NCBI GenBank assembly: GCA_017443515.1 | Contig: JAFRXM010000024.1 | Span: forward strand, 12,031 to 76,030 | Direction of reading: 5' to 3' | Origin: Bacillota bacterium | GTDB taxonomy: Bacteria > Bacillota > Clostridia > Peptostreptococcales > Anaerovoracaceae | DNA: 64,000 nucleotides | Shown: piece by piece, positions 1 through 64,000 of the stretch | Layout: every line of letters starts with the position of its first letter | How positions within the stretch are numbered: position 1 is the first letter of the stretch | Position numbers and translations under genes: made by a program | The notes under the pieces: model-generated | What the model was told of the DNA's origin: nothing | Databases searched by the model: none | What the model saw: only the letters and a program-made list of their open reading frames with translations

Positions 1-1078
1 CGTAGACCTTGTCCTTCACCTCGTCTTCTATAACGAGCTCCTTGCCCTTCTCGTAGCTTCCGGGGTAGCCGTCGGAAGCCACCACCACGCAGCACGCGGC
101 GCCGTCGGAGAACCTTACGGTTATATTGCCCAGCCTTTCTTCTGTGACCGCCATCATTATGTTCAAAAGGTCGCTCTTAAGAAGCGGCAGCACCACCTGT
201 GTCTCCGGGTCGCCGAAGCGGCAGTTGTATTCTATAACTTTGGGGCCGTCCTTGCAGAGCATGAGCCCGAAGTACAGGCAGCCTTTGAATGTGCGTCCTT
301 CCTTGTTCATGGCTTCCATGGTGGGAAGGAAGATCTCCTTCATGCAGCGGTCCGCGATCTCCTTTGTGTAGTACGGATTTGGAGCTATGGTGCCCATGCC
401 GCCGGTATTGAGGCCCTTGTCACCGTCCAGGGCGCGCTTATGGTCCATGGAGGATACCATGGGTACCATCGCCTTACCGTCGGTAAAGCTAAGCACCGAA
501 ACTTCGGGGCCTTCCAGGAACTCCTCTATTACTATCTGGTTGCCGCTGGCGCCGAACTTCTTGTCCTCCATGATGGAGACTATGGCTTCTTCTGCCATCT
601 CGCGGGTCTCGGCTATGACTACGCCCTTGCCTAAAGCCAGGCCGTCGGCCTTTACGACTGTGGGTATGGGGCAGGTCTTTACGTATTCCAAAGCCTTCTT
701 GGCGTCGTCGAACACTTCGTAGGCGGCGGTGGGTATGCCGTATTTCTTCATGAGGTCCTTGGAGAAGACCTTGCTGCCCTCTATGATGGCGGCGTTCGCC
801 CTGGGGCCAAAGCACGGTATTCCGGCGGCCTCGAGCCTGTCCACGCAGCCGTCCACGAGCGGGTTGTCTGGAGCAACAACTGCGTAATCAACGCCGTGTC
901 CTACGGCAAACTCCACTATCTTATCCAGCTCGGAAGCCTTGATATCCACCAGCGTTGCGTCTTCCGCCATGCCGGCGTTTCCGGGCAGAGCGTAGAGCTC
1001 CTTTACGGTCTTGTTTTCCCTTATCTTCTTGATGATGGCGTGCTCTCTGCCGCCGCTTCCAACTACAAGGACTTTCAT
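1..1078 (-). CDS. purD: phosphoribosylamine--glycine ligase, C-terminus cut by the window edge
   Basis: Reverse-strand translation from the ATG at 1078-1076 reads MKVLVVGSGGREHAIIKKI...GLNTGGMGTIAPNPYY...EYNCRFGDPETQ, which is ATP-grasp PurD-like. It is absent from the ORF track because there is no stop in the window. Confidence 0.9.
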   Translation of the reverse strand, partial: MKVLVVGSGGREHAIIKKIRENKTVKELYALPGNAGMAEDATLVDIKASELDKIVEFAVGHGVDYAVVAPDNPLVDGCVDRLEAAGIPCFGPRANAAIIEGSKVFSKDLMKKYGIPTAAYEVFDDAKKALEYVKTCPIPTVVKADGLALGKGVVIAETREMAEEAIVSIMEDKKFGASGNQIVIEEFLEGPEVSVLSFTDGKAMVPMVSSMDHKRALDGDKGLNTGGMGTIAPNPYYTKEIADRCMKEIFLPTMEAMNKEGRTFKGCLYFGLMLCKDGPKVIEYNCRFGDPETQVVLPLLKSDLLNIMMAVTEERLGNITVRFSDGAACCVVVASDGYPGSYEKGKELVIEDEVKDKVY

Positions 1079-1094
1079 CTCAGCGCTTCTCCCT

Positions 1095-2801
1095 TCAGTT
1101 ATTTCCTGTCTTTTCTAAATATGTTGTTCTAAGCATGTTCCATTCCAGGTCCAGATCGTCGTGGGCCTTGTAAAGCGGATCCCTCCAGTAGAACTGGTAG
1201 TCCGTCGGACCGTCAGGGTAGTTGTAGCCCATCTGCTTGCGCAGCAGCTGGTAGCGCGGCTCGTCCCCTCTCCAGCCGGAGTGGGCGTCGCCTACGGTAT
1301 CGTTGACCCTGCAGTTAGGAGCGAGCTTTCTGAACTCCTCGATCTGGCTCTTGGGTATGCCTGTGTGGTTTCCTATCCACAGCCTTTCCAGCTGCGTAAG
1401 CCCGAAGATGGGGCTCAGGTCCTTCAGCCTTGGATTGTGGCAGATGTTGAGGTGCTTCAGTTCGTGCATCTCCGACAGCGGCGAAAGATCGGTTATCCAG
1501 CTGGTGAAGATCTCGAAGAACTCCAGGTGCGTGCAGTTCTTGATGGGCGAAATGTCGTGGACGTCGCCCCACATGACTATGAACACCTCAAGCTTGGGCA
1601 TATATTGTACAAAATCGATGTATTTGAGTTTTTCGTTGTGGCCGATGTCCAGGTACTTGACGTCTGTGCAGTACTTGAGCGGTTCTGCTGTGGCCGGTGT
1701 GAGCGATCCTGCAGTCTCCGGGGCGCTTGCGAGTATCTTTTCCACGTCCGTGCGCACCGAATAGACCTTGCCAAGCCACACGCGCCAGACCACCTTGATA
1801 TCCGGGAAATCGTCGCGGATGGCAGCCATGTGCTCGTTGTCTACGTTGCAGGTGTCCATGTCGAGCCAGGTGAGTTTAGGCATGCACGCGATGACCTCGC
1901 GCACCGCCGCGCCCTGGTCGGTCATCTTTCTCTGGTGGAGATCCAGCTTTTCGGCGTTCATGCTTACGATCTTGTCGAAGAAGCTGAAGCGGTAGTCCAC
2001 TGTAAAGTCCGGGTGGTCTTTCTGGAACGCGTAGACTTCGGGCAGCTTGCTGTAGCCCTCAAGGTCGGTGCCGAAATCCACGGTCTTAAGCCCCGGAAGG
2101 TGCGTCATCACCATGTTCAGCTGGCTGAATGCCTCCTGCGAGGGCTCGCTGATCTCGGCCTTTTCCGCGCCTATGGTAACGGGCGATCCGGCTATGTCCA
2201 CGGTGCCTTTGAACTCGACGTCCGGGTACTCCTGAATAAGGCGGCTGAACTCTGCAGCCTTCTCGTTATCCAGCGTGAGGACGCCTACGACATCCCAGCC
2301 CGGATAGTCCTTGTGGAAGGCCTCCAATTCGTCCGCCGTCCACTTCGAAAGATCCAGCTTGACGGTATCGAGGTCCCTTATGTATTTCGCGTGCTCGCCG
2401 GCTATTGCAAGCGCTTCCTCGCGGCCGAAAGCCGAAAGATCCGCCACCTTTGCGGCCTCGTCGTAGGAAGCCCCTTCCGGAAGCCCTACACCGTAGTGCA
2501 CCGCTATCTCCGGATGAGCCGAAGCCCACTCGTATATCTGTTTGTAGCATTCGCTGCCGGTAAGATCAGCCTCCTTAAGAGCCTTGAACTTCTCCAGCTT
2601 TTGCACTTCGCTTTCCGTAACCGGAAGCGCTATGCTTTCCGCGTTGGAAAAATAGATGCCATTTTTAAAGATCAGCAGGCTGTTGCTAAGTACGAGGGAA
2701 AGGAACGCTACTATCAGCAGCGCGACCACCGCGATGAGCCCTTTTGCCCACGGGCGGAGCCCCTTTTTGCTTTGATTCATTTCAGATACTTGATCAGACA
2801 T
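1095..2801 (-). CDS. membrane-anchored leucine-rich-repeat protein, function unknown
   Basis: 568-aa ORF. It has an N-terminal basic stretch and a hydrophobic helix (LIAVVALLIVAFLSLVL). The C-terminal part has LRR-like segments (LKYLDIGHNEKLKYIDF, LKHLNICHNPRLKDLSPI, LERLWIGN). Confidence 0.55.
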   Translation of the reverse strand: MSDQVSEMNQSKKGLRPWAKGLIAVVALLIVAFLSLVLSNSLLIFKNGIYFSNAESIALPVTESEVQKLEKFKALKEADLTGSECYKQIYEWASAHPEIAVHYGVGLPEGASYDEAAKVADLSAFGREEALAIAGEHAKYIRDLDTVKLDLSKWTADELEAFHKDYPGWDVVGVLTLDNEKAAEFSRLIQEYPDVEFKGTVDIAGSPVTIGAEKAEISEPSQEAFSQLNMVMTHLPGLKTVDFGTDLEGYSKLPEVYAFQKDHPDFTVDYRFSFFDKIVSMNAEKLDLHQRKMTDQGAAVREVIACMPKLTWLDMDTCNVDNEHMAAIRDDFPDIKVVWRVWLGKVYSVRTDVEKILASAPETAGSLTPATAEPLKYCTDVKYLDIGHNEKLKYIDFVQYMPKLEVFIVMWGDVHDISPIKNCTHLEFFEIFTSWITDLSPLSEMHELKHLNICHNPRLKDLSPIFGLTQLERLWIGNHTGIPKSQIEEFRKLAPNCRVNDTVGDAHSGWRGDEPRYQLLRKQMGYNYPDGPTDYQFYWRDPLYKAHDDLDLEWNMLRTTYLEKTGNN

Positions 2802-2884
2802 AATAAACCCTTAACGACGCAATATTGTAAGATATATTATATCAAATACATAGAGCAACTGCAAAACAAAACTGCTGCGGCGCC

Positions 2885-2913
2885 TTGACAAAAACCCGGG
2901 CGCGGACTATAAT
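2885..2913 (+). promoter_or_regulatory. sigma-A type promoter of the zur-znu operon
   Basis: TTGACA (2885-2890), a 17-nt spacer, then TATAAT (2908-2913). AGGAGG lies at 2941-2946 and the ATG at 2954. Confidence 0.6.
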
Positions 2914-2931
2914 TGAGAACGATTCTCAATT
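2911..2931. promoter_or_regulatory. 21-bp palindromic operator, candidate Zur/Fur-family box
   Basis: AATTGAGAA-CGA-TTCTCAATT has perfect 9-bp arms. It overlaps the -10 hexamer and the start-site region of the zur promoter. Confidence 0.5.
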
Positions 2932-2953
2932 TCAAAAAGCAGGAGGAAACACG

Positions 2954-3370
2954 ATGGATCCACGCGCGAATTACAGGACAAAACAGAGGGAGATGCTTAT
3001 AGGCTACCTTAAGACTGTACCCGGAGTCCACATCACAGCCAGCGACGTCTGCGAGTACTTCAGAACGCACGGCGCTCCCATCAGCCAGGCTACCGTCTAC
3101 AGGCAGCTGGAAAAGCTCGTTGGTGAAGGCGTGCTCAACAAGTACATCATCGACGCCGGCAGTCCCGCCTGCTTTGAGTATGTGAGCGCAGATTCCCACA
3201 GCGGCGGAGAGGTCTGCTTCCACTGCAAGTGCGAAAAGTGCGGAAAACTCATACACATGCACTGCGAAGAGCTGGAGGAGATCCAGGCTCACTTAAGCGC
3301 GGAGCATCATTTCAAGTTAGACCCGATGCGTACGGTCTTCTACGGCCTGTGCGAGGAGTGCAGAATATGA
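2954..3370 (+). CDS. zur: Fur-family metalloregulator, probably Zur
   Basis: MDPRANYRTKQREMLIGYL...ATVYRQLEKLV is a winged helix. The C-terminus has CxxC motifs (CFHCKCEKCGK...GLCEECR). The gene is the first in an operon with a zinc-type ABC importer. I chose the ATG with an RBS at 2954 over the TTG at 2885. Confidence 0.7.
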   Translation: MDPRANYRTKQREMLIGYLKTVPGVHITASDVCEYFRTHGAPISQATVYRQLEKLVGEGVLNKYIIDAGSPACFEYVSADSHSGGEVCFHCKCEKCGKLIHMHCEELEEIQAHLSAEHHFKLDPMRTVFYGLCEECRI

Positions 3371-4347
3371 AAAAGATAATTGCTGTCATTGAAGCCGCAG
3401 CGCTGCTTATAGGGAGCCTCGCCTCGTGCGGTACCGGCGGCAAAACGCCTTCCGGCAGCGGCAAGCCCCACATAGTAACGACTATCTTCCCTGAATACGA
3501 CTGGGTCATAAATATACTCGGAGATGATCCGGCTGGCGCCGATGTCACGATGCTGCTCGACAACGGCGTGGACCTTCACAGCTTCCAGCCCACTGCAGCG
3601 GACATACTCAGCATAGCTACCTGCGACATGTTCATATACGTCGGGGGCGAGTCCGATAAGTGGGTGGAGGACGCGCTGAAAAAGTCGACGAACAAGGACA
3701 TGGTCATAATAGACCTGCTTGAAGTTCTCGGCGACGCCGCAAAGGAAGAAGAGATGACCGAAGGCATGCAGGAAGAAGAACACGAGCACGAGCACGAAGA
3801 CGAAGGCCCGGAATACGACGAGCACGTATGGCTGTCGCTTAAAAACGCCGCAGTTCTTACGGAAAGCATCTCGCAGGCCATACAAAAGCTCGACCCGGCA
3901 AATGCGGAAATCTACAGGAAAAACACCGCCGCCTACATAGAAAAGCTAGATGCGCTGGACGCGCAGTACAAGTCCGCGGCAGACAGCGCCAGGTTCAAAA
4001 CGCTGCTCTTCGGCGACCGCTTTCCCTTCCGCTATCTTACGGACGACTACGGTCTTAAGTACTACGCCGCGTTCTCCGGCTGTTCGGCCGAGACCGAGGC
4101 CAGTTTTGAGACCATAAGCTTCCTTGCGCAGAAGATGGACGAGCTTTCTCTTCCCGCTGTCATGACCATAGAAAAGACGGACCACAGGATAGCCGAGACT
4201 ATCGTGCGCAGCACTACGGCTAAGGACCAGAAGATACTCACGCTCGACTCGATGCAGTCAGTTACCGCAAAGGACGCCGCGGGCGGCGCCACATACCTTT
4301 CCATCATGGAAAACAATCTGTCCGTCCTTAAGGACGCTCTTAACTAG
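3367..4347 (+). CDS. znuA: metal (zinc) ABC transporter substrate-binding lipoprotein
   Basis: The start ATG overlaps the zur stop (ATGA). Signal and lipobox: MKKIIAVIEAAALLIGSLASCG. There is a His/Glu-rich loop (EEEHEHEHEDEGPEYDEHVW), typical of ZnuA/AdcA-type cluster-9 binding proteins. Confidence 0.8.
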   Translation: MKKIIAVIEAAALLIGSLASCGTGGKTPSGSGKPHIVTTIFPEYDWVINILGDDPAGADVTMLLDNGVDLHSFQPTAADILSIATCDMFIYVGGESDKWVEDALKKSTNKDMVIIDLLEVLGDAAKEEEMTEGMQEEEHEHEHEDEGPEYDEHVWLSLKNAAVLTESISQAIQKLDPANAEIYRKNTAAYIEKLDALDAQYKSAADSARFKTLLFGDRFPFRYLTDDYGLKYYAAFSGCSAETEASFETISFLAQKMDELSLPAVMTIEKTDHRIAETIVRSTTAKDQKILTLDSMQSVTAKDAAGGATYLSIMENNLSVLKDALN

Positions 4348-4356
4348 GAGGCTTTT

Positions 4357-5073
4357 ATGGCTCTACTGACAGTTTCAGACCTGTCGCTCGGCTACGAATC
4401 GCACGCCATAGCAGAAGGCATCAGCTTTACGGTGAACGCCGGCGATTACCTCTGCATAGTGGGTGAAAACGGTTCCGGCAAGACGACCCTGATGAAGACC
4501 CTGCTCCGCCTGCAGGATCCGATAAGCGGCAGCATAACAACAGGCGACGGCCTTAAAAGAAGCGAGATAGGCTACCTGCCGCAGCAGACCGCCATCCAGA
4601 AGGATTTCCCCGCGTCCGTGCGCGAGATAGTGCTCTCGGGGTGCCAGGGGCGCTGCGGGTTCAGGCCGTTCTACAGCAAGGAAGAAAAGCTACTTGCGGA
4701 AAAAAACATGGAGCGCATGGGCGTGACAGCGCTTGCGGACCGCTGCTACCGCGAGCTTTCCGGCGGACAGCAGCAGCGCGTCCTTTTGGCAAGGGCTCTT
4801 TGCGCTACTGGAAAGGTCCTGCTTTTGGACGAGCCCGTATCAGGGCTGGATCCCAAAGTCACCGCGGAGATGTACAGCCTCATCGCGCAGCTCAACCGCG
4901 AAGGGCTTACGGTCATCATGATAAGCCACGACATAGCGGCTGCCGTAAAGTACGCAAGCCACATCCTGCACATAGGGGCAAAGGTATTCTTCGGCACCCG
5001 CGACGAGTACCTTGGAAGCGAAGCCGGAACGAACTTCCTTACGCAGCAGAAAGGAGGCGGCGCAGATGTTTGA
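4357..5073 (+). CDS. znuC: metal ABC transporter ATP-binding protein
   Basis: Walker A GENGSGKTT, ABC signature LSGGQQQR, Walker B LLLDEP. An AGGAGG RBS lies upstream. Confidence 0.85.
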   Translation: MALLTVSDLSLGYESHAIAEGISFTVNAGDYLCIVGENGSGKTTLMKTLLRLQDPISGSITTGDGLKRSEIGYLPQQTAIQKDFPASVREIVLSGCQGRCGFRPFYSKEEKLLAEKNMERMGVTALADRCYRELSGGQQQRVLLARALCATGKVLLLDEPVSGLDPKVTAEMYSLIAQLNREGLTVIMISHDIAAAVKYASHILHIGAKVFFGTRDEYLGSEAGTNFLTQQKGGGADV

Positions 5074-5911
5074 GAAACTAGCTCTGTATCTTCAGTATCC
5101 CTTCGTCCGCTACGCTCTGATAGTCGGGGTGCTTATTGCACTCTGCTCTTCCCTGCTCGGCGTGACTCTGGTGCTGAAAAGGTTCTCTTTTATCGGCGAC
5201 GGGCTCTCGCACGTGGCGTTCGGCGCCATGGCGATAGCGGCAGTCCTCAACCTTTCGAACGACATGCTGCTGATCCTTCCGATAACTGTCATCAGCGCAG
5301 TGCTTCTGCTGCGCACAGGGCAGCACACCAGGATCAAGGGCGACGCCTCTATAGCCATGATATCCGTAGGGGCGCTGGCCTTCGGCTACCTGATCATGAA
5401 CATCTTTTCGACCTCGTCGAATATATCCGGAGACGTGTGCAGCACCCTGTTCGGCTCCACTTCCATACTGACCCTCAGCAAGACGGAAGTCTGGCTGAGC
5501 GCTGCGCTTTCGGTGCTGGCGGTCATGATCTTCGTGCTGTTTTACAACAAGATATTCGCCGTGACTTTCGACGAGGATTTCGCAAGAGCCAGCGGCATAA
5601 AAACGAATGCTTATAACCTGATGATAGCAGTGGTCATCGCTGTCATAATTGTTCTGGCCATGAACCTGGTAGGATCGCTGCTGATCTCTGCCCTGGTCAT
5701 CTTCCCGGCACTGTCCGCGATGAGGATCTTTAAAAGCTTTAAGAGCGTTACCATATGCTCCGCAGTGCTTTCTGTCATCTGCGCGCTTCTTGGGATCATC
5801 ATCTCCATACTGGCCGGAACACCTGTAGGCTCCACCATCGTCGCCGTAGACGTGGTGGCGTTTGCGCTGTGCTATGCAACAGGGATAATTGCGGGGAGGG
5901 CCAAAAAATGA
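5066..5911 (+). CDS. znuB: metal ABC transporter permease
   Basis: Polytopic hydrophobic protein starting MFEKLALYLQYPFVRYALIVG. A GGAGG lies 8 nt upstream and the gene overlaps the znuC stop. The ORF-track start at 5012 lies inside znuC. Confidence 0.8.
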   Translation: MFEKLALYLQYPFVRYALIVGVLIALCSSLLGVTLVLKRFSFIGDGLSHVAFGAMAIAAVLNLSNDMLLILPITVISAVLLLRTGQHTRIKGDASIAMISVGALAFGYLIMNIFSTSSNISGDVCSTLFGSTSILTLSKTEVWLSAALSVLAVMIFVLFYNKIFAVTFDEDFARASGIKTNAYNLMIAVVIAVIIVLAMNLVGSLLISALVIFPALSAMRIFKSFKSVTICSAVLSVICALLGIIISILAGTPVGSTIVAVDVVAFALCYATGIIAGRAKK

Positions 5912-6348
5912 AAAGGTTGCTGAGTCTCATCCTCTGCCTGGCGATGGTACTGACCTTCGCCGGGTGCGGGAAAAGCGGAAAAAACAAAGAGCCGGAGAGC
6001 AGCGTCGATGTGGATCTGACTGTGCTCTCCAGCACTATGGTCTATTCTGAAGTATATAACATGATAACCAACCCCGGTAATTACAAGGGGAAGACCGTGA
6101 AAATGAGCGGCCCGTTTGCCACCTATCACGACGATGCAACAAGCAAAGACTACTTTGCCTGCATCATCCAGGACGCCACAGCCTGCTGCTCCCAGGGGAT
6201 AGAATTCGTTCTTGCCGGCAACTACAAGTATCCGGATGATTATCCCGAATTAGGTGATACTATATGTGTTGCCGGCGAGTTCGACACCTATATCGAAGGC
6301 AATTACACCTACTGCACCCTCAGGAACGCAAGACTGCTGTCCGAGTAG
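5908..6348 (+). CDS. Cys-rich lipoprotein (CCSQG motif), last gene of the znu operon
   Basis: ATGA overlap with the znuB stop. Lipobox in MKRLLSLILCLAMVLTFAGCG. Conserved Cys residues lie in FACIIQDATACCSQGIEF and YCTLRNARLL. It is a paralog of 22808-23389. Confidence 0.65.
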   Translation: MKRLLSLILCLAMVLTFAGCGKSGKNKEPESSVDVDLTVLSSTMVYSEVYNMITNPGNYKGKTVKMSGPFATYHDDATSKDYFACIIQDATACCSQGIEFVLAGNYKYPDDYPELGDTICVAGEFDTYIEGNYTYCTLRNARLLSE

Positions 6349-6350
6349 TA

Positions 6351-7526
6351 TCAGTGGTGGAACAGGCGCATGCCGGTGAACGCCATGACCATGTTGTACT
6401 TGTTGGCTGTCTCGATGACGTTATCGTCGCGGATGGATCCGCCGGGCTCGGCTATGTACTGAGCGCCTGACTTGCGAGCCCTTTCGATGTTGTCGCCGAA
6501 GGGGAAGAACGCGTCGGAACCGACGGTGACGCCCTTCTGTGTGGCTATCCACGCCTTCTTTTCTTCCGCCGTGAATACCGGCGGTTTTTCTTTAAATACC
6601 TTCTGCCACTCGCCGTCGCGGAGTACGTCTTCATACTCGTCGGAGGTGTAGACGTCTATTGCGTTGTCGCGCTCGGGGCGGCGCACATCGTCCTTCCAGG
6701 GCAGGCTCAGGACCTGCGGGCTCTGCCTGAGGTACCAGTTGTCGGCCTTGCTGCCCGCGAGCCTTGTGCAGTGGATGCGGCTCTGCTGGCCTGCGCCAAC
6801 GCCTATTGCCATGCCGTCTTTTACGTAGCAGACGGAGTTGCTCTGGGTGTATTTCAGCGTGATGAGGGATACGATGAGGTCTATGACCGCGTCCTTGGGC
6901 AGTTCCTTGTTCTCGGTGACGATGTTCTTTAAGAGCTCCTCGCCTATCTTGAAGTTATTGTGTCCCTGCTCGAAGGTGATGCCGAACACATCCTTGGTCT
7001 CCTGCGGAGCGCAGACGTAGTTCTCGTCGATCTGGATGACGTTGTACTTGCCCTTCTTCTTGGTCTTTAGGATCTCCAGCGCTTCGTCGGTGTAGCCCGG
7101 GGCTATGACGCCGTCGGAGACCTCGTCCTTAAGATAGGTTGCTGCGGAAGCGTCGCAGACGTCGGAAAGTGCCGCCCAGTCGCCGTAGCTGCAGAGCCTG
7201 TCGGCGCCACGCGCCCTGATGTAGGCGCTTGCTATGGGAGAGACTTCCTTCTGCTCTACGAAGTAGATCTTCCTGTCGATGTCGGTAAGCGGCCTTGCTA
7301 CTGCAGCGCCTGCCGGGGATACGTGCTTGAAGCTGGCTGCGCAGGGAAGCCCGGTGGCCTCCTTAAGCTCCTTTACGAGCTGCCAGGAATTGAGCGCATC
7401 CATGAAGTTGATGTAGCCAGGGCGGCCGTTGAGTATGGTGAATGGAAGCTCGGAGCCGTCCTTCATGTAGACGGTAGCCGGCTTCTGATTGGGATTGCAT
7501 CCGTATTTGAGTTCGAAAAGTTTCAT
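6351..7526 (-). CDS. purH: AICAR formyltransferase (stand-alone AICARFT-type PurH)
   Basis: 391 aa: MKLFELKYGCNPNQKPA...FKHVSPAGAA...GAGQQSRIHCTRLA...GSIRD. It lacks the MGS-like cyclohydrolase domain, which is supplied by the adjacent purO. Confidence 0.85.
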   Translation of the reverse strand: MKLFELKYGCNPNQKPATVYMKDGSELPFTILNGRPGYINFMDALNSWQLVKELKEATGLPCAASFKHVSPAGAAVARPLTDIDRKIYFVEQKEVSPIASAYIRARGADRLCSYGDWAALSDVCDASAATYLKDEVSDGVIAPGYTDEALEILKTKKKGKYNVIQIDENYVCAPQETKDVFGITFEQGHNNFKIGEELLKNIVTENKELPKDAVIDLIVSLITLKYTQSNSVCYVKDGMAIGVGAGQQSRIHCTRLAGSKADNWYLRQSPQVLSLPWKDDVRRPERDNAIDVYTSDEYEDVLRDGEWQKVFKEKPPVFTAEEKKAWIATQKGVTVGSDAFFPFGDNIERARKSGAQYIAEPGGSIRDDNVIETANKYNMVMAFTGMRLFHH

Positions 7527-7543
7527 AATTTATCTCCGTTTCC

Positions 7544-7568
7544 GTGGAGAAGAACCGTCCCTCTCCAC
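7544..7568 (-). repeat. loop-conserved hairpin repeat, GTGGAGA-stem class (copy A)
   Basis: GTGGAGA-AGAACCGTCCC-TCTCCAC. It lies 9 nt downstream of the purO stop. It is the exact reverse complement of copy F (45694-45718). Confidence 0.9.
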
Positions 7569-7577
7569 TAATCTCCA

Positions 7578-8207
7578 CTAATCTCCGAGGTGTTTGTTGT
7601 AGAGGGTCACTTCGCCGGCCACGTAGGCGTAGAAGGACACTTTGTTGTCGGCGTTGAGAGCCTCCCAGACCTCGTCCGGGGTGGGAAGGTCGACTTCTAT
7701 AGGCTCGCCCGCGAAGCTTGGCAGCGGGCTGCCGTCGCCCTGGTAGGTGCTGATGAAGTAGCCCTTGCCTTTTTCCGCGCCTTCGTAGCAGAAGAACTCG
7801 CGCAGGCAGGTGCCGTTTAAGTGCTTGAGTATGGAAATGTCGAAGCTTCCGTCGTTGTAGATCATGGCGGAGATGCGCGGGGTGAAGTTCGGTTCGTCCG
7901 GCTCGTACTCGCGGGTCATGAGCGCCTTCTTGAAGCATCCCATCTCAGCTATGGTATCTGTCTGGTTGCCGTTTGTTACGATGAGGCCTTTGTCGGTCTT
8001 TCTTACCGGATGGTAGATGATGAGGCTGGGGTCAGCGACCTTGCTCTCGTCGAACGCGCGGGTCTCAATGCCGTCTTCGGTGAGCGCGAAGATGCGGTTG
8101 CGGCTGTTCTCGGAGCGGCCCATTATCCAGTAATAGGCGACATTCTTTCCGATGACTATGCCCCTGCCGGGGTAGCTTGTCTTTTTAAGGAATTTGATCA
8201 GATCCAT
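7578..8207 (-). CDS. purO: IMP cyclohydrolase, PurO-like
   Basis: MDLIKFLKKTSYPGRGIVIGK...YWIMGRSENSRNR resembles archaeal-type IMP cyclohydrolase. An AAGGAG RBS lies 7 nt before this ATG. Confidence 0.7.
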   Translation of the reverse strand: MDLIKFLKKTSYPGRGIVIGKNVAYYWIMGRSENSRNRIFALTEDGIETRAFDESKVADPSLIIYHPVRKTDKGLIVTNGNQTDTIAEMGCFKKALMTREYEPDEPNFTPRISAMIYNDGSFDISILKHLNGTCLREFFCYEGAEKGKGYFISTYQGDGSPLPSFAGEPIEVDLPTPDEVWEALNADNKVSFYAYVAGEVTLYNKHLGD

Positions 8208-8240
8208 GTTACTCTCCTTTAACACTGTATATCATTGGTT

Positions 8241-8852
8241 TTAAGACTTTATTATGCTGCTGCTGACGAGCTCTGCGGCCTGCGGAAGTATTATCCACTC
8301 GGCCTGCTCCATGACGCGCCTCTGCAGCACTTCGGGGGTGTCCCCGTCTTCTATATTGACCGCCTTTTGAAGTATTATGCGTCCGCCGTCGGGGATCTCG
8401 TTTACGAAATGCACCGTAGCGCCGGTGACCTTTACGCCGTACTCAAGCGCTCTTTCGTGCACTGTAAGGCCGTAGAAGCCCTCGCCGCAAAAGCTCGGGA
8501 TCAGCGACGGATGCACGTTTATGATGCGCTCCGGCCACTTCGATGTGAAGTCACCGCTGAGTATCGCAAGGAATCCGGCCAGGACTATAAGGTCTATCTT
8601 TTCAGCCGTAAGCAGCTCTTCTAAGGCCTTTTCGAAGCCCTCTTTCCCGCCGCATTCTCTGCGTGTGAGCGTTACAGCTTTGATGCCGGCCTTAGCCGCC
8701 CTTTCAAGAGCGTAGGCTCCGGCCTTGTTCGAGACCACAAGCACTATCTCGCCGCTATGGATGATGCCCGAATCCTGCGCGTCTATCAGCGCCTGGAGGT
8801 TGGTGCCGCCACCCGATACGAGCACCGCTATGCGGGCTTTTTTTTCATTCAT
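8241..8852 (-). CDS. purN: phosphoribosylglycinamide formyltransferase
   Basis: MNEKKARIAVLVSGGGTNLQALID...NVHPSLIPSFCG...TVHFV. The upstream 16 codons of the ORF-track call run through repeat copy B. Confidence 0.85.
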   Translation of the reverse strand: MNEKKARIAVLVSGGGTNLQALIDAQDSGIIHSGEIVLVVSNKAGAYALERAAKAGIKAVTLTRRECGGKEGFEKALEELLTAEKIDLIVLAGFLAILSGDFTSKWPERIINVHPSLIPSFCGEGFYGLTVHERALEYGVKVTGATVHFVNEIPDGGRIILQKAVNIEDGDTPEVLQRRVMEQAEWIILPQAAELVSSSIIKS

Positions 8853-8874
8853 GATCACACCGTCCTGTCTTATG

Positions 8875-8900
8875 GTGACAGAGAACCGTCCCCATGTCAC
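8875..8900 (-). repeat. loop-conserved hairpin repeat, GTGACA-stem class (copy B)
   Basis: GTGACA-GAGAACCGTCCCCA-TGTCAC. The purM stop codon (TGA, 8897-8899) is the TGA inside the RNA-sense stem GUGACA. Confidence 0.9.
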
Positions 8901-9937
8901 TCTATTACGATCTTGTCTTCGCCGTTGATTATGCTGCCGATGATGTAGGCGTCTTCGCCGTTTTTATGGAGCACTTCGAGGGCTTTCTCAGCATCAGCTT
9001 TTGCCACGACAACGCTCATGCCAACGCCCATGTTGTAGGTGTTGAACATGTCGCGCTCGGGGATGCTGCCACGCTCCTGCAGCAGGCTGAAGATGGCCGG
9101 GATCTTTACGGAAGCCCTGTCCACTTTTGCGCACAGGCCATCGGGGATAGCCCTTGGGATGTTCTCGTAGAATCCGCCGCCCGTGATATGGCTGATGCCT
9201 TTTACGTCCGCGGCTTCAAGAAGAGCCAGGACCGGTTTTACATATATTCTGGTGGGAGTGAGAAGCGCTTCTCCTATGGTCTTTCCGCCGAGCTCTTCGG
9301 GCTTTGCGTCAAGATCTGCGGTCTCGATGTCGAACACCTTGCGGACCAGCGAATAACCGTTGGAGTGTATGCCGCTGGAAGGAAGCGCTATGATAACGTC
9401 GCCCTCCTCCATGCGGGTGTTGTCCACCAGCTTTTTCTTATCGACTATGCCCACGGAAAAGCCCGCCAGGTCGTAATCGTCGGGACGCATGACGCCCGGG
9501 TGCTCTGCGGTCTCGCCGCCTATAAGAGCGCAGCCCGCCTGAACGCAGCCCTCGGCCACGCCTTTTACAAGTTCCGCTACCTTTTCAGGCTCGTTCTTTC
9601 CTATGGCTATGTAGTCCAGGAAGAATATGGGCTTTGCGCCGCAGCAGATGATATCGTTCACGCACATCGCTACGCAGTCTATGCCCACAGTATCGTGTTT
9701 ATCCAGGATCTGCGCTATGCGCTGCTTGGTGCCAACGCCGTCGGTGCCGGACACCAGTATGGGCTCTTCCATGCCCTTGATATCGGGGGCGAACAGGCCG
9801 CCGAAGCCTCCTATGCCGGAGACCACGCCGGGGATATTGGTGCGCTCCACGTAGGGCTTCATGAGTTTTACGCCCTTGTAGCCGGCTTCGATATCAACGC
9901 CGGCAGCCGCGTAAGATCCGGAATGTGATTTTTGCAT
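8897..9937 (-). CDS. purM: phosphoribosylformylglycinamidine cyclo-ligase
   Basis: 346 aa: [13 protein letters not shown]...GIGGFGGLF...[10 protein letters not shown]...[10 protein letters not shown]. Confidence 0.9.
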
Positions 9938-9939
9938 CT

Positions 9940-11367
9940 CTACTCCTTTCCCGTCCAGCAGTAAGTGCAGACTTTTTCACGGTCCAGTCCTATGGCTTCC
10001 AGCAGCCCGTCGAGGCTCTGGTAGCCGAGAGAATCGAACCCCATCTTCTTGCATATCGCGGACAGCAGGCACTTGCCGCGCTCTGTGTTCGCGTCCGCAT
10101 ACTCTTCTATGTGCTTCTGTCCTTCGTCGCCTTCTATCTCCTGTATCATGCGCCTTGCCAGAAGATCCATGTCGGAGTTGCCGCGGCTGAAATTCAGATA
10201 CTTGCAGGAATACATTATCGGCGGGCAGGCGGAGCGCATGTGCACTTCTTTTGCTCCGGACTCGTAGAGGAACTCTACAGTTTCCCTCAGCTGGGTGCCG
10301 CGCACTATGGAGTCGTCCACGAACAGCAGCTTCTTGCCGCGTATGAGCCTGTCGACCGGCAGCTGCTTCATCTTGGCGACCATGTTCCTTACGGACTGGT
10401 CGTTTGGCATGAAGGATCTCGGCCAGGTAGGCGTGTACTTAACGAAAGGCCTTGCAAAGGTCTTGTGGCTGCGCGTGGAATAGCCTATAGCGTGAGGAAC
10501 GCCGGAATCCGGAACGCCCGCCACATAGTCAACGTCGGGAAGCGTTCCGCGGTCCATCTCGGCCTGAGCCATGCTCTCACCGTTGTGGTAGCGCATCAGC
10601 TCCACGTTAACGCCCTCGTAGTCGGAGTTCGGGTAGCCGTAGTAGCTCCACAGGAAGGCGCAGATCTTCATGTCCTTGCCGGGTGCCGCCAGAACTTCCT
10701 GAGTATCCGCGGTGAGCTTTACTATCTCGCCGGGCCCCAGCTCGCGGCTCTCGTGGTAGCCGAGCTTTTCGTAGGCGAAGGACTCAAAAGATACGCACTG
10801 CGCGTCGTCGCTTCTTCCGATGTGCACCGGGGTGCGCCCCAGCGCGTCGCGGGCTGCTATCAGTTCGCCCTTATCCGTCATGATTATGATGCTCATGGAG
10901 CCTTCGATGCAGGCCTGGGCGTGCTTTATACCGGATGCGAAATCGGGCTCGCGGTTTATGAGCGAGGCAACAAGCTCCGTGACATTTACTCTGCCGGAGC
11001 TCATTATGGTGAACTGGTTGTGATCCTCGGTGAAGATCTCCTTTATCAGCTCTTCGGCGTTGTTGATAACGCCTATCGTCATGATGGCGTAGACGCCGAG
11101 CTGGGATCTTACCAGTATGGGCTGCGGGTCGGAATCGCTGATGCAGCCGATTCCGCAGGTCCCGTGGAATTTATACAGATCGTTTTCGAATTTGGTCCTG
11201 AACGGGGTGTTCGAGATGTTGTGCAGCTCTCTGGAAAAACCTTTTTCGCGGTCCCAGAAAGTAAGGCCCGCGCTGTTGGTGCCCAGATGGCTGTGGTAAT
11301 CGGTCCCGAAGAACACGTCGAGGATCACGCTGCGGTCTTTTGAGACCGCGCCGAAGAAGCCGCCCAT
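9940..11367 (-). CDS. purF: amidophosphoribosyltransferase homolog without the N-terminal Cys nucleophile
   Basis: 475 aa. The PRTase part ([13 protein letters not shown]) and its pur-operon position support PurF. The N-terminus is MGGFFGAV rather than (M)CG[IV]. The start is fixed by a TAATG overlap with the purC stop. Confidence 0.75.
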
Positions 11368-12053
11368 TACGCGAAGAAGAGCTTGGAGAGAGTCATCGGG
11401 TCGATATACTCGCCGTTCTTGTAGACGCGCATATTTCCAGAGGCGATCTCGTCGATCAGCATTACTTCGCCGTCAGCGTCGTAGCCGTACTCGAACTTGA
11501 TGTCGTAGAGCACCATGCCGCGCTTTTCCATCTCGTCAGCGACGATCTTTGTGATCTTCTGGGTCATTTCCTTGATGTCGTCGTACTGCTTCGGGGTCAT
11601 GATGCCGAGGATCTCGAGGCAGTCCTTTGTTACGAGGGGATCGCCCTTCTCGTCGTTTTTAAAGGTCATCTCAACGTATGCGGGGAGGTCCTGGCCAAGC
11701 TCGCAGTATTCGCCGTAGCGGCGGAAGAAGCTGCCTACTGCCTTGTGACGGCAGATGACTTCAAGACCGTGTCCGAACACCTTTGCAGGAAGAACTTCCA
11801 TGGTGGTGTCTTCGAAGTTAGCCTTTACGAAATGAGTCCTGATGCCTGCCTCGTTAATGATCTTGAAGAAGTAGTCAGTCATGCGGAGGTTGACGTCGCC
11901 GACGCCTTCGATGGTGAGGCCTACGGTGTTCATGCCGGGGTCGAACACACCGTCTGCTCCGGTGCAGTCATCCTTGAACTTCAGAAGGTAGTGGCCGTTG
12001 GGCATTTCATAAACGTTCTTGGTCTTTCCTGTGTAAACGAGCTTGTTTTCCAT
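11367..12053 (-). CDS. purC: SAICAR synthase
   Basis: 228 aa: [12 protein letters not shown]...LKFKDDCTG...[11 protein letters not shown]...MLIDEI. Confidence 0.9.
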
Positions 12054-12129
12054 TGTTTTTCTCCTTTATTGCGTTTGGCCTTTGGGGCCGTAAATTATTG
12101 ACTGTTTTGTGAGAGGACTGCGGGAAAGG

Positions 12130-12612
12130 CTACAGCTGAAGAGCCGCGTCTTTTCCGAGGACCTTTTCGGAGTCCGCCCTGCGCTTTGCGTCCAGCTTTT
12201 CGGCAAGCTCCGCGTCTTCTACGGCTATGATCTGAGCCGCAAGAAGCGCCGCGTTTCCGCCGCCGTCTATAGCGACTGTAGCTACGGGTATGCCTGTTGG
12301 CATCTGCACTGTCGCAAGAAGCGCGTCTATGCCTGCGAGAGCTCCGGACTTGCAGGGGATGCCTATGACAGGTATCGTGGTGTTTGCCGCGATAGCTCCG
12401 GCAAGGTGCGCTGCCATGCCCGCCATGGCTATGATGGCGCCGAAGCCGTTCTTTCTGGCATTGAGGGAAAAGTCCCTTGCCTCCACAGGCGTTCTGTGCG
12501 CCGAATAGACGTGCACTTCGTAGGGAACGCCGAGGCTTTTGAGCATATCTACAGCCTTCTGCGCTACGGGAAGATCGCTGTCGCTTCCCATTATTATTCC
12601 GACCTTTTTCAT
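12130..12612 (-). CDS. purE: 5-(carboxyamino)imidazole ribonucleotide mutase
   Basis: MKKVGIIMGSDSDLPV...AHRTP...AGMAAHLAG...IGIP. An AAGGAGG RBS precedes this ATG. Confidence 0.9.
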   Translation of the reverse strand: MKKVGIIMGSDSDLPVAQKAVDMLKSLGVPYEVHVYSAHRTPVEARDFSLNARKNGFGAIIAMAGMAAHLAGAIAANTTIPVIGIPCKSGALAGIDALLATVQMPTGIPVATVAIDGGGNAALLAAQIIAVEDAELAEKLDAKRRADSEKVLGKDAALQL

Positions 12613-12642
12613 AGGGGATCCTCCTTGTTTTTCTGACACTTT

Positions 12643-12671
12643 ATTATACTGCAACAGCTGTGTTATTCCAA
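12643..12671 (-). promoter_or_regulatory. candidate pur operon promoter
   Basis: On the minus strand: TTGGAA (12671-12666), a 17-nt spacer, then TATAAT (12648-12643), about 30 nt before the purE RBS. Confidence 0.45.
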
Positions 12672-12674
12672 AGG

Positions 12675-12740
12675 ATCGTTCGTCAAAATCGGACCGTTTT
12701 AAGGGCCTTATCGTTTAATGTTCTTGTTGTATCGAACGAT
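12675..12740. promoter_or_regulatory. inverted CGAAC-core repeat upstream of the pur promoter (PurBox-like)
   Basis: ATCGTTCG (12675-12682) and CGAACGAT (12733-12740) form 8-bp inverted arms. Each carries the CGAAC core of PurR PurBoxes. They lie directly upstream of the -35. Confidence 0.3.
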
Positions 12741-12780
12741 TTTTTTAATATTCGCTGAAAACATTCAATCGATTCCACCC

Positions 12781-12811
12781 CAAAACAAAAGGCCGCCGAT
12801 GTCTTGCGGCA
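12781..12811 (-). terminator. probable intrinsic terminator after the AIM24-family gene
   Basis: On the minus strand, a GCCGC...GCGGC stem is followed by CCTTTTGTTTTG. Confidence 0.4.
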
Positions 12812-12835
12812 CCAGCGGTATTTGTTATGATCTTA

Positions 12836-13513
12836 TCAGTTTGAAGAAGGTATTGAAGCCGCTATGGCGTTGACCAGATTCGTGAACGAAATTGTCTGGA
12901 GGACCACCTTGCCCGGCCCTGTGATAACGGTGTTGAACAGGCCTTCGCCGCCGAACAGTATGTTCTTGGCGCCCTTTACCGCAACAACGTCCATGCTGCA
13001 GGTACCGTCCATTGCGGCAAGCGTACCGGTGTCGACCACGAGCTGCTCGCCTTCACCGAGCTCATACGTAACGGCGGAACCATCCACCTCTATGAACACC
13101 TTGCCCTGTCCGGTGACCTTCTGCATTATGAAACCTTCGCCGCCGAAGAATCCGACCATGCCTTTCTTCTGAAGATACGTGGAAAGCTGCACTCCGCTCT
13201 CGGAAGCAAGGAACGCCCTCTTCTGAAGCACTATGGGCTGCTCCGGCGTGACATCCAGAGCTATTATCTGGCCGGGAAAGCTTGGCGCGAAAGCTATCAT
13301 GCCCTCTCCTTTGGCTGTATAGATGTTCTGGAAGATCCTCTCGCCCGAGAACATGCGGCCAAGAGCCTTACCGAGGCTTCCGCCTCCGTCGGTACGCATA
13401 TCCATGTTGGGGCTCATCCACGCCATGCCGCCGCCCTGGGTGATCATGGACTCTCCGTCCTCAAGATGGCAGATGACTACAGGCGCGTTTTCTCCGGTGA
13501 TCTCGTATCTCAT
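12836..13513 (-). CDS. AIM24/TIGR00266-family protein
   Basis: MRYEITGENAPVVICHLEDGESMITQGGGMAWMSPNMDM...GEGFIMQKVTGQGKVFI. This is my recognition of the DUF124/AIM24 pattern. Confidence 0.6.
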   Translation of the reverse strand: MRYEITGENAPVVICHLEDGESMITQGGGMAWMSPNMDMRTDGGGSLGKALGRMFSGERIFQNIYTAKGEGMIAFAPSFPGQIIALDVTPEQPIVLQKRAFLASESGVQLSTYLQKKGMVGFFGGEGFIMQKVTGQGKVFIEVDGSAVTYELGEGEQLVVDTGTLAAMDGTCSMDVVAVKGAKNILFGGEGLFNTVITGPGKVVLQTISFTNLVNAIAASIPSSN

Positions 13514-13700
13514 TTTATTCTCCTTTATGAATGTCTGATGCATGCGGCACCCTGCCGCGTATTTACCGTAGAAATAATTTTAACACAAATCCGGCGTGTG
13601 ATAAATACGGTTTGGACGCAAAATAAAAATACACAGAAAAGCATCTGCGTATTTTCATAGCAGTTCCTCAGGGGACAGGACCAGGAGATCCCTGTCTTGC

Positions 13701-13973
13701 TTACTCCTTAAGAGCGGCGAGTCTTTTGGCAAGTTCGTTCTGCATCTCGATAGCATCACAGATGCCTTTGTACATGATCTTGCCTGCTTCGGTCGGGACT
13801 ATGCCGCGTTTTCCACGGGTGAAGAACACGGTATCGAATTCTTCCTCAAGATCGCTGAGCATCCTGGACACTACCGATCTTGAGACATACAGTTTTTCTG
13901 CGGCAGCAGCAATGTTTCCTGCCTCGTAGCAGTACTTGTAGTATAATCCTTGCTTTTCTGTCATGATGTCCAC
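13701..13973 (-). CDS. stand-alone LysR-type HTH domain protein (90 aa)
   Basis: Has a LysR N-terminal HTH (GNIAAAAEKLYVSRSVVSRMLSDLEEEF...FTRGKRGIVPTEAG). It stops where the effector domain would begin. Confidence 0.6.
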   Translation of the reverse strand: MDIMTEKQGLYYKYCYEAGNIAAAAEKLYVSRSVVSRMLSDLEEEFDTVFFTRGKRGIVPTEAGKIMYKGICDAIEMQNELAKRLAALKE

Positions 13974-14097
13974 CTCAGTTCATTTATATGCACATTATAC
14001 TTTGTCAGATAATAAATTAACAGTGAATTATTGTGCATCAACTGTACCTTTTTTGGTACGTTTTATAAAATATGCGCAGCTTTTTTGTGATATATAC

Positions 14098-14129
14098 CAC
14101 AAAAAAGCCCCAGCTTCTGAAGCCGGGAC
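14098..14129 (-). terminator. intrinsic terminator after nrdD
   Basis: On the minus strand, CCCGGCTTC-AGA-AGCTGGGG is followed by CTTTTTTGTGG. Confidence 0.6.
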
Positions 14130-14170
14130 TGTTTTTGCTGCTTTGTATCAGGGATCTCCTTCAGGGATCG

Positions 14171-17038
14171 TTATCTGTTGTTAAGGACGTATTCCTTGAT
14201 CTTGCTTACGCCTATGTACTTGCTGACGTTCTCGCCTTCGATGATGACGGCTGTGGGCGCCTGCATTATTCCGAAGCTTCTTGCCAGAGCGCGGTTCTCC
14301 TCTGCGAGGACGAGCTCGTACTCGGTGCCCTGCTGGGCCAGGAATTCCTTGATGATGGCGCAGTTGGGGCAGGTGCGCGTGGTGAAGAGCAGGAAACGCT
14401 TTGCAGGAACTTCTGCAACGGGTTCCTCGGCAACAGGTTCTTCTGCTACCGGCTCCTCGGTTACTGGCTCTTCTGCGAGCTCTTCCCTGGCTGCCTGAAG
14501 CTCTTCTTCTACAGCCTTGGCCTGATCCGCTTCTTCGTACTGCTTAGCCAGCGCTTCGGCGTCGACCTTCTCAAACCTGTGTGTTTGTGCGGGCACTTCC
14601 TGTACCGGCGCTTCTTCTGCGGGCTCTTCGTAAGCCTTAGCGAGCTCTTCAGTCTTAACTTCGTATGCCTTTGCGAGGTCCTCGGCGTTTGCGTAGATCT
14701 TCTCTACCGCCTTGGGAGTGGGTGTTGCTGCTACTGCTGCGACAGGAGCTTCTGCTTCCTGGACCGCTTCGTAAGCTTCCTCGACTGCCGCCGCAGCTGC
14801 TGCTACGATCTCGGGAGCAACTTTTGCCTCGAAGCTCGCCTTGGGGCCAAGAGCGCCGTCCGGCTCACAGATATTGATCTTTGCTGCCGGCGCTTCCGCC
14901 GCAGGAGCTTCTGCCTCGACCTTGGTGAGGGGCTCTTCTATGTGAAGGTTGCTGTGTCTTCTGAAGGAGGTGCCTATGTCGTAGGTCTTCCTCTGCTTGA
15001 ATTCCTGGGCTTTTCCGTCGTTCCAGTTCTGCACCGGGCGATAGTAGCCTGTGATGCGGCTGTAGATCTCGGTCTTCTCACCGCACTCCGGGCAGACGCC
15101 TACTTCGCCAGCGATATACCCGTGGTTCTTGCAGACGGAATACGTGGGCGATATGGTGTAATACGGCAGCCTGTAGTTTTCAGCTATGGTGCGCACCAGT
15201 GTGGCCGCGGCCTTCCAGTCGGGCAGTTTCTCACCCAGGAAGGCGTGGAATACGGTGCCGCTGGTGTAGAGGGTCTGCAGCTCGTCCTGAACGTCCAGAG
15301 CCGCGAAAACGTCCTCGGTGTAGCCTACCGGCAGGTGGCTGCTGTTGGTGTAGTACGGTGTGCCGCCGCAGTCCGCCGCGGTGATGATGTTGCCGAAGCG
15401 CTTCACATCGTGCTTTGCGAGGCGGAAAGCGGTAGATTCAGCCGGGGTAGCCTCCAGGTTGAACAGGTCGCCGTACTGCTCCTGATAGTCGGAGAGGCGC
15501 TCTCTCATGTGGTTGAGCACTTCGATGGCGAACTGCTGAGTCTCCTTGTGGGTCATGTCCTTCTTGAGCCACTTGGCGTTGAGGCCTACTTCGTTCATGC
15601 CGACGAGGCCTATGGTGGAGAAGTGGTTCGCGAAGGTGCCCAGGTACCTCTTGGTGTAGGGATAGAGGCCTTCCGCGAGCAGCTGGCTTATTACCCTGCG
15701 CTTGATGTCAAGAGATCTTGCTGCGATGTCCATCATGTGGTCCAGGCGCTTGTAGAACTCTGCCGGAGTTTCGGAGAGGTAAGCTATGCGCGGCATGTTG
15801 ATGGTGACAACGCCGATGGATCCGGTGGACTCGCCGCTTCCAAAGAAGCCGCCGCTCTTCTTTCTGAGCTCTCTGAGGTCCAGACGGAGCCTGCAGCACA
15901 TGGAACGCACGTCGGAGGGCTCCATGTCGGAGTTGATGTAGTTGGAGAAGTACGGAGTGCCGTACTTGGCGGTCATCTCGAAGAGAAGCTTGTTGTTCTC
16001 CGTCTCGGACCAGTCGAAGTCCTTGGTAATGGAGTAAGTGGGGATAGGATACTGGAAGCCGCGGCCGTTGCAGTCGCCCTCGATCATGAGCTCGATGAAG
16101 GCCTTGTTGACCATGTCCATTTCCTTCTTGCAGTCGCCGTAGGTGAAATCCATCTCCTTGCCGCCGACTATCGCCTTCTGATCCTTAAGATCGGCAGGAA
16201 CTGTCCAGTCCAGGGTTATATTGGTGAAGGGAGCCTGGGTGCCCCAGCGCGACGGAGTGTTGACGCCGTACACGAAGCTCTGGACGCACTGCTTGACTTC
16301 TTTATATGTTAAGTTGTCGGCCTTTACGAAGGGGGCCAGATATGTATCAAAGGAGCTGAAAGCCTGCGCGCCTGCCCACTCGTTCTGCATGATACCGAGG
16401 AAGTTCACCATCTGGTTGCAGAGGGTGGAAAGGTGGCTTGCCGGGGAAGAGCTGATCTTGCCGGGAACTCCGCCAAGGCCTTCCTGGATGAGCTGCCTGA
16501 GGCTCCAGCCTGCGCAGTAGCCTGTAAGCATGGAAAGGTCGTGGAGGTGGATGTCCGCATTCTTGTGAGCCCTGGCGATCTCGTCATCGTAGATCTCGGA
16601 GAGCCAGTAGTTGGCGGTGATGGCGCCGGAGTTGGAGAGGATGAGTCCGCCGACGGAGTAAGTTACGGTGGAGTTCTCCTTGACGCGCCAGTCGGACACC
16701 TTGAGGTAGCTGTCCACCAGGGACTTGTAGTCCAGAGTGGTGGTGTTGATGTTTCTCAGCTTTTCTCTCTGGCGCCTGTAGAGGATGTAGGCCTTGGCCA
16801 CGTCGTCGTAACCGGCCTTGATGAGCGTGGATTCCACGCAGTCCTGGATGTCCTCGACTGTGATGAGGTTGTCCTTGATCTTCGGCTCGAATTCCGAAGT
16901 TACTTTCAGCGCGAGGAGGTCTATCACCTGCGGGTGATACTGCTTCTCCTGCGCTTCGAACGCCATTTTAATAGCGTTTGAGATCTTTGTGAGATCGAAA
17001 TCTACGACCTTACCGTCTCTCTTCTGTACCTGATACAT
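14171..17038 (-). CDS. nrdD: anaerobic ribonucleoside-triphosphate reductase fused to a C-terminal glutaredoxin-like domain
   Basis: ATP-cone MYQVQKRDGKVVDFDLTKI. C-terminal Zn/glycyl-radical region CPECGEKTEIYSRITGYYRPV. Then a roughly 190-aa Ala/Glu/Pro linker (14402-14971) and a CxxC thioredoxin-fold domain (FTTRTCPNCAIIKEFL, 14174-14401). The AGGAG RBS supports the ATG at 17038. Confidence 0.9.
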   Translation of the reverse strand: MYQVQKRDGKVVDFDLTKISNAIKMAFEAQEKQYHPQVIDLLALKVTSEFEPKIKDNLITVEDIQDCVESTLIKAGYDDVAKAYILYRRQREKLRNINTTTLDYKSLVDSYLKVSDWRVKENSTVTYSVGGLILSNSGAITANYWLSEIYDDEIARAHKNADIHLHDLSMLTGYCAGWSLRQLIQEGLGGVPGKISSSPASHLSTLCNQMVNFLGIMQNEWAGAQAFSSFDTYLAPFVKADNLTYKEVKQCVQSFVYGVNTPSRWGTQAPFTNITLDWTVPADLKDQKAIVGGKEMDFTYGDCKKEMDMVNKAFIELMIEGDCNGRGFQYPIPTYSITKDFDWSETENNKLLFEMTAKYGTPYFSNYINSDMEPSDVRSMCCRLRLDLRELRKKSGGFFGSGESTGSIGVVTINMPRIAYLSETPAEFYKRLDHMMDIAARSLDIKRRVISQLLAEGLYPYTKRYLGTFANHFSTIGLVGMNEVGLNAKWLKKDMTHKETQQFAIEVLNHMRERLSDYQEQYGDLFNLEATPAESTAFRLAKHDVKRFGNIITAADCGGTPYYTNSSHLPVGYTEDVFAALDVQDELQTLYTSGTVFHAFLGEKLPDWKAAATLVRTIAENYRLPYYTISPTYSVCKNHGYIAGEVGVCPECGEKTEIYSRITGYYRPVQNWNDGKAQEFKQRKTYDIGTSFRRHSNLHIEEPLTKVEAEAPAAEAPAAKINICEPDGALGPKASFEAKVAPEIVAAAAAAVEEAYEAVQEAEAPVAAVAATPTPKAVEKIYANAEDLAKAYEVKTEELAKAYEEPAEEAPVQEVPAQTHRFEKVDAEALAKQYEEADQAKAVEEELQAAREELAEEPVTEEPVAEEPVAEEPVAEVPAKRFLLFTTRTCPNCAIIKEFLAQQGTEYELVLAEENRALARSFGIMQAPTAVIIEGENVSKYIGVSKIKEYVLNNR

Positions 17039-17104
17039 TGCTTTGCTCCTTATATGTAAAATTTTATGATTAGACATAAAAATAGACCAAAATCGGTTAT
17101 TTCT

Positions 17105-17133
17105 ATAATAAAATAATATCTTGTGCTTGTCAA
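17105..17133 (-). promoter_or_regulatory. nrdD promoter
   Basis: On the minus strand: TTGACA (17133-17128), a 17-nt spacer, then TATTAT (17110-17105). Confidence 0.5.
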
Positions 17134-17157
17134 TATAGAAAGCACAAGATATTGTGT
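17111..17157. promoter_or_regulatory. two NrdR boxes
   Basis: GCACAAGATATTGTGT (17142-17157) matches 14 of 16 positions of the acaCwAtATaTwGtgt consensus. AAATAATATCTTGTGC (17111-17126) matches 12 of 16. The centres are 31 bp apart, and the proximal box fills the promoter spacer. Confidence 0.6.
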
Positions 17158-17217
17158 ATATTTTTGCGACAGATTACTAGATATAGCAACTGAAAACTGT
17201 AACTAGAAGTCTTCGGA

Positions 17218-18159
17218 TCAGGCCAGGAAGCCCTCTACTATGGCAGCCTCGGCTTCTTCCTGGGTGAGCCCCAGGGTGCGCAGCTTCATGATCTGCTCGC
17301 CTGCGATCTTGCCTATGGCGGCCTCGTGGATAAGCTCCGCGTCGCCGCTGTTGGCGTAGAGCTCCGGAGTTGCGTCGACCTTGCCGTTGTCGGCTATTAT
17401 CGCGTCGCACTCGGAATGGCCGTGGCACTTGTTATTGCCTATGATAACGGACTGGTATGCCTGGTGCGAATTGCCCCTGGCCACGGAACGGCTCATCAGG
17501 TTGACGCCGGAGTCCTCGCCGTTGAGCTCCACGGAGAAGTGGGTCTCGGCAGTCTCCTCTTTGTCAGTAAGGAGCCTTTCCTTTATGACAAGCGTGGCGC
17601 GGGCCTTAAGCTCCGCCTTTGTGTTGCGCACTGACTTCGTGACGCCGCCGAGCTGGGAGGTATCCATCTCCAGGTAGGAATCCTCGTCCAGGAAGCATTC
17701 GGTGACCGGGTCTATGATCTTCTGGGTATCGTCCGAGCCGGTGCCGACGTGCTTTTCCTCGTAGAGCACGCGGCTGCCCTTCGCAAGAAGGAAGCGGTGT
17801 ATGCCGTTGTGGCGCGCCGGTTCCCCGGTCTCCGTGTGGATGCCGCAGCCAGCGACTATCACTACGTCCGCGCCTTCTCCGACGTGGAAATCGTTGTATA
17901 CGAGGTCGTCAAAACCCGGCGCAGTTACGCAGGCCGGGATGAAGACGGTCTCCCCTTTGGTGCCGGGGGCTATGAATATATCCAGGCCGGGATTGTCCGT
18001 CTTGCTTTCTATTTTTATGTTGTCCGAGGACTTTCTGCCCAGGCATCCGCCGTTGCTGCGGATGTTGAACGCTCCGGCGAACTTGCCCTCAAAATCCGCG
18101 ACCGTCTTAAGGAGCTCCGCGGTGTTCTTGTCTATGGTCTTTTCTGCTATGTCGCTCAT
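17218..18159 (-). CDS. SufB/SufD-family Fe-S assembly protein
   Basis: 313 aa and paired with a SufC-like ATPase. The C-terminal AAIGKIAGEQIMKLRTLGLTQEEAE is typical of SufBD proteins. Confidence 0.65.
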   Translation of the reverse strand: MSDIAEKTIDKNTAELLKTVADFEGKFAGAFNIRSNGGCLGRKSSDNIKIESKTDNPGLDIFIAPGTKGETVFIPACVTAPGFDDLVYNDFHVGEGADVVIVAGCGIHTETGEPARHNGIHRFLLAKGSRVLYEEKHVGTGSDDTQKIIDPVTECFLDEDSYLEMDTSQLGGVTKSVRNTKAELKARATLVIKERLLTDKEETAETHFSVELNGEDSGVNLMSRSVARGNSHQAYQSVIIGNNKCHGHSECDAIIADNGKVDATPELYANSGDAELIHEAAIGKIAGEQIMKLRTLGLTQEEAEAAIVEGFLA

Positions 18160-18163
18160 ATCC

Positions 18164-18883
18164 TTACCCCCTTATGCAGCTTCCGCGGTCGTCACAGTCG
18201 TTCTTGCAGATGAGCCTGGGGAAGATGGTGCTCCTGTTGCCGGAAAGCCCTACCTTGCCGCCCTGTATCATGACGATCTCGTCCGCTATGGAAAGGATGC
18301 GCTCCTGGTGGGAAATGACTATGAGGGAGCAGTCGCGCCTGTCGCGGATCTCCTCGAAGACCCTGATGAGGTTGTTGAAGCTCCAGAGGTCTATGCCTGC
18401 CTCCGGCTCGTCGAACACTGCCACGCGCGCCTTGCGCAGAAGGACGGAGGCTATCTCTATCCTCTTGATCTCGCCGCCGGAGAGCTTGGTGTCGACCTGG
18501 CGGTCTATGTACTGCTCCGGCTGCACGCCGACGTTGCGCAGGACTTCGTCGAGCTCCGCGTCCGTAAGATTTCTGCCTGCCGAGAGGTTAAGCAGCTTGC
18601 GCACCGAGATACCTTTAAAACGCACTGGCTGCTGGAATGCGAAAGCAATGCCGGCCTTTGCCCTTTCTGTGGGGTCCAGGTCTGTTATATCCCGGCCGTC
18701 CAGTATGAGCTGCCCTTCGGTGGGAACGTTGATGCCGGCTATGACCTTGGCCAGCGAAGTCTTTCCGCCGCCGTTGGGGCCGGTGAGGACTATGAGTTTG
18801 CCGTCGGGGATGGTGAGGCTGATGTCATCCAGTATCTTGCGGGTCCCCTCCGGATCGAATGTGATGTTTTTGATTTCTAGCAT
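18164..18883 (-). CDS. SufC-like ABC ATPase
   Basis: Walker A GPNGGGKTS, signature LSGGEIKR, Walker B AVFDEPEAGID. Confidence 0.75.
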   Translation of the reverse strand: MLEIKNITFDPEGTRKILDDISLTIPDGKLIVLTGPNGGGKTSLAKVIAGINVPTEGQLILDGRDITDLDPTERAKAGIAFAFQQPVRFKGISVRKLLNLSAGRNLTDAELDEVLRNVGVQPEQYIDRQVDTKLSGGEIKRIEIASVLLRKARVAVFDEPEAGIDLWSFNNLIRVFEEIRDRRDCSLIVISHQERILSIADEIVMIQGGKVGLSGNRSTIFPRLICKNDCDDRGSCIRG

Positions 18884-18908
18884 TTATGTTTTTCCTGATC
18901 GATAGATC

Positions 18909-18934
18909 GTGACAGAGAACCGTCCCCTTGTCAC
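18909..18934 (-). repeat. loop-conserved hairpin repeat, GTGACA-stem class (copy C)
   Basis: GTGACA-GAGAACCGTCCCCT-TGTCAC. The transketolase C-subunit stop (18931-18933) is the TGA of the stem. Confidence 0.9.
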
Positions 18935-19860
18935 AGTACGCTTTTTATTTTTGCGATTATGCTGTCCGTGTCCAGGCCGTAGGCTTTCATGAGGTCCGGA
19001 AGATCGCCGGACTGGCCGAACCGGTCCATGATGGCAGCGTGCGCAAACTTTATGTTCCGGCCCAGCAGAGTATAGGCGACAGCTTCGCCAAGACCGCCCA
19101 TAACGTTAGCATCCTCTACTACCACCACTCTGCCGCCGCACTTTTCAGCCGCGGCGATGATGCCTTCTGTATCAAGCGGCTTTATGGTGTGCACATTTAC
19201 GACTTCGGCTTCTATGCCTTCGGCCGCGAGCTTTTCCGCTGCCTCCATGACGTAGGAGTTCATGACGCCGGTAGCGATCACCGCTACATCTTTGCCCTTG
19301 CGCAGGGTCTGCACCTTATAGGGGACGAACGGCTCGTCCTCGGATGTGAGTATGGGCGTTGCTATCCTTGCCGTGCGCATGTATACGGGGCCGTTGATAT
19401 TGTACATGGCCTCCACCATCTTCTTTGCCTGGTTGTAGTCGCAGGGGCTGAAAATGGTCATGTTGGGAAGCACGCGCATGATGGCGATGTCTTCTATTGC
19501 CTGGTGCGAGCCGCCGTCCGCCGCCGATGTGAGGCCGCTGTGGCTTCCTACCAGCTTGACGTTTATATTCGAATAGCATATGCTGTTGCGCACTATCTCG
19601 AAGGCTCTGCCCGGGCAGAATACCGCGAACGACGCCGCAAAAGGCACCAGCCCCACGCGCGCCATACCGGCCGCCATGCCCAGCATGTTGGCCTCGGCTA
19701 TACCTGCGTTGGTATGCCTTTCGGGGAACTTCTTAGCGAATTCCTTGGTGCCTACGCTGCCGCAAAGATCTGCGTCCAGCGCCACCACGTTGCTGTATTT
19801 TCCGGCAAGCTCCGCAAGACCTGCTCCGTAACCCTGACGGGTAGCTTTCATATCTGCCAT
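18931..19860 (-). CDS. transketolase, C-terminal (pyrimidine-binding) subunit
   Basis: 309 aa: TRQGYGAGLAELAGKY...LDADLCGSVGT...NAGIAEANMLGMAAG. Confidence 0.85.
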   Translation of the reverse strand: MADMKATRQGYGAGLAELAGKYSNVVALDADLCGSVGTKEFAKKFPERHTNAGIAEANMLGMAAGMARVGLVPFAASFAVFCPGRAFEIVRNSICYSNINVKLVGSHSGLTSAADGGSHQAIEDIAIMRVLPNMTIFSPCDYNQAKKMVEAMYNINGPVYMRTARIATPILTSEDEPFVPYKVQTLRKGKDVAVIATGVMNSYVMEAAEKLAAEGIEAEVVNVHTIKPLDTEGIIAAAEKCGGRVVVVEDANVMGGLGEAVAYTLLGRNIKFAHAAIMDRFGQSGDLPDLMKAYGLDTDSIIAKIKSVL

Positions 19861-20667
19861 TTACCTGCCCTCCAGTTCCGCTACTGCCTGCTCGCACTGC
19901 TCCGGCTTGGGTGCGTTGCCGTGCCAGCCTGCCTGATTCTCCATGAACGATACGCCCTTGCCCTTTACCGTTTCGGCAACGATGGCATGCGGCTTTCCTT
20001 CGTATTTTTTGTCCAGCGCCGCAAGGAGCTGCTCAAAGTCGTGGCCGTCCACTACGTCCACAGCAAATCCGAAGGCCTCGAACTTGGCGGCAACGTCCTT
20101 AAGGCTCATGACGTCGTCAACCTTGCCGTCTATCTGAAGTCCGTTGTGGTCCAGGATGACGGTGAGATTGTCCAGCTTATAATGGGCAGCCGCCATGAAA
20201 GCCTCCCAGCAAAGGCCTTCCTGAAGCTCGCCGTCGCCGTCCACGCAGTAGACCTGCCAGGGCTTGCCCTGTATCTTGAAGCCCCTTGCCATGCCCACCG
20301 CTACCGACGCGCCCTGGCCAAGAGACCCTGTGGTGCAATCCACGCCGGGAAGCTTGGCGCTGTCCGGGTGGCCCTGAAGGTGGCTTCCGAACTTTCTGAG
20401 CGTCCAGAGATCCTCTTTGGGGAAGTATCCCTTGTCGGCCAGCACCGCGTAAAGAGCCGGCGCCGCGTGGCCTTTTGAGAGCACGCAGACGTCGTGTTCG
20501 CCGGGCGCCGCGTCCACGCTGGTATTCATTTTAGAATAATATAGTGCGACCAGTATGTCCGTCACCGAGAGCGATCCGCCCGGGTGTCCGGAACCGGCCA
20601 GAGTTATCATTTTGACCTCGTCTATCCTCAGCTGACGGGCTTTTTCCTGAAGTTCTCTGATTGTCAT
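19861..20667 (-). CDS. transketolase, N-terminal (TPP-binding) subunit
   Basis: MTIRELQEKARQLRIDEVKMI...GSGHPGGSLS...VLSKGHAAPALY...DGDGELQEG. A GGAGG RBS precedes the ATG at 20667. Confidence 0.85.
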   Translation of the reverse strand: MTIRELQEKARQLRIDEVKMITLAGSGHPGGSLSVTDILVALYYSKMNTSVDAAPGEHDVCVLSKGHAAPALYAVLADKGYFPKEDLWTLRKFGSHLQGHPDSAKLPGVDCTTGSLGQGASVAVGMARGFKIQGKPWQVYCVDGDGELQEGLCWEAFMAAAHYKLDNLTVILDHNGLQIDGKVDDVMSLKDVAAKFEAFGFAVDVVDGHDFEQLLAALDKKYEGKPHAIVAETVKGKGVSFMENQAGWHGNAPKPEQCEQAVAELEGR

Positions 20668-20764
20668 TAGTTCCTCCGTTCCGCCGTAAAAAAGCACTAT
20701 TATTGTATCACTTATGGGCTGTTTTGAAAAGGCATATAACGGGGGCGCGAGATAAAAACTGTGA

Positions 20765-20793
20765 TTGCTAAGATGCCGCAAAAGCTATATAAT
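20765..20793 (+). promoter_or_regulatory. candidate promoter of the MFS gene
   Basis: TTGCTA (20765-20770), a 17-nt spacer, then TATAAT (20788-20793). Confidence 0.45.
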
Positions 20794-20833
20794 TAATTGT
20801 TAGCTTATCAGTCCGGCGGAAAGGAGAACGCTT

Positions 20834-22054
20834 ATGGCAGCGGAATACAAAGTCCCCGAAAAACTGTGGAACAAGGGCTTTATACTGCTCTTTATAGCAA
20901 ACCTGTTCATGCACATGGGGCAGCAGACGATAACCACCCTGGTACCAAAATACGCTTCGGCCATGGGAGCCGCGGCTACGATAGTAGGCGTCGCCAGCAG
21001 CGCGTTCGCCATCTCTGCGCTCCTGTCGAAACCGTTCACGAGCCCTGCATTCAGCTGCGTCAACAAAAGGAACCTGCTGATACTGTCGGCAATAATATAC
21101 CTCGTGGCTTACGTGGTGTTCTACATCGCGCCCTCCCCGGGCTGGCTCATAGCGGGCCGTCTGCTGCAGGGCATAGGAACAGGCATAGCGGCTCCGGTAT
21201 CTTTAAGCCTTGCCTGCGACAACATACCCGAAGGGAGCTTCTCCAAAGGCGTGAGCATGTTCTCGCTGGGACAGGCCTTCGGACAGGCTGTAGGACCGAG
21301 CGTTGGTCTTTCCTTAAGCCGCAGCATAGGCTACAAGAACACATTTATAATATGCTTCATAGCCATGGCCATCTGCCTGGTGCTGTGCTTCTTCGTAAGC
21401 GGCAAACCGCCTGCCGAAGGAGCGAAATACCGCATCCGCCTGGATACTATCATAGACAAGCGCGCGCTTCCCACAGCCGTCACCATGACCTTCATAACCA
21501 TGGCCTACGCGTGCATCCCCAGCTTCCTGGCGATATACGGCGAGCTTCTGGGGATAGACCAGATCGGCCTGTACTTCACCGTATACGCCATAGCCATACT
21601 GGTGCTGCGCTTCGCTACAGGAGGCCTTGCGGACCGTTTCGGCTACAGGCTGGTGCTGGTGGCTTCACTGGTGTGCTTCGGCATCACCTTCCTGATGTTC
21701 TCCATTTCCAGGAGCCTGGTCGGATTCATTATAGCGGCGCTGTTCTCAGCCCTTGGCTACGGCATAACGCTTCCGAACATCCAGGCGCTTTGTATGTCGT
21801 CCGTGCCTGCTGACAGAAGAGGCGTGGCGAGCAACACCATGTACTTCTTCCAGGACATCGGCCAGTCGGTCGGCCCGTGGCTTGCGGGCATGCTTATAGA
21901 CGCCCTGATCCTGGCGCACAGCGTCACCAAGGGCAGCCCCACCGCGGAAGACAAGATCTACGCTTACTCCACCACCTACCTGGCTGTCATCGCGTGCATA
22001 GCGATAGCCATCGCGCTGGTGATCATCATAACCAAAAAGAAGAAAGAGAAATAA
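20834..22054 (+). CDS. MFS transporter
   Basis: 406 aa with about 12 hydrophobic segments. Has an MFS loop motif (GGLADRFGYR). Confidence 0.75.
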   Translation: MAAEYKVPEKLWNKGFILLFIANLFMHMGQQTITTLVPKYASAMGAAATIVGVASSAFAISALLSKPFTSPAFSCVNKRNLLILSAIIYLVAYVVFYIAPSPGWLIAGRLLQGIGTGIAAPVSLSLACDNIPEGSFSKGVSMFSLGQAFGQAVGPSVGLSLSRSIGYKNTFIICFIAMAICLVLCFFVSGKPPAEGAKYRIRLDTIIDKRALPTAVTMTFITMAYACIPSFLAIYGELLGIDQIGLYFTVYAIAILVLRFATGGLADRFGYRLVLVASLVCFGITFLMFSISRSLVGFIIAALFSALGYGITLPNIQALCMSSVPADRRGVASNTMYFFQDIGQSVGPWLAGMLIDALILAHSVTKGSPTAEDKIYAYSTTYLAVIACIAIAIALVIIITKKKKEK

Positions 22055-22061
22055 TATACAC

Positions 22062-22784
22062 ATGAAAATTGCAGGAATACAGAAATTAACGCTTTTAGAC
22101 TTCCCGGGGCGCTGCGCCGCGACTATATTCACACCAGGATGCAATCTGCGCTGTCCGTTCTGCCACAACGCTTCGCTGGTAGACCCCAGCTACGTTCAGC
22201 AGACCATAGAGCACAACGAGCTCATAGAGCCTGAAGAGGTCCTGGAGTTCTTAAAGGAACGATTCGGAAGGCTCACAGGCCTTGCCGTAACAGGAGGAGA
22301 GCCCCTGATGCAGCCCGGTATCATGGAGTTCCTGCAAAAAGTAAAGGAGCTTGGCTACGCCGTAAAGCTCGACACCAACGGCACCAACCCCGAAAGGCTG
22401 CGCGCTCTGCTGTCTGCGGGCATAGTGGATTACGTCGCCATGGACTTTAAAAACTGCCGCGAAAAGTACGCTCTTACCACCGGGATCTCCGAAAGCTCCG
22501 CGGCCATACTCTACGAAAGCACCCTGCTGTCGGCTGATTTCATCAAAAAAAGTGGCGTGGAATATGAATTCCGCACCACTGTTGTAAAGCAGTTCCACAC
22601 CGTGGACGATATACGCGCCATAGCCAGGGCTCTGGCCGGCGTTCCGAAGTATTTCCTGCAGTGTTTCGAGGATTCCGGCGACATTCTCGGCGGCGAGTAC
22701 GCTGCCTGCAGCAAGGAAACGATGCACGAGATGCTGGCAGCCGCCCGGGAGTTCGTCCCGAACGCGCAGCTAAGAGGCATGTAA
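22062..22784 (+). CDS. nrdG: anaerobic ribonucleotide reductase activating protein
   Basis: MKIAGIQKLTLLDFPGRCAATIFTPGCNLRCPFCHN carries a radical-SAM CxxxCxxC. Also GLAVTGGEPL. Confidence 0.85.
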   Translation: MKIAGIQKLTLLDFPGRCAATIFTPGCNLRCPFCHNASLVDPSYVQQTIEHNELIEPEEVLEFLKERFGRLTGLAVTGGEPLMQPGIMEFLQKVKELGYAVKLDTNGTNPERLRALLSAGIVDYVAMDFKNCREKYALTTGISESSAAILYESTLLSADFIKKSGVEYEFRTTVVKQFHTVDDIRAIARALAGVPKYFLQCFEDSGDILGGEYAACSKETMHEMLAAAREFVPNAQLRGM

Positions 22785-22810
22785 GATCCGGCTCCGGCCG
22801 GATCTTTTTA
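22784..22810. terminator. bidirectional intrinsic terminator
   Basis: AGATCCGGC-TCCG-GCCGGATCT is followed by TTTTTA and preceded by A-rich sequence. It lies between the convergent genes nrdG and the lipoprotein gene. Confidence 0.7.
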
Positions 22811-23389
22811 TAGTATCCTGGCGTTCCTCAGTATGCAGTAGGTGGATTCGTCCTCCTCGTAGATGTCGAAGACGCCCTCCACTGTTATTGGAGTATCCTC
22901 CGCCGGGTACTTCCCTTCAGCGAGCTCGAACTCAAAGCCCTGCGAGCAGCAGCCCATGGCGTCGCGCATGAAACAGCTGTTGTACACCTTGTCAGTATCC
23001 GGATCCGTGAAGACGTACATGGTGCCCTTCATCCTTATTGTCTCGCCCACATACTCCGCGGGCGCGGCCACCATGTTGAACACCTCCGCGAACAGCATGT
23101 TTCCGGTAAGTCCGGTGATGTCGAACACCTCGTCCAGGTTTTTGACGTGCTCCATGTAGCCGGTATCGATAAAGCCGTCACCCGAAGACGCGTCGCCCTG
23201 GTCCGGGGCATCCGAAGGCTGGGCGGCATTGCCCTGGCCGTCGTAGGCCTGCATGCCCGCCTGCAGAACGTCTTCCACGGTATTCTGAGTTTTTACCGGT
23301 CTGGTCTTAGATGTCTGGCCGCCGCAGGCAGTAAGCCCCAAAACAAGCGCCAGGACCAGCAGCGCGCAGACCGTTTTCTTACAGATCAT
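22808..23389 (-). CDS. Cys-rich lipoprotein (CCSQG motif), paralog of 5908-6348
   Basis: Lipobox in MICKKTVCALLVLALVLGLTACGG. The C-terminal domain NSCFMRDAMGCCSQGFEF...YCILRNARIL aligns with the znu-linked paralog. Confidence 0.65.
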   Translation of the reverse strand: MICKKTVCALLVLALVLGLTACGGQTSKTRPVKTQNTVEDVLQAGMQAYDGQGNAAQPSDAPDQGDASSGDGFIDTGYMEHVKNLDEVFDITGLTGNMLFAEVFNMVAAPAEYVGETIRMKGTMYVFTDPDTDKVYNSCFMRDAMGCCSQGFEFELAEGKYPAEDTPITVEGVFDIYEEDESTYCILRNARIL

Positions 23390-23485
23390 AGCCCGTCCTC
23401 TGCAGCAAAAATACCTTCTACTACAGAATACCATATTTTCAGCCGGCTTGCACCTGATTTATGAGATCCGGGATCGTCCCTGGTT

Positions 23486-25018
23486 TCATGCGGTCTTCTT
23501 CGCTCCGGCGCTTCTTATCACGAGGAGAGTGCCGGCCATCAGCACTATGCCTATGATAAGGGATATCGCGGCGTTCTTTACGAATCCTGCTATCACATAG
23601 CTGACGAAGGACACCGCCGCCACCGTAAGAGCGTAAGGCAGCTGGGTGTTGACGTGGCTTATGTGCTCGCACTGCGCTCCGGCCGAGGCCATGATCGTTG
23701 TATCGGAGATGGGGCTGCAGTGGTCGCCGCAGACGGCTCCTGCCATGCAGGCTGCAACAGCCATCACCATCATCGGGTTGGTGATATCGTTCTTGAACAC
23801 ATTGGCTGCGATCGGGATCAGTATGCCGAAAGTTCCCCAGGAAGTACCGGTAGCGAACGCGATAACTGTCGCTATCACGAACACTATAGCCGGCAGCAGG
23901 CTCATTATGGCGTCCTTGTCGGCGAAGCTCTTTACGAAGTTCTCCACGAAGACGTCGGAACCCAGCGAGCTGGTCATGGACTTAAGGGTCCAGGCGAAGG
24001 TAAGGATCAGTATCGCGGGCACCATGGACTTAAAGCCCTCGGGGATAGCGTTCATGCACTCCTTGAAGTTCAGGACCCTTGTGCAGAGGTAGAAGATGAC
24101 GGTTATCACCAGCGCCACCACGGAACCGAACATCAGGCCCACGGAAGCGTCGGAATTAGCGAACGCCGCGGAGAAGCTCTCGCCCTCGAAGAATCTGCCT
24201 GTGTAGATCATGCCGATGACGCACGCCACGATAAGGATGATTATCGGCAGTATGAGGTGAATGACTCTGCCCTTCTGGCTTACCGGGGGATTCGGCTGGT
24301 CTTCCGCACCGGTCATGGAGGACTGCGGCATGGGATCGTCGGCCTTGCTGAGCTTTCCGCTCATCTCAGCCAGCTTCATGGGGCCGTAGTCGAACTTGCC
24401 GATGGAGAGCACCAGCATCATCACTATGGTCAGCAGAGCGTAGAAATTAAAGGGTATGGCTTTGATGAAGAGCTCCAGGCCGTTGACGCCGTCCACGGAA
24501 CCCGTAACAGCGGCCGCCCACGAAGAGATAGGCGCTATTATGCAGACAGGAGCCGCCGTAGCGTCGATCAGATACGCAAGCTTTTGCCTGGAGATGCCGT
24601 GCTTATCGGTAAGAGGCCTCATTACAGAACCTACGGTGAGGCAGTTGAAATAGTCGTCGATGAAGATGAGTATTCCTAGGATCATGGTGGCTATCTGAGC
24701 GCCCAGCTTGGTCTTGACATGAGCCACAGACCAGCGCCCGAACGCGGCCGAGCCTCCGGCGCGGTTCATAAGCATCACCATGCCGCCCAGAACTACCAGG
24801 AACACCAGAATTCCAACGTTCCAGCCGTCAGAAAGCTGCGCCACCATGCCGTCCACGAACACGTGGTTCAGCACGCCTGAAAGCGAGAAGCCCGCAAACA
24901 GCACGCCTCCCACCAGGATACCGATAAACAGGGAGGAATAGACCTCCTTGGTGATCAGCGCCAGCACAATAGCAACAAGTGCCGGAAACAGCGACCACGC
25001 AGTGTTGATAACGTCCAT
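23486..25018 (-). CDS. NhaC-family Na+/H+ antiporter-type transporter (candidate lysine transporter)
   Basis: Polytopic membrane protein. An AAAGGAG RBS precedes the ATG at 25018. The 22 extra codons in the ORF-track call are the riboswitch terminator. Confidence 0.75.
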   Translation of the reverse strand: MDVINTAWSLFPALVAIVLALITKEVYSSLFIGILVGGVLFAGFSLSGVLNHVFVDGMVAQLSDGWNVGILVFLVVLGGMVMLMNRAGGSAAFGRWSVAHVKTKLGAQIATMILGILIFIDDYFNCLTVGSVMRPLTDKHGISRQKLAYLIDATAAPVCIIAPISSWAAAVTGSVDGVNGLELFIKAIPFNFYALLTIVMMLVLSIGKFDYGPMKLAEMSGKLSKADDPMPQSSMTGAEDQPNPPVSQKGRVIHLILPIIILIVACVIGMIYTGRFFEGESFSAAFANSDASVGLMFGSVVALVITVIFYLCTRVLNFKECMNAIPEGFKSMVPAILILTFAWTLKSMTSSLGSDVFVENFVKSFADKDAIMSLLPAIVFVIATVIAFATGTSWGTFGILIPIAANVFKNDITNPMMVMAVAACMAGAVCGDHCSPISDTTIMASAGAQCEHISHVNTQLPYALTVAAVSFVSYVIAGFVKNAAISLIIGIVLMAGTLLVIRSAGAKKTA

Positions 25019-25050
25019 AATAACTCCTTTCGGCGCCTTAGCGCCCCGCG

Positions 25051-25088
25051 AAATAATAAAAAGACCGGTCATGATATCCATCATGACC
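25051..25088 (-). terminator. expression-platform terminator of the lysine riboswitch
   Basis: On the minus strand, GGTCATGAT-GGAT-ATCATGACC is followed by GGTCTTTTTATTATTT. Confidence 0.75.
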
Positions 25089-25108
25089 AGCCTGAGGTTC
25101 CAGCGCTA

Positions 25109-25275
25109 TTCATGACAGCTCTCCGCGCCTGTAGCGCGACAGTCCGCAGAGTATTTCCCTGCGTCCCAGGTGCCCTTTGCAGCCATTCCGACTACTTAAG
25201 ACCCTTCGGCGGCATCCCCTTTCCGCGGCGCCTATATTGCGCCTGCGTACTCTTGTCAGCCGCAGCCTCTATCAT
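25109..25275 (-). promoter_or_regulatory. lysine riboswitch (L-box) aptamer
   Basis: The minus-strand RNA has GAUAGAGGCUGCG...CAAGAGUACGC...GGAAAGGGGAUGCCGCCGAAG...GUCGGAAUGGCUG...GAGAGCUGUCAUGAA. This matches the conserved blocks of the B. subtilis lysC leader (AUAGAGGUGCG, CAAGAGUA, GAAAGGGGA, CGCCGAAG, GGCUGUCA). Confidence 0.85.
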
Positions 25276-25286
25276 AACTATGCACT

Positions 25287-25314
25287 TATTATAGATTATT
25301 CTGTTGTATTGTCA
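25287..25314 (-). promoter_or_regulatory. promoter of the riboswitch-nhaC unit
   Basis: On the minus strand: TTGACA (25314-25309), a 16-nt spacer, then TATAAT (25292-25287). Confidence 0.65.
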
Positions 25315-25350
25315 ATAGAAAGTTTGATCTCAAGCCTCGCGCCAAGAGCC

Positions 25351-26283
25351 TTACTTCTTATTTTTCTCTTTGGCCCTCTTGTCGTTGATTATCTGCATGT
25401 GTTCCGCGGTGACAAGCTCCACGCCGTTTTCCTTAGCCCAGTCTACGCAGCCCTTAAGCACCAGCGGCAGGAACACGCGGGGCACGTTGAGTATGGTCTT
25501 AAGAGCGTCGTCCGTGAACTTCACCTTGTCGTCCGCCCTGTCCGCGGCGTAGCGCACGGAATCCAGGCTGGCCTCCCTTATGGGCAGCAGCTCGGCCCGC
25601 ATGCGGCGCTTTCTGTGGAACCAGAAGTTCTTGCTGTCGCGGTAGCCGTAGTCCACCGGAAGCGGCGGGAAGTCTGCGGCCTGCACCCCGCGGATTATGG
25701 CGTCGCTGTACTGCTTTTTCATAAGGATGCGGTCTATGCGCAGTATGAAGTGCGCCCCGAACTTGCTCGTGATCCCGTTGAAATCGTGGTACGGCGGCTC
25801 GTAGCCGTTGAGCTCGCCGGCCCTGTCGGACGCGGCGCCGTCAAGCTCTCTCATCCAGGTGCATTCTATTACCTGTATGGCATCGCTTACGACCTGCGGT
25901 CTGGGCTCCCCGGTCTCTTCTTCGATCTGGCTCTTTTCCAGGCGGAAACTGCACTTAGGCATCTTCTCCTGCGGAGTGTCGCCGGGCCATGACAGCTTTA
26001 CGGCTTCCTTGAAGGTGGCCGGCTTGTCGTCTATGAAGTTGATGGCGCACTTTCCGGTGCGAAGTATGTTCTGTGCGGTGTTGGAAGAGTTGCGGCACTG
26101 CAGCAGCATGGCGTAGTAGTCCTTGCCGGCCACATAGTAGGGCTGCACCAGGGAATACGGCCCCAAGTTGGTCATCCCGTCCTCGCACAGCGTGCTGATC
26201 ACGACTGTTGGCATGGGGAAAAACAGCGATGTCTGATAAAAGTTGTCTACGATGCGTAAGTTCTCGAAACTGCTCATGATCAT
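25351..26283 (-). CDS. flavin reductase-like (FMN-binding split-barrel) protein with a C-terminal extension
   Basis: The N-terminal PMPTVVISTLCEDGMTNLGPYSL pattern resembles flavin reductase domains. The protein is 310 aa, with about 150 aa of unassigned C-terminus. Confidence 0.5.
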   Translation of the reverse strand: MIMSSFENLRIVDNFYQTSLFFPMPTVVISTLCEDGMTNLGPYSLVQPYYVAGKDYYAMLLQCRNSSNTAQNILRTGKCAINFIDDKPATFKEAVKLSWPGDTPQEKMPKCSFRLEKSQIEEETGEPRPQVVSDAIQVIECTWMRELDGAASDRAGELNGYEPPYHDFNGITSKFGAHFILRIDRILMKKQYSDAIIRGVQAADFPPLPVDYGYRDSKNFWFHRKRRMRAELLPIREASLDSVRYAADRADDKVKFTDDALKTILNVPRVFLPLVLKGCVDWAKENGVELVTAEHMQIINDKRAKEKNKK

Positions 26284-26310
26284 ATCTCCTTAAAATTTCT
26301 GCCGGCTGTT

Positions 26311-26835
26311 TCAAAGCCGGACGAATAGTCTTTCCAGCAGCTTGTACTGATCCTCGAAGCTGCGTCCTGCTATGGTCCAGGTAAGTATGGATTCTGCAGT
26401 AAATTCCGCCAGGAAGTTCTCGTCCTCTGCCTGCCCTTTGCATACCGGAAGTATGGCCTCCGATACCTGGGCCCTGAGCATCCTGTGACGCTGCGCAAAG
26501 CCCGTAGTAAACGGCCCGAACGCGCTCTTATCGTAGAATAGCGCACCGTGCTCTTCGATGAAGCGCTTAAGGCAAATGCTTATATTCTCAAGGAAAGCCT
26601 TGCGGTCTGTTGCCGGAAAGGCTTTCATCTGCCCCAGGCAGTTCTGCCAGTCTTCCACCATGAACGACGCTATCAGCATGTCTTTGGAGCTGAAGTAGTT
26701 GTACACCGTACCGGTGCCCACCCCGCAGGCTTTGGCTATGGAGCGGATCGTGGTCTCGGCGTAGCCGTGCTCTTCTATCTGGCGCCTGGCCTCAAAAAGC
26801 AGTTTTTCCCTCAGGTTTTCTATGATCTTAGGCAT
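26311..26835 (-). CDS. TetR/AcrR-family regulator
   Basis: HTH: TTIRSIAKACGVGTGTVYNYFSSKDML. Confidence 0.8.
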   Translation of the reverse strand: MPKIIENLREKLLFEARRQIEEHGYAETTIRSIAKACGVGTGTVYNYFSSKDMLIASFMVEDWQNCLGQMKAFPATDRKAFLENISICLKRFIEEHGALFYDKSAFGPFTTGFAQRHRMLRAQVSEAILPVCKGQAEDENFLAEFTAESILTWTIAGRSFEDQYKLLERLFVRL

Positions 26836-26859
26836 TGATCTGCTCCTTCCGGCTATGGG

Positions 26860-27501
26860 CTAAAAGCTCTCTGCCCACTTCTTGCAGGTATCTACGGTCT
26901 TCTGCGGGCTGTGAGCCCACTCATCAGCGCCTATGTTAAGGCACGCGTCGGCGCTCACCGGGGCACCGCCGATGATGACCTTCACGTCCAGACCGGCAGC
27001 CTTCAACTCTTCCACGGTCTTCTTCATGGAATCCAGGGCCAGCGTCAGAACACCTGAAAGCGCCACGATCTTAATATTCTCGGCCTTCGCGGTATCGACG
27101 ATCTTTTCCGGCGGACAATCTATGCCAAGATCCAGCACCTCAAAACCGTTGGCCTCGAGCATGGAGCGCACTATGTTCTTGCCTATGTCATGAAGGTCGC
27201 CTTTTACGGTACAAAGTATCATGCGGGTCTTAAGGCCACTGCCGCCACCTTCGACAAGAGCGCTTTTAAGCGTATTTACCGCTTCTGTCATAAGCTCCCC
27301 GGCGTAGATGAGATCTCCTACGAAATACTCTCCTTCCTCGAAAAGCTTTCCTACGGTGTCCATGCCTTTCTGGCACGCCTCCATAGCCTTTGGGGCGTCT
27401 GATCCGCCTTCCGTCATGACCTGGTCCAGCAGGTCCTTTACCGTGTCTTCGTCCAGCTCGCCCATTGCTTCGGCAAGCGCATCAAAATCTACCATTTCCA
27501 C
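26860..27501 (-). CDS. cobalamin-binding corrinoid protein
   Basis: B12-binding DxHxxG (GDLHDIGKNIV) and GVLTLAL...IIGGAP. An N-terminal helical cap is present. Confidence 0.8.
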   Translation of the reverse strand: MEMVDFDALAEAMGELDEDTVKDLLDQVMTEGGSDAPKAMEACQKGMDTVGKLFEEGEYFVGDLIYAGELMTEAVNTLKSALVEGGGSGLKTRMILCTVKGDLHDIGKNIVRSMLEANGFEVLDLGIDCPPEKIVDTAKAENIKIVALSGVLTLALDSMKKTVEELKAAGLDVKVIIGGAPVSADACLNIGADEWAHSPQKTVDTCKKWAESF

Positions 27502-27516
27502 TCCTCCAATATACTA

Positions 27517-28326
27517 TTATTTATTCTGTCCGAACAGGCCCTTGCGGTAGGCCCTGTTGTACTTTCTGCCGCCTTTGTCGTTCATTCGCAGGGCTTCGCA
27601 GGCGTAGAGCATACCCATCATGTCCTGATTCGTGGGGTCCATGATGGCCGAGTCCAGACCTGCCTTAAGCGCGTAGGCAAGGCATGCGGTGTTTACATGC
27701 TTTCTTGCCGGCATGTCGAAGCTGATGTTTGAGATAGCTCCGGTGACTTTGACCTCCGGCGCGTACTCGTGTATGCTCCTTATGCACCAGGCAAAGTCTT
27801 CGAACGCCCCCGGCATGGTGGCAAGCGCCATGACGCAGGGGTCTATATGCAGCTTTGAAAGCGCCACTCCGAAGCGGTCCGCTTTGTCTATGATGCGCTT
27901 TGCGATCTCAAGTTTTTTTTCAGGATCCGCAGGTATGCCGTCCCGGTCGCAGGTAAGTCCCACGACCTCCCAGTCCGTACCTGCTATCAGCGGGAAGATG
28001 GTCTCGCACTTAGTGCCTTCCTCGTTGACAGAATTGACCATGCCGGGCTTTGCGACCTGCCCCTCCCTGATGATCCTCGCAAGGAGCCTGGCATCGGGGC
28101 TGTCTATGCAAAGTCTCACATCTCCTGCGCCCTGCATGACTTCGATGAGCCAGCACATAGCGTCGTACTCAAGCTCCGTGGCGGTGCTTGGCGCGCAGTC
28201 CAGAAAATCAGCGCCGGCCGCAGCCTGAGCCAGTGTGCGCGCCGTTATCAGCTCCGCGTCGCGCGATGCGATAGCTTCCTTTACAGCAGGAATGGCTCCG
28301 TTTATTTTTTCTCCTATAATGATCAT
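27517..28326 (-). CDS. methyltetrahydrofolate:corrinoid methyltransferase (pterin-binding, MT2)
   Basis: MIIIGEKINGAIPAVKEAI...GADFLDC...SVNEE...ISNISFDMP is the pterin-binding barrel pattern. A GGAGG RBS precedes the ATG at 28326. Confidence 0.7.
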   Translation of the reverse strand: MIIIGEKINGAIPAVKEAIASRDAELITARTLAQAAAGADFLDCAPSTATELEYDAMCWLIEVMQGAGDVRLCIDSPDARLLARIIREGQVAKPGMVNSVNEEGTKCETIFPLIAGTDWEVVGLTCDRDGIPADPEKKLEIAKRIIDKADRFGVALSKLHIDPCVMALATMPGAFEDFAWCIRSIHEYAPEVKVTGAISNISFDMPARKHVNTACLAYALKAGLDSAIMDPTNQDMMGMLYACEALRMNDKGGRKYNRAYRKGLFGQNK

Positions 28327-28360
28327 TTGTCCGTCCTCCGCGCCGCTGCGCGCCATCCGA

Positions 28361-28486
28361 TCAGCCGTCCACAAGTATCGTCAGAAGCAGCCTCATGAGC
28401 ATGTTCTTTACAGGCCGCATATACCAGGGGATAATGTCTTTTACAAGTCTGTTGTACCCTTCCGGGTAGCTGGTGTATTTATTCAT
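28361..28486 (-). CDS. candidate 41-aa small protein inside the methyltransferase operon
   Basis: Not in the ORF track. The ATG at 28486 is preceded by GGAGG 6 nt upstream. Sequence: MNKYTSYPEGYNRLVKDIIPWYMRPVKNMLMRLLLTILVDG. It fills an otherwise empty 194-nt gap. Confidence 0.3.
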   Translation of the reverse strand: MNKYTSYPEGYNRLVKDIIPWYMRPVKNMLMRLLLTILVDG

Positions 28487-28520
28487 GATCGACCTCCGAA
28501 ACTCCGTTTCTTCCGCAGTT

Positions 28521-29690
28521 CTACAGTTTATAGTTGTTCACGAACTCACATACCGCAAGCATGTTTTCCGCCTTGGCGTCGTTGCGGTACGAAAGCATCT
28601 TGTTCTCGCTGAAGATAAAGCCGCCGTCCCTGCCCAGTTCGTCGCACAGACGCTTCGCGTAGGCGACGCATTCTTCGGGCGTGCCGTTGGAAAGAAGGTC
28701 CGTAGTCATGCCGCCCATGATAGCGACATTCGGCAGAGCTGCGCGGAACTCGAACGGGTCATCCTGCTCCAGGTGGAAGGTAAGCAGACCCTTCGGGAAG
28801 TCCCTGAAATATTCCGCAAAACGCAGTATGCTGCCCTCCGTGAATATCCTTATATTCATGCCTTTTTCGGCGTACACATCCAGGAGTTTTTTCAGGTACG
28901 GCCAGTAGAAGCGCTCGAACTGCTTCTTGTTCATGACCGTGTGCGCAAGCATCAGAATGGACGAATCGAAGCAGTGCACATCGTCCGGACCTTTGGCCTT
29001 TCTGATCTTTTCGTAGATGGGCTCCATGCGCTCCTTTTCCCAGCGTTCAATGAAAGCGTCCAGAAGATCCGGGCTTCTGCGCATGGCGACCGAAAGCTGC
29101 TGTATGCCCAAAAGGTTGCTCATGAGCTCTTCTGCGGCTGGCACCACAGCGCCTTTCATGGGGTTATTGGGCGACAGCCCGGGCAGGCTGTATCTGTCCA
29201 TGACCTTTGCCATGTGCAGCACGAATTTGGTGTATCTGGTGTACTCGCTGAAGGTCTTTTTCCATGTCTCTTTGCTCTTCTGAGCCCAGCTTTCACCGTA
29301 CTTTTTGGGCAGTATCACTTCCCAGGCGTAGCGCGTCGGGTCGTCCATATACTGCTGCAGCGTCTCCACCGTGCAGTGCGCGTGGTCGTGTATACCCACC
29401 ACCTCTTTGTCGTAATAATAATAGCCGCCCTCCCCGAACGCCTCGGTGACATTGAACTGGTTGCGTATACCTACGTCAAGTATCGCGTCCACCGGGTATT
29501 TGTCCAGGAAGTGCAGCACGCATTTTTCCATGACATCGAAGTTCGTCATAGCCTCGTCCAGGGTGTGCCCCGCGTCGAAGACCTTCCAGGTCACGACGTT
29601 AGCGAAATGCGGGATGCGGTCCGTCTTTCTAAAATTCGCCGCGTCCCTGAAAAGCTTCACTCTGGCAGCCTTCATTTCCTTGCTGTTCAT
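28521..29690 (-). CDS. uroporphyrinogen-decarboxylase-family methyltransferase (substrate:corrinoid, MT1)
   Basis: 389 aa, URO-D/MtaA/MtvB-like. The C-terminus is GGMTTDLLSNGTPEECVAYAKRLCDELGRDGGFIFS. Confidence 0.65.
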   Translation of the reverse strand: MNSKEMKAARVKLFRDAANFRKTDRIPHFANVVTWKVFDAGHTLDEAMTNFDVMEKCVLHFLDKYPVDAILDVGIRNQFNVTEAFGEGGYYYYDKEVVGIHDHAHCTVETLQQYMDDPTRYAWEVILPKKYGESWAQKSKETWKKTFSEYTRYTKFVLHMAKVMDRYSLPGLSPNNPMKGAVVPAAEELMSNLLGIQQLSVAMRRSPDLLDAFIERWEKERMEPIYEKIRKAKGPDDVHCFDSSILMLAHTVMNKKQFERFYWPYLKKLLDVYAEKGMNIRIFTEGSILRFAEYFRDFPKGLLTFHLEQDDPFEFRAALPNVAIMGGMTTDLLSNGTPEECVAYAKRLCDELGRDGGFIFSENKMLSYRNDAKAENMLAVCEFVNNYKL

Positions 29691-29728
29691 CTCACACCTC
29701 CCACTGTGCGCCTCTTTGCGCTGTTATT

Positions 29729-29775
29729 ATGAACAGGTTCATTAAAATTTTAACATTGTCTGCCGGCGGTGTCAA
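29729..29775 (-). promoter_or_regulatory. promoter plus palindromic operator of the methyltransferase operon
   Basis: On the minus strand: TTGACA (29775-29770), a 17-nt spacer, then TAAAAT (29752-29747). The palindrome ATGAAC-CT-GTTCAT (29742-29729) lies across the start-site region. Confidence 0.5.
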
Positions 29776-29817
29776 GAGCACCGGAAATGTGATATAATAA
29801 ATTGAACGGAGGCTTAT

Positions 29818-30291
29818 ATGGAAGGTTTTACTGTTGCTCTGGCGCTCGTGGACGCCATACCCGTACTCCTCTTCGGGGCAAGCATGATACTTCTGGGCTC
29901 GCGGCTTCAGAGCCTGCTGTTTACGGTAGGCGCCATTCTCAGTACCCTGGCTGGCTGCTGCAAGGTGGCATGGAAACTGATACTCGGACTGAAAAAGAAG
30001 GATGTCCGCTGGCTCAACAAGGGCTTCCTTCCTCTGATGGGCGCAGGCTGGCTGCTGATCCTGCTGTCCCTGATATTTCTTAAGTCAGGCGGCGCCGATA
30101 CAAGCTGGGCAAAAGGCCTTATCGCAATGCCCAGCGTACTGCTCCTTGCGCTGTGGGTGATACTGATGCTCTTCATGGTCTGGTACCGCAAGAAGCGCTT
30201 TATAAATGACGACGCGAAGAAGAACTGGACAGCCCAGATCATCAATCTGATAGGTCAGGCAGCCCTGCTGCTTGCTATAGTGCTGGCGTAA
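29818..30291 (+). CDS. small integral membrane protein, function unknown
   Basis: 157 aa with 4-5 hydrophobic helices. An extended -10 TGATATAAT lies at 29790-29798 and a GGAGG RBS is present. Confidence 0.5.
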   Translation: MEGFTVALALVDAIPVLLFGASMILLGSRLQSLLFTVGAILSTLAGCCKVAWKLILGLKKKDVRWLNKGFLPLMGAGWLLILLSLIFLKSGGADTSWAKGLIAMPSVLLLALWVILMLFMVWYRKKRFINDDAKKNWTAQIINLIGQAALLLAIVLA

Positions 30292-30330
30292 AGCCAGCCT
30301 TTTTTATTTCCTGCGCAAACAGAAGACAAA

Positions 30331-30366
30331 ATATCATTTGATATTTTTAATATCATTTGATATAAT
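30331..30366 (+). promoter_or_regulatory. promoter with twin palindromic operators
   Basis: ATATCATTTGATAT occurs twice (30331-30344 and 30350-30363). The -35 TTGATA (30338-30343) lies in copy 1. The -10 TATAAT (30361-30366) overlaps copy 2. The spacer is 17 nt. Confidence 0.6.
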
Positions 30367-30397
30367 CATGTTGTGACGGACGGCGAAAGGAGATATC

Positions 30398-31198
30398 ATG
30401 ACGATCCAGGAAATGCAGCAGAAAAAGAGGGAGCTCGGCATCACCTACGAAAAGCTCGCGGAGCTCTGCGGGCTGGCGCCGATAACGGTGCAGCGCATCA
30501 TAAACGGCACCACGCCAAACCCGCGGCCCTACACAAAAGGCCTTATCGAGATGGCATTCATCAATGCCGAGAGCGCGTCGGGCATAGTTAAGGAGGAGGC
30601 GTTCCAGTACGGCACCACGGTAAAAAAACAGGGGGAATACACAGCCGAGGACTATTTCCGGCTGCCGGACGACCAGCGCTGCGAGCTTATAGACGGGGTG
30701 ATATACGATTTTGCCTCGCCCACGGACAGGCATCAGGATCTTTGCGGAGAACTTTTTTACCAGCTGATGACTTACGTAAAAACAAACGGCGGCAAGTGCA
30801 AGCCCCGGATGGCGCCTTCCGACGTGCACCTGGACAACAAGTCCGTGGTCCAGCCGGATGTGTATATCAGATGCGTGCCAAAAAGCAAAAAAGCCTCGCC
30901 GGAATTTGCGGCAGAGGTGATCTCCCCTTCCACAAGATCGAGGGACTACATAATAAAGCTCAAAAAATACATGGAAAGCGGTGTTCGGGAATACTGGATC
31001 CTGGATCATGACAAAGACCAGATCAGCGTTTACCTGTTCGAAAACGGCGATTTTACGCTTACTCAGTACAGCTTCTCCCAGGCCGTACCAGTAGCCATCT
31101 GGGACGGAAAATGCCAGGTGGATTTCTCAGGAGTTCTGGAAGATATAGCAGAGGCCCAGGACACCCCGGAAGAGGAAGCCGACCCGGGCGAAGAATAA
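30398..31198 (+). CDS. XRE-type HTH fused to a Uma2-family (DUF820) restriction-endonuclease-fold domain
   Basis: N-terminal HTH: ITYEKLAELCGLAPITVQRIINGT. C-terminal Uma2 pattern: YTAEDYFRLPDDQRCELIDGVIY...QPDVYI...AAEVISPST...KLKKYMESGVREYWILD. Confidence 0.65.
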   Translation: MTIQEMQQKKRELGITYEKLAELCGLAPITVQRIINGTTPNPRPYTKGLIEMAFINAESASGIVKEEAFQYGTTVKKQGEYTAEDYFRLPDDQRCELIDGVIYDFASPTDRHQDLCGELFYQLMTYVKTNGGKCKPRMAPSDVHLDNKSVVQPDVYIRCVPKSKKASPEFAAEVISPSTRSRDYIIKLKKYMESGVREYWILDHDKDQISVYLFENGDFTLTQYSFSQAVPVAIWDGKCQVDFSGVLEDIAEAQDTPEEEADPGEE

Positions 31199-31216
31199 CT
31201 GAAAAAACGAAAAAAT

Positions 31217-31277
31217 GGGACGGTTCTGGATTTTCATTTTGGTAATAATTGTCAAAATGAAAATCCAGAACCGTCCC
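31217..31277. repeat. long-stem member of the hairpin repeat family (copy D, two cores), also a bidirectional terminator
   Basis: GGGACGGTTCTGGATTTTCATTTTG (31217-31241) pairs perfectly with CAAAATGAAAATCCAGAACCGTCCC (31253-31277). An A-tract lies upstream and a T-tract downstream. It sits between convergent genes. Confidence 0.85.
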
Positions 31278-31286
31278 CACTTTTCA

Positions 31287-32408
31287 TTATATTATGTCCT
31301 TGAAGGTCTCGATGGCTGTACGCACCTGCTCGTAGTTCACCATCTGCTGGTCGATCTCTACAAGAAGCAGTGGTATTCCGGCAGCGTCCAGAGCGGCCTT
31401 GCCGGGCACGTAGTCGAACTCTTCGGGGTCGCAGAACTTGGTCAGCACCCACAGAACGCCTTCAGCACCGCAGGCCTTAGCGATCTGAACGAGCTGCGCG
31501 TTGCGCTCCTTTTCGGGCTCGTACAGAACGGAAGTGCCTTCTATCTCCGCGAGGCGCTTTGCCATGGCCTTAACCGGGTCTATGGACTCGTCGGCAAGGC
31601 AGCGGAAATCCACAGATTCGTGGGTTATCTGGTCTGCCGCGATGGTAAAGCCGTTGTCCTGCAGTATCCCCAGAAGCTCAGGAGAATCCGCGATTATACC
31701 AGTCGTTACGATCTTCTTTTCGGCCGGCTCTTCGGGAAGCGCCGCAAGCAGCTTATTCAGCTCTGCCAGCATCACAGTGTGCCTGTCCCTTGCCATAAAG
31801 TACCTGGCCTTCAGCACCAGAGCCCTGTCGATTAGGCTTACTGTCTTTGAGTGCGAAGCCGCAAGCTTTGTAAATTCAAGGCATTCGACACGGTTCTCGT
31901 TGTACACCTTGTTGGCCTTTGCCAGCGCCCAGTCGCTTATCTTTACGCCTGCAAGCTCTTCCACCTGGCCGCGGATCTTCTTGATCTGGCTCTCGGTGAA
32001 TTCAACGCCTGCAGCCAGCTTTCTGTTCTGAGCGTAGGCCACGTCGATCACAGGAATGTCCTTTACGCCGTATCTCCAGTTGGCGCCCATGCCCTTAAGA
32101 GAGTCGCAGGTGAGAGGGATCATAACAGCAGACAGGCCCTTAAACTCGCCGCGTATTCCAAGGTCCAGTATGGTGTGGATTATGGAGCAGTAGAATGCCG
32201 GGAAGTACCTTTTGGATTCGGACACCTGGATCTCGGCGCCCCACATTCCGAACGGCACCATGCCTGCCGCATACACCAGCTCTTCCGGCGCGTAGTAAGG
32301 CATAACGCCGACGGCCTTTTTTCCCTCAGCAAGCACAGCATCCAGCTGCGCTCTGGGGTCATTTGCTATTTCAATAAACGCATCCAGCGCTTTTCTTACT
32401 TCACTCAT
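31287..32408 (-). CDS. 2-hydroxyacyl-CoA dehydratase, beta-type subunit (HadC/FldC/HgdB-like)
   Basis: 373 aa: GVMPYYAPEELVYAAGMVPFGMWG...FPAFYCSIIHT...TCDSLKG. Confidence 0.75.
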   Translation of the reverse strand: MSEVRKALDAFIEIANDPRAQLDAVLAEGKKAVGVMPYYAPEELVYAAGMVPFGMWGAEIQVSESKRYFPAFYCSIIHTILDLGIRGEFKGLSAVMIPLTCDSLKGMGANWRYGVKDIPVIDVAYAQNRKLAAGVEFTESQIKKIRGQVEELAGVKISDWALAKANKVYNENRVECLEFTKLAASHSKTVSLIDRALVLKARYFMARDRHTVMLAELNKLLAALPEEPAEKKIVTTGIIADSPELLGILQDNGFTIAADQITHESVDFRCLADESIDPVKAMAKRLAEIEGTSVLYEPEKERNAQLVQIAKACGAEGVLWVLTKFCDPEEFDYVPGKAALDAAGIPLLLVEIDQQMVNYEQVRTAIETFKDII

Positions 32409-33634
32409 TTTGCCGCCTCCGCTTTCTTCTGCTTGTTTGCTTCCATGATCTCCACAAGAGCCTCAACGCGCGTGGTGTACTGCGCCTCGGAGAAGATCAT
32501 CGGGTCGGACTGGTCGCCGTCGAAGGTCATGGTGGGGATGCCTGCCTGCTCGCGGAGCTGCCTTTCCAGCTCGTAGGAGTTTCCGGACCAGCGCTTGCAG
32601 GAACGGTTGATGTGGATGATGGCGCCGTCGACGTGCTTTGCCTTGGCGTCGTCCACTCTCAGCTGAACTTCCTTCTCGAAGCAGTAGGAGTTGGGCACGT
32701 AGGAGTACGCTGCCATGAGCTCGTCCAAATTGCTGTAAAGGAAGCTGAACGCCGGGCCGTAGATGGTGGAGGTGAGGTTTATGCCCCTGCTCTGCAGGGT
32801 CTTGTAGGTTGCCCTAAGGTTTGCCCAGCAGGCAATGCCTTCGAAGAGTATACGGTACTTTTCCTCGCCCTTGAAGGTGGATGTGCCGTTCTTTATGGCC
32901 TCTTCGTACTCGTCGGCCAGGTACTCGAAGGCTTCCGCTGCTTCCTTTGTGCCGCGGCCTACCGTAGCCACAGCCATGGTGTTGAATACGTCGAAGCCGG
33001 AGAACGGGCTGGGCTGCGCGCCCATGCAGCTGATGGCTCTCAGCCACGCCCTGGAAGATCTCTGGGAGACTTCCATAACTTCGTGGAGCTTGTTTAGATC
33101 CATCTTCTTGCCGGTGATCTTTTCGAGCTTGTCTATGCAGTCGTCGAACTGCGCGCGGATGTACTTGATGCGGTCCGCGTCGCAGGTCTTTTCAGTAAGG
33201 TGCGGGATATCTATCATAAGGAGGGGGATGTCCAGCTCCACTGCCAGGTTCTCGTACCATTTCATCATGCAGCCGCAGATGTTGTTGCAGCAGAGCAGGA
33301 AGTCCGGCCGCGGGATCTGTATCTCGGCGCACTCGTTGTACTTAGCGTAGGACATGTTGATCCTCGCGTAGGAGCACAGATCGTTGGAGTAACCAAGCGC
33401 CTCAGCCTCTTCGCACATGCGCTGTCCGCCGCCCTTGGCGCCTACCGCGGCTCCCATGTTCTCGGGATACGCCACCTTGATATCCATTGCCGTGGGTATC
33501 TCCTGCGGGAAGTTGGAGGCACACCAGCCTATCTTCTCGCCTCTGTTCTTTGCGTCCCAGACGTCCTGGGCTATCTTGTCCTGAAGTTCCCTCAGGACCA
33601 CCTTTCCGGGTTTCTTTTCTGTTATTTCTGCCAT
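32405..33634 (-). CDS. 2-hydroxyacyl-CoA dehydratase, alpha-type subunit (HadB/FldB/HgdA-like)
   Basis: 409 aa: GWCASNFPQEIPTAMDIKVAYPEN...DLCSYARINM...CNNICGCMMKWYE. It overlaps neighbouring genes, which suggests translational coupling. Confidence 0.75.
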   Translation of the reverse strand: MAEITEKKPGKVVLRELQDKIAQDVWDAKNRGEKIGWCASNFPQEIPTAMDIKVAYPENMGAAVGAKGGGQRMCEEAEALGYSNDLCSYARINMSYAKYNECAEIQIPRPDFLLCCNNICGCMMKWYENLAVELDIPLLMIDIPHLTEKTCDADRIKYIRAQFDDCIDKLEKITGKKMDLNKLHEVMEVSQRSSRAWLRAISCMGAQPSPFSGFDVFNTMAVATVGRGTKEAAEAFEYLADEYEEAIKNGTSTFKGEEKYRILFEGIACWANLRATYKTLQSRGINLTSTIYGPAFSFLYSNLDELMAAYSYVPNSYCFEKEVQLRVDDAKAKHVDGAIIHINRSCKRWSGNSYELERQLREQAGIPTMTFDGDQSDPMIFSEAQYTTRVEALVEIMEANKQKKAEAAK

Positions 33635-34416
33635 TACTTTACCTTTCCAAAACCGTATATTGCCGCGCCGTAAGCTCCGTTGAGCTGCTGTATGCCGGAC
33701 ACTTTTATGGGTGTGCCGAGTTCTTTTTCAAGCGCTTTTACTACTCCCGCGTTTCTGGCTACGCCGCCTGCCATGTAGACCGGAGGCTTTACGCCAAGCC
33801 TTTTAACAAGAGACGCCGCCTTGACTGCCACCGAGGTGTTGATGCCGCGCACCAGGCTAGGTATATCCACGCCCCTTGAGAGCTGCGATATGACCTCAGA
33901 CTCCGCGAAGACCGTGCATGTGGAGCTGACGCTTATCATGCCTTCGGCCTTTTCGTCGTAGTCCGAAAGCTCTCCGATACCAAGCTCCAGCACCCTGGCC
34001 ATCACCTCGAGGAACCTTCCGGTGCCTGCCGCGCACTTGTCGTTCATGATGAAGTTCTCGAGCCTGCCGTTTTCGCCTATGGTCATGGCTTTCGCGTCCT
34101 GGCCGCCTATGTCTATGACGGTGCGCGCGTCGGGATACATCGAGTGTATGCCAAGGCCGTGCGCGGTGAGCTCGCTTATCGCGAAGTTCGCCTTCTCGAA
34201 GCTGTTCCTGCCGTAGCCGGTGGACGTGATGTTTGCGATACTGTCCTCAGCTGCGCCGGCGTCCTTAAGCGCCGCCTCAAAAGCCCTCGCCGGGCCTGTA
34301 GTCCCGGTGCCCGCGTCGACTATGGAACTTCCGACTATTTCTTTGCCGTTCTTCAGCACCACGCATTTCGACGTGGTGGACCCGACATCGATCCCAAGTG
34401 TAAAAACGTCTGCCAT
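33634..34416 (-). CDS. 2-hydroxyacyl-CoA dehydratase activator ATPase (HadI/FldI/HgdC-like)
   Basis: LGIDVGSTTSKCVVL...IDIGGQDAKA...NDKCAAGTGRFLE...MAGGVARN is the BcrAD/HgdC ASKHA pattern. Confidence 0.85.
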   Translation of the reverse strand: MADVFTLGIDVGSTTSKCVVLKNGKEIVGSSIVDAGTGTTGPARAFEAALKDAGAAEDSIANITSTGYGRNSFEKANFAISELTAHGLGIHSMYPDARTVIDIGGQDAKAMTIGENGRLENFIMNDKCAAGTGRFLEVMARVLELGIGELSDYDEKAEGMISVSSTCTVFAESEVISQLSRGVDIPSLVRGINTSVAVKAASLVKRLGVKPPVYMAGGVARNAGVVKALEKELGTPIKVSGIQQLNGAYGAAIYGFGKVK

Positions 34417-34429
34417 TTTTCAGCCCTCG

Positions 34430-35671
34430 CTATCCGTTAAGCTTCTCCTTAAGATCTTCCCAGGTGTTGTAGACGCCCGCTTCGTGCATCTCTTTGAGTT
34501 CCTCTTCGCTGTAGCCAAGGCTCCTTAAAACCTCCTCGGAGTGCTCGCCCAGAAGCGGTCCGTGTCCGAAGTCCGCAAAGCTGTCGCCGATCTTGACCGG
34601 CTGACGGATGACCTTGATGGTCCTTCCTGTCTTGCAGGGGATCTCCTGGAACACGCCAGTAGCGTTGACCTGCGGGTCTGTGAGGAGCTCTCTGTACTCC
34701 AGGCAGATGGAGTGAGGAATGTCGGCCTCAGTGAAGAGCCTGTCCCACTCGGCGGCGGTCTTCTTGGCGTATTCAGCCTCGAGGATCTCGGTGAACTCCG
34801 CGTAAAGATCGTTTGCCGCGATGCTTTCTATCGTGTAGCGCGGGTTGCCTACAAGATCCGCCCTCCCCAGGGTCTCCAGATACTTGGGAAGCTCCAGGTT
34901 GAAGGCCGGGCAGCAGGTCTGGAAGTACCTGTCGTCGGCTGTTCTGTATGCGTTGTTGAGCGGGTTGTTGAGCTTCTTGTAGGAGATCGGAAAACTCTCG
35001 CCGTATTCGGGGAACTGCTCGGACTGTATCATTACGCCCTGAGCCCAGATGGAGGTGTGCACCAGGGAGGTGGTGACTCTTTCGCCTATTCCGGTCTTCT
35101 GAGCCTTGATGTAGGCTGCCAGAACGCCGCCCACAAGGCCGAAGCCCGCTACGTGGTCGCCAAATCCGGGAACCAGTACGGGAGGACGTCCGTCCTTATC
35201 CCTGAGGGACCCGGAAGCGCCGGCCTTAGCCCAGAAGCAGGTAAAGTCGTAGCCGGGAAGATCCTTTTCAGGGCCTTCATCTCCGTAGCCGGAGCAGTCC
35301 GCGAACACCAGTTTGGGGAACTTAGCGTGAAGGTCTTCGTAGGTGAGGTTCTGCTTTGCCAGCGCCCTCTGCCTCCAGTTGGTGAGGAAGATGTCCGCGT
35401 CCTCAAGGAGCCTGAAGAGGGCTTCCTTGCCCTTCGGATCCTTCATGTTGAGGATGATGCCCTTCTTGCCGCCGTTGTCCAGGTCGAAACTGGTATTTTC
35501 GTAGGGGCTGGGGCTGCGCCACTCGGCTGCCGCTGCGAAGCGGTACGGATCTCCGTTCCTTGCCTCGATCTTTATGACTTCCGCGCCCTGGTCGGCGAGG
35601 AATTTACCTACCGTGGGGACCGCAATAAATGTTGCGAGCTCTACTACTTTAATCCCTTCAAGTGCTTTCAT
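34430..35671 (-). CDS. family III CoA-transferase (HadA/FldA-like)
   Basis: MKALEGIKVVELATFIAVPTVGKFLADQGAEVIKIE...FLTNWR. An AAGGAG RBS precedes the ATG at 35671. The 118 upstream codons of the ORF-track call cross promoter, operator and repeat sequence. Confidence 0.8.
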   Translation of the reverse strand: MKALEGIKVVELATFIAVPTVGKFLADQGAEVIKIEARNGDPYRFAAAAEWRSPSPYENTSFDLDNGGKKGIILNMKDPKGKEALFRLLEDADIFLTNWRQRALAKQNLTYEDLHAKFPKLVFADCSGYGDEGPEKDLPGYDFTCFWAKAGASGSLRDKDGRPPVLVPGFGDHVAGFGLVGGVLAAYIKAQKTGIGERVTTSLVHTSIWAQGVMIQSEQFPEYGESFPISYKKLNNPLNNAYRTADDRYFQTCCPAFNLELPKYLETLGRADLVGNPRYTIESIAANDLYAEFTEILEAEYAKKTAAEWDRLFTEADIPHSICLEYRELLTDPQVNATGVFQEIPCKTGRTIKVIRQPVKIGDSFADFGHGPLLGEHSEEVLRSLGYSEEELKEMHEAGVYNTWEDLKEKLNG

Positions 35672-35707
35672 CGTGTTCTCCTTATTGTGAATATCTGCCG
35701 TTGAGAA

Positions 35708-35757
35708 ATTAGAATCAATTCTAATTTTTATTCTATCTTTTTTTAGAAAAATGTCAA
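35708..35757 (-). promoter_or_regulatory. promoter of the dehydratase operon with operator palindrome 1
   Basis: On the minus strand: TTGACA (35757-35752), a 16-nt spacer, then TAGAAT (35735-35730). The palindrome ATTAGAAT-CA-ATTCTAAT (35708-35725) lies just downstream of the -10. Confidence 0.5.
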
Positions 35758-35776
35758 TGCTTTTTTGCGGAAACGC

Positions 35777-35813
35777 TGGACAAAATTTAAAATCTATATT
35801 AGAATCGATTCTA
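35777..35813 (+). promoter_or_regulatory. promoter of the divergent TetR gene with operator palindrome 2
   Basis: TGGACA (35777-35782), a 17-nt spacer, then TAGAAT (35800-35805). The perfect 14-bp palindrome TAGAATCGATTCTA (35800-35813) overlaps the -10. It has the same half-site as palindrome 1. Confidence 0.5.
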
Positions 35814-35832
35814 GAAAGTTGGTGGAGAGAAG

Positions 35833-35887
35833 GATGACAGGGGGACGGTTCTCTGTCACCGTGACAGAGAACCGTCCCCCTGTCATC
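35833..35887. repeat. head-to-head pair of GTGACAG-class hairpin repeats (copy E, two cores)
   Basis: GATGACAGGGGGACGGTTCTCTGTCAC-C-GTGACAGAGAACCGTCCCCCTGTCATC has perfect 27-nt arms. It lies in the predicted 5' leader of the TetR gene, ending 3 nt before its GGAGG RBS. Confidence 0.9.
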
Positions 35888-35900
35888 CCGGGAGGGTTTT

Positions 35901-36485
35901 ATGACAAAGGTACAGGAAAAGCAGACTTTAAGGCGCAAGGAGATCATCGAAAAGATCGTGCCCCTGCTCGAAGAAAAGTCGTTCGAAGAAATAAGCGTCG
36001 AAGACATCTGCCGCGCCGCGGACATCTCCGTAGGCTCCTTCTACCATTACTTCGAAAAGAAATCCGACATCCTCGTGGGCCTCTTCAGCCGCATCGACAG
36101 CTACATGGAAGAGCACGCCTACCCGCTCATGAAAAAACGCGACGAGGCGGAAAACATCCGCATCTTCGCGCGTGAATGGCTGAAATATATAGAGGGCACC
36201 GGCCTGGAGCATTCAAGGCTCATCTCCTCGATAGACGCAACAGACCTCACCTTAAGCGGCGATGAAAGAAGCTCGGCTAAAAAGCTTGCGGAGTGCTTCG
36301 CCCGCGGCCAGAGGCTGGGCACTATAGACGATTCCCATCCAGCCGCGGAAGCCTCCTCGCTTTTCATGATAGCGCTGCGCGGAATAGCCCTGGACTGGAC
36401 AAGAAGAAACGCCTCGTACTCGCTTACGGAGCGGGGCGATATCTACATAGACTATCTTCTCAAAGCATTGCGTCCGGCAAGATAA
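35901..36485 (+). CDS. TetR/AcrR-family regulator
   Basis: HTH: ISVEDICRAADISVGSFYHYFEKKSDIL. It is divergent from the dehydratase operon. Confidence 0.8.
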   Translation: MTKVQEKQTLRRKEIIEKIVPLLEEKSFEEISVEDICRAADISVGSFYHYFEKKSDILVGLFSRIDSYMEEHAYPLMKKRDEAENIRIFAREWLKYIEGTGLEHSRLISSIDATDLTLSGDERSSAKKLAECFARGQRLGTIDDSHPAAEASSLFMIALRGIALDWTRRNASYSLTERGDIYIDYLLKALRPAR

Positions 36486-37303
36486 TCTGCAGCAAGAAGG
36501 CCGTTCTCCCGGCCCTCTTCGTATAGGGCGAGTATTCTTTTTTTATCTTTTTCAAGCGAGTGCAGGTGGTTGTGCCTCGGGTAAAGTATGAGCGCCCTGC
36601 CCTCTTTTTCAAGCTCCAGGCAGCGCCTTAGCTGCAAGTTGTATATCTCCGCCTGGCGGGCGAGCTTTTTTGCTATCGCAGGGTATTTTTTCAATTTTTC
36701 CGCCGCGGCCGCATCGCCTTTGCCGCTGCGGAAATGGTTTTTGGGCAGGGTCAGTATGACGATCACGCTGTCGCAGCCGTCGGCGAGGGCTTTTTCGAAG
36801 GGTATGGGATCGCTGACGTAGCCGTCGAAATAACGCTTTCCGTTGAATTCGTAGGGCTTGCAGACTCCGGGCATGCACGAGGACGCGCAGATCATGCCGT
36901 ACGAATCCTTTTTCATGAGCTCTTTTCCGAAATACTCCGCCTCACCCGTCTCAGCGTTGGTAGCAACAGCCTTCATCTCCGTGGGCGAAGCCATAAAAGC
37001 CTCGTAGTCCAGCGGGCACTTACCGCCGGACCTGCTGAGCGTACCATAAATGTAATCCAGATCTATCAGCGATCCGGTAAGGAGCTTTGCGACCGGGCCT
37101 ATAGCCCTCGGAGAAAAGTTGTACCTGGTGTAGAAGTTCAGATTCCGCCCGGACTGCCCCGAAACGTAGGAACAGCAGTTTGCCGACCCCGCGGAGACTC
37201 CTATGCAGTAATCCAGCCTTATATCGTTATCTATGAGGTAGTCGAAAACACCGCTTGCAAAAACTGCGCGGTTGCCTCCGCCCACATCTATTATTCCTGT
37301 CAT
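36452..37303 (-). CDS. patatin-like phospholipase
   Basis: Oxyanion GGGNRAVF, a GxSxG nucleophile elbow (GVSAGS) and a later D-G pair. Confidence 0.75.
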   Translation of the reverse strand: MTGIIDVGGGNRAVFASGVFDYLIDNDIRLDYCIGVSAGSANCCSYVSGQSGRNLNFYTRYNFSPRAIGPVAKLLTGSLIDLDYIYGTLSRSGGKCPLDYEAFMASPTEMKAVATNAETGEAEYFGKELMKKDSYGMICASSCMPGVCKPYEFNGKRYFDGYVSDPIPFEKALADGCDSVIVILTLPKNHFRSGKGDAAAAEKLKKYPAIAKKLARQAEIYNLQLRRCLELEKEGRALILYPRHNHLHSLEKDKKRILALYEEGRENGLLAADYLAGRNALRR

Positions 37304-37326
37304 ATATTTACCGTGAGTTTTGTCCG

Positions 37327-38778
37327 CTATTTTGTGAATCTGATCTTAAGGCCCGGCAGAACCAGTACCGCGGAACGCTGCCCGTCCCGCCCTTCGCGGA
37401 CAGGCACTACGCCCCACTTCAGCTTTCCTTCGTCGGAGAAGGAGCACGGGTATCTGCCCAGATCATGCCTTCCGGTAAGCGCCGCGCCGTCCGATCCGAA
37501 ATAGTAGAATTCGTCGGCAAGCACCTGCCAGCCGGTCTGCATCACGCCGTCCGCGTCGAAAAGGTACAGCGAGCCGTCTATGAACAGAGGGCCTGTGCGC
37601 ATGGCGCCGTCCGTGCCGAAATAATACCTGACGCCGTCCGTATCCTGCCAGCCTGTAAGCATGGCTCCGTTATCGTCAAAGAGGTAGCGGCTGCCGTCGA
37701 CATCCGCCCATCCGGTACGCAGCTCTCCGTTTTTGCCAAAGTAGCAGCGCGAAGCCTCAGCTCCGCCGGAACTTTCCCGGCCTGTTCGCACGTCCTGCCA
37801 GCCTGTGAGCATATCGCCGCCATCTGTAAAGAGGTATCTGCGGCCCGCTATGGTCTGCCAGCCGGTAAGGAACTGTTTTGCCGCAGGATCAAGGTATCCG
37901 ATGGAGCCACCGGTGCTTTCAGCCCCGCTGTTTTTGCGCACCCAGCCGCTCTGCGCTTTGGCATCCAGGTACCACACATCAAGATCTACCACACCTTCTA
38001 TCCCGGGCACCTTGCCGCTAGAACTGTACTGCCAGAACTCGTAAGGACCTTCGTAGCCGGACTTCCTGTTGGTGGTGTACGCCGCGAGCCAGACCGTATA
38101 TTTTCCGTTGATCTCCGCCATGTTGGCCTTGCTGTTGCTGTTGAGGGCCGACCTGCTGCCGTAGAAGCACGGCGTATACCCGGCTGCCTTCACCCTTTCC
38201 AGGAACGCCAACGCTATATCCGTGCGCGTGCGGCTGTCCAGCTGAGCCTCATAGAGCCTTCCCACCGGCTTGCCGTCGCTGTAGGGAAACTCCACGTCGT
38301 AGACGACAGGAAGCAGGATGTTCGCCGGGCCGAGGCCGTACTTTTCAAGCAGCTGCACCGTAAAATCAGCCTCTTCTACGCCTTCCTCCACGGTGATAGC
38401 CTGCGAGAACAGGTAGACCCCTACCATAAGGCCGTTTTCCAGAGCGCCCTTAAGGTTCTGCTCCAGATACTCATCCTCCACCAATGCGCCGGTGCCGTAG
38501 CCGCGGTAGCCCACTCGTATGAAGACGAACTCCGCGCCCGCGTCCGCCACCGCCTTCCAGTCTATCTCCTTCTGGTGAGCCGAAACGTCTATGCCGTAGT
38601 GCTTCTCGCGGCCTGCCATCTTCTCGTCGTGGATGAGACCTCTTCCGCCAAAGCCCGCAAAGCGCGTATCGTAGCTGTACTCATCCTCCGCCGCGTAGGC
38701 CGACCGGGATCCCACTACCCCGGCAGCCAGACCCGTAAGCATCAGTATAGTAAAAAACAGAGCAATTATCTTTTTCAA
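37327..38778 (-). CDS. GH25 muramidase with C-terminal cell-wall-binding repeats
   Basis: GIDVSAHQKEIDWKAVADAGAEFVFIRVGYRGY is the GH25 pattern. The C-terminus has repeated GWQ..G..YYF/YLF motifs. I chose the TTG at 38778 (an AGGGGA RBS lies 7 nt upstream), because the longer ORF-track start overlaps the upstream operon terminator. Confidence 0.7.
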   Translation of the reverse strand: MKKIIALFFTILMLTGLAAGVVGSRSAYAAEDEYSYDTRFAGFGGRGLIHDEKMAGREKHYGIDVSAHQKEIDWKAVADAGAEFVFIRVGYRGYGTGALVEDEYLEQNLKGALENGLMVGVYLFSQAITVEEGVEEADFTVQLLEKYGLGPANILLPVVYDVEFPYSDGKPVGRLYEAQLDSRTRTDIALAFLERVKAAGYTPCFYGSRSALNSNSKANMAEINGKYTVWLAAYTTNRKSGYEGPYEFWQYSSSGKVPGIEGVVDLDVWYLDAKAQSGWVRKNSGAESTGGSIGYLDPAAKQFLTGWQTIAGRRYLFTDGGDMLTGWQDVRTGRESSGGAEASRCYFGKNGELRTGWADVDGSRYLFDDNGAMLTGWQDTDGVRYYFGTDGAMRTGPLFIDGSLYLFDADGVMQTGWQVLADEFYYFGSDGAALTGRHDLGRYPCSFSDEGKLKWGVVPVREGRDGQRSAVLVLPGLKIRFTK

Positions 38779-38817
38779 TGCATTATCCCCTTTGCTGTAT
38801 CCTATTTTAAACAAAAA

Positions 38818-38851
38818 GGCATAATAAAACAAGCCCCGCGCTTGGCGGGGC
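38818..38851 (-). terminator. intrinsic terminator of the flavo-FeS/ALDH operon
   Basis: On the minus strand, GCCCCGC-CAAGC-GCGGGGC is followed by TTGTTTTATTAT. Confidence 0.7.
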
Positions 38852-38872
38852 CTGTATGCTTTTCAGATCCTA

Positions 38873-40270
38873 CTACTTAAGATTCCACTTTCCGAAGAGT
38901 TCCTCGTCGGTCGGGATGTGCTCTTCGATAGGATAGGAGATCCATGTGGTGTTCATGAAGTGCTTGTAGGTGATGTTCTCGGATGCGATGTTTCCGCCCC
39001 AGGTTCCGCAACCAAGGGAAGAAGTGAACGGCATACCGTTGTTCCAGTTACCGGTGTTAGCAGCGGATGTAGCCTGGTTGACCATGACCCTGGAAGTGTG
39101 GGTGTAGGTAGCAAGCCTCATTACGTGCTCGTCATTGGTGGTCTGGATAGCGCAGCTGTGGCCCTTGCCAGCAACTTCGTGGATGTCGTTTACGCACTTG
39201 ATCATCTCGTCGAGAGTGTCTCTCTTGTAGACAGCAACAACGACGGAGAGCTTTTCGAAGCTCAGCGGGTGCTCCTTGAGTCCGAATCCTTCGTACTCGC
39301 AGATGATGAAGGTCTTGTCTGCGGGGATGGAGAATCCAGCCATCTCAGCGATCTTCTGTGCAGGCTGTGCAGCAACCTTGGAGTTGAACTTGCCGTTCGG
39401 GAACATCATCTGCTCGAGAGCCTTGACCTGCTCCGGAGTGCAGAGGTATCCGCCTTCAGCAACCAGCTTGGGCAGGAACTCGTCATAGATGTTGCTCTGA
39501 ACAACGAGAGCGTTGTCGGAGGAGCAGGAAGTAGCGTTGTCGAAGATCTTGGAAACGCGGACGTTTGTAGCAGCCTTGTCGAGGTCAGCGGTATCGTCGA
39601 TGAGGACAACAGCGTTGCCTGCGCCTACGCCGTAAGCCGGAGTACCGGAGGAGTAAGCGGACTTAACGAGGCCGGAACCACCAGTAGCGATTACGAGGTC
39701 GCACTGTGCCATCAGAGCTGCGGAAGCTTCCATGCTTACGTCGGTGATGGTGAGGATGAGGTCTTCGGGAGCGCCGTGCTTTCTAAGAGCTGTGCGCATT
39801 ACTTCGCAGACTTCGTAGTTGGTCTTGTTTGTACGGGGGTGCGGGCTCATAACGATAGCGTTTCTGCACTTGATAGCATCAAGAGCCTTTACTACCGGAG
39901 TCATTTCGGGGTTGGTGCAGGGGATGATAGCACCGATGACGCCTACCGGCTTAGCCATCTTGATGATGCCCTTTTCGGTGTCTGTCTCGAGGATACCAAC
40001 GGACTTCTTGTCCATGATATCTCTCCAGCATCCTCTTACCTTCTTGCGAAGCTTGGTGAGCTTACCATCGAGGGTTCCCATTTTGGACTCTTCGAAAGCA
40101 AGAGTTCCGAGACGGACAACGTTCTCTTCTCTGGTGATTTCGAAAGCGATAGCTGCGCAGAGCTCGTCTACCTGTTCCTGGGTGTAGTACTCGATCTGAG
40201 CCTGAGCTACTCTTGCACGTGCGATAAGGTCCGCTACCATTTCGGTCGGAGTCTTAACTGCTTCAGACAT
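38873..40270 (-). CDS. CoA-acylating aldehyde dehydrogenase (SucD/EutE/PduP-like)
   Basis: 465 aa: [18 protein letters not shown]...[25 protein letters not shown]...[11 protein letters not shown]...GCGTWGGN. Confidence 0.75.
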
Positions 40271-40331
40271 AATAGTTGTCTCCTTTCAATATTTGAATAT
40301 CTTACAATATGTTATACGAAGTCATTGTGCC

Positions 40332-40357
40332 CCACCGCCCGGAAAACCGGGCGATGG
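40332..40357 (-). other. intercistronic GC-rich stem-loop without a U-tract
   Basis: The minus-strand RNA reads CCAUCGCCCGG-UUUU-CCGGGCGGUGG, an 11-bp stem with one G-U pair. It lies between the 565-aa FAD oxidase and the ALDH gene. Confidence 0.5.
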
Positions 40358-40384
40358 AGCGAATGGTTGTACTGTGTTTACAGA

Positions 40385-42082
40385 CTACTTCTTAGCCTGC
40401 TTAGCCTTGTGAGCCTTGAGGTATTCGGGATCGAGTGTACGATAGTAGGAACCGCACAGATCGAGCGGGTTGAACGCCTTCTTGACCTGATACTGATAGG
40501 TTACCAGACCGGGCTGAGCCATGCCTACGAACATCTCGTTCTGCTCGTCCTGGGTGTAGTAGTAGTCGGTCTCCGGATGACGGGCTGTCATGTTCCAGTT
40601 ACCCATGTCTGCGCCGAATCCATACTTGTCGCAGAGCTTCTGGCTGTAGTTCTGGATGAAGTCGCAGGCGCCCTTTACGGACTCTCTGTCGTGTCTGTCG
40701 AACCACTGGAAGAACTCGTAACCGGTTATACCGCCGCCGCCGAGTGTGGACAGAGCGCCCATCTCGGAGTCGCCGCCTGTAGCTGCAAGAGCGGTGCTGT
40801 GCTTGTCAAAGTCCTCACGCATCTGGTGATACTCTTCCATGACCTTGGAGGTAACGAATACGTTGTTGGAAAGTCCGCCGGAACCTTCGTAGCTGGAAGC
40901 CAGCGTGTAGTTGAGGTTCTTGTGTCCAAGACGCAGCAGGTAGAGTGCTACGAAGTCGTGGATCTTCGGCTGGAGCATGTACTCGTTCTTCCATCCCTTT
41001 ACACGGCGGAGGATCTCGTCGATAGCCTTTTCTTTCCACTCCATATCTCTCTTGGTCATACCTACAACGACGACCTGGAGATCGATCTTGCAGAGCTTGT
41101 TCTGCTCAGCGATGTACGGATCGTTCATGTACTTGGGCAGATCGCAGAGCTGACCTTCAGGATCGGACAGGAGCTCGAGCATCGGCAGCTTGATGTAGCG
41201 GCCCCACATGTTGAACTGTCTGTGACCGAGGTAAGCGATCTCGTTGTTCTGAGAGAGCAGGTTGATGGTGTTTGCGTAAGCTTCCCAGTTGGGGAAGTTG
41301 AGCGTGTAGGTCTTGATGTTCCACTGCGGAACGAGCTTGTAAGCAGCGCCTACGCCGTAGGAGGGCAGTACGCGCGGACCCGGCCAGGGGTGGAGACGGA
41401 CTGCAACTCTGCAGCATACGCCCATGGAGCCTGCGGGGCCCTGCATACCACGGAGCACGCCTCTGAAGCTGGGGCCGGGGCCTTCGCCGCAGAACCAGTC
41501 TCCGCCTGCGCCGAGGGTACCGGTGCGGACGAGATCTCCGTTAGGAAGTACCCACTCGGTAGCGAGCATGTTCTCGGAAGCTACTCCCATGAAGCAGGAG
41601 GACGGTCCGAATGCTACCCAGGAAGCGGTACCGGCAAGAGTGGAGGAGGAGCATCCTACACCTGCCATGTTGACGTTGAAGCCTCTCTTCATAGCTTCGA
41701 CCTGTACTACAGCGCCGATAGCGTAGGGCTCTACGACAACATACTGATCTCTTTCGTGGAACTCGATCTTCTTCATGCGCTTCATATCGATCTGGAGGGA
41801 GTCGTCGTCGCCGATGTAGCCCATTACAGACCAGAATGTTGTAGCAGCCTTGAAGTGGATGTCGTACTTGTTGCAGATCTTAACGATTGCCTGAACTTCC
41901 GCGGTGCTTCCGGGCATGATGACTGCGCCGGGGATCGGGGACTTGACATCGTAAGGTCCGAAGTGAGCGGAGGACTGGGTATTGATAACTCTGTAGGATT
42001 CGAGCATTGCCGGATCCTGAGAGATATTCTTCTTACCTACTACCAGCTCTAATTCTCTATAAGCGTCCTGATTGAATGCCAT
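40385..42082 (-). CDS. FAD-binding (PCMH/VAO-type) oxidoreductase, long form
   Basis: 565 aa. The N-terminal FAD segment is PGAVIMPGSTAEVQAIVKICNKYDIHFKAATT...IDMKRMKKI. Confidence 0.65.
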   Translation of the reverse strand: MAFNQDAYRELELVVGKKNISQDPAMLESYRVINTQSSAHFGPYDVKSPIPGAVIMPGSTAEVQAIVKICNKYDIHFKAATTFWSVMGYIGDDDSLQIDMKRMKKIEFHERDQYVVVEPYAIGAVVQVEAMKRGFNVNMAGVGCSSSTLAGTASWVAFGPSSCFMGVASENMLATEWVLPNGDLVRTGTLGAGGDWFCGEGPGPSFRGVLRGMQGPAGSMGVCCRVAVRLHPWPGPRVLPSYGVGAAYKLVPQWNIKTYTLNFPNWEAYANTINLLSQNNEIAYLGHRQFNMWGRYIKLPMLELLSDPEGQLCDLPKYMNDPYIAEQNKLCKIDLQVVVVGMTKRDMEWKEKAIDEILRRVKGWKNEYMLQPKIHDFVALYLLRLGHKNLNYTLASSYEGSGGLSNNVFVTSKVMEEYHQMREDFDKHSTALAATGGDSEMGALSTLGGGGITGYEFFQWFDRHDRESVKGACDFIQNYSQKLCDKYGFGADMGNWNMTARHPETDYYYTQDEQNEMFVGMAQPGLVTYQYQVKKAFNPLDLCGSYYRTLDPEYLKAHKAKQAKK

Positions 42083-42099
42083 ATTTATACCTCCCTGAA

Positions 42100-43368
42100 T
42101 TACAGTGCACGAGCTACGAGGTCGATAATGTCGATGACATCGATCTTCTTACCGTTCTCGTCTACTGCGTTCTTGAAGTTGGCCTCGCACCACGGGCAAG
42201 CTGTTACGAGAGCATCTGCACCGGTGCTGTTAGCTTCGGTGACGCGCTCGTTGGCTGTAGCCTGAGACATTTCCGGGTTGGTGATCTGGACGTTTGCGCC
42301 AGCGCCGCAGCAGAGCGAGTACTCGCGGATACGTTCCATCTCTACGAGGGTGACCCCGGGGATAGCCTTGATGACATCGCGCGGTGCGTCATAGATTCCG
42401 TAGACGCCCATTCTGCGAGGTCTTCTGGGCTCCCAGGTAACTACCTGGTTCATGATCTTCTTTTCTTCGCCGTGCCATTCGGTGTAGGGCTCGCCCTGAC
42501 GGCCGAGGTGGCAGGGATCATGGTAGGTGACTACCAGGTCGAGGTTCTTCTTGAACTTGATCTTCTTTTCCTTGATGAGTTTGTCGAGGTACTCGGTAAC
42601 ATGGAGTACTTCTACCTTGCAGCCGCGTGCAGCGTACAGGGTCTTGAATGCGTGATAACAGTCAGCGCACGGGGTAACGATGGTCTTTACGCCCTTGGCT
42701 TCGAATGCCTTGATGTTGGCATCTGCTCTGGCGCCGAACTCATCGAAGAAGCCCATCTGATATGCACGGCCTGCACAGCACATATCTGCGTCGCCGAGAT
42801 ATCCGAGCTTGACGCCGGCCTTGATGAGGGTCTCGGCAGCCTTCTTCGCATAGCCCTGCAGAGCAGGATCATAGCTGTACTTGCAGCCGGGGAAGAACAC
42901 GACTTCTGCGTCCTTCTCGAACTTGATGCCCTTTGCCCAGTCCTGTCTCTTTGCCTTCTTTTCGCCGGCAATGAGGGTCTGCTGCTTCTTGAGGGAATCG
43001 ATCATCTTCTTCTGCTCGGGAGTAGCGAAGCCCTTGAGTATAGCTTCGTTCTTGAGCTCTACGCAGTAGTCGAGACCTTCGAGGTTGAACCTGGTGATCT
43101 TGCAGGTTACGTCGCATGCGCCGCAGGCGGTGCAGGACTGAACAGCGTTGAGCCATTCCGGAGAAGACTTGAAGTCGTAGTCGCCGGTCAGATAAGCCTG
43201 GCCTACCTGCCACTTACCACGCAGTGAGTACATATGCCACTGATAGTAGAGGTTGGTGGGGCAGTTCTCGCCGAAGCGCTGGGACTGGATCTTATCGAAT
43301 GGTATCCACTTGCAACCGAGGCAGTTGGAGCAACGCTCCATCATCGGTAAATAATCTTTTAATGCCAT
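42100..43368 (-). CDS. iron-sulfur protein with two ferredoxin motifs and two CCG domains (GlcF/GlpC/HdrD-like)
   Basis: CSNCLGCKWIP...CP and CTACGACDVTC, plus FFPGC...MCCAG and YHDPCH...LCCGAG...CPWC. Confidence 0.75.
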   Translation of the reverse strand: MALKDYLPMMERCSNCLGCKWIPFDKIQSQRFGENCPTNLYYQWHMYSLRGKWQVGQAYLTGDYDFKSSPEWLNAVQSCTACGACDVTCKITRFNLEGLDYCVELKNEAILKGFATPEQKKMIDSLKKQQTLIAGEKKAKRQDWAKGIKFEKDAEVVFFPGCKYSYDPALQGYAKKAAETLIKAGVKLGYLGDADMCCAGRAYQMGFFDEFGARADANIKAFEAKGVKTIVTPCADCYHAFKTLYAARGCKVEVLHVTEYLDKLIKEKKIKFKKNLDLVVTYHDPCHLGRQGEPYTEWHGEEKKIMNQVVTWEPRRPRRMGVYGIYDAPRDVIKAIPGVTLVEMERIREYSLCCGAGANVQITNPEMSQATANERVTEANSTGADALVTACPWCEANFKNAVDENGKKIDVIDIIDLVARAL

Positions 43369-43386
43369 ATTCTAGTCTCCCCTTTC

Positions 43387-44865
43387 TTAAATTGTGATCT
43401 TGCCGGGGTTCATGACGCCCTTGGGGTCGAAGATGCCCTTAAGCTTCTTGAGGTTCTCGAAGCCCATAGCGTCCTTGTTGAGCTGGATGCGTGCCCAGGG
43501 TCCGTGCGGCCTTGAATAGTAAGCGCCTGCCTGAGCCAGCTCTACGCTTGCTCTGTCGAAGAGCTCCTTGGCGAGCCTGGTATCCTTGCAGGATGCCGGA
43601 TCGTACGGAAGCGTGAAGCAGATGTGGTATGCGGATCCGTAGTGGACAGGCTGTACGTATACGCCGATGTCGGAAGCGGGATAGCCTACCTTGGCTGCGA
43701 TGTCGTTCATCTTGTCGATGAACATAGCGGTGTCGTCGATCTTGCTCATGAAGAAGATATCCTGGAATGCGCCCTTGTAGGTCTCTTTCCAGTACTTCTT
43801 TGCCGGGGACGGAGTAATGGCCTTCTTGTAGAAATCGTTAGCGCTTACGCTGCCGATAGCGTTGACAGGAACGAGTCCGTTCTTCTGAGCGAATTCCTTG
43901 ATGTCAGCTTCCTGCTGAGCGCACTTTTCCTGCGGCAGAAGATCTCTTCCGCCAACTCCTACGAAGCAAGCCCATGCGGGGAGTTCCTTCTTGAGAGCTT
44001 CGATCTCCTTGGCGTCCTTACCCATGAGGTTGGCGATCTGCGCCTTGTTCAGGATGAAGAGCTCGTCAGAGAAACGAACATGGATGACGTCCCATACGAA
44101 GTTGAGGAGAGCTTTTTCGGTCTCAGCGGTGACGAAGAAGCACTTGTGAGCCTGATGAGCGAGCTCGCAGCGGACAGATGCCCATGTTACGACGCCCATG
44201 GTTCCTTCGGACTGGGTGAGCAGACGGTAGAAGTCGAGCATCATCGGTCCGAGCGGGCTGACCTGCCACTTCTCCTGGCTCCACTGCTTCTCGAGGGATC
44301 CTACAGGACCACCGTTTGCAGCGTCGCCTGTGTACATGCGGTTTCCGTCGCCCCAGGTGACTTCCACGCAGCGGAACGGCTCGGTGTAAGAGAAGCCGTG
44401 GCATGCATTGAGCCTCGGCTCGATGTCCATGACGTCTGCGAGGACGGACTTGGTGTCTCTCGGTGCCAGGGTGTATGCGAAGTGCATGCCCTTCTTAGCG
44501 AGTTCCTTCTGGAACTGACCATAGGTGACGCCCGGCTCGATGACAGCCATTCTGTGAAGCTTGTTGATGCTTAATACTTTGTTCATTCCGGACAGATCAA
44601 CGATTACTGCGCCGGGAACGGAGGGGACGGTGTCTCCCTTATAGTGGGGAGCACCGGAGCTGACAGGTATGATCGGGAACTCCTTCTCATTTGCAAGCTT
44701 TACGAGAGCTTCTACCTGGTCAGCGTTCTTCGCCTTTACGACGAAGCTTGGAGTCATTGCTTTAGCAAAGCTCTTGTCGCTGGCGTAAGCGGCAAGATCT
44801 GCTTCCTTATCAGAAACAGCAGCAGCGCCAAAGATCTTCTCCAGTTCAGCCTTGAGTTTAACCAC
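43387..44865 (-). CDS. FAD-binding (GlcD-like) oxidoreductase
   Basis: 492 aa with a GTG start after AAAGGAGG. PSFVVKAKNADQVEALVKLANEKEFPIIPVSSG...VIVDLSGMNKV. Confidence 0.7.
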   Translation of the reverse strand: MVKLKAELEKIFGAAAVSDKEADLAAYASDKSFAKAMTPSFVVKAKNADQVEALVKLANEKEFPIIPVSSGAPHYKGDTVPSVPGAVIVDLSGMNKVLSINKLHRMAVIEPGVTYGQFQKELAKKGMHFAYTLAPRDTKSVLADVMDIEPRLNACHGFSYTEPFRCVEVTWGDGNRMYTGDAANGGPVGSLEKQWSQEKWQVSPLGPMMLDFYRLLTQSEGTMGVVTWASVRCELAHQAHKCFFVTAETEKALLNFVWDVIHVRFSDELFILNKAQIANLMGKDAKEIEALKKELPAWACFVGVGGRDLLPQEKCAQQEADIKEFAQKNGLVPVNAIGSVSANDFYKKAITPSPAKKYWKETYKGAFQDIFFMSKIDDTAMFIDKMNDIAAKVGYPASDIGVYVQPVHYGSAYHICFTLPYDPASCKDTRLAKELFDRASVELAQAGAYYSRPHGPWARIQLNKDAMGFENLKKLKGIFDPKGVMNPGKITI

Positions 44866-44951
44866 GCGATTACCTCCTTTGGAATGCTGGATAAAAAATG
44901 TCTATAAAACAAACGATCAACGTTTATTTCCGTGTTTTAAGGGCCCGGGAC

Positions 44952-45527
44952 TCAGTACGCCTCCAGTGCCATGCTTATGCAGTCGTGCAGACCTTTTGTG
45001 AGGTCTGTTTCTCCTCCGGTTATGCACCAGTTGTAGCAGCAGCCGCGGGCGATGGTGAAGAGGTAGTCCACTATCTCCTCTGCCGTGTGCTCCGTCGCCA
45101 GCTCTTTTGCGGCGAGGCCGTCTGCGGTTATGTCAGCAAGAAGCTTGTGCATGGGACGCTTTTTGATGAACCAGGAGTTTTCCGGATTATAAAGCACCCG
45201 CACAAGATCTATGCCGGTATCTATGTTTAATTTAGCGTAATATTTGAAGAAATCCAGGATGCGCTCCTTTGCGTCGGAGCCTGTGATGCGAGCGGCGACG
45301 GTTTCGGAGAAATAGTCGTCTGCGGTTTTGTATATGTCGAAGAAAAGATCTGTCTTGGAGGGGAAATAGCTATAGAACGTTCCGACGGATATATCTGCCT
45401 GTGCACATATATCGCGGACTGTGGTGCTCTGGTAGCCTTTTCGCTTCATAAGATCGAGCGATGTGACCAGGAGCTTTTCTCTGGTTTTCTGAGCGCGCTT
45501 GCTTAATAATGCTTCGTTCATCTGCAC
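44952..45527 (-). CDS. TetR/AcrR-family regulator
   Basis: HTH: TTVRDICAQADISVGTFYSYFPSKTDLF. It is the first gene of the co-directional cluster. Confidence 0.8.
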   Translation of the reverse strand: MQMNEALLSKRAQKTREKLLVTSLDLMKRKGYQSTTVRDICAQADISVGTFYSYFPSKTDLFFDIYKTADDYFSETVAARITGSDAKERILDFFKYYAKLNIDTGIDLVRVLYNPENSWFIKKRPMHKLLADITADGLAAKELATEHTAEEIVDYLFTIARGCCYNWCITGGETDLTKGLHDCISMALEAY

Positions 45528-45693
45528 GTTTTCCTCTGCCTTTTGACACTAAAAGTATAACATGTTCAGTTTTTAAAGAAAAGGACTTTTTTTAAGTTTT
45601 TGCACAAAAATCACAATAAATACACCCGATTTTTTGGCAAAAAAATAACGTGGTATTTCACCGCGCTAAACGCCCCCACATCTAGTGTGAACA

Positions 45694-45718
45694 GTGGAGA
45701 GGGACGGTTCTTCTCCAC
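45694..45718 (+). repeat. loop-conserved hairpin repeat, GTGGAGA-stem class (copy F)
   Basis: GTGGAGA-GGGACGGTTCT-TCTCCAC. Confidence 0.9.
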
Positions 45719-45732
45719 CGTTCTGTCAACGA

Positions 45733-46096
45733 TTATACTCGTGCTTTATAGTAATTCTCTGCATATGACATGAATGCGCGCATCGCATCAGTAGGATTGG
45801 AATCCTCCTTTTGAATAAAGTATAGCCTTGAAAAACGTTTTGGCTTAACAGGCCTGAATGCAAGGTTGTTTTTGCTTAGCACCTCCGCGGAAGTCATCCA
45901 GTAACACGCCTCTTGGCATAATAACAGGCAGGGAGCTGCACTGCTCTTCCAACAATTCTGAATACTCCGCAAGCACGTCGTCATTTTTCATCAGAAGTCC
46001 CACCCTTTTAAGGTTATTAGTCTTCACAAAAGCGTTGTTTTTCGGGTCAGAACCATAGTAGTTACATGCTATATCCGCTACTTTCCGTTTTGTCAA
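45733..46096 (-). pseudogene. LysR-family regulator remnant (C-terminal effector-domain part, frameshifted, N-terminus deleted)
   Basis: Two overlapping reading frames (45845-46096 and 45733-45984). The C-terminal ...FRPVKPKRFSRLYFIQKEDSNPTDAMRAFMSYAENY is a LysR-like tail. There is no HTH, and the 5' side abuts the IS remnant. Confidence 0.5.
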
Positions 46097-46099
46097 AGA

Positions 46100-46286
46100 A
46101 TCTATATAGCTTTGAGGAACTCAAAGATGCAATAGATAAATATATACGTTATTACAACGAGAAACGCGGCAAGGCATCTCTTGGGTACATGAGTCCAATT
46201 GAATACCGAAAAAAGATGCTTGCTGCATAGAATAACTCCGGCGATTTCTCGCCGGAGCAAAAGTCTAACTTTTGGGGGTCACCTCA
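46100..46286 (+). mobile_element. IS3-family (IS150-group) remnant: last ~44 codons of the transposase plus the right inverted repeat
   Basis: The plus frame reads ...YSFEELKDAIDKYIRYYNEKRGKASLGYMSPIEYRKKMLAA*, with the stop at 46228-46230. The end sequence read in reverse is TGAGGTGACCCCCAAAAGTTAGAC, like the IS150 IR TGTACTGACCCCAAAAAGTTGGAC as I recall it. The left boundary is approximate. Confidence 0.65.
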
Positions 46287-46317
46287 GAGATATAGTCTCC
46301 GACCGCATTTTTATTAC

Positions 46318-46343
46318 ATGACAGAGAACCGTCCCCTTGTCAC
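46318..46343 (-). repeat. loop-conserved hairpin repeat, GTGACA-stem class (copy G)
   Basis: ATGACA-GAGAACCGTCCCCT-TGTCAC. It lies 1 nt from the aminopeptidase stop codon. Confidence 0.85.
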
Positions 46344-46344
46344 A

Positions 46345-47568
46345 TCAGAATGCCCAGTTGCCGTTCTTAAAGATCTGGATTTTTTTGCCGTCGCGGGTGT
46401 TTGCGACTATGTCGAGGTCTTCTGAACCGATCATGAAGTCCACATGCATGAAGGACTTGTTGACGCCCTTGTCATAGGCTTCCTGAAGGGTCATGTTTTC
46501 GAAACCGTCCAGGGTGTCCGCGAAGCCGAAGCCCAGCGCCAGGTGGCAGGCTGCGTTCTCGTCGAACAGGGTGTTGTAGAACAGGAGGCCGCTGTTCTGG
46601 ATCGGAGAATCGTAAGGCACCAGAGCGACTTCGCCCAGCATGCAGGAACCTTCGTCCATGTTGATGATCTCGGTAAGAACGTCCTTGCCCTTTTCAGCGT
46701 CCCATTCCACGGCCTTGCCGTCCCTGAAGCGGACCCAGAAGTTCTCGATAAGCTGGCCGTTGTTGGAGAGCGGCTTGGTGGCGTATACTATGCCTTCGGC
46801 CCTGCCCTTCATCGGGGAGATGAAGCACTCCTCGGAAGGCATGTTGGGGTTGAAAGTGTAGCCAAGAAGGCTGGTGTCGGCGCCGCCGTTGAAGTGCGCG
46901 CCGTCTATCATCCAGACCTTGAAATCTGTGCCGTTCTTGGACTTGTACTCAAGGCTGTCGATGCCAAGCGAGTTGAGATACTTGCAGCGAGCCTTGAGGT
47001 CCTTGTTGTGAGCGTCCCATGCCGCCAGCGGGTCTTCGGTGACGCGTGCGCAGGAGAGTATTGCCTCCCAGAGCTTTTCCACGGCCTGCTTTTTGGAAAG
47101 CTCGGGGAAGAGCTTCTTTGCCCACTTCTCGCCGGGAACAGCGGCTATGCACCACTGGTACTTGTTTTCTATCTGATCCCTGTACTTGCGGATCTCCGGC
47201 ATCTTCTTCTGCATGGCCTTGGCGAACTTTTTCTGATCGATGCCCTTAAGGCCGTCCGGATCTTCGGATTCCAGGTATATGCGGCAGGGAATTGTATTTA
47301 CGTAATGCTGCCATCTGGCGGCTTCGAAATCCTGCAGAGTGCCGAGGGTCTTGAGGCTCCTGTAGCGGGTGTGGATCTTTGCCAGAGGCTGGTAAGTGAA
47401 GTCTACGAATACGGATTTTGCTCCGAGCTTGTAGCACTCTTCTACGAGCATCTTTACGAATTCAGGCTGGTCGAGCTCCGCCTGGATGAATACTTCCTGG
47501 CCCTTCTGGACATTTACGCCCTTGGCTGCGATGAGGTTCGCGTACTTTCTTAATACTGTCTTTTTCAT
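46345..47568 (-). CDS. M29-family aminopeptidase (AmpS/PepS-like)
   Basis: 407 aa: LRKYANLIAAKGVNVQKGQEV...FYNTLFDENAACHLALG...HVDFMIG. Confidence 0.75.
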   Translation of the reverse strand: MKKTVLRKYANLIAAKGVNVQKGQEVFIQAELDQPEFVKMLVEECYKLGAKSVFVDFTYQPLAKIHTRYRSLKTLGTLQDFEAARWQHYVNTIPCRIYLESEDPDGLKGIDQKKFAKAMQKKMPEIRKYRDQIENKYQWCIAAVPGEKWAKKLFPELSKKQAVEKLWEAILSCARVTEDPLAAWDAHNKDLKARCKYLNSLGIDSLEYKSKNGTDFKVWMIDGAHFNGGADTSLLGYTFNPNMPSEECFISPMKGRAEGIVYATKPLSNNGQLIENFWVRFRDGKAVEWDAEKGKDVLTEIINMDEGSCMLGEVALVPYDSPIQNSGLLFYNTLFDENAACHLALGFGFADTLDGFENMTLQEAYDKGVNKSFMHVDFMIGSEDLDIVANTRDGKKIQIFKNGNWAF

Positions 47569-47589
47569 GGTGTTCCTTTCTATGTCTGG

Positions 47590-48456
47590 TTATATTCCGG
47601 AGCCGTAATCGCCCCAGAGCTCCATTGCCTTTGCTGTTTCCGTGGAATAGAATATCCTGCTGTTTTCCGGTACGGATTCTATGATCCAGGTGTTGGCGCC
47701 TATGATGCTGTTGTCGCCTATATATGTGCTGCCGCCTAGTATGGTGGCGTTGGCGTAGATGACTACGTTGTTTCCTATGTTGGGGTGGCGCTTGATGTCC
47801 TTTACCGGGTTGCCGTCCTTGTCGAGCTCGAAGAACTTGGCGCCTAAAGTTACGCCCTGGTAGAGCTTGACATGGCTTCCGATGACGGTGGTCTCGCCTA
47901 TTACTATACCTGTGGCGTGGTCTATGAAGAAGTGGTCCCCTATCTGCGCGCCAGCGTGGATATCGACGCCTGTGCGCTCGTGGGCGAACTCCGTCATCAT
48001 GCGGGGCACCAGAGGCACCTTAAGCATGTAGAGCACATGAGCCATGCGGTAGACCGCCGTAGCCATAAAGCCCGGGTAGCAGATGATGACCTCGTCCCTG
48101 TACTTTGCGGCAGGGTCGCCCTCGTAGAGGGCTTCGATGTCGGTAAGAAGCAGTTTTTTGACCTCGGGCAGAGCTTCCACGAAGGCTTTGGCGGCCTCGC
48201 GCGAGGAGCAGCCCATGTCGACCTCGGAGAAGCGGCAGGCCATGCCTATCTGCCTGGACAGGCGCGCCTCTATGAGCTCTATGGATGCGTCCTTTTCAGG
48301 GGTGAAGTAATTCGGGAACATGGCCGAGAGCGTGTCCAGGACTATAGCGCGCACCTCCAGCCTGCTGGGGATCGGATCGCCGCAGGATGTGGCTATGAGC
48401 TTTGAATCCAGGCCTATGCGGTCCAGTTCGTTTTGGATCTTTTCGGTGTAAGTCAT
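47590..48456 (-). CDS. cysE: serine O-acetyltransferase
   Basis: Hexapeptide-repeat core: GVDIHAGAQIGDHFFIDHATGIVIGETTVIGSHVKLYQGVTLG...HPNIGNNVVIYANATILGG. Confidence 0.8.
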   Translation of the reverse strand: MTYTEKIQNELDRIGLDSKLIATSCGDPIPSRLEVRAIVLDTLSAMFPNYFTPEKDASIELIEARLSRQIGMACRFSEVDMGCSSREAAKAFVEALPEVKKLLLTDIEALYEGDPAAKYRDEVIICYPGFMATAVYRMAHVLYMLKVPLVPRMMTEFAHERTGVDIHAGAQIGDHFFIDHATGIVIGETTVIGSHVKLYQGVTLGAKFFELDKDGNPVKDIKRHPNIGNNVVIYANATILGGSTYIGDNSIIGANTWIIESVPENSRIFYSTETAKAMELWGDYGSGI

Positions 48457-48974
48457 TTCAGTTTCCTCAGAACAAGAGTGCAGACTATCCCGTTGAATAT
48501 GCCTGTTGCTATGCCGGCGACAAAGAGCACCGGAAGGTACAGGAACACGTCCGATGTGGACGCGACGAGCGCCGCTACGATAAGCTGCGCAAGGTTGTGG
48601 AAAGCCCCGCCGGCCATAGAGACCGCGGTGAGGCTGAACAGCCCGGTCTTTTTCAGGAGAACCATTACGCCGAGGCTCACAAGGCCGCCGGCCAGTGCGT
48701 AAAGCCCGGAAAACAGACTTCCGAACAACAGCGCCGCAAGGGCTATCCTGATAAGGTTTATAAGCAGCGCGTACTGCGGGCCGAGGTAGTACAGAGCCAG
48801 CACCACGACTATGTTGGCAAGGCCAAGCTTGATGCCCGGAAGGCCAACGTTGAGCGGCAGCAGGAACTCTATGTACGACACTATCAGCGCCAGCGCCGCA
48901 AGAAGCGCGCAGGTGGTCGTGACAAGGGGACGGTTCTCTGTCACCCTTTTGCGGGCGGATCTTTCGCTTCCCAT
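48453..48974 (-). CDS. Gx transporter-family membrane protein
   Basis: LALIVSYIEFLLPLNVGLPGIKLGLANIVVVLALYY... The start is uncertain, because codons 10-18 are repeat copy H and an in-frame GTG lies at its 5' end. Confidence 0.55.
   Translation of the reverse strand: MGSERSARKRVTENRPLVTTTCALLAALALIVSYIEFLLPLNVGLPGIKLGLANIVVVLALYYLGPQYALLINLIRIALAALLFGSLFSGLYALAGGLVSLGVMVLLKKTGLFSLTAVSMAGGAFHNLAQLIVAALVASTSDVFLYLPVLFVAGIATGIFNGIVCTLVLRKLK
48920..48945 (+). repeat. loop-conserved hairpin repeat, GTGACA-stem class (copy H), inside an ORF
   Basis: GTGACA-AGGGGACGGTTCTC-TGTCAC. In the host frame it is translated as VTENRPLVT. Confidence 0.9.
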
Positions 48975-48986
48975 AAGGCCCGCCTC

Positions 48987-49364
48987 CTAGTGTATCACCG
49001 CGTCGGGGGCATCATCCCCGCCGCTTACGGTGACCGACATATGGTGCGGAAGGCATATTATTACCTGACCGCTTTTGTTTATCGGGGCAAAACGCGTGCA
49101 GTCTTTTCCGCTGCAGTCCGCGTCCTCAACCCTTATGCTTCCGTTTTCCACGACCAGCGTGTTGCTGCCGTATTTTGTGCTTACAGTGCTCTGCCAGCGC
49201 TCCTGCGTAAGCGGGATGCTGTCTGTGACCTCCCCATCGACCCGCACTATGGCTGTGTTTCCGGGCCGGGAATTGCCACGCAAAAGGATCATGCACGCCG
49301 CGCCTATCACAAGCAGCACCGCCAGCAACACAACGTCTGCTTTTTTAAAGAACGGAAGCTTCAT
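48987..49364 (-). CDS. NusG domain II-containing (DUF1312-like) small membrane-anchored protein
   Basis: 125 aa with an N-terminal TM. It has the typical position between the SCIFF maturase and the Gx transporter. The family is assigned from memory. Confidence 0.5.
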   Translation of the reverse strand: MKLPFFKKADVVLLAVLLVIGAACMILLRGNSRPGNTAIVRVDGEVTDSIPLTQERWQSTVSTKYGSNTLVVENGSIRVEDADCSGKDCTRFAPINKSGQVIICLPHHMSVTVSGGDDAPDAVIH

Positions 49365-49373
49365 AATGAATTA

Positions 49374-50753
49374 TTATACTTCTGAAGCGCCTGCAACTGC
49401 AAGCATTATGGCGCATTCCATGCGTTTTTTGAACAGTTCGCAGCCCTGCTCGTAGATGCCGGTAATAGAGCCGGACGCGTGCAGGCAGTTAGCCGCGCAG
49501 CCGCCGGAGCAGTAAAGTTTGGCCCAGCAGTCAGCGCACTGCGGCTTTGCGTAGACGTTGCACTTCATGAATTCTTCCTGGACGGCGGTGTTGGTGACGC
49601 CGTGCCATATATCGCCCAGCTTCCAGGCTTCGTCGCCCACGAACTGGTGGCAGGGGTACAGATCGCCCCAGGGGGTGACCGCCATGTACTCTGTGCCCGA
49701 GCCGCAGCCGCTGATCCTCTTGTAGATGCAGGGGCCGCCGGCAAGGTCTATCATATAGTGGTAGAACGTAAAGGGCCTCCCCTCTTTGCGGCGCTGCAGC
49801 ATCAGAAGCGCGAGCTTTTCGTACTGGTCCTTTACTATCTCTATATCCTCGTCCGTTAAGGCGTAGGGATCGCCCGGCGGGCAGACTACGGGTTCCATGG
49901 AAAGCTCCGTAAAGCCCAGGCGCAGCATCTCTTTTATATCCTCGACGAAATCAGGGTTGTTGTGGGTGAAGGTGCCGCGCATGTAGTAGCTTTTTCCGCC
50001 GCGCTTTTCCACAAAGCGCTGGAATTTTGGAACGATCTTCTCCCAGCTGCCTTTGCCTGCGTAATCCACGCGGAAGCGGTCGTGCACTTCTTTGCGGCCG
50101 TCCAGGCTTAAAACAACGTTGTGGCACTCGCGGTTTGCGAAATCTATCACATCGTCGTCCACCAGCACGCCGTTTGTCGTGAGGGTGAAGCGGAAGTTCT
50201 TTCCGGCCTCTTTTTCTATGCCGCGGGCGTAAGCCACGAGCTGTTTTACGACACCGAAGTTCATCAGAGGCTCGCCTCCGAAGAAGTCCACTTCAAGGTT
50301 GCGGCGGCTGCCGGAGTTCTCCACGAGGAAATCCAGCGCGCGCTTTCCGACCTCGAAGCTCATGACCGCCCTTTCGCCGTGGAACTTGCCCTGGCTTGCG
50401 AAACAGTACTCGCAGTTTAGATTGCAGGTGTGGGCCACGTGCAGGCAGAGGGCCTTAACTATCCCCTTGCTGCGCTCCTTAAATGTTCCGGCCAGAGGCG
50501 CGAAATCCTCCGGGGTGAAAAGCTCGCCCGCGGCCTTAAGTTCCTGCACCTCGGCGCAGACCTTTGCGATCTCTTCAGCAGTAACGTCCGGGTCTGACGC
50601 GTACTTTTCCAAAAGCTCTGCCTGGATCTGCTCCGGACTTTGCGCCTCAAAACGCTCTATTACGTCGTACGCCAGATCGTCCACCGCGTGCACCGCGCCG
50701 GAAGCCACATCCAAAACTATGTTGTAACCATTGAGTCTATATTGATGGATCAT
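49374..50753 (-). CDS. scfB: radical SAM/SPASM thioether-forming SCIFF peptide maturase
   Basis: HVAHTCNLNCEYCFA is a CxxxCxxC motif. FFGGEPLMN is present, as is a Cys-rich SPASM C-terminus (CGSG...CHQF...CADCWAKLYCSGGCAANC). It lies downstream of a SCIFF precursor. Confidence 0.85.
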   Translation of the reverse strand: MIHQYRLNGYNIVLDVASGAVHAVDDLAYDVIERFEAQSPEQIQAELLEKYASDPDVTAEEIAKVCAEVQELKAAGELFTPEDFAPLAGTFKERSKGIVKALCLHVAHTCNLNCEYCFASQGKFHGERAVMSFEVGKRALDFLVENSGSRRNLEVDFFGGEPLMNFGVVKQLVAYARGIEKEAGKNFRFTLTTNGVLVDDDVIDFANRECHNVVLSLDGRKEVHDRFRVDYAGKGSWEKIVPKFQRFVEKRGGKSYYMRGTFTHNNPDFVEDIKEMLRLGFTELSMEPVVCPPGDPYALTDEDIEIVKDQYEKLALLMLQRRKEGRPFTFYHYMIDLAGGPCIYKRISGCGSGTEYMAVTPWGDLYPCHQFVGDEAWKLGDIWHGVTNTAVQEEFMKCNVYAKPQCADCWAKLYCSGGCAANCLHASGSITGIYEQGCELFKKRMECAIMLAVAGASEV

Positions 50754-50765
50754 GTTTCTGAGGTT

Positions 50766-50792
50766 GGTGGAGAGGGACGGTTCTCCTCCACC
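50766..50792 (+). repeat. loop-conserved hairpin repeat, GGTGGAG-stem class (copy I)
   Basis: GGTGGAG-AGGGACGGTTCTC-CTCCACC. It is identical to copy M. Confidence 0.9.
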
Positions 50793-50906
50793 GTTATAGC
50801 TGCGGTTGACGCCAGGAGGGGCACCCGCGCCCTGAGCATTTTCCGCGAAGGGATGCGGGGAGATGTCCTGGAGGCAGGACCCGCTGCAATATCAATTCAT
50901 TGTTTT

Positions 50907-50933
50907 GGTGGAGGAGAACCGTCCCTCTCCACC
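50907..50933 (-). repeat. loop-conserved hairpin repeat, GGTGGAG-stem class (copy J)
   Basis: GGTGGAG-GAGAACCGTCCCT-CTCCACC. It is the exact reverse complement of copy I, 114 bp away, and identical to copy N. Confidence 0.9.
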
Positions 50934-50935
50934 AC

Positions 50936-50968
50936 CATGAAAAATGCCGCCCTGAAATAAGGCGGCAT
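50936..50968 (-). terminator. intrinsic terminator/attenuator after scfA
   Basis: On the minus strand, ATGCCGCC-TTATTTCAG-GGCGGCAT is followed by TTTTTC. Confidence 0.7.
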
Positions 50969-50988
50969 CTCCTGTGCTTGATTTAGAG

Positions 50989-51144
50989 TTACTTGCTCTC
51001 TTTGTTCTCGCAGCTCTGATTTGCAATGCCGCAGCTGGTCTTGCAGGCGGACTGGCAGGAAGTCTGGCATTCGCCGCATCCGCCGTCCTTTGCGCTGCTG
51101 CAGAGGTTTCTGGTGCTGAGAGTCTGAATGTGCTTTCTTTCCAT
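50989..51144 (-). CDS. scfA: SCIFF (six-cysteines-in-forty-five) ribosomal peptide precursor
   Basis: Not in the ORF track (51 aa). After a GGAGGATAAAAA RBS and spacer, the ATG opens MERKHIQTLSTRNLCSSAKDGGCGECQTSCQSACKTSCGIANQSCENKESK. This includes the hallmark GGCGECQTSCQSACKTSC. Confidence 0.9.
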   Translation of the reverse strand: MERKHIQTLSTRNLCSSAKDGGCGECQTSCQSACKTSCGIANQSCENKESK

Positions 51145-51196
51145 TTTTTATCCTCCGAACTTGCTATACAAAGTATCAAACGTTCTGTGACAATGA

Positions 51197-51225
51197 ATTA
51201 TATCATACATCGCAGGTCCTTGCAA
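51197..51225 (-). promoter_or_regulatory. scfA promoter
   Basis: On the minus strand: TTGCAA (51225-51220), a 17-nt spacer, then TATAAT (51202-51197). Confidence 0.5.
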
Positions 51226-51269
51226 TTTTATTTTTCATTCAACTGTGTACCATTTTGTTATTTAGAACA

Positions 51270-51320
51270 TGGTATAATACTATCAGTGAAATGCGCGGAT
51301 CGGCCGCGTGTTTTTATTTA
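51270..51320 (+). promoter_or_regulatory. extended -10 promoter immediately followed by a short intrinsic terminator
   Basis: TGGTATAAT (51270-51278). Then the stem CGCGG-ATCGG-CCGCG (51294-51308) and TGTTTTTATTT. Confidence 0.35.
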
Positions 51321-51360
51321 CTTTTACTCAAAATGTGGTATAAAGAAAGGAGGAAGTACG

Positions 51361-51594
51361 ATGAAAAGAGGTCTGTTTATGGAATATCTTGTGACCCTTA
51401 CATGGGATCCCGAAGCTGCAGTATGGATCGCGACAAGCGCTGACATCCCCGGACTGGTACTCGAGGATTCATCTTTTGATGCCCTCATCGAAAAGGTTCA
51501 GGCAGCTGTACCGGAACTGATAGAGCTCAACAGCCTTCCGCAAGGCAAGACCATACGCTACAGCCCGAAACAGTTTCAGCGTGCGTGCCCCTGA
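51361..51594 (+). CDS. hicB: HicB-type (DUF1902-like) antitoxin
   Basis: A GGAGG RBS is present. MKRGLFMEYLVTLTWDPEAAVWIATSADIPGLVLEDSSFDALIEKVQAAVPELIELN. The stop overlaps the hicA ATG (TGATG). Confidence 0.65.
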   Translation: MKRGLFMEYLVTLTWDPEAAVWIATSADIPGLVLEDSSFDALIEKVQAAVPELIELNSLPQGKTIRYSPKQFQRACP

Positions 51595-51788
51595 TGGCGG
51601 AATACGAAAACAGAGTCCGCGAGACACTCAGCAGCTACGGCTGCTTTTTTATTAGGCACGGTAGAGGTGACCATGACATCTGGTACAGTCCGATCTCTGA
51701 AAGAAATGTTACAGTTCCTGCGAAGATCAAGTCCAGGCACACCGCGAATGCTGTACTGAAGCAATGCGGGATAAAGGAAAAGTATTGA
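51594..51788 (+). CDS. hicA: HicA-family mRNA interferase toxin
   Basis: FFIRHGRGDHDIWYSPISERNVTVPAKIKSRHTANAVLKQCGI matches the HicA/YcfA pattern (G.H..W......VP......AN.ILKQAG). Confidence 0.7.
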   Translation: MAEYENRVRETLSSYGCFFIRHGRGDHDIWYSPISERNVTVPAKIKSRHTANAVLKQCGIKEKY

Positions 51789-51850
51789 GAAACACGCCCT
51801 GAAGATTTATCATGAAATTAGTAATAGTATACAATCGTTATTGGGGGCAC

Positions 51851-52519
51851 ATGAAGCTTTCATCTTTCCTGCACTTTGCAGGCTTTGGCATAAAGACCAT
51901 ACTGTTTAAGAAGAAGGATCCACTCCTGGGGACGGTAATCGTCACCGACAGGTGCAATCTGCACTGCAAACACTGTTCCGTCAACAACATCACCGCTGTC
52001 ATGCATCCGTACAAACAGCTGCGCAGCGAGATGCAGCAGCTCTACGATATGGGAGTCAGGATCCTGTTTTTCTGCGGCGGCGAAACTTTTCTCTGGCAGG
52101 ACGGTGAGCTTACGATAAAAGACCTGGTCGCAGAAGCTAAACGAATGGGCTTCCTGATCGTAAACGTGGTTACGAACGGCACCTTCCCGATCGACCTTCC
52201 GGAGGCGGATCTGATACTCCTGAGCCTGGACGGAGACCGGCAGCGACACAACGAGATCCGCGGCGACACCTACGACACCATCATGGAGAATATCCGCAAC
52301 GCCACAGCGGACAACATCTGCCTCTACATGGCGGTCAACCAGATCAATAAGGACTGCATACAGCACGTGTGCCGGACAGCCCGCGACACAAAGAATATCC
52401 GTGCGGTGTCCTTCAATTTCCACACGCCTTATCCGGACACCCGCAAGCTTGCGCTCAGCCGGGACGAAAAGGCTGCCTGCTGCGCTGAGATCACCCGGAT
52501 GATGAATGTACGGTCTTGA
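51851..52519 (+). CDS. radical SAM protein, probably C-terminally truncated
   Basis: TDRCNLHCKHCSV is a CxxxCxxC motif. Also FFCGGETFL and LLSLDGDRQRHNEIRG. At 222 aa it is shorter than relatives with this layout, as I recall them. Confidence 0.6.
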   Translation: MKLSSFLHFAGFGIKTILFKKKDPLLGTVIVTDRCNLHCKHCSVNNITAVMHPYKQLRSEMQQLYDMGVRILFFCGGETFLWQDGELTIKDLVAEAKRMGFLIVNVVTNGTFPIDLPEADLILLSLDGDRQRHNEIRGDTYDTIMENIRNATADNICLYMAVNQINKDCIQHVCRTARDTKNIRAVSFNFHTPYPDTRKLALSRDEKAACCAEITRMMNVRS

Positions 52520-52694
52520 GCTTTGGCTCGCAGAGCGTTTTGGATGGGTAAACAAAAGCGGCGGCACCTACGAGCTTACGCTGAAAGGCGCCTACCACTA
52601 TCACTACTATGAAAACTTTTATACACTGGCCTACATCGATAAAATGTGGGGCATCATGCGTAGGGAAGCGTTCCCGGAACGTATTAAACTATAA
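52506..52694 (+). CDS. 62-aa ORF, possible gene fragment
   Basis: MYGLELWLAERFGWVNKSGGTYELTLKGAYHYHYYENFYTLAYIDKMW... It overlaps the preceding stop in another frame. An in-frame TGA lies directly upstream, so it is not a simple frameshift continuation. Confidence 0.25.
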   Translation: MYGLELWLAERFGWVNKSGGTYELTLKGAYHYHYYENFYTLAYIDKMWGIMRREAFPERIKL

Positions 52695-52719
52695 AAAACC
52701 GGGGATAACCCCGGTTTCT
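52693..52719. terminator. bidirectional intrinsic terminator
   Basis: AAAAAACCGGGG-ATAA-CCCCGGTTTCT lies between convergent genes. Confidence 0.7.
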
Positions 52720-53455
52720 ATTCTTTCACGAACCAGATCCAGGTTCCGTGGTCTTTGCTGAACACTGCCAGCGCGTTCTCGTACTCGAATCGAAAAATGA
52801 AATGCCCGGTCTGATAGTAATTGGTGTAATCGATGCCGTCAGCCTTGGTGCCGGTGTATTTCTCAAATGTTTCCCAGCTGCCGTCAGCGCCTAAGTACCC
52901 AAGCATATACTCACAATACTCGCCCGAGCCGCTTATCCTGATCCTGCTGCCGGACACAGTTGCCTCAACAGCGCTGCCATTTATAAGCTGCGGATCGTCG
53001 TAGGTATAAATGCTGTATGTCTGGGTCTCGGAACTGATCTCGTAAACAAATGCATCTTCCGGCGCCGCAGGCTCTGACCCGTCAGGGCCATTTACCTTAT
53101 AGAACAGATAGCCGGTAGCCTGCCGCTGATCCATCTCCGTGACCTTATAGTATTCTGTTTCATCCGACGAATCATAAGATACGACATAGGTCCATTTGTA
53201 GGGATCAGCTTCGTACCATTTGGTTTCTATCCTGGTAATATCCTTTATCCGGACGTGCTTTTCATAATCGTTTCCGTATTTTAACCTGGTCTGCTCTGTT
53301 ATCTGGTGCTTCAACTGGCCTGCAAAATCCGCAAGCTTTATACGCTTTGCCTCCGACGAATACACTCTGCCATAGGTAAAGCAAGCATAGAAACCAACAG
53401 CCAGAACGACTATGACCAGAAGAATGATCTTTAGAGTTCTATGCATCCCCATCAC
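52718..53455 (-). CDS. membrane-anchored hypothetical protein
   Basis: 245 aa. It has an N-terminal helix (LKIILLVIVVLAVGFYACF) and no motif that I recognise. Confidence 0.45.
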   Translation of the reverse strand: MMGMHRTLKIILLVIVVLAVGFYACFTYGRVYSSEAKRIKLADFAGQLKHQITEQTRLKYGNDYEKHVRIKDITRIETKWYEADPYKWTYVVSYDSSDETEYYKVTEMDQRQATGYLFYKVNGPDGSEPAAPEDAFVYEISSETQTYSIYTYDDPQLINGSAVEATVSGSRIRISGSGEYCEYMLGYLGADGSWETFEKYTGTKADGIDYTNYYQTGHFIFRFEYENALAVFSKDHGTWIWFVKE

Positions 53456-53473
53456 CCCCTTTTCTGAGGTGCG

Positions 53474-53947
53474 CTACAAAAGCTCCTTTATCTTTGCTTC
53501 TATGCGCTCCGGGGTGACGGTGGAGGCGTAGCGCTCCACGACCTTGCCTTCGCGGTCCAGCAGGAACTTGGTGAAGTTCCACTTGATATTGCTGTTAAGC
53601 ACGCCGCCCTTCTGGCTCTTGAGCCAGGTGTAGAGCGGAGCTTCACCCGGGCCGTTTACCTCTATCTTTGAGAACTGCCTGAAGCTCACGCCGAAGTTGA
53701 TGGCGCAGAATTCCGTGATCTGCGCGTCGGTGCCGGGAGCCTGGTTCCCGAACTGGTTGCAGGGGAAATCCAGGATCTCAAGGCCCTGATCTTTGTACTT
53801 TTCGTAGAGGTCCTCGAGCCCGTTGTACTGCGGGGTAAAGCCGCAGCCGGTGGCGGTGTTGACGATAAGCAGCACCTTGCCCTTATAATCCGCCAGGGAA
53901 ATATCCTGCCCTCCGGCATCCTTCATCGTGAAATCGTATACTGTCAT
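53474..53947 (-). CDS. glutathione peroxidase-family peroxidase
   Basis: LLIVNTATGCGFTPQY...FPCNQFGNQAPG...WNFTKFL. Confidence 0.85.
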   Translation of the reverse strand: MTVYDFTMKDAGGQDISLADYKGKVLLIVNTATGCGFTPQYNGLEDLYEKYKDQGLEILDFPCNQFGNQAPGTDAQITEFCAINFGVSFRQFSKIEVNGPGEAPLYTWLKSQKGGVLNSNIKWNFTKFLLDREGKVVERYASTVTPERIEAKIKELL

Positions 53948-53968
53948 GGTCTTTCCTCCCCGCCCTTG

Positions 53969-54898
53969 CTACGCCTGGCCCGCCGATTCTATATATTTTT
54001 CCGCAGCCACAGCCGCTACCGCGCCGTCGGAGACCGCCGTTACGACCTGCCTTAAGCTCTTTACGCGCACATCGCCCGCGGCAAACACTCCCGGAACGGA
54101 GGTGCGCATCTCGCTGTCAGTTGCGATAAAGCCCCGTTCCATGTCGAGCAGCCCTTCGAACACGGCGGTGTTGGGCTTAAGCCCCACGAACACGAACAGC
54201 CCGAACCTGCCGCTGACCCTTACCCTGCTGCCGTCCGCGACGTTTTTGAGTATCATGGACTGCAGGTAGCCGTCGCCCGACATAGACTCTACGGTGGTGT
54301 TCCACTTGAAGGCTATCTTGCTGTTGGCGAAGGCTTTTTCCTGGATGGACTTTGCCGCCCTGAGAGAATCGCGCCTGTGTATGATAGTGACTTTTGAAGC
54401 GAACTTCGTAAGGTAGATCGCCTCCTCCACCGCAGCGTCGCCGCCGCCCACCACGTATACCGGAAGGCCTTCGAAGAACGGACCGTCGCAGGTGGCGCAG
54501 TAGGAAACGCCGGCCCCCGCAAGCTCTTCTTCGCCGGGGCAGCCTATCTTAGCCTGGTGCGTGCCGGTTGCTATGATAACAGCCTTTGCCTTGTATTCCG
54601 CGCTTCCGCAGCGGATGACCTTAGGATCCTGGTCCAGGACGAAGGAATCTGCGCTGCCTTTGGCAAATTCGGCACCGAAACTTCTGGCCTGCTCCGCCAT
54701 CCTGCCGGTAAGGGCGTGCCCGGACTCCTCAGGGAAGGACCCGGGGTAATTTGCTATCTCGGAGGTGGTGAGTATCTGGCCGCCTTCAGTGTCGGCCTCA
54801 AGCACCAGGGTCTTAAGCTTTGCCCGCCCTGCGTACAGTGCTGCAGAAAGCCCCGCGGGGCCTGCTCCTATTATAACAACGTCGTAAATGGTATCCAT
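53969..54898 (-). CDS. trxB: thioredoxin-disulfide reductase
   Basis: DVVIIGAGPAGLSAALYAGR...CATCDGPFF...VVGGGDAAVEEA...FAAGDV. Confidence 0.9.
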   Translation of the reverse strand: MDTIYDVVIIGAGPAGLSAALYAGRAKLKTLVLEADTEGGQILTTSEIANYPGSFPEESGHALTGRMAEQARSFGAEFAKGSADSFVLDQDPKVIRCGSAEYKAKAVIIATGTHQAKIGCPGEEELAGAGVSYCATCDGPFFEGLPVYVVGGGDAAVEEAIYLTKFASKVTIIHRRDSLRAAKSIQEKAFANSKIAFKWNTTVESMSGDGYLQSMILKNVADGSRVRVSGRFGLFVFVGLKPNTAVFEGLLDMERGFIATDSEMRTSVPGVFAAGDVRVKSLRQVVTAVSDGAVAAVAAEKYIESAGQA

Positions 54899-55055
54899 AT
54901 GCGGCTCCTTTAAACTTATTTTTTATTATACTACCTGAAAGCCCCCTGTTCAAACAGTTATGCTCTGTATATCAACAAGTTGTTTCCGCGGCGGAAAAGA
55001 TGTATACTATACGCGACGGCATAAACTGTTCAATTAAGAAACGGAGATAATAGAA

Positions 55056-56168
55056 ATGGAAGAAACAAGACCCTTTTTAGACTGGAAACTGGCGCACGAT
55101 TTTATGGTCGATGTATTCGTAAAGTACGGCGTACCCAGAGAAGACGCGGAGATCTGCACGGACGTTCTTCTTGAGAGCGACCGCCGCGGCATCGAGAGCC
55201 ACGGATGCAACCGCTTCAAGCCGATCTACCTGGACCGCATAAAGAAAGGCACGCTGCTGCCTGTCACCAAGATCGACATCGTAAAGGAGACCCCGACGAC
55301 TGTCGTCATGGACGCCAACAACGGCATGGGCATGGTAGCAAGCTATAAGATGATGGAGATGCTGATCGAGAAGGCAAAGACCTACGGCATGGCCGGCGGC
55401 ACCATCATGAACTCCACCCACTACGGCATAGCCGGCTATTGGACCACGATGGCTGAAAAGGCCGGAATGATAGGCATCAGCGGCACCAACGCAAGGCCTT
55501 CTGTTGCGCCTACGTTCGGCGTAGAGCCCATGATGGGGACCAACCCGATGACGTTTACGATGCCCACCGACGAGCCTTTCCCGTTCAACCTGGACTGCGC
55601 GACCTGCATAGTGCAAAACGGCAAGATAGAATTCTACGCAAGGCAGGGAAAACCCACGCCCGAAGGCTGCGTAATAAGCGAGACCGGCGAGACCATGACC
55701 GAATCCGCCAAGATACTTAAGGATATGCGCGCAGGACACGCCGCGCTGCTGCCGCTTGGCGGCCCCGGCGAGGACACCGCAGGCTACAAGGGCTACGGAT
55801 ACACCACGGTAGTCGAGATCCTTTCCGCCGCTCTGGCAGGAGGCCCGTTCCTTAAGGCTCTGTCCGGCGTAGCCGAAGACGGAAGCCCGCAGATGTACAG
55901 GCTGGGACACTTCTTCTTCGTCATCAACCCCGAGTTCTTCATGGGGCTTGATACATTCAAAAAGACCGCCGGCGAGATCTGCCGCGGCCTTAGGAACTCG
56001 AAGAAGGCGCCGGGAGCCGAGCGCATCTACACCGCAGGCGAGAAGGCCTACGAGAACTGGCAGTTCCGCAAGGACAAGGGCGTGCCCGTCGGCGAAGCCA
56101 TCCAGAAGGAATTCATCCAGCTGCGCGACGAATGCGGCCTCACCCAGTATCACTTCCCGTTCGAATAA
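55056..56168 (+). CDS. Ldh2-family (malate/L-lactate/ureidoglycolate dehydrogenase-type) oxidoreductase
   Basis: 370 aa: ESDRRGIESHGCNRF...GTNPMTF..P...ALLPLGG...GYKGYG. Confidence 0.7.
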   Translation: MEETRPFLDWKLAHDFMVDVFVKYGVPREDAEICTDVLLESDRRGIESHGCNRFKPIYLDRIKKGTLLPVTKIDIVKETPTTVVMDANNGMGMVASYKMMEMLIEKAKTYGMAGGTIMNSTHYGIAGYWTTMAEKAGMIGISGTNARPSVAPTFGVEPMMGTNPMTFTMPTDEPFPFNLDCATCIVQNGKIEFYARQGKPTPEGCVISETGETMTESAKILKDMRAGHAALLPLGGPGEDTAGYKGYGYTTVVEILSAALAGGPFLKALSGVAEDGSPQMYRLGHFFFVINPEFFMGLDTFKKTAGEICRGLRNSKKAPGAERIYTAGEKAYENWQFRKDKGVPVGEAIQKEFIQLRDECGLTQYHFPFE

Positions 56169-56177
56169 AAAAAATAT

Positions 56178-56204
56178 GGTGGAGAGGGACGGTTCCTCTC
56201 CACC
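56178..56204 (+). repeat. loop-conserved hairpin repeat, GGTGGAG-stem class (copy K), terminator-like
   Basis: GGTGGAGAG-GGACGGTTC-CTCTCCACC has a 9-bp stem flanked by an A-tract and TTTTTTATT. It lies 9 nt after the plus-strand gene's stop and 4 nt after the minus-strand gene's stop. Confidence 0.9.
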
Positions 56205-56208
56205 TTTT

Positions 56209-57150
56209 TTATTCTGCCATCAAGTGCATGGCGCGAAGCTGCGGGTCGGCGATGCGGCTCTGCACTTCCTCCGCGTGCTGCAAAAGAAAATCTGAAGGGG
56301 AGGCCGAAAGGCCTTCCTTTTTCAGTTCGGCTATCACATCGGCGCTGATGGATTCGATGATGTCCACCTTCTCGTGGAAGGACGCCGGCGCGCAATCTTT
56401 AGCGTCCGAAAGAAGCTCTATCTGCGGAGCGATCTTTCCGCCAAGGACCGGCAGCTGCTTCATGGCCCTGTGAGCCCACTTGTAGTACGGACGGTAGCGC
56501 TTGTTCAGCAGGAACACTATAGCCTGCACGTGGTCCACGAACTCGGCGCAGGCAAGGAACGCCGCCACGAACTCGCCGCGGTGCGCGCACCTTGCGTAGT
56601 TGTACTGCCCGGACTGAGCCGCCATAGCGCAGCGCATCGCAAGCTTTTTGAGGCGCAGGTCCTCGGGATAAAATGCCAGAAGCCCCTCGCGGATGTCCGA
56701 GAACTCCTTGTTGTTGTTGAGGAACAGCTCGCCGTTGGTGGCCACGGCAAAGCCCTTTTCCGCCGCGCAGCGCCATTCGAAAATGCTCTGTGGAACCCGG
56801 TCGAAGCCGGTGTACCTGGCGTAGAAACTGCCGCTGCTCATGACGCCTACGCGCCCGCCGGTCTGGGCCGACACGTTGAGCCTGCGAAAGCCCATGTAGC
56901 TTTCCGGAAGCACGTTGTATATGCCAGAAGCCAGCCCGCCGAACTCCTGCATGTCGGCGTCGGTGAGCCACACGCAAAAGCCCGGGCCCCAGTCGTGGTC
57001 GCGGGATATCTCGTCGTCAAAGCCGTAGCACTCCGAGCCTTCGCCGACAAGGCCAACCGTGGCCTTTTCAAGCACCTGCGGGCAGCTCTTCTCGAAGGCC
57101 GGGCGGCCCACTTCTTCCCAGTATTTCCTTGAAAGTTCAAGTCCCTTCAT
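56209..57150 (-). CDS. nucleotidyltransferase-fold protein (DUF4037-like)
   Basis: Pol-beta-type motif: GLVGEGSECYGFDDEISRDHDWG. The C-terminal half is helical. The DUF assignment is from memory. Confidence 0.45.
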   Translation of the reverse strand: MKGLELSRKYWEEVGRPAFEKSCPQVLEKATVGLVGEGSECYGFDDEISRDHDWGPGFCVWLTDADMQEFGGLASGIYNVLPESYMGFRRLNVSAQTGGRVGVMSSGSFYARYTGFDRVPQSIFEWRCAAEKGFAVATNGELFLNNNKEFSDIREGLLAFYPEDLRLKKLAMRCAMAAQSGQYNYARCAHRGEFVAAFLACAEFVDHVQAIVFLLNKRYRPYYKWAHRAMKQLPVLGGKIAPQIELLSDAKDCAPASFHEKVDIIESISADVIAELKKEGLSASPSDFLLQHAEEVQSRIADPQLRAMHLMAE

Positions 57151-57164
57151 TTCAGTTCCTTTCT

Positions 57165-57190
57165 GTGACAGAGAACCGTCCCCCTGTCAT
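57165..57190 (-). repeat. loop-conserved hairpin repeat, GTGACAG-stem class (copy L)
   Basis: GTGACAG-AGAACCGTCCCC-CTGTCAT. The TPR gene's stop (57187-57189) is the TGA of the stem. Confidence 0.9.
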
Positions 57191-57993
57191 ATCTTTGATT
57201 CTGCTTCTTTGAGGTTGCGGGCTGTGGCGACGTACTCGCGGTGCTCTTTGTTGTAGTAGCGCTCGCAGTATACCAGAGCCGAGCGGAACCAGTCCGCGGC
57301 TTCTTTAAACCTTCCGGTAGCCATGCAAACAAGCCCCAGGCTGTTCAGGATCGCGTGGTAGTGCGGCGTGAACGTGTCGCAGAGCCTGTTCTCGTAGACG
57401 TCCTTTGCCTCAAGCAGGTTCTTCTCGGCGTCTTCGTAGCGCTCAAGCTGCCTGTAGAGCTCTGCGGTATTCGTAAGCGAAGTAGCGTACTCGTCAAGGT
57501 GCTCCGGAAGCTCCGCCAAAATGTCCGAAGCCTCTTTAAGGTACGCCGCTGCTCTGTCTGTCTGACCCTTATCCAGCGCCACGAGCGCCACGTTGTTGAG
57601 CCCCGCCGAATACAGTATGTGATGCCGTCCCACGGTGTTCTCGTAGATCCTGAGGCACTCCGCGAAGCCCTCCTCAGCCTTGTCGAACTCGCGCATCTGG
57701 CGGTAAGACCCGGCGCGGTTGTTCACGCAGGTAGCGTAGTCCGGAGACATCGGCCCGTTCAGAGCCTTAAGGATCTCCGCCGCCTTAGTAAAACACGCCA
57801 CGGACTCGTCGTACCTTGTAAGCCCGCGGTAAAACCCGCCCAGCTCCGAAAGCATCGAAGCGTAGATGGCACTGCCCTCCCCTTCGTTTTCCTTCGCAAG
57901 CTCGCAGGCACGCTTTATCTCGGACTCTATGATCTGGTTGTCCTCCGTCCCGTAGGACTTATCCACTATGCTGAAATAATCCCTGATATCCAT
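57187..57993 (-). CDS. tetratricopeptide-repeat protein
   Basis: 268 aa. It has repeated about 40-aa A/Y/L-rich helical pairs (e.g. ATCVNNRAGSYRQMREFDKAEEGFAECLRIYE). Confidence 0.6.
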   Translation of the reverse strand: MDIRDYFSIVDKSYGTEDNQIIESEIKRACELAKENEGEGSAIYASMLSELGGFYRGLTRYDESVACFTKAAEILKALNGPMSPDYATCVNNRAGSYRQMREFDKAEEGFAECLRIYENTVGRHHILYSAGLNNVALVALDKGQTDRAAAYLKEASDILAELPEHLDEYATSLTNTAELYRQLERYEDAEKNLLEAKDVYENRLCDTFTPHYHAILNSLGLVCMATGRFKEAADWFRSALVYCERYYNKEHREYVATARNLKEAESKI

Positions 57994-58061
57994 AGCTGAC
58001 CTCGTATATATTGTCCAAAAAAATCAATCGGTATCATCCTCTTTTTGTACATTCTATCATT

Positions 58062-58089
58062 TTACAATTCGCTCCTCAACTGATATAAT
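58062..58089 (+). promoter_or_regulatory. candidate promoter of the activase gene
   Basis: TTACAA (58062-58067), a 16-nt spacer, then TATAAT (58084-58089). Confidence 0.4.
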
Positions 58090-58129
58090 CATAATGCAAA
58101 GTGGTTTTTTAAGTGACTAAGGAGAGAAT

Positions 58130-59080
58130 ATGAGTTTCGAAGTAAATTACGATGTTACCTGTCCGGTATTCAACATCCAGACCTACAGCATTCACGACGG
58201 CCCCGGCATCCGCACAACAGTCTTCGTAAAAGGCTGCCCGCTGCGCTGCCTGTGGTGCGCAAACCCCGAATCCAACCTGGCAAAGCCTCAGCTTATGACT
58301 TACTCCAGCAAGTGCACAGGCTGCGGACAGTGCCTGCCCAAGTGCCCCAAGGGCGCCATCTCCATAGGCCCCTACGGCGAAGGCGAGAGCCTCAAATATA
58401 TCGCTATCACAGACCGCACCAAGTGCGTGGACTGCGGCGCCTGCGTAAAGGTCTGCCCGGCTGAAGCCCGCGAGATCGCAGGAAAGACCATGACAGTCCG
58501 CGAAGTCATCGATAAAGTCAAGAAGGACAAGCTCTTCTACGACGGTTCCGGCGGCGGCATGACGGTCTCCGGCGGCGAGCCTCTTGCTCACCCGGATTTC
58601 GTGGCCAACCTCATGGCAGCGGCTCACGCAGAAGGCATCACCACCTGCATCGAGACCAGTTCGTTCGGATCCCGCGAGGCAGTCGACAAGATCTACCCGC
58701 ACGTAGACCTGGCCCTTCTGGACGTAAAGCACATGGACAACACCACCCACGAAAAGCTCACCGGCGTGCCCAACACCTACATCCTTGAGAACATCAGGCA
58801 CATCGCGCTGGATCTTAAGGTGCCCGTCATCATCCGCGTCCCGACCATGCCCGGCTATAACGACAGCCCGGAGAACATAATCGCGACAGCCAAGTTTGCC
58901 CAGACCCTGGGCGATAACGTCCTGGTGAACCTGCTGCCCGCCCACAAGCTCGGCGAAAGCAAGAACGAGAGCCTCGGCATCGCAAACAGGTGCACCATCA
59001 CAGTGCCAACCGACGAATACATGCAGAGCCTCAAGAAGCTGGTGGAAGAAGCCGGCTCCCCCTGCAAGATCGGCGGCTAA
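58130..59080 (+). CDS. glycyl-radical enzyme activating protein (long, two-ferredoxin-motif type)
   Basis: IHDGPGIRTTVFVKGCPLRCLWCANPE, plus CTGCGQCLPKCP and CVDCGACVKVCP, plus VSGGEPL. Confidence 0.85.
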   Translation: MSFEVNYDVTCPVFNIQTYSIHDGPGIRTTVFVKGCPLRCLWCANPESNLAKPQLMTYSSKCTGCGQCLPKCPKGAISIGPYGEGESLKYIAITDRTKCVDCGACVKVCPAEAREIAGKTMTVREVIDKVKKDKLFYDGSGGGMTVSGGEPLAHPDFVANLMAAAHAEGITTCIETSSFGSREAVDKIYPHVDLALLDVKHMDNTTHEKLTGVPNTYILENIRHIALDLKVPVIIRVPTMPGYNDSPENIIATAKFAQTLGDNVLVNLLPAHKLGESKNESLGIANRCTITVPTDEYMQSLKKLVEEAGSPCKIGG

Positions 59081-59125
59081 GCCCGGACTAAAAAGCCTCC
59101 GGCTCAACTGAAAGGAGAACAGACA

Positions 59126-59809
59126 ATGGATAAGAAAGCTTTAATAGAAGAGATCGTAAAGAAAGAATGGCCGATGTTCCACAACGTCAACGGCGAAGAC
59201 CGCGTAGACTGCCAGGAAGACCCGACCACCTTCTACAACATGCGCACAGCCCAGTTCGATGTCTGGAACGAAGACGCGCTCGAAAGCTACAACAAGGATC
59301 TTGACGCCGCCATCGAGGCAGGCCGCAGCCTTGTAAAGGAAAAGTACATCTGGATGATGGAACACACCGATCCTAAGGGCTTTGAGGCATTCAAGGGCCT
59401 CCTGCCGGAAGTTTCCGAAAAGACGAACGCTCTCGTGGCCGACATCTGGAAGATCATGCTTGAGCAGACCGAAGAGCTCCGCAAGACCTACCCGCTTCTG
59501 GCTCTGGGCGGTCGCCCGCTGCACGCTTCCGAAGAGAAGGAATGGGCCTCCATCGAGACCTACCAGACCAGCGAGCTGCGCACCTTCTCCGAAGCCACAC
59601 TGGAAAAGCTCCTCGCCCACATCAAGGCCATGAAGGAAGCCGGAGAAGACTTCGTCTACAAGATCCAGGAAAACTCCGTCACCTGCCTTGGCTACAAGGA
59701 CATGAAGGAAGCTGAGATCGCCATGATGGGCCAGCTCATGAACGAGATGGGCATCACCGTCGAGGCCGACTGCCCCTCCTGCATGAAGGGATTCGACGAC
59801 GCAGAATAA
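59126..59809 (+). CDS. DUF4125-like protein, function unknown
   Basis: 227 aa, acidic and helical. MDKKALIEEIVKKEWPMFHNVNGEDRVDCQEDPTTF... The family is assigned from memory. Confidence 0.4.
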   Translation: MDKKALIEEIVKKEWPMFHNVNGEDRVDCQEDPTTFYNMRTAQFDVWNEDALESYNKDLDAAIEAGRSLVKEKYIWMMEHTDPKGFEAFKGLLPEVSEKTNALVADIWKIMLEQTEELRKTYPLLALGGRPLHASEEKEWASIETYQTSELRTFSEATLEKLLAHIKAMKEAGEDFVYKIQENSVTCLGYKDMKEAEIAMMGQLMNEMGITVEADCPSCMKGFDDAE

Positions 59810-59810
59810 C

Positions 59811-59837
59811 GGTGGAGAGGGACGGTTCTCCTCCACC
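59811..59837 (+). repeat. loop-conserved hairpin repeat, GGTGGAG-stem class (copy M)
   Basis: GGTGGAGAGGGACGGTTCTCCTCCACC. It starts 1 nt after the stop of the plus-strand gene. Confidence 0.9.
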
Positions 59838-59859
59838 AAACATCCAATCATACCAAATC

Positions 59860-59892
59860 AAAATGGCTCGGATCCTTGTCCGGGCCATTTTT
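59860..59892. terminator. bidirectional intrinsic terminator bracketed by repeats M and N
   Basis: AAAATGGCTCGGA-TCCTTG-TCCGGGCCATTTTT. Confidence 0.65.
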
Positions 59893-59919
59893 GGTGGAGG
59901 AGAACCGTCCCTCTCCACC
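59893..59919 (-). repeat. loop-conserved hairpin repeat, GGTGGAG-stem class (copy N)
   Basis: GGTGGAGGAGAACCGTCCCTCTCCACC. It is the exact reverse complement of M. It ends 3 nt before the stop of the minus-strand gene. Confidence 0.9.
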
Positions 59920-59922
59920 GCC

Positions 59923-61329
59923 CTACCAGGCGGCTTTTGTTATTTCTGCGTCCTGCCAGGTGCTTGTATAATCGTCTCCCAGCCAGTACATATCTGCCCC
60001 CATTATACTGCTTGAAAGCCTGGTATAATACTTCAGGCCATCCGCGGTAAACACCGCGAGACAAAAGCCGTCATTATACGCCATATGATTCACATCGTCC
60101 TTCCTTTCAGCAGGATACTCATAATTGCGGCTGATCACCGCAGCACGTCCTTTTTCGAAGGCAACATACTGGATCACACCCTCGATCCTCATTCTGATCT
60201 GCGGATCGATACTGTATGCAGGGAAGGTCTCCATCGCGTATCTTTCGCCTTCCTGGTAAATGCAGTACAGTGCTTTCGACGGGCTGTACACCGCCATACA
60301 GCTGTCAGACGGACGGAACTCAAGATGTCTGAGTTCGTTTTGCATATCCACGCTGAACCCCTGCGTATAACCGTCCGAGTACCTCAATACAGTCACGCGA
60401 CCGGTCGCGCTGTCGCCGTCCGAAGACCACACTGCCATGGCGCGGCCGCTGTCGAACTCGCCTGCGCTGTAGATCATTTCACCGTCTTTTGTTTCATACA
60501 CAAGCTCTGCCTTATCCACAAGCGGAGCATACTCTATGCGCTGTGAACTGATGAATTCCGGCTCATCCAGCTTTCCGAAAGGCACCCTCCAGATCCCGTT
60601 TTTCAGGGAGGTCCTGTAGTACGACGGAACATTGACCATCAGGTAGAAGTTTCCGTCTCGGTATATGCTTTTCATGCTGATATAGGGGTCATCGATCATG
60701 GTCTTGGGATCGCCGTTCAGATAAAAGCTTGTCTGGCCGGAACTGCTGCTTTCCGATATCTTCTCCACTTTAAGGCGTACCCACAGCTCGTCAGGCACTT
60801 CAAGTCTGAAAAGTTCCGAGAACTTCCCGTAAAGGCTGCTGTCATCGCCGCTCTCAAGATGTCCGTTGTAACCATTGACATGCCATTGGACACGCGGATA
60901 GATGACAGAAACGACATCCTTAAGGCGGAAGTCTCTGACGGCTGATTCTCCCGGTTGGAGACTTGCTACGACAGGTGACTCAAAATCGTAGAACTGCAGA
61001 GTCGACTCGGGATCCGCGTACACACTGAACTCACAGGCAGCCTCGTACTGCTGCTCTGTCTGGTTGAAATATTCGCTCTTCGCGCCGCAATCTGCTCCGT
61101 CGGCGCCGAAAACCACAGTTGCGTTCCACCCGAGCCTGTTGGCGGTCATCTTCGTGTATTCGACCTTCAGGCCTTCTGCGGCCGCAGGGTCGCCGAAGCT
61201 GTCGTAAAGGCTGAAACTGACATCATCAGCTGCCTTAAGAATGCTGCGCGAACCGGATACGACTCCGGCAATGGCTGCTGCCGCAAGCACTATGCTGAGT
61301 ATCAGCGCTATATGCTTCTTACCACTCAT
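59923..61329 (-). CDS. N-terminally anchored extracytoplasmic protein, unknown function (module copy 1)
   Basis: MSGKKHIALILSIVLAAAAIAGV... then about 440 aa with no recognised motif. It is a distant paralog of 62061-63569. I chose the start that gives the same 11-nt overlap with the upstream gene in both modules. Confidence 0.5.
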   Translation of the reverse strand: MSGKKHIALILSIVLAAAAIAGVVSGSRSILKAADDVSFSLYDSFGDPAAAEGLKVEYTKMTANRLGWNATVVFGADGADCGAKSEYFNQTEQQYEAACEFSVYADPESTLQFYDFESPVVASLQPGESAVRDFRLKDVVSVIYPRVQWHVNGYNGHLESGDDSSLYGKFSELFRLEVPDELWVRLKVEKISESSSSGQTSFYLNGDPKTMIDDPYISMKSIYRDGNFYLMVNVPSYYRTSLKNGIWRVPFGKLDEPEFISSQRIEYAPLVDKAELVYETKDGEMIYSAGEFDSGRAMAVWSSDGDSATGRVTVLRYSDGYTQGFSVDMQNELRHLEFRPSDSCMAVYSPSKALYCIYQEGERYAMETFPAYSIDPQIRMRIEGVIQYVAFEKGRAAVISRNYEYPAERKDDVNHMAYNDGFCLAVFTADGLKYYTRLSSSIMGADMYWLGDDYTSTWQDAEITKAAW

Positions 61330-62059
61330 TTCCGGCCTCCTCCGCTTCTTCATGTTCTGTTATGATGATGTTAGACCTCAACACCGAAATGAAGCCGAGC
61401 ACGAACACAGCAATGGCTGAAGCGATCACAACATGCAGGGTGCGCCCATAGGTATTCACTGCCGAGACCATGATCCCGACATATACTATCACTATGGTCA
61501 CAGACAGCCCGGCGAAAACAGAATACCTGCGTCTTACGCTGCCACTGGCTGCACCTATCGAAAGAAGCACCGTCAGCAGTATATGGCTCACCGCCATCGA
61601 CGCGTCCTTCAGCGGTATGATATACAGAAGCGCACTTTTTGCGCAAAGCTCCGTCATCACGCCCTGCGGGCTTACGGCAGATCCGGCCCGCGATGTGTAC
61701 ATGTGCGCTGCGATCAGCAGCGCCAGCACCTGAAAGCCCCAGAATATCAGGAACATCAGGATGTTGTGGATCACGTTCAGCCAGTATACCTTCTTTTCCG
61801 ACGTCTGCAGCATGCGCACCCTGTAGGAAAAGCCCGACCCCTTTGACGACGGTCCGAACAGCGCGAAATACAGCGCCGCGCATGCCGCAACGGATATGAA
61901 GAACAGCACGCTGCCCGCCGCGTAAAGGCTTGACGGCGCCTTTCTGAAATAAAGCGCCGAATACGCCGCCTCTGCAGCCAGCATCACCGCTGATATTATC
62001 AGCGCCCTGGGCAGATTGCGCTTCGAATAGTATTCAAGTACAGATAAAACTTGTTTCAT
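61319..62059 (-). CDS. six-helix integral membrane protein (ABC-2/lantibiotic-immunity-permease-like shape), module copy 1
   Basis: 246 aa. The MKQVLSVLEYYSKRNLPRALIISAVML N-terminus and about 6 TM segments resemble ABC-2 permeases. There is no ATPase in the window. Confidence 0.4.
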   Translation of the reverse strand: MKQVLSVLEYYSKRNLPRALIISAVMLAAEAAYSALYFRKAPSSLYAAGSVLFFISVAACAALYFALFGPSSKGSGFSYRVRMLQTSEKKVYWLNVIHNILMFLIFWGFQVLALLIAAHMYTSRAGSAVSPQGVMTELCAKSALLYIIPLKDASMAVSHILLTVLLSIGAASGSVRRRYSVFAGLSVTIVIVYVGIMVSAVNTYGRTLHVVIASAIAVFVLGFISVLRSNIIITEHEEAEEAGNEW

Positions 62060-62060
62060 C

Positions 62061-63569
62061 TCAGTTCCATCTCTGGTCTATCCAGTAACTGTCGTATGTC
62101 GAAGGATTCAATGTGTGGTCGTGTATGTGCGTGTAATACGCACCAGACGGATGTATATACGGATCATCCTTAAGGCTGCTGGTCCAGGCTCCGTAATACT
62201 GCAGGCCATCCTCTGTGTATACGGAGAGCCTGACTCCGCTGAAGCGGATCGCACCGTAGGGATCGTCGAGCTGCACTTTATAAAGCGGGCCTGCAACTGC
62301 CAGCCTTTTTCCATCAAAGGCCGCGCTCATGTATTCATACTGGCTGCTCATGTACTCATACTGGCCCTTGTCGAGTTCCAGGTCTTCCTCCGTCTCCGGG
62401 AAATCAAATGTATGACAGGTCCCGTCCGCAGCCCTTTGCACCACGATCCAGCGTTCGCCGGGTATGCGCAGAGCATTGTAGTCATTGTAGAAATGCACCT
62501 GCATGAAGGACAGATCCTGGCTTTCGTATTTCCCCGGGTCCGGATAAGTACCAAGTTCCAGCACCTGAAGATCGTTTGTCTCCGGGCCACCAAGAACATA
62601 TTCCTTCAAAGCGCCGTCCTTTGCTGTGATCACTGCCAGCGCCGCAGGGTCGCTCATCATGCTTCCTGCAAACACCTCCTCGCCTTCCTCAAAGGCGCAG
62701 ACCCTGACAGCCTTATTTATCATGGGGATCTCTTCGTGATCGACATCTTCCAAAGGAATGCGGTATATTCCCGGGCCGTCCGTCAGCTTGCAGCCCGCAA
62801 ATTCCGTCTGCATATATACATAGTATGCATCGCCGATCTTAGGCCCGCTGCAGACGACATCGCCTCTGTAGCCATAGCTGTTTATTCCTTCCCAGTTTTC
62901 AAAACGGAATGTCGCATCGTAGTCTGGGGTCCCGTTATTTCCGCTGCGGCTATACACGATCAGCCGTATGACCAAAGTCGCCCCTTTCTGCACCGGGATC
63001 TTAAGGAAGCTGTTTGCATCATCGTTCAGGCTGTCCAGCACTTTGTTCCAACTGTTGTTTTCATCCAAACGGGTCTTCGAATCCCTGGATATGCCGGAAA
63101 TAAAATCTCCGCTGTTACGCTCAGCCCATATGCTTAAGGGCACATATTCTGCGTATTCGGACAGATCTATTTTTAGCGTTTTCACATCCATGTCGTCCTG
63201 CGATGCAGCGGTGCTCTCCACAAGTTCGAGTATCTCCGGGATCTGAAGCACATCGGGATAGAGATACAGGCTGTCTCTGCGGGCAGTGTTTATATATTTT
63301 TGTCTGTAGCTGTGGCTTGTAGTGAACGTGGGGCCTGTCTCCCCGAAATGACCTGTAGTATCCCAGTAAAGGTCCGAACTGCTGGGGAGCTTCATCGTGA
63401 GCTTAAGGCCACTTGCGGCTGCCGGATCGCCGATGCTTTCGACCTGCGTAATTTCCACGGAGCTTGCCGGCTTTAAGACGATGCTGTTTGCAAACGCCGC
63501 TCCGATAATGGCGGCTATTGTAAGAATGACGAGCAGCAGAAGCGCAATGTGCCTTTTCTTAGTTTTCAT
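62061..63569 (-). CDS. N-terminally anchored extracytoplasmic protein, unknown function (module copy 2)
   Basis: MKTKKRHIALLLLVILTIAAIIGA... It shares GDPAAA.GLK near the anchor and DGL.YY....SS near the C-terminus with copy 1. Confidence 0.5.
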   Translation of the reverse strand: MKTKKRHIALLLLVILTIAAIIGAAFANSIVLKPASSVEITQVESIGDPAAASGLKLTMKLPSSSDLYWDTTGHFGETGPTFTTSHSYRQKYINTARRDSLYLYPDVLQIPEILELVESTAASQDDMDVKTLKIDLSEYAEYVPLSIWAERNSGDFISGISRDSKTRLDENNSWNKVLDSLNDDANSFLKIPVQKGATLVIRLIVYSRSGNNGTPDYDATFRFENWEGINSYGYRGDVVCSGPKIGDAYYVYMQTEFAGCKLTDGPGIYRIPLEDVDHEEIPMINKAVRVCAFEEGEEVFAGSMMSDPAALAVITAKDGALKEYVLGGPETNDLQVLELGTYPDPGKYESQDLSFMQVHFYNDYNALRIPGERWIVVQRAADGTCHTFDFPETEEDLELDKGQYEYMSSQYEYMSAAFDGKRLAVAGPLYKVQLDDPYGAIRFSGVRLSVYTEDGLQYYGAWTSSLKDDPYIHPSGAYYTHIHDHTLNPSTYDSYWIDQRWN

Positions 63570-64000
63570 ATGCCGCCTCCTTATTCTCATCCCTGTTGTT
63601 TGCGCGTTCGTGCTGGGCAAAGTACCCTATCCACGCAATGATCATCGCAAACGACGACAGGGCCAGCGCGTAGCTTCCGGCAAGAATGTAGAACTGCGTC
63701 CCAATGGTCAGCACGACTATGATTACCGCCGCAGCCGGGAAGCGCCTGTACATCCTTGCGAATCTGAAGCATGCCGAGCCTATCGAAAGGGACAGCAGCT
63801 CTGCCGCGCAGGTCACCCAGAAGAAGAACCTGTCGGTCGGAAGCATGGCCTGGCCGCCGTGCGCCTGTACAAGAAGGCTGAAGAAGCCCTGCGGCCCGAA
63901 GGTATACTCCGGCAGAGCCGTGCACTTTTTGGCAAGGTACAGGACCAGCATCTGCTGCACAGCCCAGGCGATGACATACACCATGATGTTCACGAATATG
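63559..64000 (-). CDS. integral membrane protein, module copy 2, N-terminus beyond the window
   Basis: It aligns with the C-terminal two thirds of 61319-62059 (VHNIMVYVIAWAVQQMLVL versus VIHNILMFLIFWGFQVLAL). The reading frame stays open to position 64000. Confidence 0.45.
   Translation of the reverse strand, partial: IFVNIMVYVIAWAVQQMLVLYLAKKCTALPEYTFGPQGFFSLLVQAHGGQAMLPTDRFFFWVTCAAELLSLSIGSACFRFARMYRRFPAAAVIIVVLTIGTQFYILAGSYALALSSFAMIIAWIGYFAQHERANNRDENKEAAYEN

Follow-up and report, generated by a model that had tools for sequence, protein, structure and literature searches.

The operon and its products

The window, a stretch of 64 kb from a member of the rumen-type Clostridia, carries on its minus strand an operon of five genes: a TetR-family regulator, a first flavoprotein (FAD-A), an iron-sulfur protein (FeS), a second flavoprotein (FAD-B) and a CoA-acylating aldehyde dehydrogenase (ALDH) (Table 1). 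The reading frames of all five were confirmed at their coordinates, as was their co-directional arrangement ending at a terminator, which an earlier note on this DNA had described; the intergenic gaps are 86, 18, 17 and 114 nt. Terminator-like sites number three in 7.3 kb against a chance expectation of 6.9, the operon terminator being among them. A plus-strand ORF of 1044 aa (38918-42052) is an antisense shadow cast by the ALDH and FAD-B genes.

Table 1. Positions of the operon genes and associated signals in the window.
Feature	Position	Strand	Basis
Intrinsic terminator, operon end	38819..38855	-	11-bp stem at 38829-38855, then TTTTATT
CoA-acylating ALDH, 465 aa, 50.7 kDa	38873..40270	-	acylating type by curated models and PDB match
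GC-rich hairpin between FAD-B and ALDH genes	40329..40360	-	14-bp stem, UUUU loop, without U tract
FAD-B, second VAO-fold subunit, 565 aa, 63.4 kDa	40385..42082	-	Pfam: N-terminal FAD domain only
FeS subunit, 422 aa, 47.6 kDa	42100..43368	-	two ferredoxin-type Cys motifs and two CCG domains (110.8 bits)
FAD-A, VAO-fold flavoprotein, 492 aa, 54.3 kDa	43387..44865	-	FAD_binding_4 and FAD-oxidase_C
TetR-family regulator, 191 aa	44952..45527	-	Pfam TetR_N, E 1.5e-14
Promoter-like site upstream of TetR gene	45592..45648	-	TTGCCA-16-TATTGT at 45640-45613

The promoter-like site is overlapped by an imperfect inverted repeat of 21 nt which is, from consensus and pattern matches alone, a candidate TetR operator; the regulator would repress the operon until the substrate or the aldehyde is present. 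The hairpin preceding the ALDH gene, thought earlier to have an 11-bp stem, is real and stronger than that (-32 kcal/mol, z = -6.5), and the closest relatives (L004, L005/L006 and L001) have a GC-rich hairpin of other sequence at the same position. Lying 3' of FAD-B, it probably uncouples the mRNA amounts of the core and ALDH genes and may, as proposed earlier, act on mRNA stability.

FAD-A is the probable catalytic subunit. Its AlphaFold model (pLDDT 88.7) is closest to vanillyl-alcohol dehydrogenase, eugenol oxidase and PCMH (TMq up to 0.83) at 17-22% identity, a range which also includes mouse D-LDH (mLDHD, TMt 0.80). The FeS protein, predicted to be the electron-transfer subunit, is of the HdrD/GlcF/TfrB type, with TfrB as best curated match (152 bits, cut-off 385); its cysteine motifs are CxxCxxC..CP at residue 13, CxxCxxCxxxC at residue 79 and CCA/CCG at 197 and 353. 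FAD-B, described earlier as much longer than GlcE, is not GlcE-like: it is modelled as a full-length VAO fold (pLDDT 81.6) and matches PCMH, EUGO and mLDHD with TM 0.62-0.70 at 15-17% identity; it has more than 1540 homologues, all of about 555 aa. By sequence and model, the three are predicted to be parts of a heterotrimeric flavin/iron-sulfur dehydrogenase with two VAO-fold subunits and one 2x[4Fe-4S]/2xCCG subunit.

The ALDH scores 515.9 bits with the NCBIfam model of SauS (cut-off 600), 412 with the AdhE N-terminal domain and 354 with the EutE type; its best PDB match is SucD of C. kluyveri (339.5 bits).

Relatives and their neighbourhoods

The survey covered 84 related loci from more than 80 genomes of Bacillota, Spirochaetota, Acidobacteriota, Chloroflexota, Planctomycetota and others, and relatives occur in at least 444 species. 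All three core genes are present in 74 of the 84 loci, in the same order in every one of the 74. The conserved unit is this three-gene core, usually accompanied by TetR (48/84 loci, 33-67% identity). Although the domain calls and the GlcDEF-like composition given earlier are correct by Pfam, curated models and cysteine motifs, orthology to GlcDEF or LldEFG, which had been named as the alternative, is contradicted by the curated scores (score/cut-off in bits: GlcD 62/568, GlcF 36/333, LdhH 97/800), and the core forms a family of its own, spread very widely among anaerobes.

The pairing with the ALDH, previously supposed to be obligatory, is found in sixteen loci only. The more general idea of an oxidation to an aldehyde which is trapped as acyl-CoA fits the survey, as an aldehyde oxidiser, belonging to any of four unrelated kinds, is present in 35 of the 84 loci; enzymes with specificity for malonate semialdehyde are limited to 25. 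Eight distinct loci (L002, L003, L014, L016, L020, L034, L040 and L043) have a true methylmalonate/malonate-semialdehyde dehydrogenase (MMSDH; TIGR01722, 528-561 bits, cut-off 448.5) adjoining or overlapping the core, and it is found further in L086-L089 and the divergent L092. In L003 and L014 the aldehyde oxidisers belong to the operon, start codons overlapping stop codons. In six loci the operon's ALDH type is paired with an MmdA-like Na+-decarboxylase, and in three separate lineages it adjoins the mmdA-like carboxyltransferase gene (TIGR01117, 871 bits, below the cut-off of 999). After the ALDH of L001/L007, 73% identical to ours, come mmdA-like, OAD_gamma and OAD_beta genes and a 135-aa ORF without Pfam match, while in Limiplasma a single operon reads dctPQM-ALDH-mmdA. 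In the tree of FAD-A plus FAD-B the two contexts, MMSDH and ALDH with MmdA, are interspersed through all clades. No MmdA, MMSDH or transporter gene is found in the 64-kb window itself. These MMSDH and MmdA pointers had escaped the earlier note, as had the architectural match to a benzene-linked complex described in 2026.

TRAP or MFS carboxylate transporters adjoin the core in relatives. Some loci have Fe-ADH or Zn-ADH and a generic ALDH upstream, which would fit conversion of a diol to the hydroxy acid.

Proposed reaction and alternatives

From the conserved neighbours it appears rather probable that the complex yields malonate or methylmalonate semialdehyde, trapped as the corresponding CoA thioester. 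The complex would take two electrons from its substrate to give the semialdehyde, the electrons would exit through the FeS/CCG subunit, and the ALDH, using CoA and NAD(P)+, would then form malonyl- or methylmalonyl-CoA. In relatives the thioester would be decarboxylated by the Na+-pumping MmdA-type enzyme to acetyl- or propionyl-CoA; in others the decarboxylating MMSDH would perform both steps together. The ALDH is proposed to be a malonate/methylmalonate-semialdehyde dehydrogenase forming (methyl)malonyl-CoA. Its nearest curated family is SauS, yet it scores below that cut-off, and the SauS substrate, sulfoacetaldehyde, is the sulfonate isostere of malonate semialdehyde. Among the partner enzymes, MMSDH and the MmdA-type decarboxylase beside this ALDH type are the specific indicators of malonate or methylmalonate semialdehyde. 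Taken as a whole, the reading as a TetR-controlled five-gene operon by which an organic acid is used oxidatively is the leading one, though somewhat less probable than not.

The weakest step is the substrate. The matching 3-hydroxy acids, 3-hydroxypropionate or 3-hydroxyisobutyrate, are the simplest candidates, a choice we regard as doubtful; with such a substrate the complex would be the counterpart of glycolate dehydrogenase for an acid one carbon longer. Why a flavin/FeS complex is needed would then be unexplained, because NAD-dependent enzymes normally suffice for 3-hydroxypropionate. Several neighbours (MhpT-like, TRAP binding proteins, URO-D-like and enoate-reductase-like) fit an aromatic acid better.

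The alternative is release of a C3 side chain. The complex would oxidise the benzylic position of a 3-(4-hydroxyphenyl)propanoate-type acid (phloretate, dihydroferulate or dihydrocaffeate) via a quinone methide; water addition and vinylogous retro-aldol cleavage of the 3-aryl-3-hydroxypropanoate would give a phenol and malonate semialdehyde, which the ALDH would convert to malonyl-CoA. This cleavage is unlikely, although it keeps a real chance, and it accounts for the aromatic and the MMSDH/MmdA signals alike. The Treponemataceae operon, ordered TetR-MFS-MMSDH-core-UROD, includes an MFS protein scoring 387 bits (cut-off 410) with the model of MhpT, the 3-(3-hydroxyphenyl)propionate transporter, and L053/L090 have MFS proteins 74-76% identical to it. 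The TRAP binding proteins of L063 and L041 have their best matches (118-159 bits, against about 60 for sugar-acid binders) in 4pgn, 4nap, 4n6d, 5iga, 5i5p, 7nr2 and 7nsw, which we take to be aromatic-acid binders. In 12 loci URO-D-like (methyltransferase-like) genes are part of the operon or adjoin it, and those of the 414-aa type distantly resemble the URO-D gene in the O-demethylase set that the window itself carries; five loci have an enoate-reductase-like architecture; Fld/Had-type dehydratase clusters adjoin the core in the window and in L074. The 4-phenol oxidases are the best fold matches of FAD-A, but the mLDHD match is equally good when normalised by target length, and the phenolate-binding Tyr-Tyr-Arg triad is not confirmed. 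The chemistry is moreover without precedent, other loci have sugar-type ABC transporters and DeoR regulators adjoining the core, and saccharolytic or peptidolytic hosts such as Anoxynatronum carry it too. Benzene degraders with a complex of the same architecture accumulate labelled 3-phenylpropanoate, but kinship to the benzene clade says little on the substrate because the superfamily is huge.

The same folds (PCMH, eugenol oxidase, vanillyl-alcohol dehydrogenase) and the URO-D-like genes would also suit an enzyme that oxidises aromatic alcohols or alkylphenols to the aromatic aldehyde, followed by aroyl-CoA formation in this window and elsewhere by oxidation with whichever aldehyde oxidiser the locus has; Mo aldehyde oxidoreductase (NF045668, 1151 bits), generic ALDH and Zn-ADH/Fe-ADH genes are present in many loci. 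This is improbable: it leaves MMSDH and the MmdA-type decarboxylase unexplained, the ALDH is closest to SauS and SucD, enzymes for small anionic aldehydes, and the TRAP transporters imply an anionic substrate.

An ordinary D-2-hydroxyacid dehydrogenase of the GlcDEF/Dld-II kind, turning glycolate, D-lactate or an aryl-lactate into the 2-oxo acid with the ALDH loosely linked, is quite improbable. The subunit set and a weak similarity to GlcD and LDHD speak for it. Against it, the curated models of GlcD, GlcF and LdhH all score far under cut-off, FAD-B is unlike GlcE, aldehyde oxidisers are operonic with the core, and no GEHG-type metal motif is seen in the FAD-A C-terminus.

Oxidation of isethionate to sulfoacetaldehyde by the complex and then to sulfoacetyl-CoA by a SauS-like ALDH, suggested by the best curated family of the ALDH and by the TRAP transporters of relatives, is very improbable: the ALDH falls short of the SauS cut-off, the carboxyltransferase/decarboxylase and MMSDH partners cannot use sulfonates, the TRAP binding proteins reach only about 61 bits with the isethionate binder 8t9t, and sulfite-handling genes are absent nearby. 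Equally remote is the reverse direction, in which the ALDH would reduce malonyl-CoA to malonate semialdehyde and the complex consume it by reduction or coupling. SauS and SucD, the nearest characterised relatives of the ALDH, do work reductively in vivo, but the Na+-decarboxylase partners are catabolic, and the oxidative direction would be fixed because the decarboxylating MMSDH that takes the place of the ALDH in sister loci throughout the tree is irreversible. The proposal that the benzene-linked complex forms, and does not break, a phenyl-C3 acid would favour reduction.

Comparison with known systems

The operon resembles GlcDEF of E. coli in having two flavoprotein subunits and one 2x[4Fe-4S]/2xCCG subunit; GlcDEF converts a hydroxy acid to an oxo acid and passes the electrons on via its FeS subunit. 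It differs in its scores with the curated models (a second GlcD model gives 45/897 bits), in gene order (D-F-E-like against D-E-F), in the second flavoprotein, a full 565-aa VAO fold against the GlcE of about 350 aa, and in hosts which are mostly fermenters. The VAO/PCMH 4-phenol oxidisers (8s7s, eugenol oxidase and PCMH 1dii) are the best structural matches (TMq 0.78-0.83 for FAD-A, 0.62-0.66 for FAD-B) at only 15-22% identity; they partner with cytochrome c or use O2, whereas the partner here is a CCG FeS protein, and their Tyr-Tyr-Arg triad is not demonstrably conserved.

Among characterised enzymes the ALDH is closest to SauS and SucD (8cei), which both act on short anionic aldehydes and CoA thioesters, but the MmdA-type partners point to a beta-carboxy thioester and not to a sulfo- or succinyl-thioester. 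The aerobic DddA/DddC or HpdH/MmsA route from 3-hydroxypropionate via malonate semialdehyde to acetyl-CoA has the intermediates proposed here; a further likeness is the MMSDH-type enzyme that adjoins the dehydrogenase genes in sister loci. The alcohol-oxidising step of the aerobic route is performed by GMC-type or NAD-dependent enzymes and not by a VAO/FeS heterotrimer, and we know of no branch of it with an acylating ALDH and a Na+-decarboxylase.

The closest architectural counterpart is the 'putative benzene dehydrogenase' BzS1_12970/80/90, which is suspected to activate benzene anaerobically (Musat et al. 2026, PMC13416013), with an equivalent set in the 'Magic' proteins 24-26 of Ca. Anaerobenzenivorax ORM2a and Pelotomaculum BPL (Toth et al. 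2026, PMC13101534). Compared by architecture, the trios match in domains, in gene order (in BzS1 flavoprotein with FAD_binding_4 and FAD-oxidase_C, Cys-rich FeS protein, flavoprotein with FAD_binding_4 only) and, almost exactly, in subunit masses (54.3/48.4/65.7 kDa against 54.3/47.6/63.4 kDa here); both have a TetR regulator nearby, occur in strict anaerobes and are of putative function. What flanks the trio differs: in the benzene clade it is beta-oxidation genes together with genes for an acyl-CoA synthetase and class III CoA-transferases, in the operon here it is the ALDH. About a fifth of the benzene degraders' proteome consists of the putative benzene enzyme, and the syntenic homologues of low identity in NaphS2 and Desulfosarcina variabilis must, according to the authors, differ in function (PMC13416013, PMC13101534). 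Side-chain cleavage, if true, would be the catabolic mirror of the coupling of an arene with a C3 unit suspected for the benzene enzyme.

Organisation of the flavoprotein operon and its surroundings

The operon consists of five minus-strand open reading frames whose lengths are exactly those stated in the earlier note. In order they encode a 191 amino acid protein with a TetR_N domain, a 492 amino acid flavoprotein (FAD-A) with FAD_binding_4 and FAD-oxidase_C domains, a 422 amino acid iron-sulfur protein (FeS) with two CCG domains and a sub-threshold Fer4 dicluster match, a 565 amino acid flavoprotein (FAD-B) with FAD_binding_4 as its sole Pfam domain, and a 465 amino acid protein with an Aldedh domain (ALDH). 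The cysteine motifs of FeS are CxxCxxC..CP and CxxCxxCxxxC, plus CCA/CCG. The genes are separated by 86, 18, 17 and 114 nt, and 5' of the TetR gene a 21-nt inverted repeat overlaps a promoter-like site. The terminator previously reported at the operon end was found again, and 7.3 kb of sequence contain only three terminator-like sites including it. The hairpin 3' of the FAD-B gene is real and lacks a U tract, as described before, its stem being of 14 bp and not of 11 bp (-32 kcal/mol, z = -6.5). The closest relatives carry a GC-rich hairpin of unrelated sequence at the same position, so that structure, not sequence, is what is kept.

Judged by sequence, the ALDH is a member of the CoA-acylating class (EutE/PduP/AdhE-N/SucD type). 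Among curated families it comes closest to the acylating sulfoacetaldehyde dehydrogenase SauS (NF047625; 515.9 bits full-length, below the cut-off of 600), with 412 bits against the AdhE N-terminal domain and 354 bits against the EutE type, and its best solved relative is SucD of C. kluyveri (339.5 bits over residues 12-460). SauS and SucD both handle short anionic aldehydes. Cys249, within the motif TSCSSDN, is the predicted catalytic cysteine. The protein is 73% identical to the ALDH of two related loci, L001 and L007, in which decarboxylase genes follow.

Features in the window and at two related loci
Feature	Position	Strand	Remark
M29 peptidase gene	46345-47568		upstream of the flavoprotein operon
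Lower-GC stretch	45650-46340		~700 bp, short ORFs only, between M29 peptidase gene and TetR promoter
Flavoprotein operon	38873-45527	minus	five ORFs
1044-aa ORF	38918-42052	plus	antisense to ALDH and FAD-B genes
Terminator	38829-38855 (stem), T run	minus	closes flavoprotein operon
GH25 lysozyme gene	37327-38832		choline-binding repeats; adjoins operon downstream
Patatin-like gene	36452-37303		comes after GH25 gene
Second TetR gene	35901-36485	plus	divergent from second operon
Second operon with its TetR gene	25351-36485	minus (operon)	long operon
Class III CoA-transferase	34430-35671	minus	second operon
2-hydroxyacyl-CoA dehydratase activator	33634-34416	minus	second operon
Two HGD-D subunits	32405-33634, 31287-32408	minus	second operon
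URO-D	28521-29690	minus	O-demethylase-like set
Pterin-binding protein	27517-28374	minus	O-demethylase-like set
B12-binding protein	26860-27501	minus	O-demethylase-like set
2-hydroxyacyl-CoA dehydratase (alpha, beta) and activator	1175-4313 of L074 (Oceanispirochaeta MAG)		beside GntR-core-UROD genes
Methyltransferase, Abhydrolase_2, 316-aa two-domain VOC (Glyoxalase) protein	12994-15286 of L086		convergent with Treponemataceae operon

The long plus-strand frame opposite the genes for ALDH and FAD-B matches no family, its translation is of low complexity, and it is a shadow ORF that would mislead gene calling based on length. The lower-GC stretch is possibly a mobile-element remnant or insertion scar. 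Neither the GH25 nor the patatin-like gene is related to the operon. Of the other loci, only the closest relatives L004-L006 have the GH25 gene (cluster c28) as well; because the TTG listed as its start falls on the operon terminator, the true start is probably further in. The second operon combines a complete O-demethylase-like set with a dehydratase, which suggests a methoxylated aryl-lactate-type substrate, and its arrangement beside the flavoprotein operon is kept in L004 and L005. The dehydratase genes of L074, 42-56% identical to those of the window, represent a second, independent co-location of both systems.

Distribution and neighbours of the three-gene core

FAD-A and FAD-B each have about 1540 homologues above threshold, of tightly conserved length and all from anaerobes. 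When one genome was scanned per species, at least 444 species proved to carry relatives, of which those in goat and buffalo rumen MAGs are the nearest (94-96% identical). The gene-neighbourhood survey proposed in the earlier note was run on 84 loci. The core of FAD-A, FeS and FAD-B is kept in the same order in 74 of them, the rest being mostly cut by contig ends, and a homologous TetR gene lies within 9 kb in 48. Adjacency of the ALDH is not general; as the window type occurs in only 16 loci, the pairing of core and ALDH is not obligatory, as it had been called. The original observation of the gene set is confirmed and its interpretation was right in part.

ORFs lying up to 9 kb from the core were all clustered, and the clusters that recur were annotated.

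Recurrent neighbours of the core among 84 loci
Neighbour	Loci	Model and score
TRAP transporter genes	20	
Acylating ALDH, window type	16	
URO-D-like proteins, two types	12	
MMSDH-type ALDH	8 (distinct)	TIGR01722, 528-561 bits, cut-off 448.5
Generic NAD-ALDH	7	
Molybdenum aldehyde oxidoreductase	6	NF045668, above cut-off
MmdA-like carboxyltransferase	6	TIGR01117, 871 bits
Enoate-reductase-type OYE/Pyr_redox proteins	5	

Further recurrent neighbours are Fe-ADH, Zn-ADH, SDR and various MFS and ABC transporters. The gene for methylmalonate/malonate-semialdehyde dehydrogenase (MMSDH) usually directly adjoins or overlaps the core. The loci with an MmdA-like carboxyltransferase (MmdA being that of a Na+-decarboxylase) all fall within the acylating-ALDH set and belong to three separate lineages; L001 carries OAD_gamma and OAD_beta beside the MmdA-like gene. 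Properly gene-called neighbourhoods confirmed compact operons, including TetR-MFS-MMSDH-core-UROD, dctPQM / core-ALDH / TetR, ABC-x-MMSDH-core, and core-membrane protein-MMSDH, the FAD-A of the last being only 41% identical to that of the window. Where the core is complete and flanked on each side by 3 kb or more (41 loci), an aldehyde oxidiser is encoded in 25. Neighbour joining of FAD-A plus FAD-B gives a tree in which the MMSDH and the ALDH plus MmdA contexts are interspersed among all major clades. A search of the window for Mmd, MMSDH, TRAP or other transporter, and cluster-7 URO-D genes found none.

One Anaerovoracaceae genome (OY781100.1; L010, L066 and L067) has three separate core copies with different neighbours, which suggests paralogues with different substrates in one organism. 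The URO-D-like proteins, of ~338 and ~414 amino acids, are encoded inside or directly 3' of the core operon in L034/L086/L087, L053/L090, L035 and a further 8 loci, where they lack an adjacent gene for a corrinoid protein. The 338 amino acid type, putatively a methyltransferase or decarboxylase, has no match in PDB or NCBIfam. Two-domain VOC proteins such as that of L086 are typical of extradiol ring-cleavage dioxygenases, and this one is intriguing if the neighbouring operon releases catechol or quinol.

Candidate intermediate and substrates

MMSDH acts specifically and irreversibly on malonate and methylmalonate semialdehyde, Na+-decarboxylases of the MmdA type use methylmalonyl-CoA and malonyl-CoA, and sulfoacetaldehyde, the substrate of SauS, is the sulfonate isostere of malonate semialdehyde. 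From these specificities, two alternative and unrelated disposal routes for the same aldehyde adjoin the same core: one would be its one-step decarboxylating oxidation by MMSDH, the other thioester formation by the ALDH and then energy-conserving decarboxylation of the MmdA type. The shared disposal routes are the strongest functional clue, and on balance the intermediate of the core is probably malonate or methylmalonate semialdehyde, a concrete hypothesis for the family added by the comparative data. Among other aldehydes, a route through succinate semialdehyde and succinyl-CoA is unlikely because there is no mutase or epimerase between ALDH and MmdA, and one through glyoxylate and oxalyl-CoA is rejected by reasoning, since biotin carboxyltransferases require a beta-carboxy thioester. 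The inositol (Iol) pathway was rejected as a source of malonate semialdehyde, iolBCDEGJ-like clusters being absent from the conserved neighbours.

The simplest reaction leading to the semialdehyde would be oxidation of 3-hydroxypropionate or 3-hydroxyisobutyrate to (methyl)malonate semialdehyde, an analogue of the GlcDEF reaction one carbon longer. Alcohol dehydrogenase and generic ALDH genes lie upstream in some loci and would fit a feed from diol to hydroxy acid. If this conservative reading is true, gut anaerobes would possess a new energy-conserving fermentative route from hydroxy acid via malonate semialdehyde and malonyl-CoA to Na+-pumping decarboxylation.

Several neighbours point instead to an aromatic C6-C3 acid as substrate. 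The MFS protein of the Treponemataceae operon, which recurs in a second lineage, scores 387 bits against the 3-(3-hydroxyphenyl)propionate transporter MhpT (cut-off 410), and among solved proteins the TRAP binding proteins come closest to a group which we take to be aromatic-acid binders. The URO-D-like neighbours resemble O-demethylase methyltransferases, and the window carries a URO-D, pterin-binding and B12-binding set of its own. Enoate-reductase-type genes are in keeping with the same substrate, as is a Fld/Had-type 2-hydroxyacyl-CoA dehydratase cluster 3 kb from the window operon, another such cluster adjoining the core in the Oceanispirochaeta MAG. Against this, sugar-type ABC transporters lie beside the core in other loci, and argue for diversity of substrates or for a shared downstream module. 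The aromatic and the semialdehyde clues would be reconciled by benzylic oxidation of 4-hydroxyphenylpropanoate via a quinone methide, hydration of the latter, and a vinylogous retro-aldol step giving phenol and malonate semialdehyde; such a side-chain release is, to our knowledge, without precedent.

Comparison with known flavoprotein complexes

Two flavoproteins encoded together with one 2x[4Fe-4S]/2xCCG subunit are also the composition of glycolate oxidase GlcDEF, and domains and cysteine motifs bear out the likeness proposed in the earlier note. Orthology to GlcDEF, LldEFG or LdhH is ruled out by the curated scores. Against the GlcD equivalog models (TIGR00387, cut-off 567.9; PRK11230, cut-off 897) FAD-A reaches 61.9 and 45 bits, both far below cut-off, and FAD-B scores 37 bits against GlcD (cut-off 568). 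FeS scores 35.7 bits against GlcF (PRK11274, cut-off 333) and 96.7 bits against the LdhH equivalog (cut-off 800); its best curated match is TfrB with 152.4 bits, short of the cut-off of 385, and in PDB sequence searches it matches Hdr-type proteins. No match to the Lut family (LutA/LutB-type subunits) was found among the operon proteins with Pfam and NCBI curated models.

PDB sequence searches with FAD-A and FAD-B gave alignments confined to the N-terminal FAD domains. AlphaFold models built on alignments of 45-46 sequences are confident (pLDDT 88.7 for FAD-A, 81.6 for FAD-B), and together with a fold search they describe both proteins as complete two-domain VAO folds. The nearest folds to FAD-A are vanillyl-alcohol dehydrogenase, eugenol oxidase and PCMH (TMq 0.78-0.83), mouse D-lactate dehydrogenase being an equally good match once normalised by target length; all matches of both flavoproteins are at 15-22% identity. 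GlcE has about 350 amino acids, whereas FAD-B has 565 and is modelled with a cap domain, in line with the earlier remark that it is much longer than GlcE; model and fold search rule out a truncated GlcE-like second subunit. The first motif of FAD-B, KASTTFWS, is atypical, and H74 of FAD-A is a candidate for covalent flavinylation. Low curated scores and full VAO folds mean that the trio is GlcDEF-like in composition yet not GlcDEF, and that FAD-B is no GlcE.

The two-domain fold is shared with the 4-phenol-oxidising VAO/PCMH subgroup, the hallmark of which we take to be a phenolate-binding Tyr/Tyr/Arg triad with a catalytic Asp/Glu. In a profile alignment of ambiguous register with 8s7t, a window VAO-fold flavoprotein has K76 at the first Tyr with Y75 adjacent, R136 at the Asp/Pro-151 position, and 'AYYxRP' (R452 invariant) near the Tyr-Arg pair.

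The trio is an uncharacterised kind of enzyme only recently noticed, of which no member has a proven function; literature searches for a characterised complex of this kind led only to two 2026 papers on anaerobic benzene degraders (PMC13416013, PMC13101534). There a heterotrimer of the same architecture, the 'putative benzene dehydrogenase' BzS1_12970/80/90, equivalent to 'Magic' proteins 24-26 of ORM2a/BPL, is the most abundant protein and accounts for roughly a fifth of the proteome. For benzene activation the authors propose coupling to a C3 or C5 cosubstrate; they report that labelled 3-phenylpropanoate accumulates, and suggest cinnamate, phenylpyruvate or 3-phenylglutaryl-CoA as products; low-identity syntenic homologues in non-benzene degraders must, according to them, do other jobs (PMC13416013, PMC13101534). 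Compared by description, BzS1 and window agree in gene order, in domains (FAD_binding_4 plus FAD-oxidase_C, Cys-rich FeS, FAD_binding_4 only) and in subunit masses (54.3/48.4/65.7 kDa in PMC13416013; 54.3/47.6/63.4 kDa in the window). The benzene complex is flanked by genes of beta-oxidation, of an acyl-CoA synthetase and of class III CoA-transferases, whereas the window operon ends with the ALDH and a terminator; the window's class III CoA-transferase gene, at a distance of 3.2 kb, belongs to the second operon with its separate TetR regulator. A M29 peptidase gene lies directly upstream in BzS1 (BzS1_12960) and upstream of the operon in the window; as all other loci examined lack it, this is probably a coincidence.

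Members of the benzene clade (BzS1, ORM2a, BPL, Pescadero MAG) are 63-89% identical (PMC13416013, PMC13101534), and the nearest non-benzene matches of BzS1_12970 show only 41-51% identity to it. Accession cross-checks against Table S4 of the benzene paper gave no overlap. The FAD-A superfamily comprises 230 representatives at 50% identity (E <= 1e-30), the identity of the window protein to the others not exceeding 46%, and the superfamily is so large that kinship of architecture alone says little about substrate. It extends to Asgard archaea (Jordarchaeia/Freyarchaeota, Helarchaeota, Lokiarchaeia), Actinomycetota and Zixibacteria (P0264, P0457, P0513, P0537), so that the three-subunit system is far wider than the clade studied.

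A single scheme would link these systems: the trio as an aryl-C3 lyase/dehydrogenase splitting off the propanoate side chain of plant-derived hydroxyphenylpropanoates as malonate semialdehyde, with a phenol remaining, the benzene-degrader relatives running the reverse bond chemistry with malonate semialdehyde as the missing C3 cosubstrate. We regard this scheme as rather unlikely. In the benzene-degrader direction, arene and malonate semialdehyde would give 3-hydroxy-3-phenylpropanoate and then cinnamate or 3-phenylpropanoate. If the aromatic reading holds, it offers a testable proposal as to which C3 partner benzene is coupled to by anaerobes, and the enzyme of cultivable carriers, Holophaga foetida among them, would serve as a tractable model.

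At least 444 anaerobic species, of rumen, termite gut, digester and sediment origin, carry the core, and the FAD-A superfamily has thousands of members. One clade is the current leading candidate for the long-sought anaerobic benzene-activation enzyme and is confined to slow, unculturable or clonal enrichment cultures. Its non-benzene relatives consistently adjoin enzymes specific for (methyl)malonate semialdehyde, which provides a concrete and cheap hypothesis of reaction class, with testable candidate substrates and culturable sources in Holophaga foetida, Anoxynatronum and Treponema sp. TIM-1.

Follow-up and report, generated by a model that had tools for sequence, protein, structure and literature searches.

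Which enzymes are served by a glycyl-radical-enzyme (GRE) activating enzyme that has no GRE encoded beside it, and what do the three genes around it contribute? This question is raised by a four-gene locus in a stretch of Bacillota DNA analysed over 64,000 nucleotides (the window). In gut and rumen microbes, GREs, which are oxygen-sensitive, form trimethylamine from choline, p-cresol and skatole, and carry out the breakdown of sulfonates and hydrocarbons. To our knowledge, the characterised non-PFL GRE activases are each encoded beside one cognate GRE, and the activation, upkeep and regulation of GREs beyond this one-activase-per-enzyme model are poorly known. The elements of the locus are as follows.

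56178–56204, unstranded: hairpin repeat (GGTGGAGAGGGACGGTTCCTCTCCACC) with A- and T-runs on its flanks, between an Ldh_2 gene (plus strand) and the DUF4037 gene (minus strand)
56209–57150, minus strand: DUF4037 protein, 313 aa (PF13228, 113.7 bits)
57163–57190, unstranded: hairpin repeat, copy of a second type (TGACAG stem, AGAACCGTCCCC loop), within the 36-nt TPR/DUF4037 spacer
57187–57993, minus strand: TPR protein, 268 aa (TPR_12, 126.6 bits), leading gene of the TPR-DUF4037 pair, which reads leftward
57994–58129, unstranded: divergent control region, 136 nt, with two overlapping promoter-like sites
58079–58051, minus strand: promoter-like site on the TPR side, TTGAGG-17-TAGAAT (consensus match only)
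58061–58089, plus strand: promoter-like site on the activase side, TTTACA-17-TGnTATAAT (consensus match only)
58130–59080, plus strand: GRE activase, 316 aa (TIGR02494, 335.5 bits)
59126–59809, plus strand: DUF4125 protein, 227 aa (PF13526, 200.3 bits), in the same direction as the activase
59811–59838 and 59893–59920, unstranded: two inverted hairpin-repeat copies flanking a terminator-like hairpin at about 59865–59887

Everything that an earlier note described at this locus lies where the note had placed it: the four genes, the motifs of the activase and the hairpin repeats. Of the four gene ends, three have hairpin repeats (56178–56204; 57163–57190; 59811–59838 with its inverted copy) and the activase 3′ end has none. 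The first of these also scores as a predicted bidirectional terminator, the second overlaps the TPR stop codon, and the stretch 59811–59920 lies where the DUF4125 gene and the following minus-strand gene converge. The activase and DUF4125 genes are 45 nt apart, and this spacer contains an AAGGAG ribosome-binding site ahead of DUF4125. In the window the TPR, DUF4037 and DUF4125 genes fall within 3.6 kb, with the activase splitting them. In this genus the activase gene lies within the unit, transcribed with DUF4125 and divergent from TPR-DUF4037 across overlapping promoter-like sites.

Its sequence identifies the 316-aa protein as a genuine GRE activase of the non-PFL type. The radical SAM CX3CX2C motif is N-terminal (CPLRCLWC, residues 36–43; PF04055, 61.7 bits), and two ferredoxin-like CX2CX2CX3C motifs of the non-PFL type are present (CTGCGQCLPKCP and CVDCGACVKVCP; Fer4 and Fer4_7 matches). 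The translation and a score well above the cut-off of the curated NCBIfam subfamily TIGR02494 (335.5 against 174.35 bits) bear out the assignment previously made from these motifs. The protein scores below the cut-off of every equivalog model compared, namely the activases for trans-4-hydroxy-L-proline dehydratase (the best, 324.7 against 425), sulfopropanediol dehydratase (HpsH/HpfH), indoleacetate decarboxylase, choline TMA-lyase (CutD), 4-hydroxyphenylacetate decarboxylase and benzylsuccinate synthase (BssD).

No PFL-like GRE is encoded within the window, every PF02901 match lying outside it, which agrees with the earlier statement that no cognate enzyme is encoded nearby; NrdD (14171–17077, minus strand) and NrdG (22062–22784, plus strand) are present in the window, as had been noted. 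The search covered a metagenome-derived assembly of 1.94 Mb (91% complete, 73 contigs), and 15–16 PFL-like GREs were found over at least seven contigs, eight of them on one contig, C66. The 17 PF02901 matches comprise 13 full-length GREs with an RV/IAGY motif, one GRE joined from the end of contig C68 and the start of C66, and one or two contig-end fragments. These GREs are 29–89% identical to one another and belong mostly to the Cys-x-Asp type, in an uncharacterised branch. The one nearest to the activase (C67:103174) lies about 31 kb downstream on the same contig and is cut by the contig end. When several kb of flank were checked, an activase was absent from each of the 13 complete GRE loci. 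A second GRE activase was not found in the assembly either: one match exceeds the TIGR02494 cut-off, and phmmer with the activase as query adds none. With a sole activase found and none at the 13 complete GRE loci, trans activation is the most likely arrangement, in which the activase would act as a hub for all 15–16 GREs.

Genomes of the same genus are consistent with this arrangement. The near-complete ones have 1–2 activases per 1–7 GREs and, where GREs are absent, no activase. For example, one relative (G011) has a single GRE, with its single DUF4125-linked activase encoded on another contig; G012 has four GREs and two activases, and G019 seven GREs and two activases. In two others (G007 and G018), GRE, activase and DUF4125 are all absent. 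Genus-wide, each of the 10 DUF4125 genes directly follows an activase. The proposal of a trans-acting activase with a distant enzyme as its target is strongly supported, but its targets would be 15–16 GREs without activases of their own and not a single enzyme; the genome-wide pairing that had been suggested as a check gave 15–16 GREs, one activase and no adjacent pair. The label "orphan" is therefore misleading for what appears to be the one activase, and the hub, in a genome rich in GREs.

The other three genes form a unit that extends far beyond this genus. In a survey of 401 genomes, DUF4037 was found within 3 kb in all 16 DUF4125-positive genomes, and among 80 DUF4037 loci from several phyla, DUF4125 lay alongside in 61 and TPR in 45. 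Homologous TPR genes in other genomes are located upstream of DUF4037 or fused to it, and fusions were found as TPR-DUF4037-DUF4125, DUF4037-DUF4125, TPR-DUF4125 and DUF4125-TPR. In 16/80 loci, an inserted extended SDR of the Epimerase family separates DUF4037 from DUF4125. The triad comprises about 1,500 clusters at 50% identity. TPR protein, DUF4037 nucleotidyltransferase and DUF4125 are thus three parts of one conserved unit, which in many organisms is a single polypeptide. Most triad copies have no adjoining activase, and the activase-inside-triad layout is specific to this lineage. The alternative offered earlier, an uncharacterised system of small proteins that uses a radical-SAM activase, is accordingly upheld for the membership of TPR, DUF4037 and DUF4125; for the use of an activase, what exists is a statistical genomic link to GRE and activase loci. 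The earlier inference was to fall if GREs without their own activase existed elsewhere and the neighbourhood was not conserved; such GREs do exist, and the neighbourhood is conserved, because in many phyla the triad genes are neighbours, and fusions of every combination occur.

The DUF4037 protein had been described as a Pol-beta-fold nucleotidyltransferase-like neighbour, and both its motif and its predicted structure agree. It carries the motif GEGSECYGFDDEISRDHD, whose GS-x11-DxD spacing conforms to the Pol-beta nucleotidyltransferase pattern GS-x(9-13)-DxD, and G38, S39, D45, D46, D51, H52 and D53 are invariant among 68 homologs. In the AF2 model (pLDDT 94.6), a Pol-beta-type nucleotidyltransferase domain at the N-terminus is followed by a helical DUF4037/KNTase_C-like domain at the C-terminus. 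In Foldseek, this model matches 3c18 (E 8e-4), 6p06, 1kan, 3jyy and 8vxb; the structures matched include 3c18, ANT(4′), LinB and ANT(6), with probabilities of 0.75–1.0 and TM-scores of 0.34–0.53. DUF4037 and KNTase_C have been grouped in one clade, listed as lacking the catalytic HEPN motif (PMC3710099).

The assignment of the 227-aa protein to DUF4125 holds, PF13526 being its sole family match. Its model is confidently all-alpha (AF2 pLDDT 94.1, pTM 0.89), and no relative was found among solved structures (Foldseek against the PDB, best E-value 1.2). Among 67 homologs, E14, R40, K73, Y74, P123, Y146 and E150 are invariant, two of them tyrosines. A MNT-HEPN toxin-antitoxin pair was considered and rejected: the catalytic HEPN Rx4-6H motif is not found, and DUF4125 has no invariant or at least 90% conserved His.

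The unit occurs preferentially where a genome encodes non-PFL GRE systems, and preferentially near the GRE loci. The co-occurrence that had been proposed for measurement proved marked: a non-PFL activase is present in 15/16 DUF4125-positive genomes compared with 111/385 others (Fisher p = 1.8e-7), a p-value that overstates independence, as the sampled genomes are phylogenetically related; at the genus level the counts are 8/9 and 85/262 (p = 1e-3). One DUF4125-positive genome (G455) has a PflA-type activase only, and another (G123) has an activase and no PFL-like GRE at E ≤ 1e-30. In 11/20 genomes, against 0.64 expected, the unit has a GRE or activase within 10 kb, as do 12/32 triad loci with full flanks. 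The neighbouring GREs differ in kind, including CutC, HpsG, the PFL2-3 family, succinate-synthase clusters and unknown kinds. Christensenella sp. Marseille-P2438 (L068), for example, has a tight TPR-DUF4037-DUF4125-activase-GRE string. A limonene degrader expresses both LrcL (DUF4125) and LrcM (DUF4037), whose genes come after bssE (PMC12583861).

Taken as a whole, a shared hub activase for 15–16 GREs together with a conserved triad serving as a GRE-system accessory factor is the explanation we consider probable. The activase would install the glycyl radical in trans on 15–16 paralogous, uncharacterised GREs, and the unit would act as an accessory factor of GRE systems. Within it, a TPR-scaffolded enzyme resembling kanamycin nucleotidyltransferase may transfer a nucleotide to a hydroxyl group, thereby tuning or protecting GRE activation. 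The target might be a GRE-system protein (a GRE, the activase, or DUF4125 with its two invariant tyrosines) or, alternatively, a small molecule that arises around the activation of GREs. The specific version, in which the unit is an unrecognised dedicated GRE accessory whose TPR-targeted protein nucleotidyltransferase reversibly AMPylates the GRE, activase or DUF4125 and so gates or protects activation, is speculative, and we regard it as rather unlikely.

Other explanations start from the same loci. The activase might not be a hub at all but have one partner only, the dedicated activases of the other GREs being missing from an incomplete assembly; at 91% completeness and with 73 contigs, the assembly may lack a further activase, and in both G012 (C15) and G019 (C194) the second activase does adjoin a GRE. 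This reading would nevertheless need more than 10 activase genes all within the missing 9%, and it sits poorly with the 13 complete loci without a flanking activase (including the eight GREs on C66), with near-complete relatives that have at most two activases for up to seven GREs, and with the single GRE and single DUF4125-linked activase of G011; we judge it quite improbable. Far less probable still is that DUF4125 is the activase's own substrate, a small glycyl-radical carrier or spare part like GrcA/YfiD. The two genes do share a direction and a 45-nt spacing, both here and in 10/10 same-genus genomes carrying DUF4125, and the activase-then-DUF4125 order recurs at locus L021. DUF4125 was rejected as a radical carrier, and the glycyl-radical-like motif that the note had suggested looking for is not there: RVxG is absent, Gly_radical (PF01228) gives no match, no glycine is invariant among the 67 homologs, and the all-alpha model is unlike a GRE C-terminal domain. 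In most genomes, moreover, DUF4125 adjoins DUF4037 and not an activase, and it is often the C-terminal domain of a nucleotidyltransferase fusion.

The link between the triad and GREs might itself be indirect. On this reading, the triad is a general small-molecule nucleotidyltransferase system (antibiotic- or metabolite-modifying) of strict anaerobes, its proximity to GREs reflects nothing more than that both are accessory genes of shared anaerobic lifestyles, and the activase came to lie between the triad genes of this genus by chance rearrangement. The fold of DUF4037 is closest to the aminoglycoside and lincosamide enzymes ANT(4′), LinB and ANT(6), the SDR inserted in 16/80 loci hints at small-molecule chemistry, and within 10 kb of about 60–70% of triad loci (20/32 with full flanks) there is neither a GRE nor an activase. 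On some contigs, MATE efflux and TetR genes adjoin the triad or DUF4125, so a small-molecule or drug-modifying role also fits. Yet proximity exceeds random expectation about 17-fold (11 versus 0.64), co-occurrence is 15/16 against a 29% background, and the link holds across GRE types and at least two phyla. In addition, the TPR domain suggests a protein partner, and LrcL and LrcM are expressed with a GRE pathway from genes after bssE. The genomic context of the DUF4037 protein does not suggest aminoglycoside or lincosamide nucleotidylylation, and we consider a system unrelated to GREs unlikely, if credible.

A 1.9-Mb rumen-type genome with 15–16 uncharacterised GREs and one activase offers a natural test case for activase promiscuity, and also a route toward in vitro activation of orphan GREs. 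The measured triad-GRE link provides the first testable functional hypothesis for the triad families, one of which (DUF4125) is a domain without a relative among solved structures, and Christensenella sp. Marseille-P2438 is a cultured organism with the compact string. If true, nucleotidylylation would be a new level of post-translational regulation shared by CutC, HpsG, X-succinate synthases and unknown GREs, and in this genus the nucleotidylylation unit would be connected directly with a hub activase serving 15–16 GREs.

Several known systems offer comparisons. In E. coli, PflA acts in trans, as the present activase probably does, as one activase on several GRE-type substrates encoded elsewhere, namely PflB, TdcE and GrcA. 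PflA is a short PFL-type activase without the ferredoxin-like insert, and its clients are close PFL-type proteins, whereas here the 15–16 presumed clients are 29–89% identical to one another and belong to an uncharacterised Cys-x-Asp branch. The activase resembles CutD, the trans-4-hydroxy-L-proline dehydratase activase and HpsH in length, radical SAM CX3CX2C motif, DGPGIR-type N-terminus and two ferredoxin-like auxiliary cluster motifs; unlike them, it adjoins no GRE and is the only activase found for 15–16 of them. For the triad, the nearest counterparts are LrcL and LrcM of Syntrophobacteraceae LiM6, adjacent members of the same two families whose function is given as unknown and which were detected during GRE-dependent limonene degradation (PMC12583861). 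They differ from the present locus in phylum, in their GRE (a fumarate-adding succinate synthase) and in having no activase between the genes. BssE-type AAA+ proteins (MoxR/CbbQ-like), putative GRE chaperones, are, as proposed for the triad, non-catalytic accessory factors encoded in GRE clusters, and their genes co-occur with the triad in Desulfobacterota loci; their fold and chemistry are unrelated (ATPase versus nucleotidyltransferase), and the BssE type is absent from the window. The DUF4037 protein shares its two-domain build, including a helical, non-catalytic HEPN-like C-terminal domain, with ANT(4′)-Ia, LinB, ANT(6) and the JCSG "nucleotidyltransferase-like protein" 3c18, with Foldseek probabilities of 0.89–1.0 but at only 9–12% sequence identity. 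Unlike ANT(4′), LinB and ANT(6), it is partnered or fused with TPR and DUF4125, occurs in strict anaerobes and is linked to GRE loci. In architecture, the proposed TPR-targeted nucleotidyltransferase unit would be comparable to the TPR-Fic AMPylases and GlnE.

The earlier note had placed four genes side by side here, and all four proved to be open reading frames with exactly those boundaries; Pfam and NCBIfam back the family assignment of each protein. The genes for the DUF4037 nucleotidyltransferase and the TPR protein share one strand, and the glycyl radical enzyme (GRE) activase, followed by the DUF4125 protein, lies on the other. The hairpin repeats were located at three of the four gene ends, as noticed earlier, and NrdD with its own NrdG was found as the window's other glycyl-radical system.

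Features of the locus and of the NrdD/NrdG system
56178-56204: hairpin repeat copy at a gene end, additionally scoring as a bidirectional terminator
56209-57150, minus strand: DUF4037 protein, 313 aa (Pfam)
57163-57190: hairpin repeat copy within the 36-nt spacer between the TPR and DUF4037 genes, overlapping the TPR stop codon
57187-57993, minus strand: TPR protein, 268 aa (Pfam)
58130-59080, plus strand: radical-SAM GRE activase, 316 aa (Pfam and NCBIfam)
59126-59809, plus strand: DUF4125 protein, 227 aa (Pfam)
59811-59838: hairpin repeat copy at a gene end
59893-59920: hairpin repeat copy at a gene end
14171-17077, minus strand: NrdD
22062-22784, plus strand: NrdG

Overlapping, divergent promoter-like sites lie within the 136 nt that separate the TPR gene from the activase gene, and the 45-nt gap between the activase and DUF4125 genes contains a ribosome-binding site and no terminator. 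The window's hairpins form a REP-like family that marks gene ends; its core is GGGACGGTTC, and its stems are of two types. The DUF4037 gene shares its bidirectional terminator with the gene for an Ldh_2-family dehydrogenase (55056-56168, plus strand; 384.6 bits), for which the best NCBIfam match is L-sulfolactate dehydrogenase (228.7 bits versus a cut-off of 500). A 235-aa radical SAM protein (51812-52519, plus strand) falls under all NCBIfam cut-offs, its best match being tetraether lipid synthase Tes-like at 40 bits, and a 62-aa open reading frame (52506-52694, plus strand) overlaps the end of its gene.

As a protein, the activase belongs unremarkably to a known family; what is unusual is its one-to-many layout. 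It scores 335.5 bits against TIGR02494 (cut-off 174.35) and lies under every equivalog cut-off, the best model being that for the trans-4-hydroxy-L-proline dehydratase activase (324.7 versus 425). Both kinds of motif that had been read from its sequence are present, namely the radical-SAM motif CPLRCLWC and two ferredoxin-like CX2CX2CX3CP motifs. When all GRE and activase genes of the assembly (1.94 Mb, 73 contigs, 91% complete) were listed, this supposed orphan turned out instead to be the sole activase alongside 15-16 GREs. It alone exceeded the TIGR02494 cut-off, and neither this search nor an activase-query phmmer search over the whole assembly returned a second activase; the weak leftover matches were ferredoxin-like stretches and NrdG.

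The GRE count derives from 17 matches to PF02901. Thirteen are full-length proteins of 797-816 aa with a C-terminal RV/IAGY or RVGGF motif; the fragments at the end of contig C68 and the start of C66 overlap identically and represent one further gene, and those at the end of C67 (the contig whose positions 12031-76030 are the window) and the start of C70 overlap with substitutions and represent one or two more. The GREs are spread over at least seven contigs, with eight on C66, including four back to back at C66:26907-36600.

GRE loci of the genome outside the window
C66:2-36600
C48:11953-16774
C40:17369-19798
C34:6376-8769
C28:49827-52232
C70:2-12439
C67:103174-104658

No activase occurs in the flanks of any of the 13 complete loci. 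Pairwise identity among the GREs ranges from 29 to 89% (median 44%), and 11 of the 13 full-length proteins have a Cys-x-Asp thiyl loop, where dehydratases have Cys-x-Glu; the GRE at C70:9989-12439 combines Cys-Val-Trp with RVGGF. All eight GREs tested scored below the PFL2-3 subfamily cut-off of 678 bits (480-505 bits), and identity with a known enzyme was rejected for eight of eight tested, which lay under every equivalog cut-off. The GRE arrays are flanked by repeated sets of three genes, for proteins of approximately 490, 415 and 565 aa (C66:2641-7108, C48:2520-6961, C48:7412-11852 and C48:19658-21450); the middle protein begins with MALxDFxPMQERCSNCSFCKWIPFDK.

With a sole activase and 15-16 GREs lacking an adjoining one, activation in trans of a distant enzyme, one of two readings offered in the earlier note, is very probable. 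We consider it likely, to the same degree, that the activase is a hub that would activate all of the genome's GREs in this way. Counts within the genus agree with a shared trans-acting activase: G011 (98% complete) carries a single GRE and, on another contig, a single DUF4125-linked activase, G012 has four GREs versus two activases, and G019 seven versus two; GRE, activase and DUF4125 are all absent from G007 and G018.

The other reading, in which the small proteins form an uncharacterised system, was borne out for TPR, DUF4037 and DUF4125. Of 401 genomes sampled evenly across the phylum, 16 carried DUF4125, and in each a strong DUF4037 match lay no more than 3 kb away; most often they are direct neighbours, in the order TPR, DUF4037, DUF4125. 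When GTDB species genomes were scanned using an alignment of DUF4037, 80 loci came up, from Bacillota, delta-proteobacterial/Thermodesulfobacteriota lineages, Dehalococcoidales, Spirochaetes, Cloacibacillus, Prevotella and Actinomycetota. DUF4125 lies beside DUF4037 in 61 of these, and TPR is adjacent or fused in 45 by a first count, with a shorter TPR gene in 12 more. Searching 1.84 billion representative proteins with a DUF4125 profile gave 1,489 clusters; roughly one in four of the top 150 has a length of 690-1,030 aa, and according to Pfam these long proteins are fusions.

Fusions among DUF4125 protein clusters (Pfam)
TPR-DUF4037-DUF4125: P0245, P0287, P0294, P0318
DUF4037-DUF4125: P0258, P0316
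TPR-DUF4125: P0252
DUF4125-TPR: P0335

Because they are adjacent across phyla and fused in every combination, the three proteins work together and almost certainly constitute one unit. Sixteen of the 80 loci (L050, L051, L057, L062, L064, L071, L078, L083, L085, L097, L101, L104, L105, L111, L123 and L127) also carry an extended SDR (Epimerase family, PF01370, approximately 314 aa), located between DUF4037 and DUF4125 or adjoining them, which is a possible fourth component.

The unit is statistically linked to GRE systems. Non-PFL activases (TIGR02494, E <= 1e-80) occur in 126 of the 401 sampled genomes and in 15 of the 16 with DUF4125 (Fisher p = 1.8e-7); at the genus level the figures are 8/9 versus 85/262 (p = 1e-3). 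In 11 of 20 DUF4125-positive genomes, the unit has a GRE or activase no farther than 10 kb away; given genome size and how many GRE loci there are, 0.64 would be expected, and 2 million simulations never produced as many as 11. Among the GTDB loci, a GRE or activase was found in 22 of 80 within the fetched flanks and in 12 of the 32 with full flanks. The link is partial, with most units not within 10 kb of any GRE; some adjoin MATE/TetR genes. Genome G123 has the triad and a TIGR02494 activase (E = 1.8e-101), but PFL-like GREs are absent at E <= 1e-30; provided that the genome is complete, this activase would be a true orphan.

GREs and gene orders at loci with the unit or its parts
L037, L039, L044, L092: CutC choline TMA-lyase in microcompartment loci (above 1,600 bits)
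L090: HpsG sulfopropanediol dehydratase
L034, L046: PFL2-3 subfamily GREs
L068, L084, L127: uncharacterised GREs
L068, cultured Christensenella sp. Marseille-P2438 (LT700187.1, around 1.416-1.432 Mb): TPR-DUF4037-DUF4125-activase-GRE
L098, Anaerovoracaceae MAG: GRE-activase-TPR-DUF4037-DUF4125
L084, Peptococcaceae MAG: DUF4125-activase-GRE

Two of these GREs (L034:12400-15012 and L046:10066-12624; 852-870 aa) adjoin TPR-DUF4037 fusions, and the best stretch of their alignment with the PFL2-3 model stops near residue 600 of the protein, pointing to an insertion or to divergence of the C-terminal half. The activase gene sits inside the unit in the window, in 10 of 10 same-genus genomes carrying DUF4125, and in the two closest named records, the goat-omasum MAGs RGIG2928 and RGIG2909 (L048 and L049; activases approximately 85% identical to the window's). 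On the L021 contig, an activase 82% identical directly precedes DUF4125, with neither TPR nor DUF4037 nearby. Given such other layouts, the window's arrangement is a lineage-specific variant of a general proximity. Since the unit is linked to GREs of several classes, a general role around their activation or maintenance is favoured over a substrate-specific step; on balance, we lean slightly towards a functional connection between triad and GREs.

For the DUF4037 protein, AlphaFold2 gave a confident model (pLDDT 94.6), whose structural matches are 3c18 (a nucleotidyltransferase-like protein from JCSG), the kanamycin nucleotidyltransferase ANT(4'), LinB and ANT(6); its sequence had no PDB match at E <= 1. 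Anantharaman et al. (2013, PMC3710099) had placed DUF4037 together with KNTase_C, as a non-catalytic HEPN-like domain "occasionally fused to TPRs". Because GS-x11-DxD is invariant among homologs, the protein is probably an active enzyme. A toxin-antitoxin reading of the MNT-HEPN type is unsupported, as the Rx4-6H motif is absent and the context is metabolic. The DUF4125 model is all-alpha (pLDDT 94.1, pTM 0.89), with no PDB match by sequence at E <= 1 and, by Foldseek against PDB, a best E of 1.2 with TM below 0.25, giving no functional lead. Residues E14, R40, K73, Y74, P123, Y146 and E150 are invariant, and C29 and Q30 nearly so. The idea that DUF4125 might carry a glycyl radical failed, since RVxG and any invariant glycine are absent and the model is all-alpha.

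The triad may be pictured as a TPR-scaffolded nucleotidyltransferase whose target would be a GRE-system protein or a small molecule formed around activation. Protein nucleotidylylation appears unlikely as the mechanism; a small molecule is a possible target because of the SDR inserted between DUF4037 and DUF4125, which hints at a nucleotide-linked compound.

The triad's Pfam families were previously known only as DUFs, and the literature searched reports neither a function for DUF4037 or DUF4125 nor a GRE link; the quantitative association with GRE systems is new here. In delta-proteobacterial/Thermodesulfobacteriota MAGs, the unit lies within clusters containing a GRE, a BssE-like AAA+ ATPase and a VWA protein, along with enoyl-CoA hydratases, a CoA ligase and a carboxyltransferase. 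This agrees with the published limonene degrader LiM6, in which lrcL (DUF4125) and lrcM (DUF4037) come after bssE; both are detected as proteins and stated to be of unknown function (PMC12583861).
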